IMG/VR virus record: IMGVR_UViG_2693429557_000011
Length of the DNA stretch: 29,524 bases
Origin: a virus
Lineage: Duplodnaviria > Heunggongvirae > Uroviricota > Caudoviricetes
Reading direction: 5' to 3' (one strand)
Under the pieces are notes generated by a model. The model did no database searches. It saw only the letters and a list, made by a program, of their open reading frames with translations, and was not told the origin of the DNA. How positions within the stretch are numbered: the stretch's first letter is position 1; each line of letters begins with the position of its first letter. Positions 1 through 29,524 of the stretch are shown here, piece by piece. The translations under genes were made by a program, and so were the position numbers.

Positions 1-29
1 CAAAGTGATCTACTATTCCGCGCAGCTAT

Positions 30-494
30 TTAGATTCGTCTCGCCTGCCAGAAATTTTTCTGCCAATAGACATTATCAAGTGAGGAACGCATCACTCCCT
101 TGCTGGTAGAGGCGTGGATAAATTGGTTGTTGGTATCGTAAATACCTACATGCAAACCATTTTGTCCGGAACCCGTTTTGAAAAAGACCAGGTCACCAGG
201 CAGCAACTCGTCTTTATCAATTTGCGTGCCGATAGAGGCTTGTTCTTTGGTTTCTCGGGGCAGCTGCAAATCGAAACGATCGCGCATCGTTACAACCACA
301 AATCCCGAACAGTCCACACCGCGCCGCGTCATGCCACCATAACGATACGGCGTGCCATGCCAGCTTTGTAGCTGGTCGTTCAAACCGGCAATAACGGTAA
401 TCGAATCAGAAAGTCTGGCATTTGGCGGCGGTGCTTTATGGTGGCTACACCCGGCCAGAAACAGTGCTGTGATCAAAATAAGGCAGAAACGCAT
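30..494 (-). CDS. nlpC: NlpC/P60-family lipoprotein (peptidoglycan hydrolase family)
   Basis: 154-aa ORF. The N-terminal signal peptide has lipobox LFLAGC. Catalytic Cys context GVDCSGFV with a downstream GLHVGIY His region. Sits next to btuD as in E. coli. Confidence 0.9.
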   Translation of the reverse strand: MRFCLILITALFLAGCSHHKAPPPNARLSDSITVIAGLNDQLQSWHGTPYRYGGMTRRGVDCSGFVVVTMRDRFDLQLPRETKEQASIGTQIDKDELLPGDLVFFKTGSGQNGLHVGIYDTNNQFIHASTSKGVMRSSLDNVYWQKNFWQARRI

Positions 495-571
495 TCCGTA
501 CGGTTCCTCTGTTTTTTATTCTTGCATTAATTTAGCGTCGTAATTACCCGATTTTCAAGATACTAATGAAA

Positions 572-1321
572 TCAGATGGTCGAAATCAGCATTCTGTGAC
601 CTTCGATATCCAGACGGCGAAAATTCATCCCATAGGCCTGCGCCAGATTTGGCGGCGTGAGCACCTCTTCTCTGCGTCCACTGGCCAGCATTTTTCCACC
701 TTTTAGCAACCACGCCCGATGCGCATGACGCAATGTGTGGTTGAGATCGTGACTGCTCATCACAATCGCCAGTCCTTGCTGACACAGAGCGCTCAGAATT
801 TTGTCTAACGCACTTTGTTGCGCAACATCAAGACTGTTCATCGGCTCATCAAGAAGCAGCAATTGGCCTGCGGGATTGGCTTGTGGTGTGATTTGCAGCA
901 CCACCGCAGCAAGACGTACGCGTTGCCATTCACCGCCGGAAAGTTGATTGGTGCTACGTCCGAGTTTGTCATCAAGAGCCAGCGCCCCTGCGACATCATT
1001 CAGTAGTTCGGTACGCGTTTTATCGTGCTGATGCAGTGTCAGATAGTGCCAGACCGGCATTGCAAACGGCGGCGTCTGCTGTTGTGAAAGATAGGCGCGA
1101 TGCAGCGCGAGTTTTGTTGCGGACCATGCTTCCAGTGGTTGCCCCGCGAACTGAATACTTCCCTTACCGCTGGTCATTCCGGCCATTCGTGCCAGTAAGG
1201 TACTCTTACCCGCGCCATTCGGCCCCACCAGGTGCAGGATCTCCCCAGCCCGAACCTCGCCAGAAAGTGGCCCCAGGCGGGTAGATTCCGCAACATCCTG
1301 TAACTGCATCACAATAGACAT
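572..1321 (-). CDS. btuD: Vitamin B12 ABC transporter ATP-binding protein
   Basis: 249-aa ORF with Walker [13 protein letters not shown] signature LSGGEWQRV and Walker B LLLLDEP. It is last in the btuC-btuE-btuD order. Confidence 0.95.
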
Positions 1322-1872
1322 TATTTTGCCAACGCCAGTTTAATGCTTTCCATCACAATGGGGTCTTCCGGCGTCATATCCGGGGAAAAACGCTGGATGA
1401 CCAATCCGTCCCTGCCAACTAAAAATTTCTCAAAATTCCATAAAATATCATCAGGGTACAGCGGTGCACGACCTTTGCTGACCATACGGGCATAGAATCC
1501 GCTCTCTTCCGGCGCGACTGCGGTCGGCGCTGCGGCAATCAATTTTTGATACAGCGGATGGCGTCCTTCGCCGTTAACTTCAATCTTACTGAACATCGGG
1601 AACGTCACCCCCCATGTGGTGGTACAGTAAGTTTTAATCTCTTCATCGCTGCCCGGTTCTTGTTCCAGAAACTGGTTGCACGGGAATCCCAGCACCACAA
1701 AACCTCGATCGGCCCAGGCTTTCTGAATATTCTCCAACTGCTCATATTGCGGCGTTAAGCCACACTTTGAGGCGACATTGACAATCAACAGCACATTACC
1801 GGCGTACTTCTCCAGCGTGGTCACTTCACCGTCGATATCTTTCACTACGGTCGTCAGAATGGAATCTTGCAT
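1321..1872 (-). CDS. btuE: Glutathione-peroxidase-family thiol peroxidase
   Basis: 183-aa ORF with GPx motifs [15 protein letters not shown] and WNFEKFL. Its stop overlaps the btuD start by 1 nt. Confidence 0.95.
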
Positions 1873-1934
1873 CGTTTCTCCTGGGTGTGGTCAGTAAAAA
1901 TCTTAGCTTTTAATCATAGACCGTCTTTTTGCGG

Positions 1935-2915
1935 CTAACGTCCTGCTTTTAACAATAACCAGATAAACACCGGCGCACCCAACGTTGCGGTGACCACGCC
2001 AATAGGCAGCTCTGCGGCAGCTAATGCCAGGCGCGCTACAATATCGGCCAGCAGCACTGCGCTCGCCCCTGCCAGCGCGCAGCCGGGAAGTAATACGCGA
2101 TGATCGGTTAAACCACACAACCGAAGAATATGTGGGATCACCAGACCAATAAAGCCGATAGCACCCGCCAGCGCCACACTGACGCCAACCATCCAGCCGG
2201 TCGCTGCCACCAGCACATTGCGCCAGAACCACAGGGGTAAACCCAGTTGCCGCGCCGAGATCTCGCCAAGTGCTAACATATTCATCGGCCTGGACTGACA
2301 ACAGATCCACAACAACACGGGGATCAATGCCAGCATCAGCCAGCTTTGCCGCCAGTCTACGCCGCCAAAACCGCCCATCATCCAGTACATCAGCTGACGT
2401 AAATCAACAGAGGTGGAAAAGTAGATAGCCCACGTCATTAGTGCGCTACAGATAATCCCTAATGCAACGCCAGCCAGCAATAACCGACTGGTCGAAAGAT
2501 GACGACGGGCGAAACGTAAGAGTATTAAAGTGATGATAAGCGCGCCAGCAATCGCACACAGCCCTAGCGCCCAGTTGGGGAGTTGCCCTTGCCCAAGCAA
2601 TACCGCGGCGATAAGCCCCACGCCTGCGCCGTTAGAGACGCCAAGTAGTCCAGGTTCTGCCAGAGGATTTTCAAACAACGCCTGCATTACAGCGCCGGAT
2701 ATAGCCAGCGCCGCACCAACCAGCAATACAGCCAGCGTACGTGGCAGGCGAATTTGCCAGACGAACAGTTCGCCACGAGGAGTAAACCAGTCACCTGGCG
2801 AAATCCATTGTTCACCGGCGCAAAGGCTTAAGAGAAGCGCCAGCAGCATCAAAACTGACAGGCATAATAACCAGCGAATATTTTGTCGCTGTTGTTGGCG
2901 GGCAAGTGTCAGCAT
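1935..2915 (-). CDS. btuC: Vitamin B12 ABC transporter permease
   Basis: 326-aa strongly hydrophobic multi-TM ORF of the FecCD/BtuC type. The N-terminus [12 protein letters not shown] and the position upstream of btuE match E. coli BtuC. Confidence 0.95.
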
Positions 2916-2972
2916 GGTATCCGTTCTGCTGAAGTGTCATGGCGTTGATTTTACGGTGACTCTTCGACAGTG

Positions 2973-2998
2973 AAAAGAAAAAAGGCCGCAGAGCGGCC
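2973..2998 (-). terminator. Rho-independent terminator read on the minus strand
   Basis: Hairpin GGCCGC (2984-2989) / AGA loop / GCGGCC (2993-2998). The plus-strand A-run 2973-2983 gives a U-tract after the hairpin on the minus strand. It could terminate the C-int-orf166-orf184 transcript or be the remnant terminator of the displaced upstream host gene. Confidence 0.6.
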
Positions 2999-3107
2999 AT
3001 AAACACAAACAAAAATCAATAAGTTAGGTAATTATCAAAGACTTACAGACACACAAAAACACAGCCAACCACAACAAATAACAGAGATGTGGTCAATTTG
3101 TGGATCA

Positions 3108-3662
3108 TCAGCCAACAAATTTAGCAACAAATACAGCAACCGCCGCTGTGAAAATGGTTGTGCACACTGGCACAATAATGCCACTCCAACGCCACTTCGT
3201 ATTATCATCAACCTTGTCAAACCGCCGATTCATCTCATCCATAATCTTGTCAAAGCGTTTATCCATCGCTTCGGTAAGCTCACCCTTCAGGCTGTTAATG
3301 TCTGATTTGAGCTGCTCTTTCAGGTTAGCTGTATCAGATTTAAGCTCACCTTTCAGATTCGCAATATCGCATTCAAGATCACCTTTCAGATGTGCTATGT
3401 CTGCTTTGAGTTCACCTTTCACCTCACCAACATCGGCTTTAGTTGAGAGGTTTGTAGTGCGTTCAGCAAGCGTCGCAAGGTCGTTTCTTGTTAGCGATAA
3501 ATCACCTTCGAGCCGCTCAATTCGCCTTTCAAGTTTATCTGACATTCCGCCTCCACTACTGCCGCCATCGCCACCATGATAAAGCACATCACGCTCAGAA
3601 TGCGACACACTACCTGCTGAATTACCGAAAAGATTTCTTGCTACATTACCCATTATCACCAT
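3108..3662 (-). CDS. Tail-anchored coiled-coil membrane protein with tandem 11-residue repeats (DUF1640-like look); function unknown
   Basis: 184-aa ORF. Repeats are KGELKADIAHL / KGDLECDIANL / KGELKSDTANL / KEQLKSDINSL / KGELTEAMDKR. The single C-terminal TM is IIVPVCTTIFTAAVAVFVAKFV. The start at 3662 overlaps the upstream gene by 17 nt. An alternative start at 3545 (MSDKLERR) follows a GGAGG Shine-Dalgarno. Confidence 0.7.
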   Translation of the reverse strand: MVIMGNVARNLFGNSAGSVSHSERDVLYHGGDGGSSGGGMSDKLERRIERLEGDLSLTRNDLATLAERTTNLSTKADVGEVKGELKADIAHLKGDLECDIANLKGELKSDTANLKEQLKSDINSLKGELTEAMDKRFDKIMDEMNRRFDKVDDNTKWRWSGIIVPVCTTIFTAAVAVFVAKFVG

Positions 3663-4146
3663 CCTGCGCTTTGTCTTTCTCCAACCACTTCAGCACCGCA
3701 GACGTACGATAAAGGCTCAGGTAACCACAATTCAGGCAATGCAGCGTGTAATAAGTTTTGCGCATATCAGGTATGCTCTTAACATCACCCAAAAAAGCAT
3801 AAGATACATAATGCTTTATGTTCTCTTTAATTAACTCACTCTGTTCCTCCAGGGGTAGATTGTTAAAATTTTCTGGTTTCTTATTTTTATCCCAGCAAAG
3901 ATCCATACTTTCTGGAACAGATAATCGCGACGATCCACATGAAGGGCAGACACTGGAGACCCCCTTCTCAGACAAGAAACGGAAGAAGATTTCTGGCGTA
4001 ATCTCCATCAGCCGCTCTTTATGTTTTTTGACACGACTCATCGACTTCTTATTGATTTCATCAGCTTCTTCTTTGCATTTATCTTCTATATATTTCGATA
4101 GTAAATAGTCATATAACTCTTTTTTTGTAGGTTTTTTTATTTCCAT
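3646..4146 (-). CDS. Hypothetical protein with split zinc-ribbon (CPSC ... CLNC); function unknown
   Basis: 166-aa ORF. Cys pairs CPSCG and CLNCG lie about 70 residues apart, and the N-terminus is Lys/Glu-rich. It starts 2 nt after the int stop. It is very AT-rich (hand-counted 60-nt samples give 20-37% G+C). Confidence 0.7.
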   Translation of the reverse strand: MEIKKPTKKELYDYLLSKYIEDKCKEEADEINKKSMSRVKKHKERLMEITPEIFFRFLSEKGVSSVCPSCGSSRLSVPESMDLCWDKNKKPENFNNLPLEEQSELIKENIKHYVSYAFLGDVKSIPDMRKTYYTLHCLNCGYLSLYRTSAVLKWLEKDKAQDGDNG

Positions 4147-4148
4147 AG

Positions 4149-5126
4149 TTACATTCCTCCCAAGGGATTAAACCTCACCGCATCCTGCAAGTAATCCGGC
4201 GCAAGATGGGCATAAATCATCGTTGTCTGAATCTTTGCGTGCCCCAGAATTTTCTGGAGCGTCAGAATATTGCCGCCGTTCATCATGAAATGACTGGCGA
4301 AGGTGTGGCGCAGCGCATGAACAGCCTGGCCGTCAGGAACATCAGGTGCGACCGTTTTGATGACATCGCGAACCAATGAATAATCCAGCGTCGGAAACAC
4401 CAGTTTCCCGCCCCGTTTTTTGATCTTTTCAAACAGGCTTTCAGAAATAGGAACGGTACGGTTTTTGCTGTTCTTCGTTTTTGAAAAAGTGATTCGACAA
4501 TGAAGAACACGGCGCTGCTCCAGTGCCGCTACCTCGCCCCATCGCGCCCCGGTCGACAGAAGGATTTCGACGGCCAGCCGTTCATCGGGATTTTCAGCCA
4601 GTGCATCCAGCAACTGAACACATTCAGACTTACTCAGATATCCCATTTCACGCTCGTTAACCTTCATTCCTTTAAGGCCTTGAACGGGGTTATCGTTAAG
4701 AAAATGGCCGGATGAGATGAGTGCGGTAAACATCGCGCTTAACGCCCCAATCTCTCGATTTATGGTGCTGGGCTGTATCCCCTGCTCTATCCTGGACACA
4801 CGTAGCTCGGTGAGCATCGTTGTATTAAGTTTATGCACGCACGGGTCATCCATTGCCTCACTCAAGCGCAGCAATTTAAGGCGCGTGTTATGCCCTGACT
4901 TCATTAGCTGGCCGTGGTATTTCCACCACAAGTCAATAAGCACTGACAGCGGACGGCGATCAATGGAGTTTCCTTTCCACTCATTGTTATGCTGTTGCGC
5001 CAGCACCCACCGCTCATATAAAACTGCATCCGATTTCGTTTTAAATTTTTTGCGAATGCGTTTGCCTTTACGCCCCTCAGGACGCATGTCAAGAAGATAC
5101 CCTCCCGGAATTGATTTTATGCTCAT
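4149..5126 (-). CDS. int: Tyrosine integrase, P2 Int type
   Basis: The ORF track gives 375 aa. I place the start at the internal ATG at 5126 (MSIKSIPGGYLLDMRPEGRKGKRIRKKF), which aligns with the P2 Int N-terminus. The C-terminal catalytic region is LSTGARWGE ... HALRHTFASHF ... LGHAKIQTTMIYAHL (R, H-x-x-R, H, Y). Confidence 0.9.
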   Translation of the reverse strand: MSIKSIPGGYLLDMRPEGRKGKRIRKKFKTKSDAVLYERWVLAQQHNNEWKGNSIDRRPLSVLIDLWWKYHGQLMKSGHNTRLKLLRLSEAMDDPCVHKLNTTMLTELRVSRIEQGIQPSTINREIGALSAMFTALISSGHFLNDNPVQGLKGMKVNEREMGYLSKSECVQLLDALAENPDERLAVEILLSTGARWGEVAALEQRRVLHCRITFSKTKNSKNRTVPISESLFEKIKKRGGKLVFPTLDYSLVRDVIKTVAPDVPDGQAVHALRHTFASHFMMNGGNILTLQKILGHAKIQTTMIYAHLAPDYLQDAVRFNPLGGM

Positions 5127-5175
5127 TCGTGAAGCCCCAGCGTTACAAGACCACCATGCCCCCAGCGTTCCATGA

Positions 5176-5487
5176 TTAGCCGGGCTGTGTGCCAGTCTTG
5201 CGGGATTTTTGAGAAGACGATGTGTTTTCTGGCCCATCAGGGGAGAGAGAAGGACTGATCTGCCCAGCAGCCTCATTTGTTTCGTTACTCATCAACCACG
5301 TAGTGTATTTTTTAAATTCCGGGTGCATTGTGATTTTCAGTAAAACCTCCGTTCCCACACCTCGAATACCAGTCTCGTATTGCTTAACCGTACCAACCGC
5401 AATACCTATTGAATCCGCGAACTTTGCCTGACTAAGCCCCTCAGATTCTCGAATTGCTTTTAGCTTCTTTGATATCTCTATTGACAT
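5176..5487 (-). CDS. Immunity repressor, P2 C type (HTH)
   Basis: 103 aa from the internal ATG at 5487 (MSIEISKKLKAIRESEGLSQAKFADSIG...). It has an HTH_XRE-like N-terminus, and the segment HPEFKKYTTWLMSN...GQISPSL parallels P2 C (TPQFTKYTLWFMTN...GQIAPAL). It is divergent from the cox-like gene. Confidence 0.8.
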   Translation of the reverse strand: MSIEISKKLKAIRESEGLSQAKFADSIGIAVGTVKQYETGIRGVGTEVLLKITMHPEFKKYTTWLMSNETNEAAGQISPSLSPDGPENTSSSQKSRKTGTQPG

Positions 5488-5582
5488 GGTGTGCACCTGA
5501 ATACTATATTGGTTATCAGTTGAGTACCACTTGACGCTACAAAGAGCCACAAATAGCACCAGATTGAATAGGTTATCACACC
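5488..5582. promoter_or_regulatory. Divergent early switch region (Pc/Pe-equivalent) between repressor and cox-like gene
   Basis: 95-bp gap between divergent C-type and Cox-type genes. It contains direct repeats GGTTATCA at 5511-5518 and 5571-5578, a TTGACG -35-like hexamer at 5531-5536 and TATAGT on the minus strand near 5503-5508. Exact promoters and operators are not resolved. Confidence 0.5.
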
Positions 5583-5861
5583 ATGGCAAAAGTCCTTAAC
5601 ACATACGAACAAGCGGATTTTGAGCGTTTGGCGGCGTTCTACCCATACCGTAATGAACATGGGCTACCGGTACTTGAAGAAAGCCTAGAGGATTATGCGA
5701 AACGCACAAATCAAAGCATTCTCGCTGTAAGAAGGCAGGCTGATAGATCGGTAATTCCCGTTACTCAAGAAGGAAGAAACACAAAACGCAAAGTAAATCT
5801 CTTCGCAATTTTCCTGAAAACCATCAGAAACGCAGAGAAATACGTGCAGATGACAAAATAA
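5583..5861 (+). CDS. Cox/Apl-like excisionase and early repressor (putative)
   Basis: 92-aa first gene of the rightward early operon. The segment DYAKRTNQSILAVRRQADRSVIPV resembles the P2 Cox HTH region EFAKLIGKSTGAVRRMIDKGKLPV. The call rests mainly on position. Confidence 0.55.
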   Translation: MAKVLNTYEQADFERLAAFYPYRNEHGLPVLEESLEDYAKRTNQSILAVRRQADRSVIPVTQEGRNTKRKVNLFAIFLKTIRNAEKYVQMTK

Positions 5862-5875
5862 CGAGGTGTCATTTT

Positions 5876-6214
5876 ATGCTGAAGCAACGCCGTAATTTTT
5901 GTACCGGAACAGAACGCCACGCTAACCGTTTCACTACCAGTGCATCACGCAGCAACATCCGCTACAGCCTGAGTGATACACACGCAACGCCGGATGGCTA
6001 CCCAGTAAAACAAATCGGCGAGCACGCCTGGCTGATTGAGAAAGCTGGAATCGTGATCCACAAATGCCCACGCAATCCGTTTACCGGAAACCGCATTTTT
6101 GCACTGAGCTGTGGCGACAATCAGTTCGGGCAGGATTTCACATTATACGAAGCACTTCGCACGGTTGATCGTCTGCTTCGCGGGCAAAGTTTTATTAAAC
6201 AGGCTGATTTATAA
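5876..6214 (+). CDS. Hypothetical early-operon protein
   Basis: 112-aa ORF with GAGGTG Shine-Dalgarno-like sequence upstream. It is co-oriented and tightly packed in the early operon. No motif recognised. Confidence 0.5.
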   Translation: MLKQRRNFCTGTERHANRFTTSASRSNIRYSLSDTHATPDGYPVKQIGEHAWLIEKAGIVIHKCPRNPFTGNRIFALSCGDNQFGQDFTLYEALRTVDRLLRGQSFIKQADL

Positions 6215-6224
6215 CAGGTGCTTT

Positions 6225-6512
6225 ATGACCAAAGACAATGCACAAGGTGTATTTATCCGTTTTATTGATTTTCGCGGTGAACTGTTATTACGTGCATCCG
6301 CTATTGACGGAGTGACTCCGGCGGGTAAAAACGGAGCCGACGAAGCCACTTACGTTTATCTGAACGGCACGCGACTGCTTGTGGAACTTCCGTACCAGAC
6401 CGTACGAGAAATCATCAGCGAAGATGAAAAGGCACGCCAGGTTAATGGCGATGAACCCTATATCGAAATTATTTGTATGGATTCAGAAGCTGAAATACAG
6501 AAAGCAGATTAA
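6225..6512 (+). CDS. Hypothetical early-operon protein
   Basis: 95 aa from the ATG at 6225 (MTKDNAQGVF...), in frame with the track ORF 6111-6512. I chose this start to avoid overlap with the preceding gene. No motif recognised. Confidence 0.5.
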   Translation: MTKDNAQGVFIRFIDFRGELLLRASAIDGVTPAGKNGADEATYVYLNGTRLLVELPYQTVREIISEDEKARQVNGDEPYIEIICMDSEAEIQKAD

Positions 6513-6523
6513 AGGGCGTTGTG

Positions 6524-6766
6524 ATGGGCAAAGAATATAAAACTCTCATTAACAAAGCACTTGAGCGTTTTTATTTTCGCTTAAGTGCATCAGGCGCTCA
6601 TGCTGAACGTGCGGCCCGTGACTCATTGACCAGAGCAATCCGAAGTCTGTATGACGTGGCTTTTTACGCTGATGATCTGGATGCACTTAACGAACTTTCC
6701 GAGCTGATCTGTGCCGCAGAATGCGGGGAACATATTGAACCGTATAAGCTGGGAAATATCGCATGA
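6524..6766 (+). CDS. Hypothetical early-operon protein
   Basis: 80-aa ORF (MGKEYKTLINKALERF...). Its stop overlaps the next small ORF. No motif recognised. Confidence 0.5.
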   Translation: MGKEYKTLINKALERFYFRLSASGAHAERAARDSLTRAIRSLYDVAFYADDLDALNELSELICAAECGEHIEPYKLGNIA

Positions 6767-6876
6767 GTATATTTATTTCATGGCTTGTTCTGATTATTTC
6801 GGTGGTCTGCGCCATTGGGATTATGCGAATTATTAATTCAGTAAAAAAGATTGAACGCTTTTTCACTGAAGAATAA
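6763..6876 (+). CDS. Small hydrophobic peptide (37 aa, single TM), putative
   Basis: Not in the ORF track because it is under 60 aa. It reads ATG at 6763 to TAA at 6874-6876: MSIFISWLVLIISVVCAIGIMRIINSVKKIERFFTEE. The ATGA overlap with the upstream stop suggests translational coupling. Confidence 0.4.
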   Translation: MSIFISWLVLIISVVCAIGIMRIINSVKKIERFFTEE

Positions 6877-6962
6877 CCGCGCAAATAAGACCCCAGGTTA
6901 AATAAGAAAATGTGAAAACAATCCGCATTCGCGGAGGTATTCGCACACGCCAAGGAGGCGTA

Positions 6963-7166
6963 ATGGCAATTAAGCATTTTCCTGTCGTTCGTTTCACCTC
7001 CAGAGGACGTGAATACGAAGTTGACGAACGCCTGATTACCACAATCGACAAACACCGTTCAGAAAAGGATGCACATCATATCTATCTCACTGACGGCACT
7101 TACTTCTGCGCCACCAACGTGGTGCAGGTGAATCTTATCAGACAGGTACAGGAGTCACGCAGATGA
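6963..7166 (+). CDS. Hypothetical early-operon protein
   Basis: 67 aa from the ATG at 6963, preceded by AAGGAGG (6952-6958). It is in frame with the track ORF 6912-7166. The stop overlaps the next start. Confidence 0.55.
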   Translation: MAIKHFPVVRFTSRGREYEVDERLITTIDKHRSEKDAHHIYLTDGTYFCATNVVQVNLIRQVQESRR

Positions 7167-7408
7167 CCATTCTGGACTACATCGCTGCCAATCCGGGTTG
7201 TAGCAGTGGAGAAATCGCCGCAGCACTGAATACACCAACCACAACCATTAATGCGGAGCTACGCCGTCTCTGGCGCAGCGGTTTAGTCACAAGAAAAGAG
7301 CGCAAAACAGGCGGTCGCTTTTCTTATCAGGTAAACCTGATGCCGTTTGGGTGTAGCAACCCACTAACCCAGATGTTCAACCAGCTACTGAGGGAAATCA
7401 GAGCATGA
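7163..7408 (+). CDS. Small winged-helix DNA-binding protein (putative)
   Basis: 81-aa ORF. ILDYIAANPGCSSGEIAAALNTPTTTINAELRRLWRSGLVTRKER looks like a MarR/ArsR-type wHTH. It has an ATGA overlap with the upstream gene. Confidence 0.55.
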   Translation: MTILDYIAANPGCSSGEIAAALNTPTTTINAELRRLWRSGLVTRKERKTGGRFSYQVNLMPFGCSNPLTQMFNQLLREIRA

Positions 7409-7549
7409 GCACCTCCAACTGCCGGAAACCACGTCGGGCTTCAGCAGCTCATCCGGCAGCAAAACAAACTCCATTAATTCCTGTTCCGGGCCTTTCCTGC
7501 ACCTTGCGGCGGGAGGCCTTCGCACATCTGTAACAAGAGGATTGCCGCA

Positions 7550-7915
7550 ATGATTCTCGCCAACGACTTTCTTGAATACCTGCTCAACACAGAGCGTGAT
7601 CTTGCCGCTCGCGTGCGTGATCGTTATGACATGTACCTGAAATCCCTGCCTGTACCGCAGCTCGCTGACGGAAAGATTGTTATTGATGGTCGCTACATGA
7701 TTGACAGCCACGAGGGAAATTACAGGCTTTACCGCATTGAAGGTGGCACCCCGTCCGTTATTGGCATTTACCAGCGCCCATCCTCTGCAATCGTCGATGT
7801 GATTGCCGACAGCATCCGCATCACACATCGCCATGCCGACACAGAAGACACCGTGCTGGAAATTCAGCGGCTGGCTACAGTCTGCCGCGACACCCTGAAT
7901 GGCATGACGAAGTAA
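7550..7915 (+). CDS. Hypothetical early-operon protein
   Basis: 121-aa ORF immediately upstream of the replication gene. No motif recognised. Confidence 0.5.
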   Translation: MILANDFLEYLLNTERDLAARVRDRYDMYLKSLPVPQLADGKIVIDGRYMIDSHEGNYRLYRIEGGTPSVIGIYQRPSSAIVDVIADSIRITHRHADTEDTVLEIQRLATVCRDTLNGMTK

Positions 7916-7921
7916 ATCACT

Positions 7922-10744
7922 ATGACGGCAGAGTACATCAGGGACTGGCAACAACCGCGCCACGCAGTGGGGCGTGAAGGAACGGGGATCCCCGCTCCTG
8001 AATCCGCGCTTTCCTCCTGGCTGGATGCCCACCGGGCAGAGAACGAGCGCCGCCAGGAAATGGCTGATGCGGCGTTCTCCGCCACGCCACTGGGCAACCT
8101 GATTAATAAAAGCCTGGACGCACAGGAAAAACAGGACAAAACCATCACACTGGCAGGAGACGCCAGAAAACAGGCACGCGGCGCGGTGGATGAAGCCATG
8201 GCCTCGCTGCGCCTGCTGCCGTCCTATCTGCGCGATCCGCTTATTCGCCACCTCTCCTTCCTGCGCAAAAAACAGGAAGCCGATCGCCGGAAAGGCAAAA
8301 AGAGCTGGCAGGCGGAACGCTATGCACGCGGAACCCTGCGCAAAATATTCGAACGTCTGGATCGCACTGACGGACACTGGCTGACACCGGGTTATCGCTC
8401 CCTTGCCGGACGTGAACGCCTGGACGATTTGCTTTACCTGCCGCAACTCAACAAACACCAGATACAGACGCTGGCCACCATGACGGCGGCGATGTTCAGC
8501 AGCACCTTCGAAAAACTCTGCGATGGTTTTGGCGCGACTGATGGCGAGCTGACCATGGATGTAACGCTGAAGGCGTATCAGATGCTGGCCCGCATGGCGT
8601 TACACTTACACGCCATGCCTCCGCATTATGACGCACTGACAACAGACAAAGACCGGAGGCACGAACCGGACACAGAACTGCTGCCGGGCGCAATCCTTCG
8701 CCTGACCTGTGCGGAATGGTGGAAACGCAAACTGTGGCTGTTACGTTGCGAGTGGAGAGAAGAACAACTTCGCGCCGCCTGTCTGGTTTCCAGAAAAACA
8801 TCGCCCTATCTGAGCCAGGACGCGTTAAGCGAGTTTCGCGCACAGCGCGAGAAAACACGCGATTTCCTGAAAAGTTTCATGCTGGAAAATGAAGACGGGT
8901 TCACGATTGATCTCGAGACGGTGTATTACGCGGGAGTAAGTAACCCGGTTCACCGTAAGGCAGAAATGATGGCCACCATGAAGGGGCTGGAACTTCTGGC
9001 CGAAGCCCGTGGCGACAAAGCGGTGTTTCTGACTGTCACCTGCCCGTCAAAATACCACGCCACAACGGAGAACGGTCATCCGAATCCCAAATGGAACGGG
9101 GCCACAATGCGCGACTCCAGCGATTACCTGGTTAACACGTTTTTTGCGACGGTCCGCAAAAAACTGAACCGCGACGGCCTGCGCTGGTATGGCATCCGCA
9201 CGGCGGAGCCTCACCATGACGGCACCGTGCACTGGCATATGATGGTCTTTGCTCATCCGGAAGAAATCGACACCATTGTGTCCCACACCCGCGATATTGC
9301 CATTCAGGAAGATCGTCACGAGCTGGGCGATGACATAACTCCGCGCTTTAAGGCGGAGTATGTAGACGGCTCAAAAGGCACGCCAACCAGCTACATCGCC
9401 ACCTACATCGGGAAAAACCTGGACAGCCGCGCCGTGGATGGCATCGACCCGAAAACGGGCAAGCCACGCGTTGACCACGAAACCGGAAAATCAATGGCCG
9501 AGAGCGTGGAACGCGCCATCGGCTGGGCGCGCCTTCACCGGGTCCGCCAGTTCCAGTTCTTTGGCATCCCCTCCCGCCAGGTATGGCGTGAACTGCGCCG
9601 CCTTGCCAGCCAGATGGCACGCAACCCGGAAGGCCCGCAACGGCTGAAGGATGACGCAATGGATGCGGTTCTTGCCGCCGCTGATGCCGGATGTTTTGCC
9701 ACCTACATAGAGAAACAGGGCGGCGTACTTGTTCCACGCAAAGACTACCTGATTCGCACCGCCTACGACCTCGCCGATGAGCTGAACGATTACGGCGAAC
9801 AGAGCGTACAGATTTACGGGATCTGGTCACCACTCATCGGGGAATCCTCCCGTGTGTGCACGCATCCGGATAACTGGAAGCTGGTAAGACGCAAACCGGA
9901 AGCGGAAGACAGCGCCCGCGAAAATGGTTTTGACCTTCAGGGCGGCCCTGCCGCCCCTTGGACTCGTGGCAATAACTGTCCCCGTGTACAGGAAACGGAC
10001 AACAACGGGACAGAACAGCCGGAAGAACGGCCAGCACCGTGGCCGCAGCTCCCTGACGGCGTTGATGTGGATGAATGGATGCGCTCACTGAAACGGCACG
10101 AACGCCGGGCGCTGATGCGTTCGCTTCGTGACAAACAGGCAAAAAACAGCAGTGATGAAATGCAGAGCTGGACACAGAGCCGCAAACAGCAGCGGCCTTT
10201 GCCTGATAACCACGAATTACTCGCTAAAGAATGGCGGGAGTCTGCTGAATCTCTCGGCCTGCATATCGGTGAACAACAGATGCAGCACCTGTTACGGGGC
10301 GGCAGTCTGTACGTTGACGGCAGCATCATTGCACCGCAGGGATTTGAAATTGTACGCAAACCGGATACCCGCCCGGACAGCCGAATCACGCAGCTCTGGC
10401 AGCGCCTGAGCCGTAATCATGGCGTAAGCAGCACGGAGATCCGCCATAACCCGGTCGCCAGCTATCTGACACAGCTGGGGGCATCAGACCCTGAAGCCGC
10501 CGCACGCCTGGCATCCACACTTCAGCAGGACCAGAACACCATGAAAACACCCGTTACCGTGCTTTCTGACATGCTGCGCGCCATCCGCGACGCAGAGCAC
10601 GCACAGAGAATCAGTGAAACCACTGAACGCGCCCGCCGCAAAGCAGACCTGCTGCGGGGTGGCCTGACCAGTGGAAACAAAAAACAGACAGAAACGGGAC
10701 TCACGAATCCCGTAAATGAGCAAAAAACGCGCAGCGATATATGA
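7922..10744 (+). CDS. Replication initiation endonuclease, P2 gpA family (HUH rolling-circle initiator)
   Basis: 940-aa ORF. The HUH-type metal motif GTVHWHMMVF has its HWH at nt 9230-9238. The paired catalytic tyrosines YIATYIGKN (Y491, Y495; nt 9392-9406) match the Y-x-x-x-Y of P2 A. The last 250 aa or so are charged and Gln-rich. Confidence 0.9.
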   Translation: MTAEYIRDWQQPRHAVGREGTGIPAPESALSSWLDAHRAENERRQEMADAAFSATPLGNLINKSLDAQEKQDKTITLAGDARKQARGAVDEAMASLRLLPSYLRDPLIRHLSFLRKKQEADRRKGKKSWQAERYARGTLRKIFERLDRTDGHWLTPGYRSLAGRERLDDLLYLPQLNKHQIQTLATMTAAMFSSTFEKLCDGFGATDGELTMDVTLKAYQMLARMALHLHAMPPHYDALTTDKDRRHEPDTELLPGAILRLTCAEWWKRKLWLLRCEWREEQLRAACLVSRKTSPYLSQDALSEFRAQREKTRDFLKSFMLENEDGFTIDLETVYYAGVSNPVHRKAEMMATMKGLELLAEARGDKAVFLTVTCPSKYHATTENGHPNPKWNGATMRDSSDYLVNTFFATVRKKLNRDGLRWYGIRTAEPHHDGTVHWHMMVFAHPEEIDTIVSHTRDIAIQEDRHELGDDITPRFKAEYVDGSKGTPTSYIATYIGKNLDSRAVDGIDPKTGKPRVDHETGKSMAESVERAIGWARLHRVRQFQFFGIPSRQVWRELRRLASQMARNPEGPQRLKDDAMDAVLAAADAGCFATYIEKQGGVLVPRKDYLIRTAYDLADELNDYGEQSVQIYGIWSPLIGESSRVCTHPDNWKLVRRKPEAEDSARENGFDLQGGPAAPWTRGNNCPRVQETDNNGTEQPEERPAPWPQLPDGVDVDEWMRSLKRHERRALMRSLRDKQAKNSSDEMQSWTQSRKQQRPLPDNHELLAKEWRESAESLGLHIGEQQMQHLLRGGSLYVDGSIIAPQGFEIVRKPDTRPDSRITQLWQRLSRNHGVSSTEIRHNPVASYLTQLGASDPEAAARLASTLQQDQNTMKTPVTVLSDMLRAIRDAEHAQRISETTERARRKADLLRGGLTSGNKKQTETGLTNPVNEQKTRSDI

Positions 10745-10792
10745 AGCGCGCACAAAACAGGCAAAAACGGGATTTCAGAATCCCGTAAACGA
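10681..10792. repeat. Two 39-bp direct repeats, each containing an 8-bp-stem palindrome; candidate parC-like centromere or other protein-binding site
   Basis: Unit 1 at 10681-10719 is AAAACAGACAGAAACGGGACTCACGAATCCCGTAAATGA. Unit 2 at 10754-10792 is AAAACAGGCAAAAACGGGATTTCAGAATCCCGTAAACGA. They share about 33/39 identity with a 73-bp period. The palindrome ACGGGATT-TCAG-AATCCCGT lies at 10767-10786. Unit 1 lies inside the 3' end of A and unit 2 just upstream of parM. Confidence 0.5.
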
Positions 10793-10820
10793 TTAATTAA
10801 TCAACATAAGGAAAAGCGAC

Positions 10821-11780
10821 ATGAAAATTTGTATCGACGACGGCTCCACCAACATCAAGCTGGCATGGACTGAGAACGGCGAACGCCGCAACGCCATCAG
10901 CCCGAACAGCTTCAAGTCGGAATGGTCTGCGCCGTTCGGTGGCATGCAGCCCGCGAACTACATGCTTGATGGCGTGCGCTATGGTTTTGATCCGGTCAGC
11001 GATCGCTTTGTCCAGACAACCGACACGCAATACCAGTACAGCGATGTAAATGTCATTGCCATTCATCACGCGCTGGTCAAATCAGGCATCACGCCACAGG
11101 AGGTGGATGTGGTTGTCACCCTGCCACTGAGCGAGTATTTCGACACAAACGCACAGCCGGACATGGCCAACATCAACCGCAAAAAAGCGAACGTTATGCG
11201 CCCGGTGGAGTACCAGAACGGCGAAGCATTCACTATCCGTAACGTGCGGGTTATGCCTGAATCCATTCCGGCTGGCTTTAAGGCACTGGCTGACATGAGT
11301 CCGTTTGAATCCCTGCTGATTGTGGATTTGGGCGGAACCACGCTGGATGTGGCAAAGGTTCAGGGGCAACTGGCAGGTATCAGCCAGGTGTTTTGCGATC
11401 CACACGTAGGCGTTTCTCTGATGGCCGATGCCGTACTGTCGGTGATGGCCACTAACGGTATGCGCACCAGTCACCACATCGCCAATACCATTATCGAACA
11501 TCGCCATGATGAAGCCTGGCTGCGCCAGCACATCCACAATGACGCGCATTACGCCAGCCTGATGGCGGTTATTCGTGAAAAGGAAGAAACACTGAAACAA
11601 CGCGTGATCCGCGCGCTGGCGGGTTTTTCGGGTTACGGGCGGGTGATGGTTGTCGGTGGAGGGGCGGAGATTGTGGCACCCGCTATCCGCGAAGCCTGCG
11701 GAGTTAATGCGACTTTCATCGCGGACGGGGTGCCACAGTTTGCTCTGGTTAATGGGCTGTACGCAATGGACAAGGAGTAA
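10821..11780 (+). CDS. parM: Actin-like plasmid segregation ATPase ParM/StbA
   Basis: 319-aa ORF. It is colinear with plasmid R1 ParM as I remember it: IDDGSTNIKL phosphate-1, ISPNSFK.EW, YSDVNV.A.HHAL, TLPL.EY, ERKKAN, V.VMPESIPAG, LLI.DLGGTTLD phosphate-2, VM.GGGAE adenosine motif, LVNG.Y. Confidence 0.85.
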   Translation: MKICIDDGSTNIKLAWTENGERRNAISPNSFKSEWSAPFGGMQPANYMLDGVRYGFDPVSDRFVQTTDTQYQYSDVNVIAIHHALVKSGITPQEVDVVVTLPLSEYFDTNAQPDMANINRKKANVMRPVEYQNGEAFTIRNVRVMPESIPAGFKALADMSPFESLLIVDLGGTTLDVAKVQGQLAGISQVFCDPHVGVSLMADAVLSVMATNGMRTSHHIANTIIEHRHDEAWLRQHIHNDAHYASLMAVIREKEETLKQRVIRALAGFSGYGRVMVVGGGAEIVAPAIREACGVNATFIADGVPQFALVNGLYAMDKE

Positions 11781-11784
11781 ACCA

Positions 11785-12096
11785 ATGACGACACCAACCA
11801 GACGGATAAGTTTCTATCTGAAGCCTGCGGCCGTCAAGAACGAAAGCGAAGCATGCGCCTGGCTGGGCAGCCTTACACCAGAAGCCCGCAAAAGCGGCCA
11901 ACGCGTGGCTTTTCTGGCCGGGCTGGCACTTCTGAAAATGAATCCAGCAGAGGCTTACCGACTGGCTGCATGGGCTGACGATGAGGCGTTATCGGTGACA
12001 CAAACCAGGACAGAACGCCCCGTGCCACAGCCAGTACCAACCGCACAGATAACCAGTCAGATAGCAGGGAATATCCGGGCATTATTTCCTGAATGA
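11785..12096 (+). CDS. parR: ParR/StbB-like centromere-binding adaptor (putative)
   Basis: 103 aa from the ATG at 11785, 4 nt after the parM stop. RRISFYLKPA...LGSLTPEARKSGQRVAFLAGLAL parallels R1 ParR RTIAFKLNPD...LDSIPQGERSRLNRAALTAGLAL (RHH N-terminus). Confidence 0.7.
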   Translation: MTTPTRRISFYLKPAAVKNESEACAWLGSLTPEARKSGQRVAFLAGLALLKMNPAEAYRLAAWADDEALSVTQTRTERPVPQPVPTAQITSQIAGNIRALFPE

Positions 12097-12156
12097 CGAA
12101 TTTGACGGCTTTTAATTTTATCGGGGTGCACTGTCGCCCCGCACGAGGAAAACACG

Positions 12157-12681
12157 ATGAAAAAATACGAATACATGCTAATGAAAGAAGCACTGCGGGC
12201 TGGTCTGGCTCCCTGTCCTGTATCCGTAGAAGCTGTTGTTGGGAACACGATTTTCCGAACGCTGCGAAATCGCGTATCCGTGAAGATGGTTCACCAACCA
12301 CCCAAATCTACCAGCATGATCTATCTGCCGCTGCCCGAGGCTATCAAACTTATGCGTTCGCTGAAATTTGCGATTTGGATGCAGACACAAATCAACAAAG
12401 CGGTGCAAAACACCTTCGTTAAGAGACTAATACCGGAGCTTGCTGCCAGATGTGCAAAATGTACCAGACCCGCACTTCAATTTGATCTGTCATTGATTCA
12501 ACAAGCTACGGAGGCAGAACTGTACCGCCTGTCACCTATCCGTGATGCTCACACGGAAGCATCAGAAATGTTCCGGCTCATGTTTCAATTTAATTTTGCC
12601 GTTCGACGCACACGCGTTCAGGTCAATCGCATGATGCAGGAGCAGGAAGAGTTAACACAGTACAAAGGGGGCAGCCAGTGA
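12157..12681 (+). CDS. Hypothetical protein, hotspot cargo gene 1
   Basis: 174-aa ORF with GAGGA Shine-Dalgarno-like sequence at 12144-12148, preceded by a stem-loop at 12122-12141. No catalytic motif recognised. Hand-counted G+C in a 60-nt sample is about 42%. Confidence 0.65.
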   Translation: MKKYEYMLMKEALRAGLAPCPVSVEAVVGNTIFRTLRNRVSVKMVHQPPKSTSMIYLPLPEAIKLMRSLKFAIWMQTQINKAVQNTFVKRLIPELAARCAKCTRPALQFDLSLIQQATEAELYRLSPIRDAHTEASEMFRLMFQFNFAVRRTRVQVNRMMQEQEELTQYKGGSQ

Positions 12682-12917
12682 GTAATTCAGCACGACTACA
12701 GCTTGGTTTTTCACCGCTATCAAAAACCATCGTATTGGCAAAAATGCGTGACTTAGGAGACGGAACAAAACGCCGCGTAGGAAATGATCGCGGTCGCGAT
12801 GTAACCAACGAGGCCGCTCAACTCGTTTGGCATCTAGTCATGGCAGAAGGCGGTGAAATTAATTGGGAGCTGGATGATGGTTCTCGTATGATTTTGAGGG
12901 CCGAGAAGAGTAAATAG
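12678..12917 (+). CDS. Hypothetical protein, hotspot cargo gene 2
   Basis: 79-aa ORF. Its GTG start overlaps the upstream stop as GTGA (12678-12681), suggesting translational coupling. No motif recognised. Confidence 0.55.
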   Translation: MSNSARLQLGFSPLSKTIVLAKMRDLGDGTKRRVGNDRGRDVTNEAAQLVWHLVMAEGGEINWELDDGSRMILRAEKSK

Positions 12918-12931
12918 CTCAAGGGGGATTA

Positions 12932-13117
12932 ATGCTAAATGATGATGAAGAAGAGCTGCTTATGCAGGAATGGTCGCTCGGTGATTATGATAATGGTGAA
13001 AATGGGTGCCCGCATTGTGGCCGTTATCGTTTATGTATCTGCCAGAATGGAAAACACAGATGTGAAAAGTGCAATTGGTCTCCGGAACTTAATGACTACG
13101 TGCCGATCGAGTGGTAG
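12932..13117 (+). CDS. Small Cys-rich zinc-ribbon protein, hotspot cargo gene 3
   Basis: 61-aa ORF with AGGGGG Shine-Dalgarno-like sequence upstream. It has an acidic N-terminus followed by CPHC-x5-CxC-x6-CEKC. Confidence 0.55.
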   Translation: MLNDDEEELLMQEWSLGDYDNGENGCPHCGRYRLCICQNGKHRCEKCNWSPELNDYVPIEW

Positions 13118-13140
13118 AGGTAAGTCACACTAGGTGTTTT

Positions 13141-13557
13141 TTAGTTGATTTTATAAATGCACAATAGTGCACAAATTTGCACAATTTTTTTGAACGACTT
13201 TTTGCCCTTCCGGCCCGCGTGGCGGCTGGATCCGTCAAGGATCCGTGCATGCACAAAAAAACGCGTTTTTTCTGCGCGCAGGTGACGGGGGAACAGCCCG
13301 CGTTTCAGGGGGTAAATAGCATTCCCTGAACGATGTCGCAGAGATACAACAGAATGGCTGTATTTCTCACGCTGAGCGTGAAAAAGACGTGAGGGCTTTT
13401 GATTTGATGGGGTGAAAGGTAAGGCCGTCAAAATCGCACTGAGACGGCGAGAATATGCAGTCAACGAGGTGGGATTGCGTAAGAGTCTGACTGTCGATGA
13501 TGGCAATCAGCAGGAAAGCGTCGTGAAATTATCTGACTGATACAGGAGCTGGAGAGT
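13141..13557. other. Non-coding cos/packaging region of the P2-like phage (exact cos not fixed)
   Basis: This is the gap between the last cargo gene and the 3' end of portal gene Q, which is where P2 and 186 carry cos. The core GCGTGGCGG at 13217-13225 matches the start of the 186 cohesive end (GGCGTGGCGGGG) as I recall it. GGATCCGT is directly repeated at 13228-13235 and 13239-13246. TGCACAA occurs three times with a 10-bp period at 13158-13185. Confidence 0.45.
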
Positions 13558-13582
13558 CGGGGCATAAATTTTTTATGCCCCG
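13558..13582. terminator. Perfect 11-bp-stem hairpin just downstream of portal gene Q
   Basis: CGGGGCATAAA (13558-13568) / TTT / TTTATGCCCCG (13572-13582). There is no clean U-tract outside the stem, so it is not a canonical intrinsic terminator. Its position matches the hairpin after Q in P2. Confidence 0.45.
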
Positions 13583-13608
13583 GCGAAGCAGCAGACAAGC
13601 GAAGCGCG

Positions 13609-14655
13609 TCAGGATGTGGGCTGGGTGTCTAACAGTGCGTAAGGGTTAAAGCGGATCACCTCTTCGCCAAGCCAGTCATTGATGTGCTTCATGGCCTCCA
13701 TGACGGGCATCAGCTCGTTAATTGCGTAAACCCGCGCGGCCTTCTCCACATCACCAAACGCACTTTTTTCGCCCGGCATCGCCCCCATCAGTTGCGGCGG
13801 AACGCGGTGCGCAGCCAGCACATCATCACGGGATGCCGCCTTAACATTCATGAACTCATCCTTTGCGGTGATCTGCTGGAACGGCAAAATTTGCACCCCC
13901 TCTTTGCCCCCGTTGGGCGCATGAATGAGCACGTTTTTAAACGCACCACCACCACGTGCCCCCTGTAGCGTTTCTTTCAGGGAGTCCATGCTTTCGCGGT
14001 TTACCTGCGCTGCACCGATGTAGATGATGCACCCGGCGTGGGATCCGTTGTCGTAGTACAGTTTTCTGAACATGTCCGCCGAATGAGAAAGGCTGGCCGA
14101 GAGTAATGCGCCAAGATATTCCGGCATGCCGTAGATTTCCTGGTTAATATCCGGATTCATCAGGTGGCACACTTTGCCAGGACGAAACTGAAACGCATCC
14201 TTGCCATCCTGCACATACCACCATGATTCAAGATCGCTTCCGCGTCGCATGTATTTCGCCAGGGCGTGCCGTAATTTAAGCGGTTCGCCGAGCATATTGC
14301 TCCGAAGCTCAAGGAATGCGTTACCGAACACAAACCAGTCCAGCGCCAGCGCCGAGAAATCCTGCCGGGAAAGCAGCGGGTGCGGAATATAGCAGCCGAG
14401 CAATACATTGCGCTTAAAGTAAAGCGCAGACTGATGCCAGGACGTTTGCCGGGCAGCTCTTGCCAGACCGTACCAGTCCACCGGGGTTTCATACCACCGC
14501 CCGTTATCAGCACAGTACATATTGTCCAGCAGGTCATGCCCGGTCAGGCGGTAAGGACCATCAAATGTGAATGCACTGAGCGACGATTCTTTCCTGAGCG
14601 CATCAGCGAGATCAATGCGTGAACTCATGCGCACTTTTTTATTTTTTCTGCTCAT
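13609..14655 (-). CDS. Portal protein, P2 gpQ type
   Basis: 348-aa ORF (P2 Q is about 344 aa). It is adjacent to and co-oriented with the large terminase, and divergent from the scaffold/capsid operon, as in P2. Confidence 0.85.
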   Translation of the reverse strand: MSRKNKKVRMSSRIDLADALRKESSLSAFTFDGPYRLTGHDLLDNMYCADNGRWYETPVDWYGLARAARQTSWHQSALYFKRNVLLGCYIPHPLLSRQDFSALALDWFVFGNAFLELRSNMLGEPLKLRHALAKYMRRGSDLESWWYVQDGKDAFQFRPGKVCHLMNPDINQEIYGMPEYLGALLSASLSHSADMFRKLYYDNGSHAGCIIYIGAAQVNRESMDSLKETLQGARGGGAFKNVLIHAPNGGKEGVQILPFQQITAKDEFMNVKAASRDDVLAAHRVPPQLMGAMPGEKSAFGDVEKAARVYAINELMPVMEAMKHINDWLGEEVIRFNPYALLDTQPTS

Positions 14656-16406
14656 CAGAACTCCATAACCGTGAAACGCTCGTTTTCTCCTTCGCCGCCA
14701 ATCGGTTCGTTAATGACAGCAAGCATGGTTGCCCACGCAAGGTCGCCGTGGCTGATCCCCCTCGCGCGGTCCGTTTCGTAAGTGATAAAACCGCCCGGTG
14801 TTTTCACCTTACGCACGGCGTTAAAGGCCGCAACCAGCTCGCGTTCGGCGCGATCGTATTCCCACCGCCCGGCACGCATTATTTGCAGCATTTTCAGTAC
14901 CAGCGACCGTTTTGATGACAGCGTGAAGGTGTAAGGGATGGCGGCGGGAAAAAACCGTTTCACTATCTGATAGACGGCATCCCCGTGCCCGCCCGTCGCA
15001 TCAATGCCGATGTGTTCCACGTTGTAGCGATACGTGAACTCTTCAATAACTCTGGCCTGCTCTTCAAATTCCAGCCCCTGAACGCGTCGCGTCTCCACCG
15101 TTCTGAAACGACCACCAGGAACAGCCGGAGGAACCACCACGGACACAGCGCCGCTGTCGCCGTTACCACTGCTGCCGTTTGCGTCATACCCAATCCATAC
15201 CGGACGATTCCCCATCGGGCGGGGGGCAAAGGGTTTCCAGTCTTTCCAGTCGTCGTATCCGTCAACACCGCAGCCAATCAGGATATTCAGGTTAAATGCC
15301 GATTCCCCTTCGCGGACAAACTCACACATATAGAGATTGCGGAACTCGTCTTCGGTGTTTTCATCACGAATTTCATCAATATCGGTGTGTTTCCAGCCGT
15401 GATTAACCACATCTTCCAGCGTGACAATTTGCCGCCACGTCCGGTCAGGGCAGATAAGCCCGTTATGCAGCGTTTTCCAGTCCACAGAAAAACGCTGGCG
15501 TTTATGCGCGGCCTTTTTCTCGTTCCAGCGGTCGCCGTTCCAGTAGGCGTATGCCTCGTGCGTTTCGGTGGATGGCGTGGAGAAGCAGGTGCGCCGCAGT
15601 CCGCTGAGGGTTGCCATAGCGCCAGCCACCTTGCGCAGTTCAGCAAAGCGACTGACCCAGAAAAATTCATCAAAATAAAAATTGCCCGTGTAAGATTGCG
15701 CCGTCGCAGCAGAAGTGCCGAGAAAATGCATCTCTGCGCCGTTGGAGAGGATGATTTTATCGCCCCCTTTCAGCTCCACATCGACTTCAGCCGCGGCCTT
15801 CTGAATAATGCTTTTAAACTGGAACGCCTGACGACGCGACGCAGACAAAAAAATCTGGTTACGCTGGTAAGGTTGTGCCACATCGTCACGCAGCGCCATC
15901 AGCAGTGCTTCCTGTGCAAAATACCAGGTCGCCCCAATCTGTCGGGATTTCAGGATCATCCTGTTACGTATCCCGGCTTCCCTGCAAAGCGTCAGGGAGT
16001 CAAACCAGCCCCGCTGATGCCACTCCAGCCTGCTGATGATTTTTTCCCGCAGTGCGGCAATCTGTTCCGGCGTGAAATGATTTTTGAGTTTTTTCGCCCG
16101 GCCTTTCTTTCCTGTGGCCGTCGCATCCGGCTGGCCATCATGCAGTTTTTTAAGCTGCCGGGTCAGCAGGTCTATTTCCTTAAAGTCACCACCTGTTTTA
16201 TTCTGTTTTTCAGTAAGCTGGATGAGGCGCGCATCGATGGACTGCGTGACACGCTGCACGGGTGGCGTTTCATCCCACTGGTCGCGTTTTTTCCACGCAT
16301 AAATCGTGTTCGGGTTTATTCCCATCAGACGTGATATTTCTGCGGGCGGATAACCCTGCCAGTAAAGTTGCCGCGCACGCTGGCGCACAAAAGCGTCCTG
16401 AATCAT
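14655..16406 (-). CDS. Terminase large subunit (ATPase/nuclease), P2 gpP type
   Basis: 583-aa ORF. The N-terminal HTH-like segment is YWQGYPPAEISRLMGINPNTIYAWKKR. The Walker A-like region is ILKSRQIGAT and the Walker B-like region is NFYFDEFFW. The 1-nt overlap with Q follows the P2 order. Confidence 0.9.
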   Translation of the reverse strand: MIQDAFVRQRARQLYWQGYPPAEISRLMGINPNTIYAWKKRDQWDETPPVQRVTQSIDARLIQLTEKQNKTGGDFKEIDLLTRQLKKLHDGQPDATATGKKGRAKKLKNHFTPEQIAALREKIISRLEWHQRGWFDSLTLCREAGIRNRMILKSRQIGATWYFAQEALLMALRDDVAQPYQRNQIFLSASRRQAFQFKSIIQKAAAEVDVELKGGDKIILSNGAEMHFLGTSAATAQSYTGNFYFDEFFWVSRFAELRKVAGAMATLSGLRRTCFSTPSTETHEAYAYWNGDRWNEKKAAHKRQRFSVDWKTLHNGLICPDRTWRQIVTLEDVVNHGWKHTDIDEIRDENTEDEFRNLYMCEFVREGESAFNLNILIGCGVDGYDDWKDWKPFAPRPMGNRPVWIGYDANGSSGNGDSGAVSVVVPPAVPGGRFRTVETRRVQGLEFEEQARVIEEFTYRYNVEHIGIDATGGHGDAVYQIVKRFFPAAIPYTFTLSSKRSLVLKMLQIMRAGRWEYDRAERELVAAFNAVRKVKTPGGFITYETDRARGISHGDLAWATMLAVINEPIGGEGENERFTVMEF

Positions 16407-16560
16407 TGCTCCCCCTGAGTAATTACAGGAAGATTACCCGCGCGCGAAACCGTTCTCCTTAACCCCCTGTTCTGGCCGTTTTCTTACAACAAAAGCCCTT
16501 TGTATCAGCCTGTTACGCTTTGCCATCATGACTGAAGAACCAGTCAGAGGGGCAAAAACT
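16407..16560. promoter_or_regulatory. Divergent late-promoter region between the P and O operons
   Basis: Called on position, between divergent late operons as in P2. There is only an imperfect dyad, TGT (16468-16470) N15 ACA (16486-16488), not the canonical TGT-N12-ACA activator site. Confidence 0.35.
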
Positions 16561-17397
16561 ATGGCTAATGAAAAAAAGACATCCCGCAAAAAGTTTCGCG
16601 TGGCTGTCTCCGGATCAACTGTTGATGGCCGTGAAATCAGTCCGGTGCATCTGCGTGAAGCCGCCGAGAACTTCAACCCGGATGTTTACGCTGCCCGCGT
16701 GAACGTTGAGCACTATCTCTCGCCATGCCCGTCAAGCGAATTTTCCGCAATGGGCGATGTCACCGCACTGAGTACGGAAGACATTACGGAAGGTCCGCTG
16801 GCCGGACGTACTGCGCTGTATGCAGAAATCGAACCGACCGAGCGCATGAAGCAGCTTGTCGCGGACGGCAAGAAAATCTATTCCAGTATCGAACTGCACC
16901 CGCAGTTCTCCGTTAACGGGCGCGCCTATCTGGTCGGGCTGGCGATGACCGACACCCCGGCAAGCCTGGGCACTGAGCGCCTGAAATTCACGGCACAGCA
17001 ACGTCAGGCGGTGATGACGTTCAACAGTATCCAGGGTGAAGCACCGCTTATCTCCGAAGCCATCGAGTCTGAAATCATCGAAATGGCAGAACAACGCCAG
17101 GAAGAAGGCACCCAGTGGTTTAACCGCGTAATGGGGATTATTGGTCGTGGCCGCAAAGCGGATGACGCCAGTTTCTCCCGTATTCAGGAAGCGGTGGAAA
17201 GCGTCGCAACGTCACAGGCCGACATTATCGACCGTTTTAATGCGCTGGAAACACGCCATCAGCAGGACAGCCAGAAAATCACTTTACTGACCACGGAGCT
17301 GACAGCACTGAAGGAAAAACTGCGCACGCAGGACGGCGATCCGCAGAACCGGTTCACCGCAACGGGCGCAGCCTCCGACCAGCTGGCTGACTTCTGA
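16561..17397 (+). CDS. Capsid scaffolding protein, P2 gpO type
   Basis: Start placed at the ATG at 16561 (MANEKKTSRKKFRVAVSGSTVDGREIS), which aligns with P2 gpO MAKKVSKFFRIGVEGDTCDGRVIS. YLVGLAMTDTPASLGTE matches P2 YLVGLAVTDDPASLGTE. Confidence 0.9.
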   Translation: MANEKKTSRKKFRVAVSGSTVDGREISPVHLREAAENFNPDVYAARVNVEHYLSPCPSSEFSAMGDVTALSTEDITEGPLAGRTALYAEIEPTERMKQLVADGKKIYSSIELHPQFSVNGRAYLVGLAMTDTPASLGTERLKFTAQQRQAVMTFNSIQGEAPLISEAIESEIIEMAEQRQEEGTQWFNRVMGIIGRGRKADDASFSRIQEAVESVATSQADIIDRFNALETRHQQDSQKITLLTTELTALKEKLRTQDGDPQNRFTATGAASDQLADF

Positions 17398-17420
17398 TAA
17401 GACAAAGGAGCAAATTTTTT

Positions 17421-18473
17421 ATGAATCTGGTGATGTCAGATATTACCCGCAACAAGCTGGGTTGCTATATGGCGCAGCAGGCGTCGCTTAACAATATCCC
17501 GGTTTCTGCACTGGTATCGCGATTTACCGTGGAACCTGCGGTGCAGCAACGTTTTGAAAACGCCTCAAAGGATAGCACCGAACTTACAAAAAAAATTAAC
17601 GTGATCGGCGTGACCGACCAGAAAGGCGAAAAAATCCTCCTGGACACCACAGGACCGATTGCACGCACAAATACCAGTTATGACGGAACAAAACGCCGTA
17701 ACCCGAATAACGTGGTTGATCTGAAAAACCGCAAATACCAGTGCGAACAGGTGAACTACGACACGTTTATTTCGTATCCGCAGCTTGATGCCTGGTCGGC
17801 ACACAGCGATTTTCAGTCCCGCATCAGCGCACAGATTGCCCGACAGGTGGCACTTGACCGCATCATGATCGGTTTCAACGGCACATCTCACGCGGATGAG
17901 TCCAACTTCAGCACCAACAAGCTGCTTCAGGACGTTAACGTGGGGTGGCTGGAGCACATCAGAACCAATGCCAGCGAGCGCGTAATGAATGACGTGACGC
18001 TGACTTCCCGCAACATGGACAACACCGTGGCGCACGCGGGTAAATACGCGAACCCTGATGCACTGGTACAGGACGCGCGCTCATCTCTGCTGGATGAATG
18101 GCACAAGGAAGCTGACGACCTCGTGGTGATTATGGGGCGCAACCTGTTTAACTCGCTGCGTCTGCCAGTGCTGAACAGCATCAGCGGCCAGAATCCCAAT
18201 GCGGAATTACTTGCCGGGCAGCTCATCCTGTCATCGCGCACCATTGGCGGGCTGGGTGTGTTCCTTGCACCGTTCTTCCCGGATGCAACGATGCTGATCA
18301 CCTCATTCAACAACCTGTCGATTTACTGGCAGAAAGGTTCAATGCGTCGTCTGATGAAAGACGAACCGGAATACAACCGCATCGCCACCTACCAGTCCAT
18401 CAATGACGCTTATGTCGTTGAAGACTATGGCAAGTGCGCGATGGTCACTGGCCTGAAGTTCGCCGACAGCTAA
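17421..18473 (+). CDS. Major capsid protein, P2 gpN type
   Basis: 350-aa ORF. FTVEP.V.Q, IMIGFNG, LLQDVNVGWL and LSIYW... are colinear with P2 gpN (FTVEPSVTQ, IMAGFNG, MLQDVAVGWL, LSIYY). Confidence 0.9.
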   Translation: MNLVMSDITRNKLGCYMAQQASLNNIPVSALVSRFTVEPAVQQRFENASKDSTELTKKINVIGVTDQKGEKILLDTTGPIARTNTSYDGTKRRNPNNVVDLKNRKYQCEQVNYDTFISYPQLDAWSAHSDFQSRISAQIARQVALDRIMIGFNGTSHADESNFSTNKLLQDVNVGWLEHIRTNASERVMNDVTLTSRNMDNTVAHAGKYANPDALVQDARSSLLDEWHKEADDLVVIMGRNLFNSLRLPVLNSISGQNPNAELLAGQLILSSRTIGGLGVFLAPFFPDATMLITSFNNLSIYWQKGSMRRLMKDEPEYNRIATYQSINDAYVVEDYGKCAMVTGLKFADS

Positions 18474-18518
18474 TCAACTCACGGCGGGCATCATGCCCGC
18501 CTGTAACGGAGAGAAAAA

Positions 18519-19319
18519 ATGATTACTCCTGCACAGCAACACTGGCAGAACGTGATGGCACAGCGCGCAGGCCGGGCGAATGAAGGTGTGGACCACGCCG
18601 CGCGTACCGCGCATGAAGAGGTGCTGTATCGTCTGCGTCTGGCACAGGCCCGGCTTAAGGGCGTACAGGCCAGAAGCGCGAAAGCCGACATCAAAAAAGC
18701 GTTGTTGCCGGACTTTTCCGGCTGGATTGAGGGAACGCTGGAGGCTGACGGCGGGCAACAGGACGAAGTGATTGCCACGCTGATGGTGTGGGCGATTGAC
18801 TGCGGCGATCTTCCGCTTGCGCTGCGTATTGGTGCGTATGCGGTCCGTCACAACCTCATCATGCCGGATAACTTTGGCCGTACTGCTGCCACAGTGCTGA
18901 CCGAAGAAATCTGCAATCCGGTACTGACGCAGGCCGGGACGGATGCCGACGCGGATTTGTCCGTCTTTATCGAACCACTGGACACACTTTGGGAAATTGT
19001 CGCCAACCAGGATATGCCGGACGAAGTGCGCGCCAAATTATGCAAGGCGTGCGCCTTTGCCCGCCGTGGCCTGAGCGATGCGGACAGCATGGCCTCATCA
19101 CTGAAGCTGCTGCGCGAAGCGATGCATCTGAACCAGAACGCAGGTGTGAAACGCGAGATTGCAACCCTTTCCCGCGCCCTGAAAAAAGCCGATTCCGCAG
19201 CCGCACCAGAAGACGCCAGCGCACAGCAGGCGCAGGACGAAAGCAGCGAAAGTAAAAAGACAACGCGGAAGCCTGCAACACGAAAAACCACCGCGACGCA
19301 GAAGGCGAAGCGCGGTTAA
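18519..19319 (+). CDS. Terminase small subunit, P2 gpM type
   Basis: 266-aa ORF. The N-terminus MITPAQQHW, DMPDEVRAKL (identical to P2 M), AGVKREI and the basic C-terminal tail resemble P2 gpM. Confidence 0.85.
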   Translation: MITPAQQHWQNVMAQRAGRANEGVDHAARTAHEEVLYRLRLAQARLKGVQARSAKADIKKALLPDFSGWIEGTLEADGGQQDEVIATLMVWAIDCGDLPLALRIGAYAVRHNLIMPDNFGRTAATVLTEEICNPVLTQAGTDADADLSVFIEPLDTLWEIVANQDMPDEVRAKLCKACAFARRGLSDADSMASSLKLLREAMHLNQNAGVKREIATLSRALKKADSAAAPEDASAQQAQDESSESKKTTRKPATRKTTATQKAKRG

Positions 19320-19420
19320 CGACTGACCCCGTCAGCGGGCGGCGTGCGCGGTGTTCCGGTTTGGCTCCGTGACCGTTTACACCGCGCACCCACCGCCCGA
19401 TTTTTTCAGGAGTGAACCCC

Positions 19421-19915
19421 ATGAGTATGGTTGCCAGAACTGAACCCGGACCCGCAGAGGACGACATCACCGACACCGAAGATGGCGATACCCGTATTTC
19501 AGCGAGTGCATTCTGGCCGGATATTGTGCTGCGCGAGCTGCGTCTGGCGGTACGACTGCCGGGCCGCGTGACCACCTCCCGCCTGCTGCATACCGCCACC
19601 GGGGCCGTGGCACACGTTACCCGCGAGCTGGAAGCATGGCAGCAGGAACAGCAGGCGGCTGGCCATCAGACGCTGGCCGATGTTCCGGCACCTGTAATTA
19701 ACGGAGAAAGCGTCAATCTCTGGCACTGGCGCAATGCTGTTTATACCGCCACACGCGCCCTGATTCTGGAGCGTTACCGCGATGCGGACACAACGGACAA
19801 GGGCGACCGCCGGGCGGACGCACTGGATATACAGACATCGGATTTGTGGCGCGATGTGAGCTGGGCCATCTCTGACATTCTGTGCCGCCCGCGAATCTTT
19901 GCGGAGTTGTGCTGA
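19421..19915 (+). CDS. Head completion/stabilisation protein, P2 gpL type
   Basis: ATG at 19421 lies 8 nt after AGGAG (19408-19412). LADVPAP.INGESV, ERYRD.D.T.KGD..AD and ELWRD..WA match P2 gpL. Confidence 0.85.
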   Translation: MSMVARTEPGPAEDDITDTEDGDTRISASAFWPDIVLRELRLAVRLPGRVTTSRLLHTATGAVAHVTRELEAWQQEQQAAGHQTLADVPAPVINGESVNLWHWRNAVYTATRALILERYRDADTTDKGDRRADALDIQTSDLWRDVSWAISDILCRPRIFAELC

Positions 19916-20112
19916 TGAAAGTGAAGACACTGGAAGGCGACACCGTGGATTCGCTCTGTTTCCGGTACTACGGCACGACGCAGGGCGTCACCGAAAAGGT
20001 GCTGGATGCCAACCCCGGACTCTGCCGACAGGTATTTCTGGAAGCCGGACAGGAGGTGGAAATGCCGGAGCCGGAGAAGAAAAAACAACGAGAGATGATA
20101 CAGCTATGGTAA
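19915..20112 (+). CDS. Tail protein X (LysM-like), P2 gpX type
   Basis: 65 aa from the ATG at 19915, overlapping the L stop. MKVKTLEGDTVDSLCFRYYGTTQGVTEKVLDANPGL compares with P2 X MKTFALQGDTLDAICVRYYGRTEGVVETVLAANPGL. Confidence 0.9.
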   Translation: MKVKTLEGDTVDSLCFRYYGTTQGVTEKVLDANPGLCRQVFLEAGQEVEMPEPEKKKQREMIQLW

Positions 20113-20408
20113 CAGGTTTTTTTCAGCGGGTGAGTGACTGGATCACCTTCTGGGCATCAGTCACAGCCACCACAATAGGCGTGATGACCATCAGTGAAAA
20201 AATCGCCCTTGCCGGGTTGTTACTCGGTTCTCTGTCTGCATTACATGCCTGGCGACATCGCCGCCTGATGGAAACCGCCATGCAGCGTCGCAATGAACTC
20301 ATCGCCAGTATCCTGGCGCAGTCAGACGCACGGCCACTTCACGACAGTGAGCGTCAGGCTCTGAACATTCTGCGGGATAACGATACACATGATAAAGCTG
20401 CCCGTTAA
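20106..20408 (+). CDS. Putative holin
   Basis: 100 aa from the ATG at 20106 (ATGGTAA overlap with the X stop). It has two hydrophobic segments (ITFWASVTATTIGVMTI, IALAGLLLGSLSAL) and a charged C-terminus. It lies directly before the endolysin. It is not similar to P2 gpY as I recall it. Confidence 0.55.
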   Translation: MVTGFFQRVSDWITFWASVTATTIGVMTISEKIALAGLLLGSLSALHAWRHRRLMETAMQRRNELIASILAQSDARPLHDSERQALNILRDNDTHDKAAR

Positions 20409-20937
20409 ACGTTACGCCGTAGCCGCCATTGTGGCGCTGGGGTTCTCCATTGCCCCTCACAAACTCCGGACCAGCCCGGAAGCGCAAATCCGCATTGCCA
20501 CATGGGAGGACTGTCGCGCAACGCCTTACCGGGATATTGCCGGGGTAATGACCGTGGGGTGCGGCTCGACCGGGCATGTGGAAAATCGTCTGTACACCGA
20601 AACGGAAGTCGCCGGGCGCTGGGTTAATGATATGCAACATGCAGAAAACTGCATAAATCAGAACTTCAGCGGCAACGCCATGCCACAGTCCGCGTTTGAG
20701 GCAATGACAGATGCCGCCTTTAATCTTGGATGCAGAAATCTTATGTGGTTCAGGGATAAGAACCGTAACTACCACCGCACCACTATCTGGAAACATGCAC
20801 AGGCGCACAACTGGCCTGACATGTGCAACAGACTGACTGACTTCGTGAACAGCGGCGGCGAACGCTCACAGGGACTGGTTAACCGTCGTACTGATTTTCG
20901 TGCATGGTGCTTACGTGACACCGGAGGCCAGTCATGA
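20389..20937 (+). CDS. Endolysin, T4-lysozyme-family (GH24) with N-terminal SAR-like hydrophobic segment
   Basis: 182-aa ORF. The weakly hydrophobic Ala/Gly-rich segment YAVAAIVALGFSIAP precedes the catalytic E-x8-D-x5-T pattern (WEDCRATPYRDIAGVMTVGCG). LVNRR..F..WC resembles the P21 R-type SAR endolysin. Confidence 0.8.
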   Translation: MIKLPVKRYAVAAIVALGFSIAPHKLRTSPEAQIRIATWEDCRATPYRDIAGVMTVGCGSTGHVENRLYTETEVAGRWVNDMQHAENCINQNFSGNAMPQSAFEAMTDAAFNLGCRNLMWFRDKNRNYHRTTIWKHAQAHNWPDMCNRLTDFVNSGGERSQGLVNRRTDFRAWCLRDTGGQS

Positions 20938-21407
20938 AAGTGCGTTACATCCTGATGATGGCACTGACCGTCCTCACGCTGCTGACCATAACACTCTGGC
21001 AGACATTCAGACTGGGGCAGGAAGACGGACACAACCGTTATACACAGGCGCAACTGGACGATTACAGCCGGACCCTGAAAGAGGCCGGCACCATCATCAG
21101 CACCGCATCCGGTGTACTGCGTGACGTCATGACAGCGCGCCAGAACCGACAACAGGAAGGGGAAATCCGACGTGAACAGCTACGCAACGATATCACGACA
21201 GATGCATGTGCCCGCGCTGTTCCTGACGCTCGCTTTACTGAGCGGTTGCACCAGCACGCAGAACGCGTCCGCGCCGCCGCCGTCGTTCCGTTTCATCCCG
21301 GAAGGGCTGACCGCCCCCGTACTTCCCCCGCCGTTTCCGGTGACGCCATCATGGGGAAACATCGGGATATGGAGCGACAGCCTCATGGACGCACTGGAAA
21401 CCTGTAA
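20934..21407 (+). CDS. i-spanin (Rz/LysB-like)
   Basis: 157-aa ORF with N-terminal TM ILMMALTVLTLLTITLW, then a charged, coiled region. It follows the endolysin and overlaps the o-spanin gene. Confidence 0.7.
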   Translation: MKVRYILMMALTVLTLLTITLWQTFRLGQEDGHNRYTQAQLDDYSRTLKEAGTIISTASGVLRDVMTARQNRQQEGEIRREQLRNDITTDACARAVPDARFTERLHQHAERVRAAAVVPFHPGRADRPRTSPAVSGDAIMGKHRDMERQPHGRTGNL

Positions 21408-21492
21408 CGCCGATAAGCGGGCCATTGAATTACTGGAACAGCGCAGGCTGCAACGACTGAACAACGAGGACAACAACCATGCTGAAAACTGA
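21202..21492 (+). CDS. o-spanin lipoprotein (Rz1/LysC-like), overlapped architecture
   Basis: ATG at 21202 gives MHVPALFLTLALLSGC with lipobox LLSGC, and the mature part is Pro-rich (PPPSFRF...PPPFPVTP). It starts inside the i-spanin gene in another frame and extends past it, as P2 lysB/lysC do. Confidence 0.75.
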   Translation: MHVPALFLTLALLSGCTSTQNASAPPPSFRFIPEGLTAPVLPPPFPVTPSWGNIGIWSDSLMDALETCNADKRAIELLEQRRLQRLNNEDNNHAEN

Positions 21493-21946
21493 TTCCCTGC
21501 GTGAAGCCATGACCCGTTCATGCCGGTGGTGTCATGCCAACCCGGAAAAATTCACCATTTTCGTGGAGAGCGGCAACATTGAAACGACCGGAGAAACCCC
21601 ATCGTTTGTTTACCGCTATCAGATAGTGATGTTTGTCATGGATTACGCCGGAGAGCTGGACGACCTCACGCTGCCGCTGCTGGCGTGGTTATCCGAAAAT
21701 CAGCCACAGTTGTTGCTCAATCCGGAGCGTAATCAGGACATCAAATTTTCCGCCGTTATCAATGACGATGACAGCGCCGATCTCCTGTTTACGCTCCCCC
21801 TGCGGGAACGCGTTCGCATCACGCGCAGCAGTCAGGGCACACCGCAGGCAGAACACCTGCCGGAGCCAAAACCCCGCCTGCCCTCTTCCGAAGGCGACTG
21901 GTCGCATGTATTCCAGGATGTGACGTGGGGGGAAAGCGATGGATAA
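21479..21946 (+). CDS. Tail completion protein, P2 gpR type
   Basis: 155-aa ORF. MLKTDSLREAMT...NPEKFTIFVE.G and LAWLSENQP match P2 gpR MLKPDSLRRALT...NPDMLRIFVDNG and LAWLRENQP. Confidence 0.85.
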   Translation: MLKTDSLREAMTRSCRWCHANPEKFTIFVESGNIETTGETPSFVYRYQIVMFVMDYAGELDDLTLPLLAWLSENQPQLLLNPERNQDIKFSAVINDDDSADLLFTLPLRERVRITRSSQGTPQAEHLPEPKPRLPSSEGDWSHVFQDVTWGESDG

Positions 21947-22574
21947 GGCATTCACCCGCGTGGATGAAACCTTTGAGGCTATCCGCGACAGCCTGAATCA
22001 GCAGGCCATTAATAACATCGCCAGAAAGCTGGCACAGGATTTACGCCGCGCCCAGCAGGCGCGTATCCGGTCACAGAAAGCGCCGGACGGGACCGCATGG
22101 ACACCACGCAGACGCCGCGTAACCCGGATACAGGAGCGCATTCGCTTTATCTGGAATAACGAAGCACGCACGCTGAAAAACTGGCATCACGACACGGGGA
22201 AATACGGGCGAACCATCACCGGGTGGGATGAGGATAAAAACAATATCCGCACGTTTTACCGGGATGACATCGACCGTTTTCTGGAAATACGCACCCGGCG
22301 CATCAACCAGGACAGCACCAGGCGCGTCTCCATGTTCGTAAAACTGCGCACCGCCCGCTACCTGAAAGCCCGTGCAGATGCTTCCGGTGTGACGGTGGGT
22401 TACAGCGGCGTGGCCGCACGTATTGCACGCGTTCATCAGTTCGGTGAGCGCGATCAGGTTGCGCCGGGCATTTTCACCGATTACCCGGTACGTGAGCTGC
22501 TGGGTATCAGCCAGGCAGATGAGCGCCTGATTTATAACACGGTGCTGGGCCGGATTGCGGAGGCTGTACGATGA
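21939..22574 (+). CDS. Virion morphogenesis / tail completion protein (gpS position)
   Basis: 211-aa ORF between the R-type and V-type genes, overlapping both neighbours. The call is based on synteny, and I could not confirm the sequence match from memory. Confidence 0.6.
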   Translation: MDKAFTRVDETFEAIRDSLNQQAINNIARKLAQDLRRAQQARIRSQKAPDGTAWTPRRRRVTRIQERIRFIWNNEARTLKNWHHDTGKYGRTITGWDEDKNNIRTFYRDDIDRFLEIRTRRINQDSTRRVSMFVKLRTARYLKARADASGVTVGYSGVAARIARVHQFGERDQVAPGIFTDYPVRELLGISQADERLIYNTVLGRIAEAVR

Positions 22575-23152
22575 GCGCAGAACTCATGCGACTGCTGAGC
22601 AATATCATCCGCACCGGGATCATCTCTGAAGTTGATGAGGAATCCTGGTGCGTGCGCGTTCGCAGCGGCGAACTGGAAACAGGCTGGCTGCGCTGGAACA
22701 CCACGCGCGCGGGAGACTTCAACGTGTGGTTTCCGCCATCACCAGGCGAACAGGTGGCAATTGCCTGCATCGGCGGCAACCCGGAAACCGCCATGATAAT
22801 CGGCAGCCTGTGGAGTGATGCCATTCCGGCACCCGGCAAAAGCCTGAAAGAAATCGTGGTCAGCGCGCCGGACGGCGCGGTGTTCCGCTACGACGCGGAC
22901 GCAGGCGCACTGAGCGCAAGCGGCATGAAAACGGCCACTTTGCAGGCATCCATCAGCGTGACACTGAACACGCCTGTCGTGGAATGCACAGACCTTCTGA
23001 GAACAGCGACGCTTGACGTCACAAAAGGGGGAACGATGAGCGGCAATATCACGCACAGCGGCGGCGATTTCACCTCAAACGGCATCACAGTGCATACGCA
23101 TAAGCACGGTGGCGTTAAAGGTGGCAGCGATTCGACAGGAGGCCCGCAGTGA
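22571..23152 (+). CDS. Baseplate central spike, P2 gpV type
   Basis: 193-aa ORF. IRTGII.E.D, W..PS.GEQV and the C-terminal KGGTMSGNITHSGGDFTSNGITVHTHKH match P2 gpV KGGTMRGNIEHTGGELSSNGKVLHTHKH. Confidence 0.9.
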   Translation: MSAELMRLLSNIIRTGIISEVDEESWCVRVRSGELETGWLRWNTTRAGDFNVWFPPSPGEQVAIACIGGNPETAMIIGSLWSDAIPAPGKSLKEIVVSAPDGAVFRYDADAGALSASGMKTATLQASISVTLNTPVVECTDLLRTATLDVTKGGTMSGNITHSGGDFTSNGITVHTHKHGGVKGGSDSTGGPQ

Positions 23153-23499
23153 CAACCCGCTACACAGGAATGAACCCGGACGGGACGGGAAACCTGAACG
23201 ATATGGCGCACCTGAAACAGTCAGTCAGGGACATCCTGACCACCCCGCTGGCAAGCCGGGTTATGCGACGGGAATATGGCAGCCTTGTGCCTGATTTGAT
23301 TGACGAACCCATGAATAACACCACGCGTCTGCAATGCATGAGTGCTACCGTGATTGCACTGACACGATGGGAACCACGCATTGCCCTGAACGCCATCGAC
23401 GTTGTCTGGAAGGCAGGAGGCCACGCCGGGGTGACGCTGTCGGGCACTGTCATGCAGACCATGCAGAATGTTGAATTAACCATCACGCTGAGGGAGTAA
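23149..23499 (+). CDS. Baseplate wedge protein, P2 gpW (gp25-like) type
   Basis: 116-aa ORF in the V-W-J-I order. The segment SVRDILTTPLASRVMRREYGS is typical of the GPW/gp25 family. Confidence 0.85.
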   Translation: MTTRYTGMNPDGTGNLNDMAHLKQSVRDILTTPLASRVMRREYGSLVPDLIDEPMNNTTRLQCMSATVIALTRWEPRIALNAIDVVWKAGGHAGVTLSGTVMQTMQNVELTITLRE

Positions 23500-23502
23500 A
23501 TC

Positions 23503-24399
23503 ATGCCTGCCGTTGACCTTTCCCAGTTACCGGAACCCGCCATCATCGCGGAGCCTGACTTTGAGGCAATTCTGGCTGACACAAAGGCCATGATGATTGC
23601 AGCTTATCCCGCCGAACAGCGTGAAGTCGTCTCCGCCGCACTGGAACTGGAATCGGAACCCCTGAACGTTATCGCTCAAACCATGTCGTTTCGTGAAATG
23701 CTGTTACGCCAGCGGGTCAATGAGGCCGCACGCGCCTGCATGTTGAGCCACAGCGCCGGAACAGACCTGGACAACCTCGCGGGCAATATGAACACAAAGC
23801 GCCTGGTTATCACTCCGGCAACGGATACCACCGACGTGGTGATGGAGAACGACACCTCGCTGAGACTGCGGGCGCAGCGGGCGTATGACGGCCTGAGTGT
23901 TGCAGGCCCGTCAGGCGCATACGAGTATTTTGCCCGCAGCGCCAGCGGTCTGGTGCGCGATGCGCGGGCCATCAGTCCGTCTCCGGCAAATGTGACGGTT
24001 TCCATCCTGTCCACTGAGGGCGACGGCACAGCAACGGAGGCGTTGCTTAATACCGTTCGCGCCGTTCTGAATGCAGAGGATACCCGCCCGGTGGCCGACC
24101 GCCTGACCGTACAGAGTGCCAGAATCGTGACATGGCGGCTGAATGCAAAACTGTACTTTTACCCCGGTCCGGAATCCGAACCTATTCTGGCTGCGGCTGA
24201 ATCGTCGTTCAGGAAGTGGCTGGCTGAGCAGGGGCTTATCGGTCAGGACGTGGCGTTGTCCGCCATTGCTGCCGCACTGCATGTGCACGGTGTGCAACGC
24301 GTGGAGATAATCGAACCCACACAGAATATGGCCATCAGCGACATACAGGCGGCGCGCTGTGAGTCATTCACCATCAGCGAAGGTGGGCGTAATGAGTAA
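23503..24399 (+). CDS. Baseplate wedge protein, P2 gpJ type
   Basis: 298-aa ORF in the conserved V-W-J-I order, with size matching P2 J (about 302 aa). Confidence 0.85.
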   Translation: MPAVDLSQLPEPAIIAEPDFEAILADTKAMMIAAYPAEQREVVSAALELESEPLNVIAQTMSFREMLLRQRVNEAARACMLSHSAGTDLDNLAGNMNTKRLVITPATDTTDVVMENDTSLRLRAQRAYDGLSVAGPSGAYEYFARSASGLVRDARAISPSPANVTVSILSTEGDGTATEALLNTVRAVLNAEDTRPVADRLTVQSARIVTWRLNAKLYFYPGPESEPILAAAESSFRKWLAEQGLIGQDVALSAIAAALHVHGVQRVEIIEPTQNMAISDIQAARCESFTISEGGRNE

Positions 24400-24922
24400 T
24401 TCACTGTTACCACCATCAGCCAGCAATTTCATGCGTTGTGCCGAAGCCGTCGGAACACGCATTACAGACATTCCGGCAGACCTCAACACGCTGTGGTCGC
24501 CGGACACCTGCCCGGTGCATCTGCTGCCTTATCTCGCCTGGGCGTTTTCCGTTGACCGCTGGGATCGCAACTGGCCGGAAGAGACAAAGCGACAGGTGAT
24601 TCGTGATGCATGGCTGATACACCGACACAAAGGAACCATCAGCGCCCTGCGACGGGCCATTGAGCCGCTGGGATACCTCATTCGCGTGTCTGAGTGGTGG
24701 GAGTTCAACGGCGAACCCGGAACATTCAAGATTGATGTTGGCACGCTGGACAGTGGCGTGACGGAGGAAATGTATCTGGAAATGGAGCGGTTGATTGCTG
24801 ATGCCCGCCCGGTCAGCCGCCACATGACAGGGCTGAATATCATTCAGGAGATTCAGGGAGATATTTTCGCGGCAGCAGCAACTTACGACGGTGAAGTCAT
24901 TACCATTTATCCGGACGATTAA
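24392..24922 (+). CDS. Baseplate/tail-fibre attachment protein, P2 gpI type
   Basis: ATG at 24392 (MSNSLLPPSAS). LWSPDTCPVHLLPYLAWAFSVDRWDRNWPEETKRQVIRDA and EMERLIADARPVSRH are near-identical to P2 gpI. Confidence 0.9.
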   Translation: MSNSLLPPSASNFMRCAEAVGTRITDIPADLNTLWSPDTCPVHLLPYLAWAFSVDRWDRNWPEETKRQVIRDAWLIHRHKGTISALRRAIEPLGYLIRVSEWWEFNGEPGTFKIDVGTLDSGVTEEMYLEMERLIADARPVSRHMTGLNIIQEIQGDIFAAAATYDGEVITIYPDD

Positions 24923-24924
24923 GC

Positions 24925-25847
24925 ATGAGTACCACAACACGAAAATTTAAAACCATTATCACCGATACGGGTGCAAAAAAATTAGCGCAGGCAACCGCGC
25001 CAGATGGGAAACCTGTCCGCCTGACACATATGGCCGTGGGTGACGGCGGCGGTACTTTACCCACGCCAGACAGTAAGCAGACCCGTCTTGTGCATGAGGT
25101 GTGGCGACATACCGTTAATCGCGTCACCCTGGACGCAACACATCAGAACCACATTATTGCGGAGCTGGTTATTCCTCCTGAAACGGGCGGATTCTGGATC
25201 CGGGAAATTGGTGTGTTTGATGAGCACGGCGATTTGATCGCGGTAGGCAATACTGCCGAAAGTTACAAGCCAACCGTTGCCGAAGGATCCGGACGTGCAC
25301 AAACATTTCGCACCATTCTGACCGTATCCAGCACTGCCACTGTGGCGCTTACCGTGGATAACACCATGGTGATGGCCACAGTGAATTACGTGGATGACAA
25401 ACTGAAAGAGCATGAACAGTCACGACGTCACCCGGACGCCTCGCTGACCGCAAAAGGCCTTGTCCAGCTCAGCAACGCCACCAACAGCACGTCTGAAACG
25501 CTGGCAGCGACACCAAAAGCCGTTAAGGCAGTAATGGATGAAACGAACAAGAAAGCCCCATTAAACAGCCCGGCACTGACCGGAACGCCAACAACACCAA
25601 CTGCGCGACAGGGAACGAATAATACCCAAATCGCAAGCACGGCTTTCGTTATGGCTGCGATTGCCGCCCTTGTAGATTCGTCACCTGATGCACTGAACAC
25701 GCTGAACGAGCTGGCTGCGGCGCTGGGCAACGACCCGAATTTTGCGACCACCATGACTAACGCGCTTGCGGGTAAGCAACCGAAAGATGCCACTCTGACG
25801 GCGCTGGCGGGGCTTGCTACTGCGGCAGACAGGTTTCCGTATTTTAC
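24925..25847 (+). CDS. Tail fibre protein, P2 gpH type, 5' fragment only (cut by scaffold gap)
   Basis: MAVGDGGG.LP.PD..QT.L.HEVWRH, IAELVIPPE.GGFW, EHEQSRRHPDASLTAKG and ...LTALAGLATAADRFPYF match the P2 H N-terminal half. The reading frame runs into NN at 25848. The receptor-binding C-terminal half is absent. Confidence 0.9.
25452..25793 (+). repeat. Copy 1 of the shared tail-fibre module (in P2-type H)
   Basis: Aligns at a constant offset of 3731 nt with 29183-29524. The first 120 nt or so have scattered mismatches and the remainder only about 8. The longest exact run is about 90 nt (CTGACCGGAACGCC...GCGATTGCCGC). The homology presumably continues past the window end to about 25847. Confidence 0.9.
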
Positions 25848-25849
25848 NN
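25848..25849. other. Scaffold/assembly gap (NN)
   Basis: Two N characters lie exactly where H-type sequence stops and lambda-J-type sequence begins. Confidence 1.
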
Positions 25850-26962
25850 CGCAGTGTGAACACCGTTGGCAAATCGGCATTCGTGGAGGCTGTCGGTCGG
25901 GCGAGCGATGATGCGGAAGGTTACTTGGATTTTTTCAAAGGAGAGATAGGGAAAACACATCTGGCTCAGGAGCTGTGGACGCAGATTGATAACGGTCAGC
26001 TTGCGCCTGACCTGGCTGAAATCAGGACGTCCATTACGGATGTCAGCAATGAAATCACGCAGACCGTCAATAAGAAACTGGAAGACCAGAGTGCGGCAAT
26101 TCAGCAGATACAGAAGGTTCAGGTTGATACAAATAATAATCTGAACAGCATGTGGGCTGTGAAGCTGCAACAGATGAAGGACGGACGCCTTTATATTGCG
26201 GGTATCGGTGCCGGTATTGAGAATACGCCAGCAGGAATGCAGAGTCAGGTGCTGCTGGCGGCAGACAGGATTGCGATGATTAATCCTGCGAATGGCAACA
26301 CAAAGCCGATGTTTGTTGGTCAGGGCGATCAGATATTCATGAACGACGTGTTCCTGAAACGCCTGACGGCTCCCACCATTACCAGCGGCGGTAATCCTCC
26401 GGCATTTTCCCTGACACCGGACGGAAAACTGACCGCTAAAAATGCAGATATCAGTGGCAGTGTGAATGCGAACGCCGGGACGCTCAACAATGTCACAATT
26501 AATGAGAACTGTCAGATTAAGGGGAAACTGTCAGCCAACCAGATTGAAGGCGATATAGTCAAAACAGTGGGTAAGGCTTTTCCGCGGGACTCCCGGGCAC
26601 CGGAGCGGTGGCCATCAGGGACCATTACCGTCAGGATTTATGACGATCAGCCTTTTGACAGGCAAATTGTTATTCCGGCGGTGGCATTCAGCGGCGCTAA
26701 ACATGAGCGGGAGAATAACGATATTTATTCGTCATGCCGCCTGATAGTACGGAAAAACGGTGCTGAAATTTATAACCGTACCGCGCTGGATAATACGCTG
26801 ATTTACAGTGGTGTTATTGATATGCCAGCTGGTCGCGGCCACATGACGCTGGAGTTTTCGGTGTCAGCATGGCTGGTGAATAACTGGTATCCCACAGCAA
26901 GTATCAGCGATTTGCTGGTTGTGGTGATGAAGAAAGCCACCGCAGGCATCAGTATCAGCTGA
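25850..26962 (+). CDS. Host specificity (central tail fibre) protein, lambda J type, C-terminal fragment
   Basis: An open frame from the gap to the stop at 26962 (about 370 aa). Its position immediately upstream of lom, the segment ...[24 protein letters not shown]... and the C-terminal receptor-binding-type domain are as in lambdoid J proteins. The N-terminal 750 aa or so are missing. Confidence 0.8.
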
Positions 26963-26981
26963 ATTTTATAACCCATATACG

Positions 26982-27006
26982 GGCGCCAGAAATGGCGCCT
27001 TTTTTA
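26982..27006 (+). terminator. Rho-independent terminator after the J-type gene
   Basis: GGCGCCA (26982-26988) / GAAA / TGGCGCC (26993-26999), followed by TTTTTTATT. Confidence 0.8.
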
Positions 27007-27029
27007 TTGCAGAAAAGCGAGAGGTAATT

Positions 27030-27661
27030 ATGCGTAAAGTTTGTGCAGCCATTTTGTCCGCAGCCATTTGCCTGGCCGTATCCGGTGCGCCTGCATGGGC
27101 GTCTGAACATCAGTCCACACTGAGCGCGGGGTATCTTCATGCCCGTACGAACGCTCCCGGCAGCGATAATCTGAACGGGATTAACGTGAAATACCGTTAT
27201 GAGTTTACGGACGCGCTGGGGCTGNNNNNNNNNNNNNNNNNNNNNNNNNNNNNNNNNNNNNNNNNNNNNNNNNNNNNNNNNNNNNNNNNNNNNNNNNNNN
27301 NNNNTACAGCGATACCCGCTGGCATGAAGATTCCGTGCGTAACCGCTGGTTCAGCGTGATGGCGGGGCCGTCTGTACGCGTGAATGAATGGTTCAGCGCG
27401 TATGCGATGGTGGGTGTGGCTTACAGCCGTGTGTCGACTTTCTCCGGGGATTATCTCCGCGTAACTGACAACAAGGGGAAAACGCACGATGTGCTGACCG
27501 GAAGTGATGACGGTCGCCACAGCAACACGTCTCTGGCGTGGGGGGCTGGCGTGCAGTTTAACCCGACCGAATCCGTGACCATTGACCTTGCTTATGAAGG
27601 TTCCGGTAGTGGTGACTGGCGAACGGATGCATTTATTGTTGGTATCGGATACCGTATCTGA
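27030..27661 (+). CDS. lom: Outer-membrane beta-barrel protein, Ail/Lom family (interrupted by an 80-N gap)
   Basis: It has a signal peptide MRKVCAAILSAAICLAVSGAPAWA. GINVKYRYEFTD, SVMAGP, SAYAM.GVA.SR and the C-terminal DLAYEGSGSGDWRTDAFIVGIGYRI match lambda Lom. The two halves are in different frames only because the N-run length is arbitrary. Confidence 0.85.
27225..27304. other. Assembly gap (80 N) inside lom
   Basis: A run of N characters. Confidence 1.
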
Positions 27662-27766
27662 CAACAGACGCCGATTTATCTTCTGTAAATATTGTTATGA
27701 TACGCAGGTTCATCCACCTTATGGGGTGAACTGCGTTTGAGGAAACGTAAAGTTACACTGTCCTGA

Positions 27767-27798
27767 AGCCCGTGGCGTCACTGCTGCGGGCTTTTTTT
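27767..27798 (+). terminator. Putative rho-independent terminator between lom and stf
   Basis: AGCCCG (27767-27772) pairs with CGGGCT (27787-27792) and is followed by a T7 run. The loop is long (14 nt), so confidence is moderate. Confidence 0.55.
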
Positions 27799-27812
27799 AT
27801 TGGTGGAAAAGT

Positions 27813-29524
27813 ATGACAGTAAAAATTTCTGGCGTGCTTAAAGATGGCACAGGAAAACCAGTACAGAACTGCACCATTGTGCTGAAGGCCAGACGAACCA
27901 GCAGCACGATGGTGGTGAACACGGTGGCCTCTGAAAATCCGGATGAAGCCGGACGTTACAGCATGGATGTTGAGCATGGTCAGTACAGCGTCACCCTGCT
28001 GGTTGAAGGTTTTCCGCCTTCACATGCCGGGACCATTACCGTCTATGAAGGTTCCAGACCAGGTACGCTGAATGATTTTCTCGGTGCCATGACGGAGGAT
28101 GATGTCCGACCGGAGGCACTGCGCCGCTTTGAGCAGATGGTGGAAGAGGTGTCACGTAACGCCTCCGCGGTTGCACAGAATACGGCAGCCGCGAAAAAAT
28201 CAGCCAGCGAGGCGGCAACTCATGCAACCGATGCTGCAGCCTCAGCACGTGCCGCCAGCACGTCAGCCGGACAGGCCGCGTCGTCGGCTCAGTCAGCGTC
28301 TTCCAGCGCAGGAACGGCATCGACAAAGGCCCGTGAAGCAGCAAAAAGTGCTGCTGCAGAGTCATCAAAAAGCGCGGCAGCTACCAGCGCCAGTGCCGCG
28401 AAAACGTCAGAAACGAATGCCGCAGCATCACAAAAATCGGCAGCCACTTCTGCATCCACAGCGACCACGAAGGCGTCAGAAGCTGCCACCTCGGCACGGG
28501 GTGCGGCGGCCTCAAAAGAGGCAGCGAAATCTTCAGAAACGAATGCATCATCAAGTGCCAGTAGTGCAGCTTCCTCGGCAACGGCGGCAGGAAATTCCGC
28601 GAAGGCGGCAAAAACGTCCGAGACGAACGCTAAGTCTTCTGAAACAGCAGCGGGACAGAGCGCCTCAGCTGCGGCAGGTTCAAAAACAGCGGCTGCATTA
28701 TCTGCCAGTGCCGCGTCAACAAGTGCCGGGCAGGCCTCAGCCAGTGCCACCGCCGCCGGAAAATCGGCAGAAAGCGCCGCATCATCCGCTTCAACAGCCA
28801 CAACGAAGGCTGGCAAAGCCACTGAGCAAGCCACTGCAGCAGCGAGGTCTGCTTCTGCAGCAAAAACCTCTGAAACAAATGCAAAGACTTCAGCAGACAA
28901 TGCTGCTTCCTCTAAGGCAGCAGCCGCATCGTCAGCCAGTTCAGCGGCGTCATCGGCATCATCTGCGTCTGCTTCAAAAGATGAGGCGACCAGACAAGCG
29001 TCAGCAGCGAAAGGTAGTGCCACGACAGCAACAACGAAAGCATCAGAGGCGGCAGGCAGTGCGACGGCTGCATCTCAGAGCAAAGTTGCTGCTGAATCCG
29101 CGGCAACGCGCGCCGAGACAGCAGCAAAACGGGCAGAGGATATTGCATCCGCCGTGGCGCTTGAGGATGCGAGCACGACGAAAAAGGGGATAGTACAGCT
29201 CAGCAGTGCGACCAACAGCACTTCCGAGTCACTGGCGGCAACGCCAAAAGCGGTTAAGGCGGTAATGGGTGAAACGAACAAGAAAGCGCCCTTAAATAGT
29301 CCTGCACTGACCGGAACGCCAACAACACCAACTGCGCGACAGGGAACGAATAATACCCAAATCGCAAGCACGGCTTTCGTTATGGCTGCGATTGCCGCAC
29401 TTGTAGACTCTTCGCCTGATGCACTGAACACACTGAACGAGCTGGCGGCGGCGCTGGGCAACGACCCGAATTTTGCGACCACCATGACTAACGCGCTTGC
29501 GGGTAAGCAACCGAAAGATGCCAC
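27813..29524 (+). CDS. stf: Side tail fibre protein, lambda Stf type, 5' fragment (runs off the window)
   Basis: It is not in the ORF track because no stop is reached. ATG at 27813 gives MTVKISGVLKDGTGKPVQNCTIVLKARR...DEAGRYSMDVEHGQYSV...FPPSHAGTITVYE, almost identical to the lambda Stf N-terminus. A long Ala/Ser-rich repeat region follows (AAKTSETNA recurring), then KGIVQLSSATNSTSE...ALAGKQPKDA. Confidence 0.9.
   Translation, partial: MTVKISGVLKDGTGKPVQNCTIVLKARRTSSTMVVNTVASENPDEAGRYSMDVEHGQYSVTLLVEGFPPSHAGTITVYEGSRPGTLNDFLGAMTEDDVRPEALRRFEQMVEEVSRNASAVAQNTAAAKKSASEAATHATDAAASARAASTSAGQAASSAQSASSSAGTASTKAREAAKSAAAESSKSAAATSASAAKTSETNAAASQKSAATSASTATTKASEAATSARGAAASKEAAKSSETNASSSASSAASSATAAGNSAKAAKTSETNAKSSETAAGQSASAAAGSKTAAALSASAASTSAGQASASATAAGKSAESAASSASTATTKAGKATEQATAAARSASAAKTSETNAKTSADNAASSKAAAASSASSAASSASSASASKDEATRQASAAKGSATTATTKASEAAGSATAASQSKVAAESAATRAETAAKRAEDIASAVALEDASTTKKGIVQLSSATNSTSESLAATPKAVKAVMGETNKKAPLNSPALTGTPTTPTARQGTNNTQIASTAFVMAAIAALVDSSPDALNTLNELAAALGNDPNFATTMTNALAGKQPKDA
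29183..29524 (+). repeat. Copy 2 of the shared tail-fibre module (in lambda-type stf)
   Basis: See 25452-25793. The alignment holds a constant 3731-nt offset and is truncated by the window end. Confidence 0.9.

Follow-up and report, generated by a model that had tools for sequence, protein, structure and literature searches.

The prophage cassette and its boundaries

The pair of genes described here is hosted by a P2-like prophage of E. coli O26 that is integrated at the ihfA terminator. Within the window (the whole 29,524-nucleotide stretch of DNA analyzed), positions 3108-4148 are a two-gene cargo module, or moron, occupying the slot between int and attP. The features to which we refer are the following.

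5176-5487, minus strand: C-type HTH immunity repressor, 103 aa (Pfam HTH_3, phrog_147, RefSeq annotation)
4149-5126, minus strand: tyrosine integrase (int), 325 aa by the RefSeq start (Pfam Int_N and Phage_integrase, RefSeq annotation)
4155-4161, minus strand: Shine-Dalgarno sequence GGGAGGA of the zinc-ribbon gene, within the last int codons (sequence reading)
3646-4146, minus strand: gene 1, zinc-ribbon protein of 166 aa, WP_000403440.1, "hypothetical protein" (open reading frame; phrog_4293 match at E = 8e-23)
3937-3948, minus strand: first zinc knuckle, CPSC (C67 and C70; residues 67-70), invariant in alignments A2 and A3
3727-3738, minus strand: second zinc knuckle, CLNC (C137 and C140; residues 137-140), invariant in alignments A2 and A3
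3108-3653, minus strand: gene 2, partner protein, long form of 181 aa (open reading frame; start overlap and open frame shared by relatives including those in E. coli, Salmonella and Providencia)
3108-3545, minus strand: predicted short form of the partner, 145 aa, RefSeq "DUF1640 domain-containing protein" (RefSeq; Met after the Gly-rich stretch kept in 11 homologues)
3550-3554, minus strand: internal Shine-Dalgarno-like GGAGG in the Gly-rich linker, 4 nt upstream of the ATG at 3545-3543 (sequence)
3273-3437, minus strand: five 11-residue (33-nt) hendecad repeats of the stalk (repeat listing)
3123-3179, minus strand: C-terminal transmembrane (TM) helix IIVPVCTTIFTAAVAVFVA, residues 159-177 of the 181-aa form (hydropathy scan)
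2999-3107, no strand: phage-side att arm, about 110 bp, shared by prophages with differing cargo
2974-2998, no strand: attL core, 25 bp (AAAGAAAAAAGGCCGCAGAGCGGCC), with the same 25 bp at attR and in a K-12-type attB (L002)

The leftward lysogenic unit begins with the repressor gene C, and both module genes share the orientation of C and int. Gene 1 opens 2 nt past the int stop codon (4149-4151), just as the original prediction had placed it.

That prediction also included a terminator-like hairpin with a U-tract beyond the module. The hairpin exists (GGCCGCTCTGCGGCC followed by TTTTTTCTTT on the minus strand, 2998-2974; -15.1 kcal/mol, z = -3.1 by terminator scan and folding), but it does not derive from the phage: its sequence is that of the 25-bp att core, which is the host ihfA rho-independent terminator on the minus strand, duplicated by integration. 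The attR copy adjoins the ihfA stop codon (L007, 11424-11448), and the attL copy is positioned to end a transcript of C, int and the cassette upstream of btuC. Homology between prophage-free genomes and the window stops exactly at 2998. With the core at 2974-2998 and attR at ihfA, the cassette lies inside the prophage, as had been proposed.

Comparison of the int-att interval among related P2-like prophages, a check suggested at the outset, shows that it holds replaceable cargo. In O111 and other genomes the match to the window runs to 3108 and diverges beyond; the slot of the O111 sister prophage contains an unrelated 131-aa gene, other relatives carry a swapped variant of the module, and two loci (L057/L058) have extra cargo genes. 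Salmonella and other relatives encode their own cassettes followed by the same att-arm sequence, and the arm of the window is 98-100% identical to that of L004.

The two predicted proteins

The gene 1 product comprises a long N-terminal helix (residues 8-46) and a core domain (residues 44-166) that AF2 models with a pLDDT of 94.5. The two CxxC knuckles of the split zinc ribbon read from the DNA withstand comparison across the family: C67, C70, C137 and C140, together with W154, are invariant in alignments of 29-43 sequences, down to about 20% identity. This family is rare (91 clusters among 1.84 billion representatives) and mostly acidic, with a median pI of 5.4; a search for domain fusions within it returned none, all 91 clusters being at most 180 aa. 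Nucleic-acid sensing by the ribbon, part of the initial proposal, was down-weighted because the family is acidic. Searches of Pfam, NCBIfam and PADLOC yielded nothing specific for the protein, the only PADLOC-DB v2 match being a marginal one to DUF3800_VII (E = 0.005), and its fold appears to have no close match in the PDB. Among PHROGs, it belongs to phrog_4293, a family of unknown function.

For gene 2, the original reading was a 184-aa coiled-coil protein with a single TM segment, overlapping gene 1 by 17 nt. The coiled coil and the single C-terminal helix stand; the length and overlap probably do not. An open reading frame of 184 aa (3108-3662) results from taking the first ATG, but in relatives the gene begins at the position corresponding to 3653 (MGNVARN...), which is most likely the start used here as well. 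The overlap with the zinc-ribbon stop codon is then 8 nt (ATGGGTAA), and the figure of 17 nt arises from the first-ATG choice. From its N terminus, the partner consists of a head peptide with an RDV motif, a Gly/Asp-rich linker, a coiled-coil stalk that includes an LSTKAD beta-layer motif, the hendecad repeats, an NTKW motif and the C-terminal TM helix.

The five hendecads (ADVGEVKGELK / ADIAHLKGDLE / CDIANLKGELK / SDTANLKEQLK / SDINSLKGELT) are also detected by Tandem Repeats Finder at 3317-3421, with a period of 33 and 3.2 copies. Their number differs among relatives, whose partner proteins measure 192, 181, 170, 159 or 148 aa, and the stalk, with a hendecad periodicity read from the sequence, is probably trimeric. 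Hydropathy is highest in a 19-aa window averaging 2.43, and a C-terminal hydrophobic helix occurs in all nine partners examined. Because only four residues lie beyond this helix, the protein is predicted to be tail-anchored. A PDB sequence search with the partner gave non-significant matches only (best E = 0.059); scans of Pfam, NCBIfam and PADLOC gave only coiled-coil noise (Apolipoprotein, Mer2, LmuB, ZorA, LeoBC), and PHROGs assign the protein to phrog_9415, a family of unknown function.

RefSeq begins the partner at the internal ATG. We rejected the idea that this 145-aa annotation refutes the long open reading frame, since the upstream frame is uninterrupted from its beginning at the zinc-ribbon stop and encodes a motif conserved in all relatives. 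The internal start may instead be an additional one. A Shine-Dalgarno-like motif precedes it in 10 of 11 homologues, and GGA accounts for 25 of 62 Gly codons in the linker versus 22 of 111 elsewhere (Fisher p = 0.0035). A conserved ribosome-binding site at this position would yield a head-less short form of the partner alongside the long one.

Conservation, rarity and exchange of the pair

Of 13 distinct contexts examined, 12 have a zinc-ribbon homologue followed by a protein with a head, Gly-rich linker, coiled coil and C-terminal TM helix, and the pair is recognizable down to about 25% identity of the zinc-ribbon homologue. Across the 12 paired contexts the genes overlap by up to 14 nt or lie no more than about 20 nt apart. 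In one of these (L042/L043) the partner is shortened, and a further family member (L041) lacks a partner.

Placement of the pair in the lysogenic unit was seen in four phage architectures. The order C-int-pair-att occurs in several P2-like lineages at a minimum of three different att sites, and an unintegrated 32-kb record of a Klebsiella P2-like phage has C, int and the pair followed by the att arm. A 186-like phage (L055) has the order cI(S24)-pair-int. In lambdoid prophages (L037, L052) the pair follows cI(S24) upstream of bet/exo or kilR, which is the rexAB position. Other homologues lie near ogr/D, tail or CRISPR genes, or behind a lambdoid cI with no int nearby; one homologous pair adjoins tail genes and another adjoins a HigBA-type toxin-antitoxin pair. 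The operon-like packing with C and int that was first noted in the window, tight and co-oriented, thus recurs in P2-like, 186-like and lambdoid relatives. The module appears to leave no room for a promoter of its own; the promoter scan was crude, missing Pc as well, and could have overlooked an internal one. Because the pair is packed tightly behind C and int, and homologous pairs directly follow lysogeny genes or lie between them, the most economical reading would be transcription of the pair together with C and int from the lysogenic promoter.

The module differs from the prophage part of the window in base composition: the G+C content is 38.5% for the zinc-ribbon gene and 44.3% for the partner, versus 53.4% for that part as a whole and 49.4% for int. 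The zinc-ribbon gene is therefore AT-rich, as had been claimed, although the contrast originally given (20-37% versus about 68% in int) reflects only local 50-nt extremes. The module is also rare. It is carried by 23 of 5426 complete E. coli genomes and the cassette is missing from 5387 of them; tblastn with the zinc-ribbon protein of the window found no match in sequenced phages and plasmids, and a search of viral contigs for loci related to P0130 or P0103 found none.

A group of 16 E. coli genomes provides a view of how the module changes. Their stalk, TM helix and att arm are at least 97% identical to those of the window, yet they carry a different zinc-ribbon gene and a different head peptide, with breakpoints at about 3570 and 4160. 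The zinc-ribbon gene and the N-terminal peptide of the partner are exchanged jointly, as one unit. Such co-inheritance is a hint that the gene 1 product and the head peptide may interact. Close relatives differ by more synonymous than non-synonymous changes in each of the three coding parts of the pair, including the zinc-ribbon gene (12 versus 6) and the N-terminal extension of the partner (4 versus 2).

Candidate functions and likeness to known systems

Related pairs lie directly behind repressor or integrase genes in several kinds of temperate phage, and for this reason we regard the pair as a good candidate for a lysogen-protection system. Our best explanation, to which we give an even chance, is that it forms an exclusion or abortive-infection module expressed in the lysogen, its putative anti-phage role being suggested by this placement and anatomy. 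The original prediction went in the same direction, and the cassette falls outside the known defense families: a PADLOC-DB v2 scan of both proteins returned no specific defense-model match.

A mechanism can be sketched from these features. The lysogenic promoter most likely drives one transcript of C, int and the module that ends at the att-core terminator, and translation of gene 2 would be coupled to that of gene 1. Gene 1 is predicted to encode a small cytoplasmic protein, acidic in most family members and centered on the four-Cys zinc ribbon, and gene 2 a DUF1640/CCDC90-like protein in which a flexible Gly-rich linker joins the head peptide to a coiled-coil stalk of variable length and a membrane helix. 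We speculate that the membrane protein is kept inactive by the zinc-ribbon protein bound to its head peptide, and that a second phage, on infecting the cell, upsets the complex. The stalk protein, perhaps depending on the ratio of its long to its short form, could then perturb the inner membrane or block a membrane-associated step, such that the superinfecting phage is excluded or the infection aborted. Such a scheme would share its logic with lambda RexA/RexB or with abortive-infection systems of the toxin-antitoxin type. It counts against the scheme that no known pore or channel, to our knowledge, is built from one tail-anchored helix and a cytoplasmic stalk. The fullest version of this scheme is tentative, and we think it more doubtful than probable: a zinc-ribbon sensor would cap the head of a trimeric, tail-anchored DUF1640/CCDC90 stalk, long and short isoforms would relate to one another as antiholin to holin, gain or loss of hendecads would tune stalk length, and the whole would constitute a new lysogen-expressed anti-phage system.

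Other explanations must be weighed against lysogen protection. The pair might be an addiction module that stabilizes the prophage, composed of a membrane toxin and a zinc-ribbon antidote with no dedicated anti-phage role. A small acidic first gene overlapping the second by 8 nt is the classical architecture of such modules, Hok/Gef is present at the other end of the same prophage, and one homologous pair sits beside a HigBA-type pair; however, neither product resembles known toxin or antitoxin families, the zinc-ribbon protein has no recognizable DNA-binding autoregulator domain, and the pair resides within lysogenic operons rather than under its own autoregulated promoter. We consider this explanation unlikely. 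Toxin-antitoxin and abortive-infection functions can coexist. It is less probable still that the pair serves as an XhlA-like membrane or lysis accessory, or as a lysogenic-conversion factor for the host envelope, and is not directed at phages. Short partners do give sub-threshold XhlA matches, weak PHROG matches point to holin, spanin and "hemolysin" families, and one pair lies by tail genes, but the pair is grouped with repressor and integrase genes away from the lysis cassette, no holin or endolysin gene adjoins it, and most P2-like phages lack it even though their lysis modules are complete.

The position directly downstream of int and adjoining attP, in an element that integrates at the ihfA gene, could also indicate an accessory of integration, excision or lysogeny control, such as a factor that works together with Int to modulate directionality or a host factor. 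However, the pair is missing, or replaced by unrelated cargo, in sister prophages whose int and att are the same, and homologous pairs also occur behind lambdoid cI with no int nearby, or near ogr/D, tail or CRISPR genes. A membrane anchor would moreover be unexpected in a recombination factor, and such a role appears very improbable. Finally, AT-richness, rarity and the lack of an annotated function could mark decaying or non-functional hitch-hiking DNA. The four cysteines and one tryptophan that are invariant to about 20% identity, the confidently modeled core domain (AF2 pLDDT 94.5), the conserved gene order and coupling, and the excess of synonymous changes all argue against decay, which we disfavor almost entirely.

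Should the pair protect lysogens, it would extend the anti-phage repertoire by a compact system of roughly 1 kb, one that current defense-finding tools miss and that RefSeq annotation partly fails to capture. The P2-like int-att slot and the lambdoid rexAB slot would then trade the same cargo, bacterial stalks of the MCUR1/CCDC90 family would gain their first function, and RexAB-like logic would have been assembled from unrelated parts. If the pair proves inactive against phages, the locus is still a clean case of an att-core terminator shielding host genes from the lysogenic transcript. The conserved dual start and the co-swapping of zinc ribbon and head make specific and cheap experiments possible.

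The pair occupies the same interval as the int-att cargo slot and defense hotspots described for P2-like elements (Rousset 2022; NAR 2026, PMC13586616). In a P2 survey, int-att was a minor hotspot, with 3% of the defense systems found in P2 elements (PMC13586616). The present genes differ in escaping PADLOC, and searches of the literature on DUF1640, XhlA, or zinc ribbons and defense turned up no description of this gene pair.

The pair has features of type II toxin-antitoxin and toxin-antitoxin-type abortive-infection systems, namely two small overlapping genes with an acidic first product and a second product that could plausibly do harm, here by membrane insertion. It differs in lacking both an autoregulatory DNA-binding domain and its own promoter, and scans of Pfam, NCBIfam and PADLOC revealed no toxin or antitoxin homology for either product. 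The partner also resembles XhlA (PF10779), a membrane protein of the PBSX lysis cassette, in its small size and in having a coiled coil at the N terminus and a TM helix at the C terminus. The window partner does not match the XhlA Pfam family, and the best short relative scores 30.5 bits against a cut-off of 34.7 (E = 4e-7); unlike XhlA, the pair is found in the lysogenic rather than the late operon, without a holin or endolysin neighbor.

We know of no function for bacterial DUF1640/CCDC90 members, the proteins that the partner resembles in plan. As in MCUR1, CCDC90B and their prokaryotic homologues (PF07798), its parts are arranged as head, neck, stalk and anchor, and RefSeq names it accordingly. 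The window partner scores 24.5 bits against PF07798, under the gathering cut-off of 33.5 bits, and 17 of 30 partner relatives match at E < 0.001 (best E = 2.5e-11). The CCDC90 beta-layer motif is [aliphatic]-A-T-K-[polar]-[DE] (PMC4786415); its counterpart in the window, before the coiled-coil stalk, is LSTKAD, with S for A, and its T, K and D reach 90% conservation or more in alignment A4. Departures from this family are the Gly-rich linker with its internal start, the variable hendecad array and the obligate zinc-ribbon neighbor.

A close parallel in organization is to lambda RexA/RexB, and to prophage exclusion genes such as sieB, which are expressed with the repressor. Neither homology to Rex (Pfam, PHROG, PADLOC) nor similarity of fold was detected. 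RexB has four TM helices, whereas a single tail-anchor helix follows the long cytoplasmic coiled coil of the partner, and RexA is much larger than the zinc-ribbon proteins of 110-166 aa. What the systems have in common is a unit of one cytoplasmic and one membrane protein, directly downstream of and co-oriented with the immunity repressor, and in lambdoid relatives the pair stands in the place of rexAB itself.

Prophage boundary and cargo

Escherichia coli O26 strain RM8426 (NZ_CP028116.1) is identical to the window across 2900-5700 (2.8 kb compared). Beyond the host btu genes lies a P2-like prophage encoding a C-type repressor, an integrase, cox-side early genes, a 940-aa replication endonuclease, and portal, terminase and tail genes. 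The features relevant to the pair are as follows.

30-2915, minus strand: host genes nlpC-btuD-btuE-btuC
3273-3437, minus strand: five 11-residue stalk repeats (33-nt period) in the partner gene
3646-4146, minus strand: zinc-ribbon ORF, 166 aa, beginning 2 nt past the int stop

To map the prophage boundary, the window was set against two references, a K-12-type genome that lacks the prophage and the opposite end of this prophage. The sequence AAAGAAAAAAGGCCGCAGAGCGGCC is a 25-bp direct repeat: one copy forms attL at 2974-2998, and the second, attR, lies 17 nt 3' of the ihfA stop codon. Homology to the window stops exactly at 2998 in almost all complete E. coli genomes (n = 5426). The original prediction would have failed had the genes lain beyond the prophage; the att core and the divergence of prophage-free genomes at 2998 therefore place the pair inside it. 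Read on the minus strand, the core is the terminator of ihfA and consists of a hairpin, GGCCGC-TCT-GCGGCC, and a T-run (-15.1 kcal/mol, z = -3.1). The terminator-like hairpin described earlier is thus real, but it is host sequence, doubled through integration. One copy still ends the ihfA transcript, and the other is placed to end the leftward prophage transcript ahead of btuC.

The adjoining att arm (2999-3107, about 110 bp) is conserved whatever the cargo. Of 5426 complete E. coli genomes, 23 carry the entire cassette, always as a single chromosomal copy. The int-att slot of a sister prophage from O111:H8, which shares the att site, holds an unrelated 131-aa hypothetical gene (L003 5303-5698, WP_000416308.1) with no Pfam or PADLOC match; this prophage is also broken by an IS3 element. 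Two other loci (L057 and L058) contain additional genes. The int-att interval is a minor defence hotspot of P2-like prophages, accounting for 3% of systems in a 2026 survey (PMC13586616). A Providencia locus (L011 5869-7472) has two AT-rich genes behind the pair, beside ogr/gpD, encoding a membrane-like protein of 309 aa and a protein of 216 aa, neither with a Pfam or PADLOC match; these and the pair may form a larger cargo island.

Other cargo is found elsewhere in the prophage. The classical P2 hotspot (10821-12096), between the replication endonuclease (7922-10744) and portal genes, contains a gene for an actin-like segregation protein, ParM (Pfam StbA_N + ParM_N, E = 3e-82), and a "plasmid partitioning/stability family" gene, with two hypothetical genes behind them. 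For an integrating P2-like prophage, partition genes of the plasmid type are unusual. Outside the window, on the attR side, the edge of the prophage contains more cargo: a gene for a 500-aa PIN-domain protein between a gpD-like gene and ogr (L007 8822-10324) and, in the interval from ogr to attR, one for a Hok/Gef toxin (L007 11019-11159). A serine O-acetyltransferase gene (L007 1015-1587, about 27663-28235 in the window, minus strand) lies right behind the tail-fibre assembly gene, where P2-like phages have their Z/fun-type cargo, and may be a surface-modifying conversion gene.

The zinc-ribbon protein and its partner

The zinc-ribbon ORF is positioned behind int as proposed, with a Shine-Dalgarno sequence (GGGAGGA) 9 nt upstream, and its product contains both CPSC (residues 67-70) and CLNC (137-140). 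Its G+C content is 38.5%, against 44.3% for the partner, 49.4% for int and 53.4% for the prophage part of the window; the contrast of 20-37% with 68% in the original prediction reflects local extremes rather than gene values. The protein matched no curated family and belongs to phrog_4293 (E = 8e-23), to which no function is assigned. Among 1.84 billion representatives, a full HMMER scan yielded only 91 clusters, all of at most 180 aa and therefore free of domain fusions. The sole invariant residues among 29-43 diverse members are C67, C70, C137, C140 and W154, and the family is mostly acidic (median pI 5.4). The AlphaFold2 core model (residues 44-166) is confident (pLDDT 94.5), with helices against a small sheet; long forms have an extra N-terminal helix. 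A BFVD search with this protein returned no significant match.

RefSeq annotates the partner as a 145-aa "DUF1640 domain-containing" or "CCDC90 family" protein starting at 3545. Its Pfam CCDC90-like score of 24.5 bits falls under the 33.5-bit cut-off, and 17 of 30 relatives match that family (best E = 2.5e-11). The beta-layer motif of DUF1640 proteins, [aliphatic]-A-T-K-[polar]-[DE] (PMC4786415), is shared by the partner as LSTKAD, in which T, K and D hardly vary. Relatives vary by whole repeats (192, 181, 170, 159 and 148 aa), suggesting that repeat slippage or recombination alters stalk length. Copy number differs even among near-identical prophages (relatives P0020-P0047). With a single hydrophobic helix four residues short of the C-terminus, the partner is predicted to be tail-anchored.

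Read from its first ATG, the partner ORF has the 184 aa and 17-nt overlap initially assigned to it, but in every relative the gene starts at the equivalent of 3653 (MGN...), giving a 181-aa product and an 8-nt ATGGGTAA-type overlap. In all relatives, the frame ahead of the RefSeq start is open as far as the stop codon of the zinc-ribbon gene. It encodes a short head peptide, in which an RDV / DFP-L-(F/Y)P-like motif recurs, and then a Gly/Asp-rich stretch; close relatives show four synonymous and two non-synonymous changes in this extension. The Met after the Gly-rich stretch is kept in 11 homologues. Because the Gly codons there are biased to GGA (25/62 versus 22/111 elsewhere, p = 0.0035), a GGAGG-like motif lies 4-10 nt 5' of this internal ATG in 10 of the 11. 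The gene may yield two products, a long form coupled to the zinc-ribbon gene and a short form without the head.

Joint replacement and genomic contexts

Zinc-ribbon homologues at 25-60% identity, from E. coli, Salmonella, Providencia, Klebsiella and metagenomic contigs, have a partner of the same build directly downstream, with an overlap of up to 14 nt or a gap of at most about 20 nt. One locus (L041) is an exception, with the zinc-ribbon gene alone, and in two others (L042 and L043) the partner is cut short. A divergent zinc-ribbon gene and head peptide have been substituted jointly in 16 E. coli genomes whose stalk, TM helix and att arm match the window at 97% identity or above; the breakpoints fall at about 3570 (Gly-linker) and about 4160 (int 3' end). 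Such joint exchange is the strongest hint at hand that the zinc-ribbon protein may act with the head peptide. Between int and the DUF1640 gene of one swapped prophage (L004 2240-2653; same interval in L005 and L006), RefSeq shows a 478-bp "gap", which holds an unannotated divergent zinc-ribbon member (CLSCG...CSYCG) that matches the family profile at E = 9e-29.

Genomic contexts of the pair (context; gene order; loci)
P2-like, ihfA/btuC site; C-int-pair-att; window, L008, L013, L032
P2-like, other att sites; C-int-pair-att; L039, L057, Klebsiella phage record CP052639.1
186-like; cI(S24)-pair-int; L055/L056
Lambdoid; cI(S24)-pair, then bet/exo or kilR (rexAB position); L037, L050-L054

In every tabulated context, the pair is co-oriented with and shortly 3' of a lysogeny gene, at spacings from overlap to 76 nt. 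In P2, C and int are co-transcribed from Pc. A simple promoter scan detected no minus-strand promoter from C to the cassette, which is weak evidence because the same scan missed Pc. A near-consensus promoter-like site on the plus strand (5481-5510; TTGACA, 18-nt spacer, TATATT; 11/12 matches) points at the cox-side early genes, overlaps the C gene start, and fits a P2-type face-to-face Pe/Pc switch.

Candidate functions

The original observation largely holds once its numbers are corrected. Placement behind lysogeny genes and in a variable slot gives good comparative support to the original reading of the pair as morons in a lysogenic operon, and its anatomy and context agree in supporting a putative lysogen-expressed accessory module. 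PADLOC found no match between the pair and known defence families, and our literature search found no paper describing it. That the pair is a plain addiction module seems unlikely, and a role as an XhlA-like accessory in the membrane or in lysis, or in other lysogenic conversion, somewhat less probable still. We consider it very improbable that the pair is a recombination accessory, and hardly credible that it is junk DNA.

A defence function is plausible by analogy. We favor superinfection exclusion or abortive infection, at roughly even chances. We speculate that the zinc-ribbon protein would cap the head of the membrane-anchored stalk, and that infection would lift this control. Such a system would be comparable to rexAB, sie genes and abortive-infection systems of the toxin-antitoxin type, and would add to a known kind, the prophage-encoded, repressor-linked two-gene modules.

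Follow-up and report, generated by a model that had tools for sequence, protein, structure and literature searches.

A type II partition cassette, probably for circular phage genomes, in the backbone of integrating P88-like prophages

Among described type II partition loci, parMRC (stbAB) of R1 and R100 serves low-copy plasmids. It has the order parC, parM, parR, and the parC of R1 consists of ten 11-bp direct iterons. Comparable machinery is also found on elements that normally reside in a chromosome: the type II srpMRC locus of the normally integrated SXT/R391 elements stabilises the excised form of the ICE, which replicates by rolling circle (PMC4489591), and the AlpC/AlpA/alpS system of the Corynebacterium glutamicum prophage CGP3 comprises an actin-like filament former and a DNA-binding adaptor on which efficient replication of the phage DNA depends (PMC4446434, PMC5539076). 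Two temperate tailed phages also have partition systems, that is, D6 with StbA/ParM, whose annotators noted similarity to the StbA of P88, and KS14 with a type I ParA system next to P2-like virion genes (PMC3091744); both carry plasmid replicons and are genuine plasmid prophages. The closest described counterpart of the locus studied here is the gp17/gp18 pair of phage P88, annotated as ‘plasmid segregation protein ParM’ and ‘partition protein’. The cassette itself is therefore not new, since annotations of it exist in P88, RefSeq and PHROGs, and our literature search found no experiment on the P88-like parMRC module.

Here we analyse a prophage-bearing stretch of 29,524 nucleotides (hereafter, the window) that resembles each of these systems in part. 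With R1/R100 it shares the order parC (here a candidate), parM, parR, a colinear ParM with the same nucleotide-binding motifs, a ParR with a predicted ribbon-helix-helix (RHH) N-terminus and a C-terminal tail motif of the ParM-binding kind, and repeats 5′ of parM around a candidate promoter; it differs in the sequence and length of ParR, in the layout of the repeats and in its carrier, which is an integrating phage rather than a low-copy plasmid. Integration likewise sets the window phage apart from D6 and KS14. SXT/R391 and CGP3 resemble it in residing in the chromosome; SrpM and SrpR are distant from R1 ParMR and belong to a conjugative element, not a phage, in which SetCD drives expression, and AlpC belongs to another actin-like family, in a large prophage of a Gram-positive host. 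P88 is nearly the same phage in this region (97.7% nucleotide identity over 7435–12097, 99.7% identity in ParM, and the same centromere-like boxes at the same spacing), whereas its integrase/immunity region and the cargo after parR differ from those of the window, which is integrated beside btuC. We suggest that the locus is probably a complete and selectively maintained type II (ParMRC) cassette, a long-standing backbone module of a subgroup of the P2 family, that segregates circular phage genomes.

The carrier prophage and the limits of the module

The element is an integrase-encoding P88-like (Xuanwuvirus, Peduoviridae) prophage integrated beside the host gene btuC, which agrees with its original description as an integrase-encoding P2-like prophage. 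Host genes (btuC/btuE/btuD/nlpC, 30–2915) flank the integrase (4149–5276, minus strand), and gene A (7922–10744, plus strand) encodes a P2-type rolling-circle replication endonuclease of 940 amino acids (Pfam Phage_GPA, 6.6e-131). Megablast of the window matches P88 and other Xuanwuvirus records; identity to P88 is 91–98% over 5912–12097, 13156–20109 and 21153–22305, with synteny across the replication and morphogenesis genes. A terminator scan called no terminator-like site on the plus strand between gene A and parM, and co-transcription of the two from the early operon is therefore plausible.

In blastn comparisons with P88 and a relative recorded as a circle, the homology of the window ends at 12097, directly after the parR stop codon, and resumes at 13156. 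The plus-strand interval between these points (12097–13155) is a variable cargo slot with three open reading frames (12157–12681, 12678–12917 and 12932–13117), and a terminator-like hairpin lies 3′ of it at 13167–13192. Each relative holds other content in this slot, or none, and the second frame encodes DUF7446, which is common to unrelated phages. The three genes had been proposed to form one imported plasmid block with parMR; given that backbone homology stops exactly at the parR stop and the cargo varies, we reject this proposal and place them outside the par module.

ParM, ParR and the candidate centromere

The parM gene (10821–11780, plus strand) encodes an actin-like segregation ATPase of 319 amino acids, as identified by Pfam, by alignment with R1 ParM and by phrog_691 (‘partition protein’). 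Pfam detects StbA_N (2.7e-82, residues 1–157) and the ParM C-terminal domain (1.3e-68, residues 159–316), and phmmer against the PDB matches R1 ParM (1mwk, E=8.5e-93) colinearly over 2–316 / 2–318. In the alignment the motifs IDDGSTNIKL, VMPESIPAG, DLGGTTLD and GGGAE are identical in the two proteins, so that the phosphate-1, catalytic Glu, phosphate-2 and adenosine motifs of a type II ATPase are all present. The original prediction of a ParM colinear with that of R1 is thus borne out, and its identity estimate of about 50% becomes a computed global value of 46.5% to R1/R100 ParM (53.3% to the ParM of an IncL/M plasmid). Strong purifying selection acts on the gene: dN/dS is 0.03–0.13 among the relatives compared, as illustrated by the window and Hafnia copies (dS 0.61, dN 0.027, ratio 0.044).

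Four nucleotides separate the parM stop from the ATG of parR (11785–12096, plus strand), which encodes a predicted centromere-binding adaptor of 103 amino acids (116 in the R100 CDS) on the evidence of alignments, phrog_2515 and PF10784 (Plasmid_stab_B, 2e-23). Its identity to R1/R100 ParR is 26.6%, and the helical segment that follows the RHH core there is missing here. The assignment as ParR, which had been made from the N-terminus and an LTAGLAL-type helix, holds: an RRISFYLKP strand is followed by an FLAGLAL helix, the counterpart of LTAGLAL in R1 ParR, and a profile that includes the window protein matches pB171 ParR (PDB 2JD3) at 1.7e-13. At the level of sequence the protein comprises an RHH N-terminal domain, a Pro/Gln-rich linker and a C-terminal NIRALFPE helix. 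An AF2 monomer model places helices at 20–61 and 87–100 and disorder at 62–86, with low confidence (pLDDT 57), so that the RHH fold rests on the sequence profiles. The tail QIAGNIRALFPE aligns with ETKKNAMKLIN of R1 and TRKNVQHLFPDDD of IncL/M; its Asn is invariant across 14 diverse ParRs, and all phage ParR alleles keep the motif [KRG]N[AIV]xxLFP, which aligns with KKNAMKLIN of R1 and KNVQHLFP of IncL/M. The NIRALFPE helix is therefore a putative ParM-docking tail, as in R1 ParR.

Upstream of parM, a 42-nt direct repeat (family D1) occurs twice on the plus strand, and its two units (10678–10719 and 10751–10792) form the candidate parC. Each contains a palindromic box of the form GGG-N10-CCC: box 1 (ACGGGACTCACGAATCCCGT, 10694–10713, inverted repeat I17) lies within the last ~20 codons of gene A, and box 2 (ACGGGATTTCAGAATCCCGT, 10767–10786) starts 54 nt 5′ of the parM ATG, with its GGG core 52 nt 5′ of that codon. 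The boxes are 73 bp apart, and their pattern has no further match in the window (2 found against 0.09 expected) or in a complete 34.5-kb relative. The module had been delimited as 10745–12096; its content was right, and its start is better placed at about 10678, which takes in the first box. Both boxes occur in P88 and in relatives from E. albertii, Salmonella, Hafnia and Plesiomonas at a spacing of 72–73 bp, and this spacing and the distance to the ATG are constant in lineages with ParM identity as low as 60–63%. In one Hafnia lineage (L017) the boxes lie 5′ of parM although the preceding open reading frame is a different one, not gpA, which argues that they travel with parM. The stem of box 1 has undergone an uncompensated T-to-C change, the GGG/CCC arms are invariant and the central bases are free to vary, a pattern that fits recognition by a protein better than a hairpin.

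These observations also bear on a different interpretation, in which the boxes belong to gene A as a signal for replication or transcription, for example a site related to gpA or a terminator acting in both directions, and parC proper is elsewhere or missing. Box 1 does fall within gene A, and the minus-strand hairpins precede T-rich runs and were called terminator-like; yet no minus-strand gene reads into either box, the T-run is absent on the plus strand, and the P2 origin is in the middle of gene A, not at its 3′ end. Together with the non-gpA context in Hafnia and the unrepaired mismatch in the stem of box 1, this makes a gene A signal very unlikely in our view. What counts against the centromere reading is layout, given that the ten direct iterons of R1 contrast with only two 20-bp palindromes here. 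Four lineages keep both sites, and a Serratia/Enterobacter lineage has a repeat layout that differs from the two-box form. An R1-like A/C-rich iteron (AAAACRG) was considered as well; it has 26 matches across the window against 9.8 expected and was set aside for the palindromes because only 3 copies lie near parM.

A sigma-70 promoter scan of the region gave no convincing call. By eye, TTCAGA-N16-ATTAAT (10774–10801), which agrees with the consensus at 8 of 12 positions and overlaps the right arm of box 2, is a candidate for a weak promoter that is absent from the calls of the scan. The box ATTAATCAA (10796–10804) is kept by three lineages (those of the window, L013 and Hafnia L017) and has diverged to ATTAATAAA in a further Hafnia lineage (L010).

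A phage-borne lineage and its distribution

The cassette is present in 1307 of 5426 complete E. coli genomes (24%), in up to three copies per genome, and occupies 1453 chromosomal places versus 2 on plasmids. At a coverage of at least 80%, the parMR query matched in 1278 E. coli genomes and P88-type gene A in 1321, that is, parMR accompanies about 97% of these replication genes. Across 50,697 phage records, tblastn matches to ParM were confined to P88-like phages and the phage-plasmid D6 (47.8% identity in ParM), in accordance with the premise that canonical P2 has no partition module. The carriers are P88-like phages (Xuanwuvirus) and related phages of Hafnia, Plesiomonas, Serratia and Enterobacter. 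The more distant ParM relatives were reached by protein search and contig look-ups; among genome contigs, the ParM search returned only three near-identical loci, one of which is labelled Vagococcus and is probably contamination.

The closest ParM proteins (54–63% identity) all come from P2-like prophages, where their genes occupy the same site between gpA and the gene for the portal protein, which indicates an old phage-borne lineage rather than a recent import from a plasmid. In a neighbour-joining tree of ParM each phage sub-clade has 100% bootstrap support, and the two together have 66%. With prophage-carrying records set aside, tblastn found no ParR homologue in 72,556 plasmids. The label ‘plasmid-type’, as far as it implied recent acquisition from a plasmid, is therefore withdrawn. 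A decaying relic of such an import was also rejected, on the basis of the low dN/dS of parM, the open reading frames that are intact in every relative examined, the 1278 genomes in which at least 80% of the parMR query is matched, and the tight linkage to gene A.

Compared with parM, parR is more variable (dN/dS 0.19–0.44) and mosaic, with several alleles combined with a nearly constant parM. Such a pattern is seen where specificity diversifies and, with the multiple copies in some genomes, could point to an incompatibility or exclusion device: ParR and parC would interfere, by titration or mis-pairing, with the partition apparatus of plasmids and phage-plasmids that are related, or of superinfecting P88-like phages. 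The differences between alleles, however, lie in the linker, and neither the predicted DNA-contacting strand (TRRISFYLKP) nor the boxes change from one allele to another; plasmids offer no close ParR relatives to interfere with, and identity to the nearest plasmid ParM is no higher than 53%. PADLOC returned no match for ParM, ParR or the cargo, which leaves a reading as a defence system unsupported, and we regard an exclusion device as extremely unlikely.

Segregation of circular genomes and other possible roles

By analogy with characterised ParMRC systems, the most likely role of the cassette is the segregation or positioning of an extrachromosomal circular phage genome. On the model of R1 and pB171, ParR dimers would bind the two boxes, whose separation corresponds to about seven helical turns, to form a parC complex, and ParR bound at the proximal box would probably repress the overlapping candidate promoter. 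The growing ends of ATP-bound ParM filaments would be captured by the conserved C-terminal helix of ParR, and bipolar filaments would drive two parC-bearing circles apart. The substrate would be the extrachromosomal circular genome, not the integrated prophage. P2-type phages produce monomeric double-stranded circles by gpA-driven rolling-circle replication. Given that parMR directly follows gene A in the same orientation and that no terminator separates them, its expression would coincide with the presence of circles, that is, following infection or excision and in the course of lytic replication. The phage may thereby ensure that copies not yet integrated, or excised, are passed to both daughter cells rather than lost, and that replicating circles are spread or positioned. 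The stabilisation of excised SXT/R391 and the requirement for AlpC/AlpA in CGP3 serve as precedents for such a role in integrative elements; active partition may nevertheless be dispensable where the lytic cycle takes tens of minutes or the genome integrates quickly.

The same placement, as the last part of the early replication operon, would suit a cytoskeleton of the lytic cycle akin to AlpC/AlpA of CGP3, in which ParM filaments move or space replicating circles for replication or packaging and have no part in inheritance. The strong conservation of parM in otherwise mosaic phages is in keeping with this, yet P2, 186 and most other P2-like phages manage without the module. A purely lytic function, which overlaps our preferred explanation and is inseparable from it by sequence alone, is in our judgement possible but somewhat unlikely.

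A further possibility is that P88-like phages are facultative phage-plasmids, persisting for many generations as low-copy episomes through gpA replication and ParMRC instead of integrating. Pfeifer et al. 2021 scored P88 as positive for plasmid-type genes and listed it as a candidate, proposing episomal and integrative states (PMC7969092); existence as a plasmid prophage is proven for the P2-like Burkholderia phage KS14, though with RepB and ParA (PMC3091744), and D6 uses a homologue of the ParM found here. A circular PLSDB record of 34,461 bp (NZ_CP148288) is a complete P88-like genome, including the integrase, and another strain of the same study carries an identical phage in integrated form. 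A single circle of this kind could just as well stem from excision upon spontaneous induction. The partition genes are present, but the replication gene is a normal P2-type gpA, which is a cis-acting rolling-circle initiator and not a copy-controlled plasmid replicon. All relatives examined keep the integrase, the window copy has its host flank (btuCED-nlpC) next to that gene, and P88 itself was induced from attL/attR (PMC5285337). With chromosomal places so prevalent in complete E. coli genomes, extrachromosomal inheritance is not the pattern found, and we consider lasting episomal maintenance distinctly unlikely. Of the original suggestion of a phage-plasmid lifestyle, the part concerning the usual lysogenic state thus falls, and the part concerning a transient or facultative episome retains the single circular record in its favour.

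A combination of the two states, in which integrated prophages alternate with a plasmid-like phase of several generations after infection or excision and the gpA-made circles are partitioned by a phage-specific ParMRC with a minimal two-box centromere, seems to us unlikely. If true, it would mean that both daughters inherit non-integrated genomes and that the choice between integration and lysis is delayed across cell divisions.

Whichever role applies, the cassette is among the commonest ‘plasmid’ partition loci in E. coli, and almost every copy is chromosomal and within a prophage. Matches to parM or parR in the typing of contigs are consequently no evidence of a plasmid, and P88-like prophages will score as false-positive ‘phage-plasmids’ in screens based on gene content. 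Should the two-box centromere be confirmed, studies of ParR–ParM coupling would gain a very compact parC. More broadly, these phages offer a test case of why selection so strongly retains DNA-segregation machinery in a virus that integrates, and P88, which is inducible and genetically tractable, is suited to asking whether this cytoskeleton serves replication, the establishment of lysogeny or survival after excision.

ParM, ParR and the carrier prophage

The 319-aa ORF at 10821–11780 (+ strand) is ParM: both Pfam ParM domains are matched end to end (StbA_N, 2.7e-82; C-terminal domain, 1.3e-68), crystallised R1 ParM aligns colinearly with it (E = 8.5e-93), and the phosphate-1 (IDDGSTNIKL), catalytic (VMPESIPAG), phosphate-2 (DLGGTTLD) and adenosine (GGGAE) strings are identical in the two proteins, as the original prediction of an R1-like ParM had held. 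The earlier estimate of about 50% identity to R1 ParM was close: computed global values are 46.5% for R1/R100 ParM and 53.3% for an IncL/M plasmid ParM.

The adjoining 103-aa ORF (parR, 11785–12096, + strand; ATG at 11785, 4 nt past the parM stop) is, judging from its sequence, ParR, again as proposed: its Pfam match is PF10784 (plasmid stability protein StbB/ParR; 2e-23) and, although a single-sequence PDB search gave no match, a profile combining it with its relatives reached the pB171 ParR structure 2JD3 at 1.7e-13. Alignment with phage ParRs, R1 ParR, IncL/M ParR and ParRs from four more distant phage lineages resolves three parts: an N-terminal strand with a pair of helices, all conserved (R(R/K)ISFYLKP ... 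ER...QRAAxLAGLAL), a linker that varies and is rich in Pro/Gln, and a conserved C-terminal tail ([K/R/G]-N-[A/I/V]-x-x-L-F-P) opposite the last residues of R1 ParR (KKNAMKLIN), which we take, from the R1 ParM–ParR peptide structure, to be the ParM-binding helix. At 103 aa the P88-type ParR is short, as the helical segment after the RHH core is absent and the linker is reduced. An AF2 monomer model of low confidence (pLDDT 57) places helices at residues 20–61 and 87–100 around a disordered linker. Within E. coli, parR is mosaic: megablast matches break off at query position 1095, 1186 or 1237 depending on the strain group, O157:H7 included (for example, matches H45, H123 and H125), whereas parM is 95–99% identical across these groups. 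ParR alleles fall to ~52% identity, but all retain the strand at the N terminus and the NIxxLFP tail at the C terminus.

The carrier was correctly described as an integrase-encoding P2-like prophage. Host genes at 30–2915 (NlpC/P60 protein, ABC ATPase, glutathione peroxidase and FecCD-type permease) correspond to the E. coli btuCED–nlpC neighbourhood, a phage integrase gene lies at 4149–5276, gene A (7922–10744; P2-type gpA replication endonuclease, Pfam Phage_GPA, 6.6e-131) directly precedes parM, and portal and terminase genes begin at 13609 on the opposite strand to parM. Identity to Escherichia phage P88 (Xuanwuvirus, Peduoviridae) is 91–98% through the replication and morphogenesis genes, whereas the integrase/immunity regions of the two are unlike. 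Given the host flank, the integrase and the identity to P88, this copy is an integrated P88-like prophage. Its gpA has 940 aa, with the Pfam GPA domain confined to residues 179–503 and a long C-terminal extension beyond. The stretch between host btuC and the integrase gene (3000–4150) is low in GC (~0.43) and has two minus-strand ORFs (3108–3662 and 3646–4146), the first encoding a coiled-coil protein with weak LmuB/ZorA-like PADLOC matches (E about 1e-4 to 1e-5); it may hold att-proximal cargo or a defence gene.

A candidate centromere upstream of parM

A repeat search of the window found two copies of a 42-nt direct repeat at a spacing of 73 bp (10678–10719 and 10751–10792), each holding one 20-bp palindrome: ACGGGACTCACGAATCCCGT (box 1, 10694–10713), inside the last gene A codons, and ACGGGATTTCAGAATCCCGT (box 2, 10767–10786), inside the 76-bp intergenic space. 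At up to three mismatches the palindrome occurs in the window at just these two sites (0.09 expected), and likewise at only two places in a complete 34.5-kb relative. Relatives keep this layout although the sequence around it has diverged. A pair of GGGATT-N4-AATCCC boxes with a spacing of exactly 73 bp is found in E. albertii, Salmonella and a Hafnia phage (94% ParM identity); in a second Hafnia phage (62%) the boxes are GGGATTGAGGAAACCC and GGGTTCATTAAATCCC, also spaced by 73 bp, and a Plesiomonas phage (63%) carries a pair of GGGACAAC-N-AACCC boxes spaced by 72 bp. From the start of the proximal box (GGG core) to the parM ATG there are 51–59 bp in every relative compared. In the second Hafnia phage, parM is preceded by a gene other than gpA, so the boxes go with parM and not with the replication gene. 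Invariant arms, free central bases and a single, uncompensated arm change (box 1, T to C) are more in keeping with a site bound by protein than with a hairpin in RNA or DNA. We therefore regard the two boxes as a candidate parC, which differs from R1 parC, in which ten A/C-rich 11-bp direct iterons lie either side of the promoter. The end codons of the gpA C-terminal extension thus double as candidate box 1; in a Hafnia relative, the palindrome contains the gene A stop codon.

Phages of the Serratia and Enterobacter lineages have another layout, a 14–20-bp inverted repeat around 26–28 bp, which suggests a second centromere type inside the phage-borne ParMR lineage. In the Serratia/Enterobacter loci L014 (5887–5940) and L015 (5883–5950), this repeat lies upstream of parM and contains ATAGAAAAAT.

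Downstream of the proximal box lie a conserved ATTAATCAA box and then a good Shine–Dalgarno sequence. A weak promoter (TTCAGA-N16-ATTAAT) is possible over the right arm of box 2; the promoter scan did not call it. The terminator scan found no +-strand terminator-like site between gene A and parM, making read-through from the early replication operon plausible; the first convincing one lies at 13167–13192, past the cargo.

Distribution and ancestry of the cassette

The original prediction also raised the possibility that parMR and the three genes downstream form one imported plasmid block. This does not hold: homology to P88 and an episomal relative stops at 12097, the base past the parR stop, and resumes at 13156, and relatives carry different genes in this slot, namely a ClpX-zinc-finger-like gene and other small ORFs (P88), a single 135-aa ORF (the circular record NZ_CP148288.1), almost nothing (one Hafnia phage), or HicAB, a KAP NTPase or an Ogr-like gene. 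The three ORFs here are ordinary cargo between gene A and the portal gene: the first encodes a 174-aa protein that Pfam, PHROGs and PADLOC searches assign to no family, the second a DUF7446 protein (shared with lambdoid, Yersinia and Salmonella phages at 80–91% nucleotide identity) and the third a zinc-ribbon protein of 61 aa.

Nei–Gojobori estimates between the window and six relatives give dN/dS of 0.03–0.13 for parM (dS 0.61 and dN 0.027 against a Hafnia phage) and 0.19–0.44 for parR. A parC–parM–parR query matched 1,307 of 5,426 complete E. coli genomes, 1,278 of them at ≥80% coverage; P88-type gene A is present at ≥80% coverage in 1,321, so that the cassette is kept in nearly every phage with this gene A.

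ParM homologues in a set of 50,697 phage records are confined to P88-like phages and the P1-like phage-plasmid D6 (47.8% identity), whose annotators remarked on the likeness to P88 StbA. In a search of 5.8 billion proteins, ParM identity jumps from 92–99% to 54–63% with nothing between, and the latter relatives belong to Plesiomonas, Serratia, Enterobacter and Hafnia; in all four looked up, ParM lies between gpA and the portal gene of a P2-like prophage, with a PF10784 gene directly downstream. A neighbour-joining tree (200 bootstraps) groups the window with Hafnia and Plesiomonas (100%) and Serratia with Enterobacter (100%); the two clades join at 66%, beside IncL/M-type plasmid ParMs and apart from the R1 group and D6. 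The shared position and the tree indicate an old resident of one P2-like phage branch, as opposed to a recent capture from an IncF plasmid. A contig labelled Vagococcus sp. WN89Y (NZ_JBQPOM010000071.1) has a parM 98% identical to that of the window and is most likely enterobacterial contamination or a mislabelled assembly.

With the window ParR, tblastn (E < 0.01) of 72,556 plasmids gave no match besides seven records containing the prophage itself, and together with the prophage location of the next ParMs (54–63%) this leaves a plasmid-type reading, in the sense of a recent import, unsupported. An incompatibility weapon, acting against plasmids or phage-plasmids with a related centromere, is among the less likely roles.

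Integrated state and probable role

The phage-plasmid lifestyle that had been considered is not the normal lysogenic state: the cassette lies on the chromosome at 1,453 places and on plasmids at 2 in the 5,426 genomes, host DNA flanks this copy, and P88 has been induced from attL/attR (PMC5285337), so that integration is the norm. A stable phage-plasmid lifestyle is less likely, although Pfeifer et al. 2021 scored P88 as a candidate phage-plasmid and suggested episomal as well as integrative states (PMC7969092), and one P2-like phage, KS14 of Burkholderia, does live as a plasmid prophage, though by means of RepB and ParA (PMC3091744). The PLSDB record pZ1323PEC0009-2 (NZ_CP148288.1; E. coli, isolated from a cat) is a circular, complete P88-like genome of 34,461 bp with integrase and parMR. 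Over 12.4 kb it shares 100% identity with a prophage integrated in human isolate Z1323HEC0067 from the same study. The circular record may simply be excised DNA; the other 'plasmid' matches are prophages within very large records, or a linear fragment. The Plesiomonas shigelloides contig with the P2-like phage of that species (WEKF01000002.1; 32,167 bp, about one phage genome) ends ~150 bp past the integrase gene and may be a phage genome that assembled on its own and is possibly episomal.

From its sequence, the cassette is most likely a functional ParMRC system acting on the extrachromosomal circular phage genome. In P2, circles are monomeric and made by gpA. We envision that ParR would bind the two candidate parC boxes, its tail would catch ParM filament ends and bipolar filaments would part parC-bearing circles, and that the cassette, being last in the gpA operon, would be expressed while circles are present. 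The pay-off may be inheritance of not-yet-integrated or excised copies or, about equally probably, organisation of lytic replication, as in prophage CGP3, whose efficient DNA replication needs AlpC/AlpA (PMC4446434, PMC5539076). We place inheritance slightly ahead because srpMRC stabilises the excised, rolling-circle-replicating form of SXT/R391 ICEs (PMC4489591).

The feature is already annotated and discussed, and the prophage family is very common: P88 gp17 and gp18 are annotated as ParM and a partition protein, RefSeq annotates the pair in >1,000 genomes, and PHROGs has a 'partition protein' family for each. The literature search found no experiment on the P88-type parMR module, and in a C. 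rodentium prophage paper the only label given to the phiSM gene is that of a 'fitness' factor (PMC6456863). To this our analysis adds a conserved two-box candidate centromere, a putative ParM-binding tail retained in a shortened ParR, strong purifying selection, near-complete linkage of the cassette to P88-type gpA, and evidence that ParMR forms a phage-borne lineage found across several enterobacterial genera.

Follow-up and report, generated by a model that had tools for sequence, protein, structure and literature searches.

The three genes between parR and the cos region of this prophage are probably independent small early accessory genes that are exchanged among enterobacterial phages, and not one system. 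The window (the whole stretch of DNA that was analysed, 29,524 nt from an IMG/VR Caudoviricetes record) holds, as judged by phage type and gene map, a P88-like (Xuanwuvirus) prophage of the P2 family which also carries parMR. All three genes were called as ORFs on the plus strand: gene 1 (12157-12681; 174 aa, ATG start), gene 2 (12678-12917; 79 aa, with a GTG start that overlaps the stop of gene 1 as GTGA) and gene 3 (12932-13117; 61 aa). A sequence-only reading of this DNA had picked out the same three co-oriented ORFs with the same lengths; they are indeed present, and all are under purifying selection. It had also put the cassette forward as the best candidate here for a novel defence or exclusion system, or for an abortive-infection toxin module. 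Neither idea fared well: rare co-occurrence, the lack of a matching defence model and a recombinant origin speak against the first, and the lack of a toxin model and the unconserved pairing of genes 1 and 2 speak against the second.

The cargo lies between gpA (7922-10744; Phage_GPA, E 7e-131) and the portal gene Q (13609-14655, minus strand), adjoining cos. Both by its position between A and Q near cos and by its variable content between flanks conserved in close relatives, it belongs to the gpA-gpQ hotspot as defined by Rousset et al. 2022 (PMC9122126), the cos-proximal interval of the P2 family in which tin and old of P2 reside; the sequence-only reading had placed it there correctly. P2-like phages hold many validated defence systems in this slot, and about a quarter of them have a partition system there (PMC9122126). 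A homologue of gene 1, WP_000759755, is already in the locus table of that paper (PMC9122126).

Comparison with relatives sets the variable cargo at 12098 to ~13155, close to the 12097-13140 that had been proposed. On the left, homology to P88 and to the relative L002 ends at 12097, and on the right, homology to P88 and to L001 picks up again at 13156-13158. In the sibling prophages sampled, the flanks keep 94-98% identity. Only 30 records reached 80% coverage, and the whole cassette is in none of them. At least seven cargo types occupy the slot among the sibling prophages examined; the alternatives in P88-like siblings include an Ead/Ea22-like gene, a ClpX zinc-finger gene with small ORFs, a RosmerTA-like HTH+PIN pair, a PAPS reductase gene, a DUF4760 gene with a hypothetical gene, or nothing annotated. 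Across the A-to-Q interval of P2-like prophages the cassette is thus one allele of a variable slot and not core, as had been suspected. A search based on ParR with one genome per species gave only three loci. The impression of low G+C also proved right: 12097-13140 has a G+C of 0.473, against 0.577 for gpA, 0.553 for parM, 0.554 for parR and 0.541 for Q, which is consistent with import out of another gene pool.

At least 80% of the cassette was found in no genome of a 5,426-genome E. coli collection. Its parts were found separately. One set of genomes has gene 1 (97% identity) followed by Ead/Ea22, and another has a ClpX zinc-finger gene and a 75-aa gene followed by genes 2 and 3 (99%). These two parental matches overlap at 12657-12685 only. 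By alignment, two other alleles recombined to give the cassette, and the crossover lies within this 29-nt shared stretch. The parents would have been parR-gene1-Ead/Ea22 and parR-ClpXZnF-75aa-gene2-gene3.

Inside the 29-nt stretch, where an alignment of three alleles shows the crossover, lies a 19-nt junction linker, AAAGGGGGCAGCCAGTGAG (12664-12682, plus strand). It encodes the final codons of gene 1 (the tail -KGGSQ*), and gene 2 has both its Shine-Dalgarno sequence and its GTG start (V-S...) within it. The window has one match to the linker where none is expected. AAAGGRGGCARNCAGTGAG occurs on at least 120 IMG/VR phage contigs, and 125 instances of it join 5 upstream with 12 downstream gene families. 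The linker ends four unrelated upstream genes as -KGG(S/N/K)Q*, and the commonest upstream family among the 125 instances has the same C-terminal motif as the annotated Eae of L012, a 93.6-kb plasmid with P1-type genes. The boundary between genes 1 and 2 is the junction also used by Ead/Ea22, Eae and DUF2737 genes; the boundary between genes 2 and 3 has a different short leader. Because it combines a KGGxQ* tail, a Shine-Dalgarno sequence and a GTG start, the linker couples translation, and it also offers enough homology for cassette exchange. Literature searches turned up nothing specific on this junction sequence. The GTG of gene 2 does lie in a GTGA overlap with the stop of gene 1, at 12678, as first described, but the overlap belongs to a generic linker of many unrelated families, in strings of small phage genes such as those that hold gene 2, and is not a toxin-antitoxin-like signature.

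How often the three genes travel together was counted within 2.5 kb at 80 DUF7446 (gene 2 family) loci and 49 gene 3 loci in IMG/VR. Both other genes were present at 4 of the 80 DUF7446 loci and neither gene 1 nor gene 3 at 76; likewise both other genes were present at 4 of the 49 gene 3 loci, and 45 had neither gene 1 nor gene 2. Gene 1 occurs within 2.5 kb of DUF7446 at 4/80 loci, all in the window's own arrangement; the pairing of genes 1 and 2 is seen in one recombinant allele only. The three genes are independently mobile and are drawn from an early accessory pool common to many enterobacterial phages. As independently mobile genes they do not make up a three-part system, be it for defence or of the toxin-antitoxin kind.

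Gene 1 encodes a basic (pI 10.0), soluble, mainly helical protein with a long C-terminal helix, and has a dN/dS of 0.18. It belongs to an orphan family restricted to E. coli/Shigella-type prophages: an exhaustive HMMER search of 1.84 billion representatives returned four matches. The fourth of these, P0046 (E 2e-4), was deemed spurious because it has no coherent domains. Relatives of gene 1 stand in longer strings of the order parR-66aa-SSB-ClpXZnF-gene1-Ead-75aa-167aa, and the gene that follows gene 1 is usually Ead/Ea22 and not gene 2. Gene 1 was found in P2-like hotspot strings only and is absent from the lambdoid early-left context inspected. Its structure model is weak and matches only generic helical hairpins; searches of solved structures in the PDB by sequence or profile gave no match.

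Gene 2 is a member of DUF7446 (PF24233), which Pfam assigns over residues 7-77 of 79 at 61 bits against a cutoff of 24.1, and of phrog_1578 (E 2e-32). The product is basic (pI 9.4). The family counts 372 clusters; an alignment of 22 sequences shows 37 invariant columns, and the dN/dS is 0.08-0.16 in a codon alignment that contains a one-codon indel. Identity of ~80% across Enterobacteriaceae prophages suggests a conserved binding partner. The AlphaFold2 model is poor (pLDDT 58.6), solved structures in the PDB gave nothing by sequence or profile, and literature searches turned up nothing specific on the family. Its genomic contexts are informative. In the lambdoid prophage L011 the homologue belongs to the pL early-left operon and has recT/gp157 on one side and xis/int on the other, in the order N-ral-kil-recT-gp157-...-DUF2737-DUF7446-Ead/Ea22-...-xis-int. 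DUF7446 is also found in a small-gene string on L012 and in such strings of three isolated phages. Its upstream neighbour is usually DUF2737 or Eae. The isolated phages that bear gene 2 give no clear case of a strictly virulent carrier: SopranoGao encodes an integrase, and Bas82 carries a ParB-like gene.

Gene 3 belongs to phrog_24897 (E 3e-46), a family of 36 clusters, and its dN/dS is 0.09. The acidic N-terminus and the six cysteines of a putative zinc ribbon that had been noticed in it are borne out. The product is acidic (pI 4.4). Its N-terminus is acidic and variable; it also has a conserved W-x-LGDYDNGE motif and a core rich in Cys that resembles a zinc ribbon, made of CPHC (26-29), CIC (35-37) and CEKC (44-47), whose cysteines are conserved in 31 homologues. 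C29, C35, C44 and C47 never vary among these homologues, and C26, C37 and H42 hardly do, which gives the two conserved CxxC knuckles of a zinc ribbon (C26/C29 and C44/C47). Matches to known zinc ribbons are weak: Zn_ribbon_IS1595 in Pfam scores 17.1 bits, below its cutoff of 25.4, and the search of solved structures gave only the zinc ribbons of RpoM (E 0.02) and L37Ae (E 0.13).

Searches of Pfam, PHROGs and NCBIfam gave no enzymatic domain in genes 1-3, only families of unknown function. Pfam returned only DUF7446 for gene 2 and the sub-threshold zinc ribbon for gene 3, and NCBIfam had no match for any of the three. The statement that no enzymatic motif is recognisable was thus upheld, as Pfam, NCBIfam and PADLOC yield no enzyme model. 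Searched against the 5,027 models of PADLOC-DB v2, the three proteins had no match even at E<=1; the same library does respond to a sibling allele, whose HTH protein, run as a control, matches RmrA at E 3e-35. No toxin fold (PIN, RelE, MazF, HEPN) or DNA-binding antitoxin was found in Pfam, NCBIfam, PADLOC or the PDB. Nuclease, NTPase, membrane and sensor domains were not found in genes 1-3, nor were DNA-binding or replication domains detected. A cryptic fold is possible, since the structure models cover genes 1 and 2 only and both are weak.

The non-coding elements suggest that the cargo has no transcription unit of its own. The spacer from the parR stop to gene 1 forms the left end of the cargo (12098-12156, plus strand) and contains a hairpin and the Shine-Dalgarno sequence of gene 1, GAGGAAA. 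The hairpin, CGGGGTG/CGCCCCG at 12122-12141, exists as had been described, with 7 pairs including one G-U. It was considered as an intrinsic terminator and rejected, because no T-run accompanies it and shuffled versions of the 76-nt stretch fold about as well (z -0.14). In other alleles of the slot this position after parR is taken by another GC-rich hairpin. No sigma-70-like promoter was seen upstream of gene 1 in 12098-12156. In a scan that was a crude consensus match, the only consensus-like promoter site lies inside gene 2 (12863-12892), and sites were fewer than in shuffles. Candidate ParR operator repeats lie upstream of parM at 10678-10792. Rfam gave no RNA family within 10600-13700.

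Each of the three gene starts is preceded by a Shine-Dalgarno sequence. That of gene 3 (AAGGGGG) is in the leader of the gene 3 module (12902-12931, plus strand), which also holds the last codons and stop of gene 2; alignment of the two upstream sequences shows the same leader, there non-coding, ahead of gene 3 in P2-like prophages of Salmonella. After gene 3, the cargo tail (13118-13155, plus strand; T6 run at 13137-13142) forms the right end of the variable segment. There the conserved cos-proximal DNA starts, with three copies of TGCACAA, the palindrome GTGCAcaaattTGCAC and a T7 run (13156-13190, plus strand), and it is conserved in P88, L001, L002 and L013, all the alleles compared. It includes a terminator-like site at 13167-13182 followed by a T-run, and this segment resembles a terminator and probably marks the end of the cargo transcript. 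The sequence GGCGAGGCGGGGAAAGCAC, which we take to be the P2 cos core, has no match at <=3 mismatches.

The nearest known systems are the exo-xis region of lambda and Stx phages (ea22, ea8.5, orf60a, orf61, orf63, orf73) and the 'ea' genes of P22 (Ead, Eae). Their genes, like the present ones, are small and early, run in one direction, often overlap and lack enzymatic motifs; the strings are highly mosaic between phages and dispensable, with an influence on host physiology and on the lysis-lysogeny decision, and the exo-xis genes are the earliest expressed. DUF7446 stands in exactly that region of L011, beside DUF2737 and Ead/Ea22-like genes, and so gene 2 has a homologue in the early-left (pL) pool. 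The junction between genes 1 and 2 is, moreover, the linker that precedes Ead/Ea22 genes. Unlike exo-xis, the present string is in a P2-family phage, 3' of gpA-parMR and beside cos, and not between recombination genes and xis. Searches of Pfam and the PDB gave no homology of genes 1-3 to Ea22, Ea8.5, Orf60a/61/63/73 or Eae/Oad2.

The cargo resembles the P2 tin/old hotspot in slot, hypervariability and cos proximity. Unlike tin/old and the systems validated by Rousset et al., genes 1-3 match no defence model, and unlike tin/old their pool is, in lambdoid phages, expressed early in the lytic cycle. Another comparison is with Oad2 (HK446 gp27), which is related to P22 EaE and is a direct inhibitor of the P2 OLD nuclease, and whose locus its authors termed an anti-defence hotspot (10.64898/2026.07.10.737580). 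Like genes 1-3, it is a small accessory protein of a modular lambdoid locus, and it binds an immune protein directly. Genes 1-3 themselves had no Pfam or PDB match to Oad2/Eae, and an anti-defence activity of genes 1-3 is hypothetical.

The cargo, or one of its genes, could instead be a new prophage-expressed defence or superinfection-exclusion function, an analogue of tin/old made of small non-enzymatic proteins in the lysogen. We consider this possible though unlikely, and it is no longer the best reading. It draws on the slot itself, the site of P2 tin/old and of many validated systems (PMC9122126), on the RosmerTA-like pair in the same slot of a sibling prophage (E. coli isolate CE20), on the variability and lower G+C of the cargo, and on the ParR operator candidates: a ParR-regulated parMR promoter, if present, could express the cargo in lysogens, which would fit a defence role. 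Against this, the PADLOC models recognised the sibling allele and none of these genes, the three are not a conserved unit, and they lack a promoter of their own as well as nuclease, NTPase, membrane or sensor domains. Where its surroundings were inspected outside this prophage, gene 2 lay in a lambdoid early-left operon, in a string on a phage-plasmid and in small-gene strings of three isolated phages, and the lambdoid early-left region is a pool of early-expressed genes and not a prophage-expressed defence locus. The hotspot also houses genes of other functions, per Rousset et al. (PMC9122126). That at least one of the small proteins is a new exclusion or defence factor, transcribed in the lysogen from a ParR-regulated parMR promoter, seems quite unlikely; gene 1 would be the best candidate because it is confined to the P2 hotspot, and its mechanism would be unlike any catalogued system.

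A role in an episomal or replicative lifestyle linked to parMR, with the cargo supplying replication, partition or DNA-metabolism accessory factors, we hold to be improbable. The cargo follows immediately after parMR on the same strand, related strings contain an SSB as well as ClpX-type zinc-finger proteins, DUF7446 is also on phage-plasmids, and Rousset et al. suggested that parMR may permit plasmid maintenance (PMC9122126). Yet many siblings with parMR lack all three genes, gene 3 is found by itself ahead of cos in P2-like prophages of Salmonella which have no parMR, gene 2 is in an integrating lambdoid prophage, and no DNA-binding or replication domain was detected. The idea that genes 1 and 2 are a toxin-antitoxin or abortive-infection pair coupled via the GTGA overlap is hardly credible any more, and the lack of co-occurrence already refutes it for the most part. 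Two small adjacent genes with a 4-nt start/stop overlap do look like a type II toxin-antitoxin pair or the RosmerTA-like allele, and such cargo occupies the slot in relatives. But no gene 1-gene 2 pair is conserved across lineages: apart from one recombinant allele, gene 1 is usually followed by Ead/Ea22 and gene 2 usually comes after DUF2737 or Eae, the overlap is the generic linker of many unrelated gene pairs, and neither protein has a toxin or antitoxin domain. That gene 3 is tied to the cos or packaging region, as a small zinc ribbon that assists packaging or late genes, is very improbable. In two P2-like lineages gene 3 does run straight on into conserved cos-proximal DNA (12902-13311 matches L013 at 88% identity by blastn, and the match begins at 12902), a P2-type portal lies within 2.5 kb at 18/49 gene 3 loci in IMG/VR, a terminase large subunit begins 3 nt 3' of gene 3 in L276, and in L017 gene 3 is upstream of a P22-type portal gene. 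However, P88, an isolated, viable phage, lacks gene 3 in homologous DNA, as do most siblings with both flanks, and gene 3 also occurs in replication or nin-like regions and in other small-gene strings. Genome ends beside packaging genes are, besides, generic slots for accessory genes.

On our analysis, then, genes 1-3 most likely encode early accessory proteins that each act on their own, either modulating the host or countering its defences. Their source would be a pool of early accessory genes of the lambdoid exo-xis or P22 'ea' type, which is swapped among lambdoid, P1-like and P2-like enterobacterial phages. In this prophage they would form the far end of a rightward early operon made of repressor-proximal genes, gpA, parM and parR. 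The lack of a recognisable promoter of their own, the position at the operon end and the terminator-like site downstream suggest that they are probably read through from the early/parMR transcript. The products would be small, soluble, non-enzymatic proteins: a basic helical protein from gene 1, a highly conserved basic DUF7446 protein from gene 2 and an acidic zinc ribbon from gene 3. Each, we infer, probably binds a host or phage partner. Likely roles would be in host physiology, in the lysis-lysogeny decision or in the neutralising of host immunity, with precedents in the exo-xis genes of lambda and in Oad2, the OLD inhibitor related to Eae. Some observations count against this reading: genes 1-3 have no homology to a characterised exo-xis, Ea or Oad protein, gene 1 is confined to P2-like hotspot strings, and a defence-type, RosmerTA-like allele sits in the same slot of a sibling prophage.

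Nothing in this picture should surprise phage genomicists. The cassette does give one concrete route for it, a 19-nt junction with a stop, a Shine-Dalgarno sequence and a start which links many unrelated families across phage contigs. DUF7446 is a cheap experimental target, and its gene pool includes direct inhibitors of host immunity such as Oad2, which acts on P2 OLD. For the P2 family, the cos-proximal "defence hotspot" also admits early accessory genes of the lambdoid pool, and so position in the hotspot is insufficient for calling a gene a defence gene.

The cargo, a variable segment at 12098-13155, holds three plus-strand open reading frames, each with a Shine-Dalgarno sequence at its start: gene 1 (12157-12681, 174 aa, ATG start), gene 2 (12678-12917, 79 aa, GTG start) and gene 3 (12932-13117, 61 aa). 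They are co-oriented with gpA (7922-10744, Phage_GPA, E 7e-131) and with ParM (10821-11780) and ParR (11785-12096), both found by domain matches and also on the plus strand. Portal gene Q (13609-14655) and the large terminase gene (14655-16406) follow on the minus strand, and a repressor-type regulator, an integrase and host btuCED-type genes lie left of gpA. This gene order puts the cargo last in the rightward early operon. The sequence-only reading had described the basic features accurately: the number, sizes and orientation of the reading frames match the ORF calls exactly, the GTG start of gene 2 does lie within a GTGA overlap with the gene 1 stop, and G+C is lower over 12097-13140 (0.473) than in the flanking genes (0.54-0.58). 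The dN/dS ratios (0.18 for gene 1, 0.08-0.16 for gene 2, 0.09 for gene 3) indicate that purifying selection acts on all three genes.

The DNA around the cargo matches Escherichia phage P88 and other Xuanwuvirus (Peduoviridae) at 94-97% identity. The gpA-gpQ region is the cos-proximal hotspot of P2-like phages, of which roughly one in four has a partition system at this position (Rousset et al. 2022, PMC9122126). Homology of the window to P88 and to two E. coli alleles resembling the parents of the cargo, L001 and L002, ends at 12097 and restarts at 13156-13158. Sibling prophages were sampled from 5,426 complete E. coli genomes; their parMR and portal flanks are about 94-98% identical and the DNA in between is divergent. 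Among the cargo types found in siblings are Ead/Ea22-like genes, a ClpX-type zinc-finger gene with small ORFs, a lone 135-aa gene, a PAPS-reductase pseudogene, an opposite-strand DUF4760 gene with a hypothetical gene, an HTH+PIN pair, and DNA with zero annotated genes. Since homology breaks at both cargo ends and the cargo differs among siblings, the earlier placement in the P2 tin/old-equivalent hotspot was correct, and the alignment of siblings bears out the proposal that the cargo is one allele of a variable island with kept flanks.

Other observations were made in this family of prophages. In Salmonella enterica CP191473.1 (L019), an additional 187-aa ORF at 7468-8031 separates the portal gene from the cos-proximal DNA, a sign that there may be another insertion point on the Q side of cos. 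Two further loci, L018 (NZ_JBQPOM010000071.1) and L020 (JBLKRX010000173.1), are enterobacterial P88-like prophage DNA with ParR identity of 90-91%; their assemblies are labelled Vagococcus sp. and Fredinandcohnia humi, and are probably contaminated or mislabelled. At the prophage end, two minus-strand phage genes at 3108-4146 (a 184-aa coiled-coil protein, phrog_9415, and a 166-aa protein, phrog_4293), with the host btuC side on one flank and the integrase on the other, may mark a second cargo position. The weak PADLOC matches to LmuB and ZorA there look like coiled-coil noise.

The three genes do not have a common history. In none of the 5,426 genomes does coverage of the 1,044-bp interval reach 80%. 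In L001-type genomes gene 1 (97% identity) precedes an Ead/Ea22-like gene; in L002-type genomes a ClpX-ZnF gene and a 75-aa gene come before genes 2 and 3 (99% identity), and the match continues into cos-proximal DNA. The two sets of matches overlap at 12657-12685 only. Judged from these alignments, the cargo is a recombinant of two alleles rather than one unit. The exact arrangement is 99.9-100% identical across the seven NCBI assemblies inspected, and the exact proteins 1, 2 and 3 each occur on 643-908 contigs, under Shigella sonnei and E. coli O28ac names. This looks like clonal spread of a single successful recombinant allele.

The stretch shared by the two alleles includes a 19-nt linker, AAAGGGGGCAGCCAGTGAG, at 12664-12682. 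Searches used the pattern AAAGGRGGCARNCAGTGAG, which has two purine choices and one free position; it matches the window once, versus none expected by chance, and is found on at least 120 IMG/VR contigs (loci L029-L148). The linker closes four unrelated upstream genes (gene 1, a 75-aa gene, a DUF2737 gene and an Eae gene), and because it encodes their ends all four proteins finish in -KGG(S/N/K)Q*. It also supplies the Shine-Dalgarno sequence and GTG-AG start of the next gene. Among the matches listed, 125 instances join 5 upstream families to 12 downstream families, including Ead/Ea22-like genes (96 of the downstream genes), DUF7446 (9) and a PAPS-reductase-like gene. The GTGA overlap, which had been taken as a hint of a toxin-antitoxin-like pair, is part of this linker; because the linker joins so many unrelated families, the overlap is a generic coupling and exchange junction of the gene pool rather than a mark of such a pair. 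The linker may be a general cassette-exchange site for such strings of small genes. That short conserved boundary sequences act as recombination foci in lambdoid mosaics is reportedly an old idea, associated with Susskind and Botstein, with Juhala et al. in 2000 and with Clark et al. in 2001. The 19-nt linker itself was not found described in a literature search.

Neighbours were counted within a 2.5-kb radius at IMG/VR loci. Genes 1 and 3 lie near only 4 of the best 80 DUF7446 loci, and all 4 are the window's own arrangement; the neighbours across these 80 include DUF2737 (28), Eae (27) and Ead/Ea22 (15). Similarly, genes 1 and 2 lie near 4 of 49 gene 3 loci, another 14 lack both but adjoin a P2-type portal, and 31 have none of the reference genes tested nearby. 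Gene 2 occurs in the pL operon of a lambdoid prophage (L011, N-ral-kil-recT-gp157-...-DUF2737-DUF7446-Ead/Ea22-...-xis-int), in a similar overlapping small-gene string on a 93.6-kb plasmid with P1-type genes (L012), and in isolated phages from several genera, again in strings of small genes. In Salmonella P2-like prophages without parMR, gene 3 is on its own, with a 136-aa gene on one side and cos on the other. Window 12902-13311 is 88% identical to this Salmonella DNA, so gene 3 moves with its own 30-nt leader and cos-proximal DNA. Relatives of gene 1 (51-72% identity) are found in longer strings, such as parR-66aa-SSB-ClpXZnF-gene1-Ead/Ea22-75aa-167aa-portal. By these contexts, the cargo is built from three independently mobile gene families.

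Searches of proteins 1-3 against defence, toxin and enzyme models gave zero matches, in line with the earlier remark that no enzymatic motif was recognisable. Gene 1 is an orphan: a search of 5.8 billion proteins gave 8 clusters, and one of 1.84 billion representatives gave 3 credible matches. Helices make up most of its protein, with a long one predicted at the C-terminus; the protein is soluble and has a basic pI of 10.0. The AlphaFold2 model of gene 1, the sole usable one (pLDDT 71.6), matches generic helical hairpins and nothing beyond. Gene 2 belongs to DUF7446, which forms 372 clusters that are about 80% identical across Enterobacteriaceae; an alignment of 22 sequences has 37 invariant columns, and the structure model is poor. 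Gene 3 encodes an acidic protein (pI 4.4) with a conserved W-x-LGDYDNGE motif, two CxxC knuckles and additional conserved Cys and His. Its earlier description as a zinc ribbon with an acidic N-terminus holds for the acidity and the conserved knuckles. The protein's matches to ribosomal and RNA-polymerase zinc ribbons are weak.

A crude scan found no sigma-70-like site ahead of gene 1. The hairpin noticed earlier after parR, at 12122-12141, is present with 7 pairs including one G-U; it lacks a T-run and is statistically unremarkable. Each hotspot allele compared has a GC-rich, T-run-less hairpin no more than about 45 nt past the parR stop (about 5410-5432 in L002, 2902-2924 in another allele, L003, and 6318-6340 in both L018 and L019). 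Its sequence varies by allele (CGGGGTG.. versus TCAGGGCG..) and its position is conserved; it could serve RNA stabilisation, processing or transcription attenuation. Just past the cargo, conserved cos-proximal DNA at 13156-13190 carries TGCACAA three times, including the palindrome GTGCAcaaattTGCAC, and then a T7 run. This looks like a terminator, or could instead bind a protein close to cos. Just downstream of Q, at 13558-13582, a perfect inverted repeat with 11-bp arms, CGGGGCATAAA ttt TTTATGCCCCG, is probably a terminator of the leftward Q-P transcript.

The interval had been proposed as a novel three-gene defence or abortive-infection module, and this is not supported: the proteins lack defence or toxin matches, and the genes are recombinant and rarely together. 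An unlikely rival is a defence or exclusion function expressed from the prophage. In its favour, the slot does carry defence genes; in the P88-like sibling of E. coli isolate CE20 (NZ_CM188248.1, L025 1279-2932), the same parR-portal slot holds a 381-aa HTH protein matching the RosmerTA antitoxin RmrA (E 3e-35) beside a PIN-domain protein. A ParR-controlled promoter could also drive the cargo in lysogens. A 42-nt direct repeat (10678-10719 and 10751-10792, 81% identity), with a 20-nt palindrome in each copy (ACGGGACTCACGAATCCCGT and ACGGGATTTCAGAATCCCGT), spans the gpA end and the 76-nt gap ahead of parM. The parC / ParR operator and the parMR promoter may lie here, and this bears on whether lysogens express the downstream cargo. 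The narrower reading of genes 1 and 2 as a toxin-antitoxin pair is essentially refuted because their pairing is not conserved.

Lying directly downstream of parMR, the cargo might instead be an accessory to replication or plasmid state, which seems improbable. Gene 3 homologues (L231-L280) are frequently neighbours of packaging genes: 18 of 49 loci have a P2-type portal within 2.5 kb, the copy at 4001-4189 of L017 has a P22-type portal gene downstream, and the copy at 2166-2321 of L276 is followed after 3 nt by the start of a terminase large subunit. A packaging-related role for gene 3 is very doubtful, however: P88, an isolated viable phage, lacks it, as do most siblings having both flanks.

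The favoured explanation, held with moderate confidence, is that these are independently acting early accessory genes and not one three-gene system. Read-through of the early/parMR transcript would cover genes 1-3, translation of gene 2 would be coupled to gene 1 through the linker, and each product would work alone by binding a partner. Precedents exist in the same gene pool. The exo-xis genes are described as the earliest transcribed and as shifting the lysis-lysogeny decision. HK446 Oad2, a relative of P22 EaE, inhibits the P2 OLD nuclease by binding to it, and its locus is termed a hotspot of anti-defence genes by its authors (10.64898/2026.07.10.737580). DUF7446 is strongly conserved in different phage types and may thus have a conserved host target. 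Altogether, mosaic accessory cargo in phage hotspots is already known, and the interval is an ordinary though uncharacterised case.
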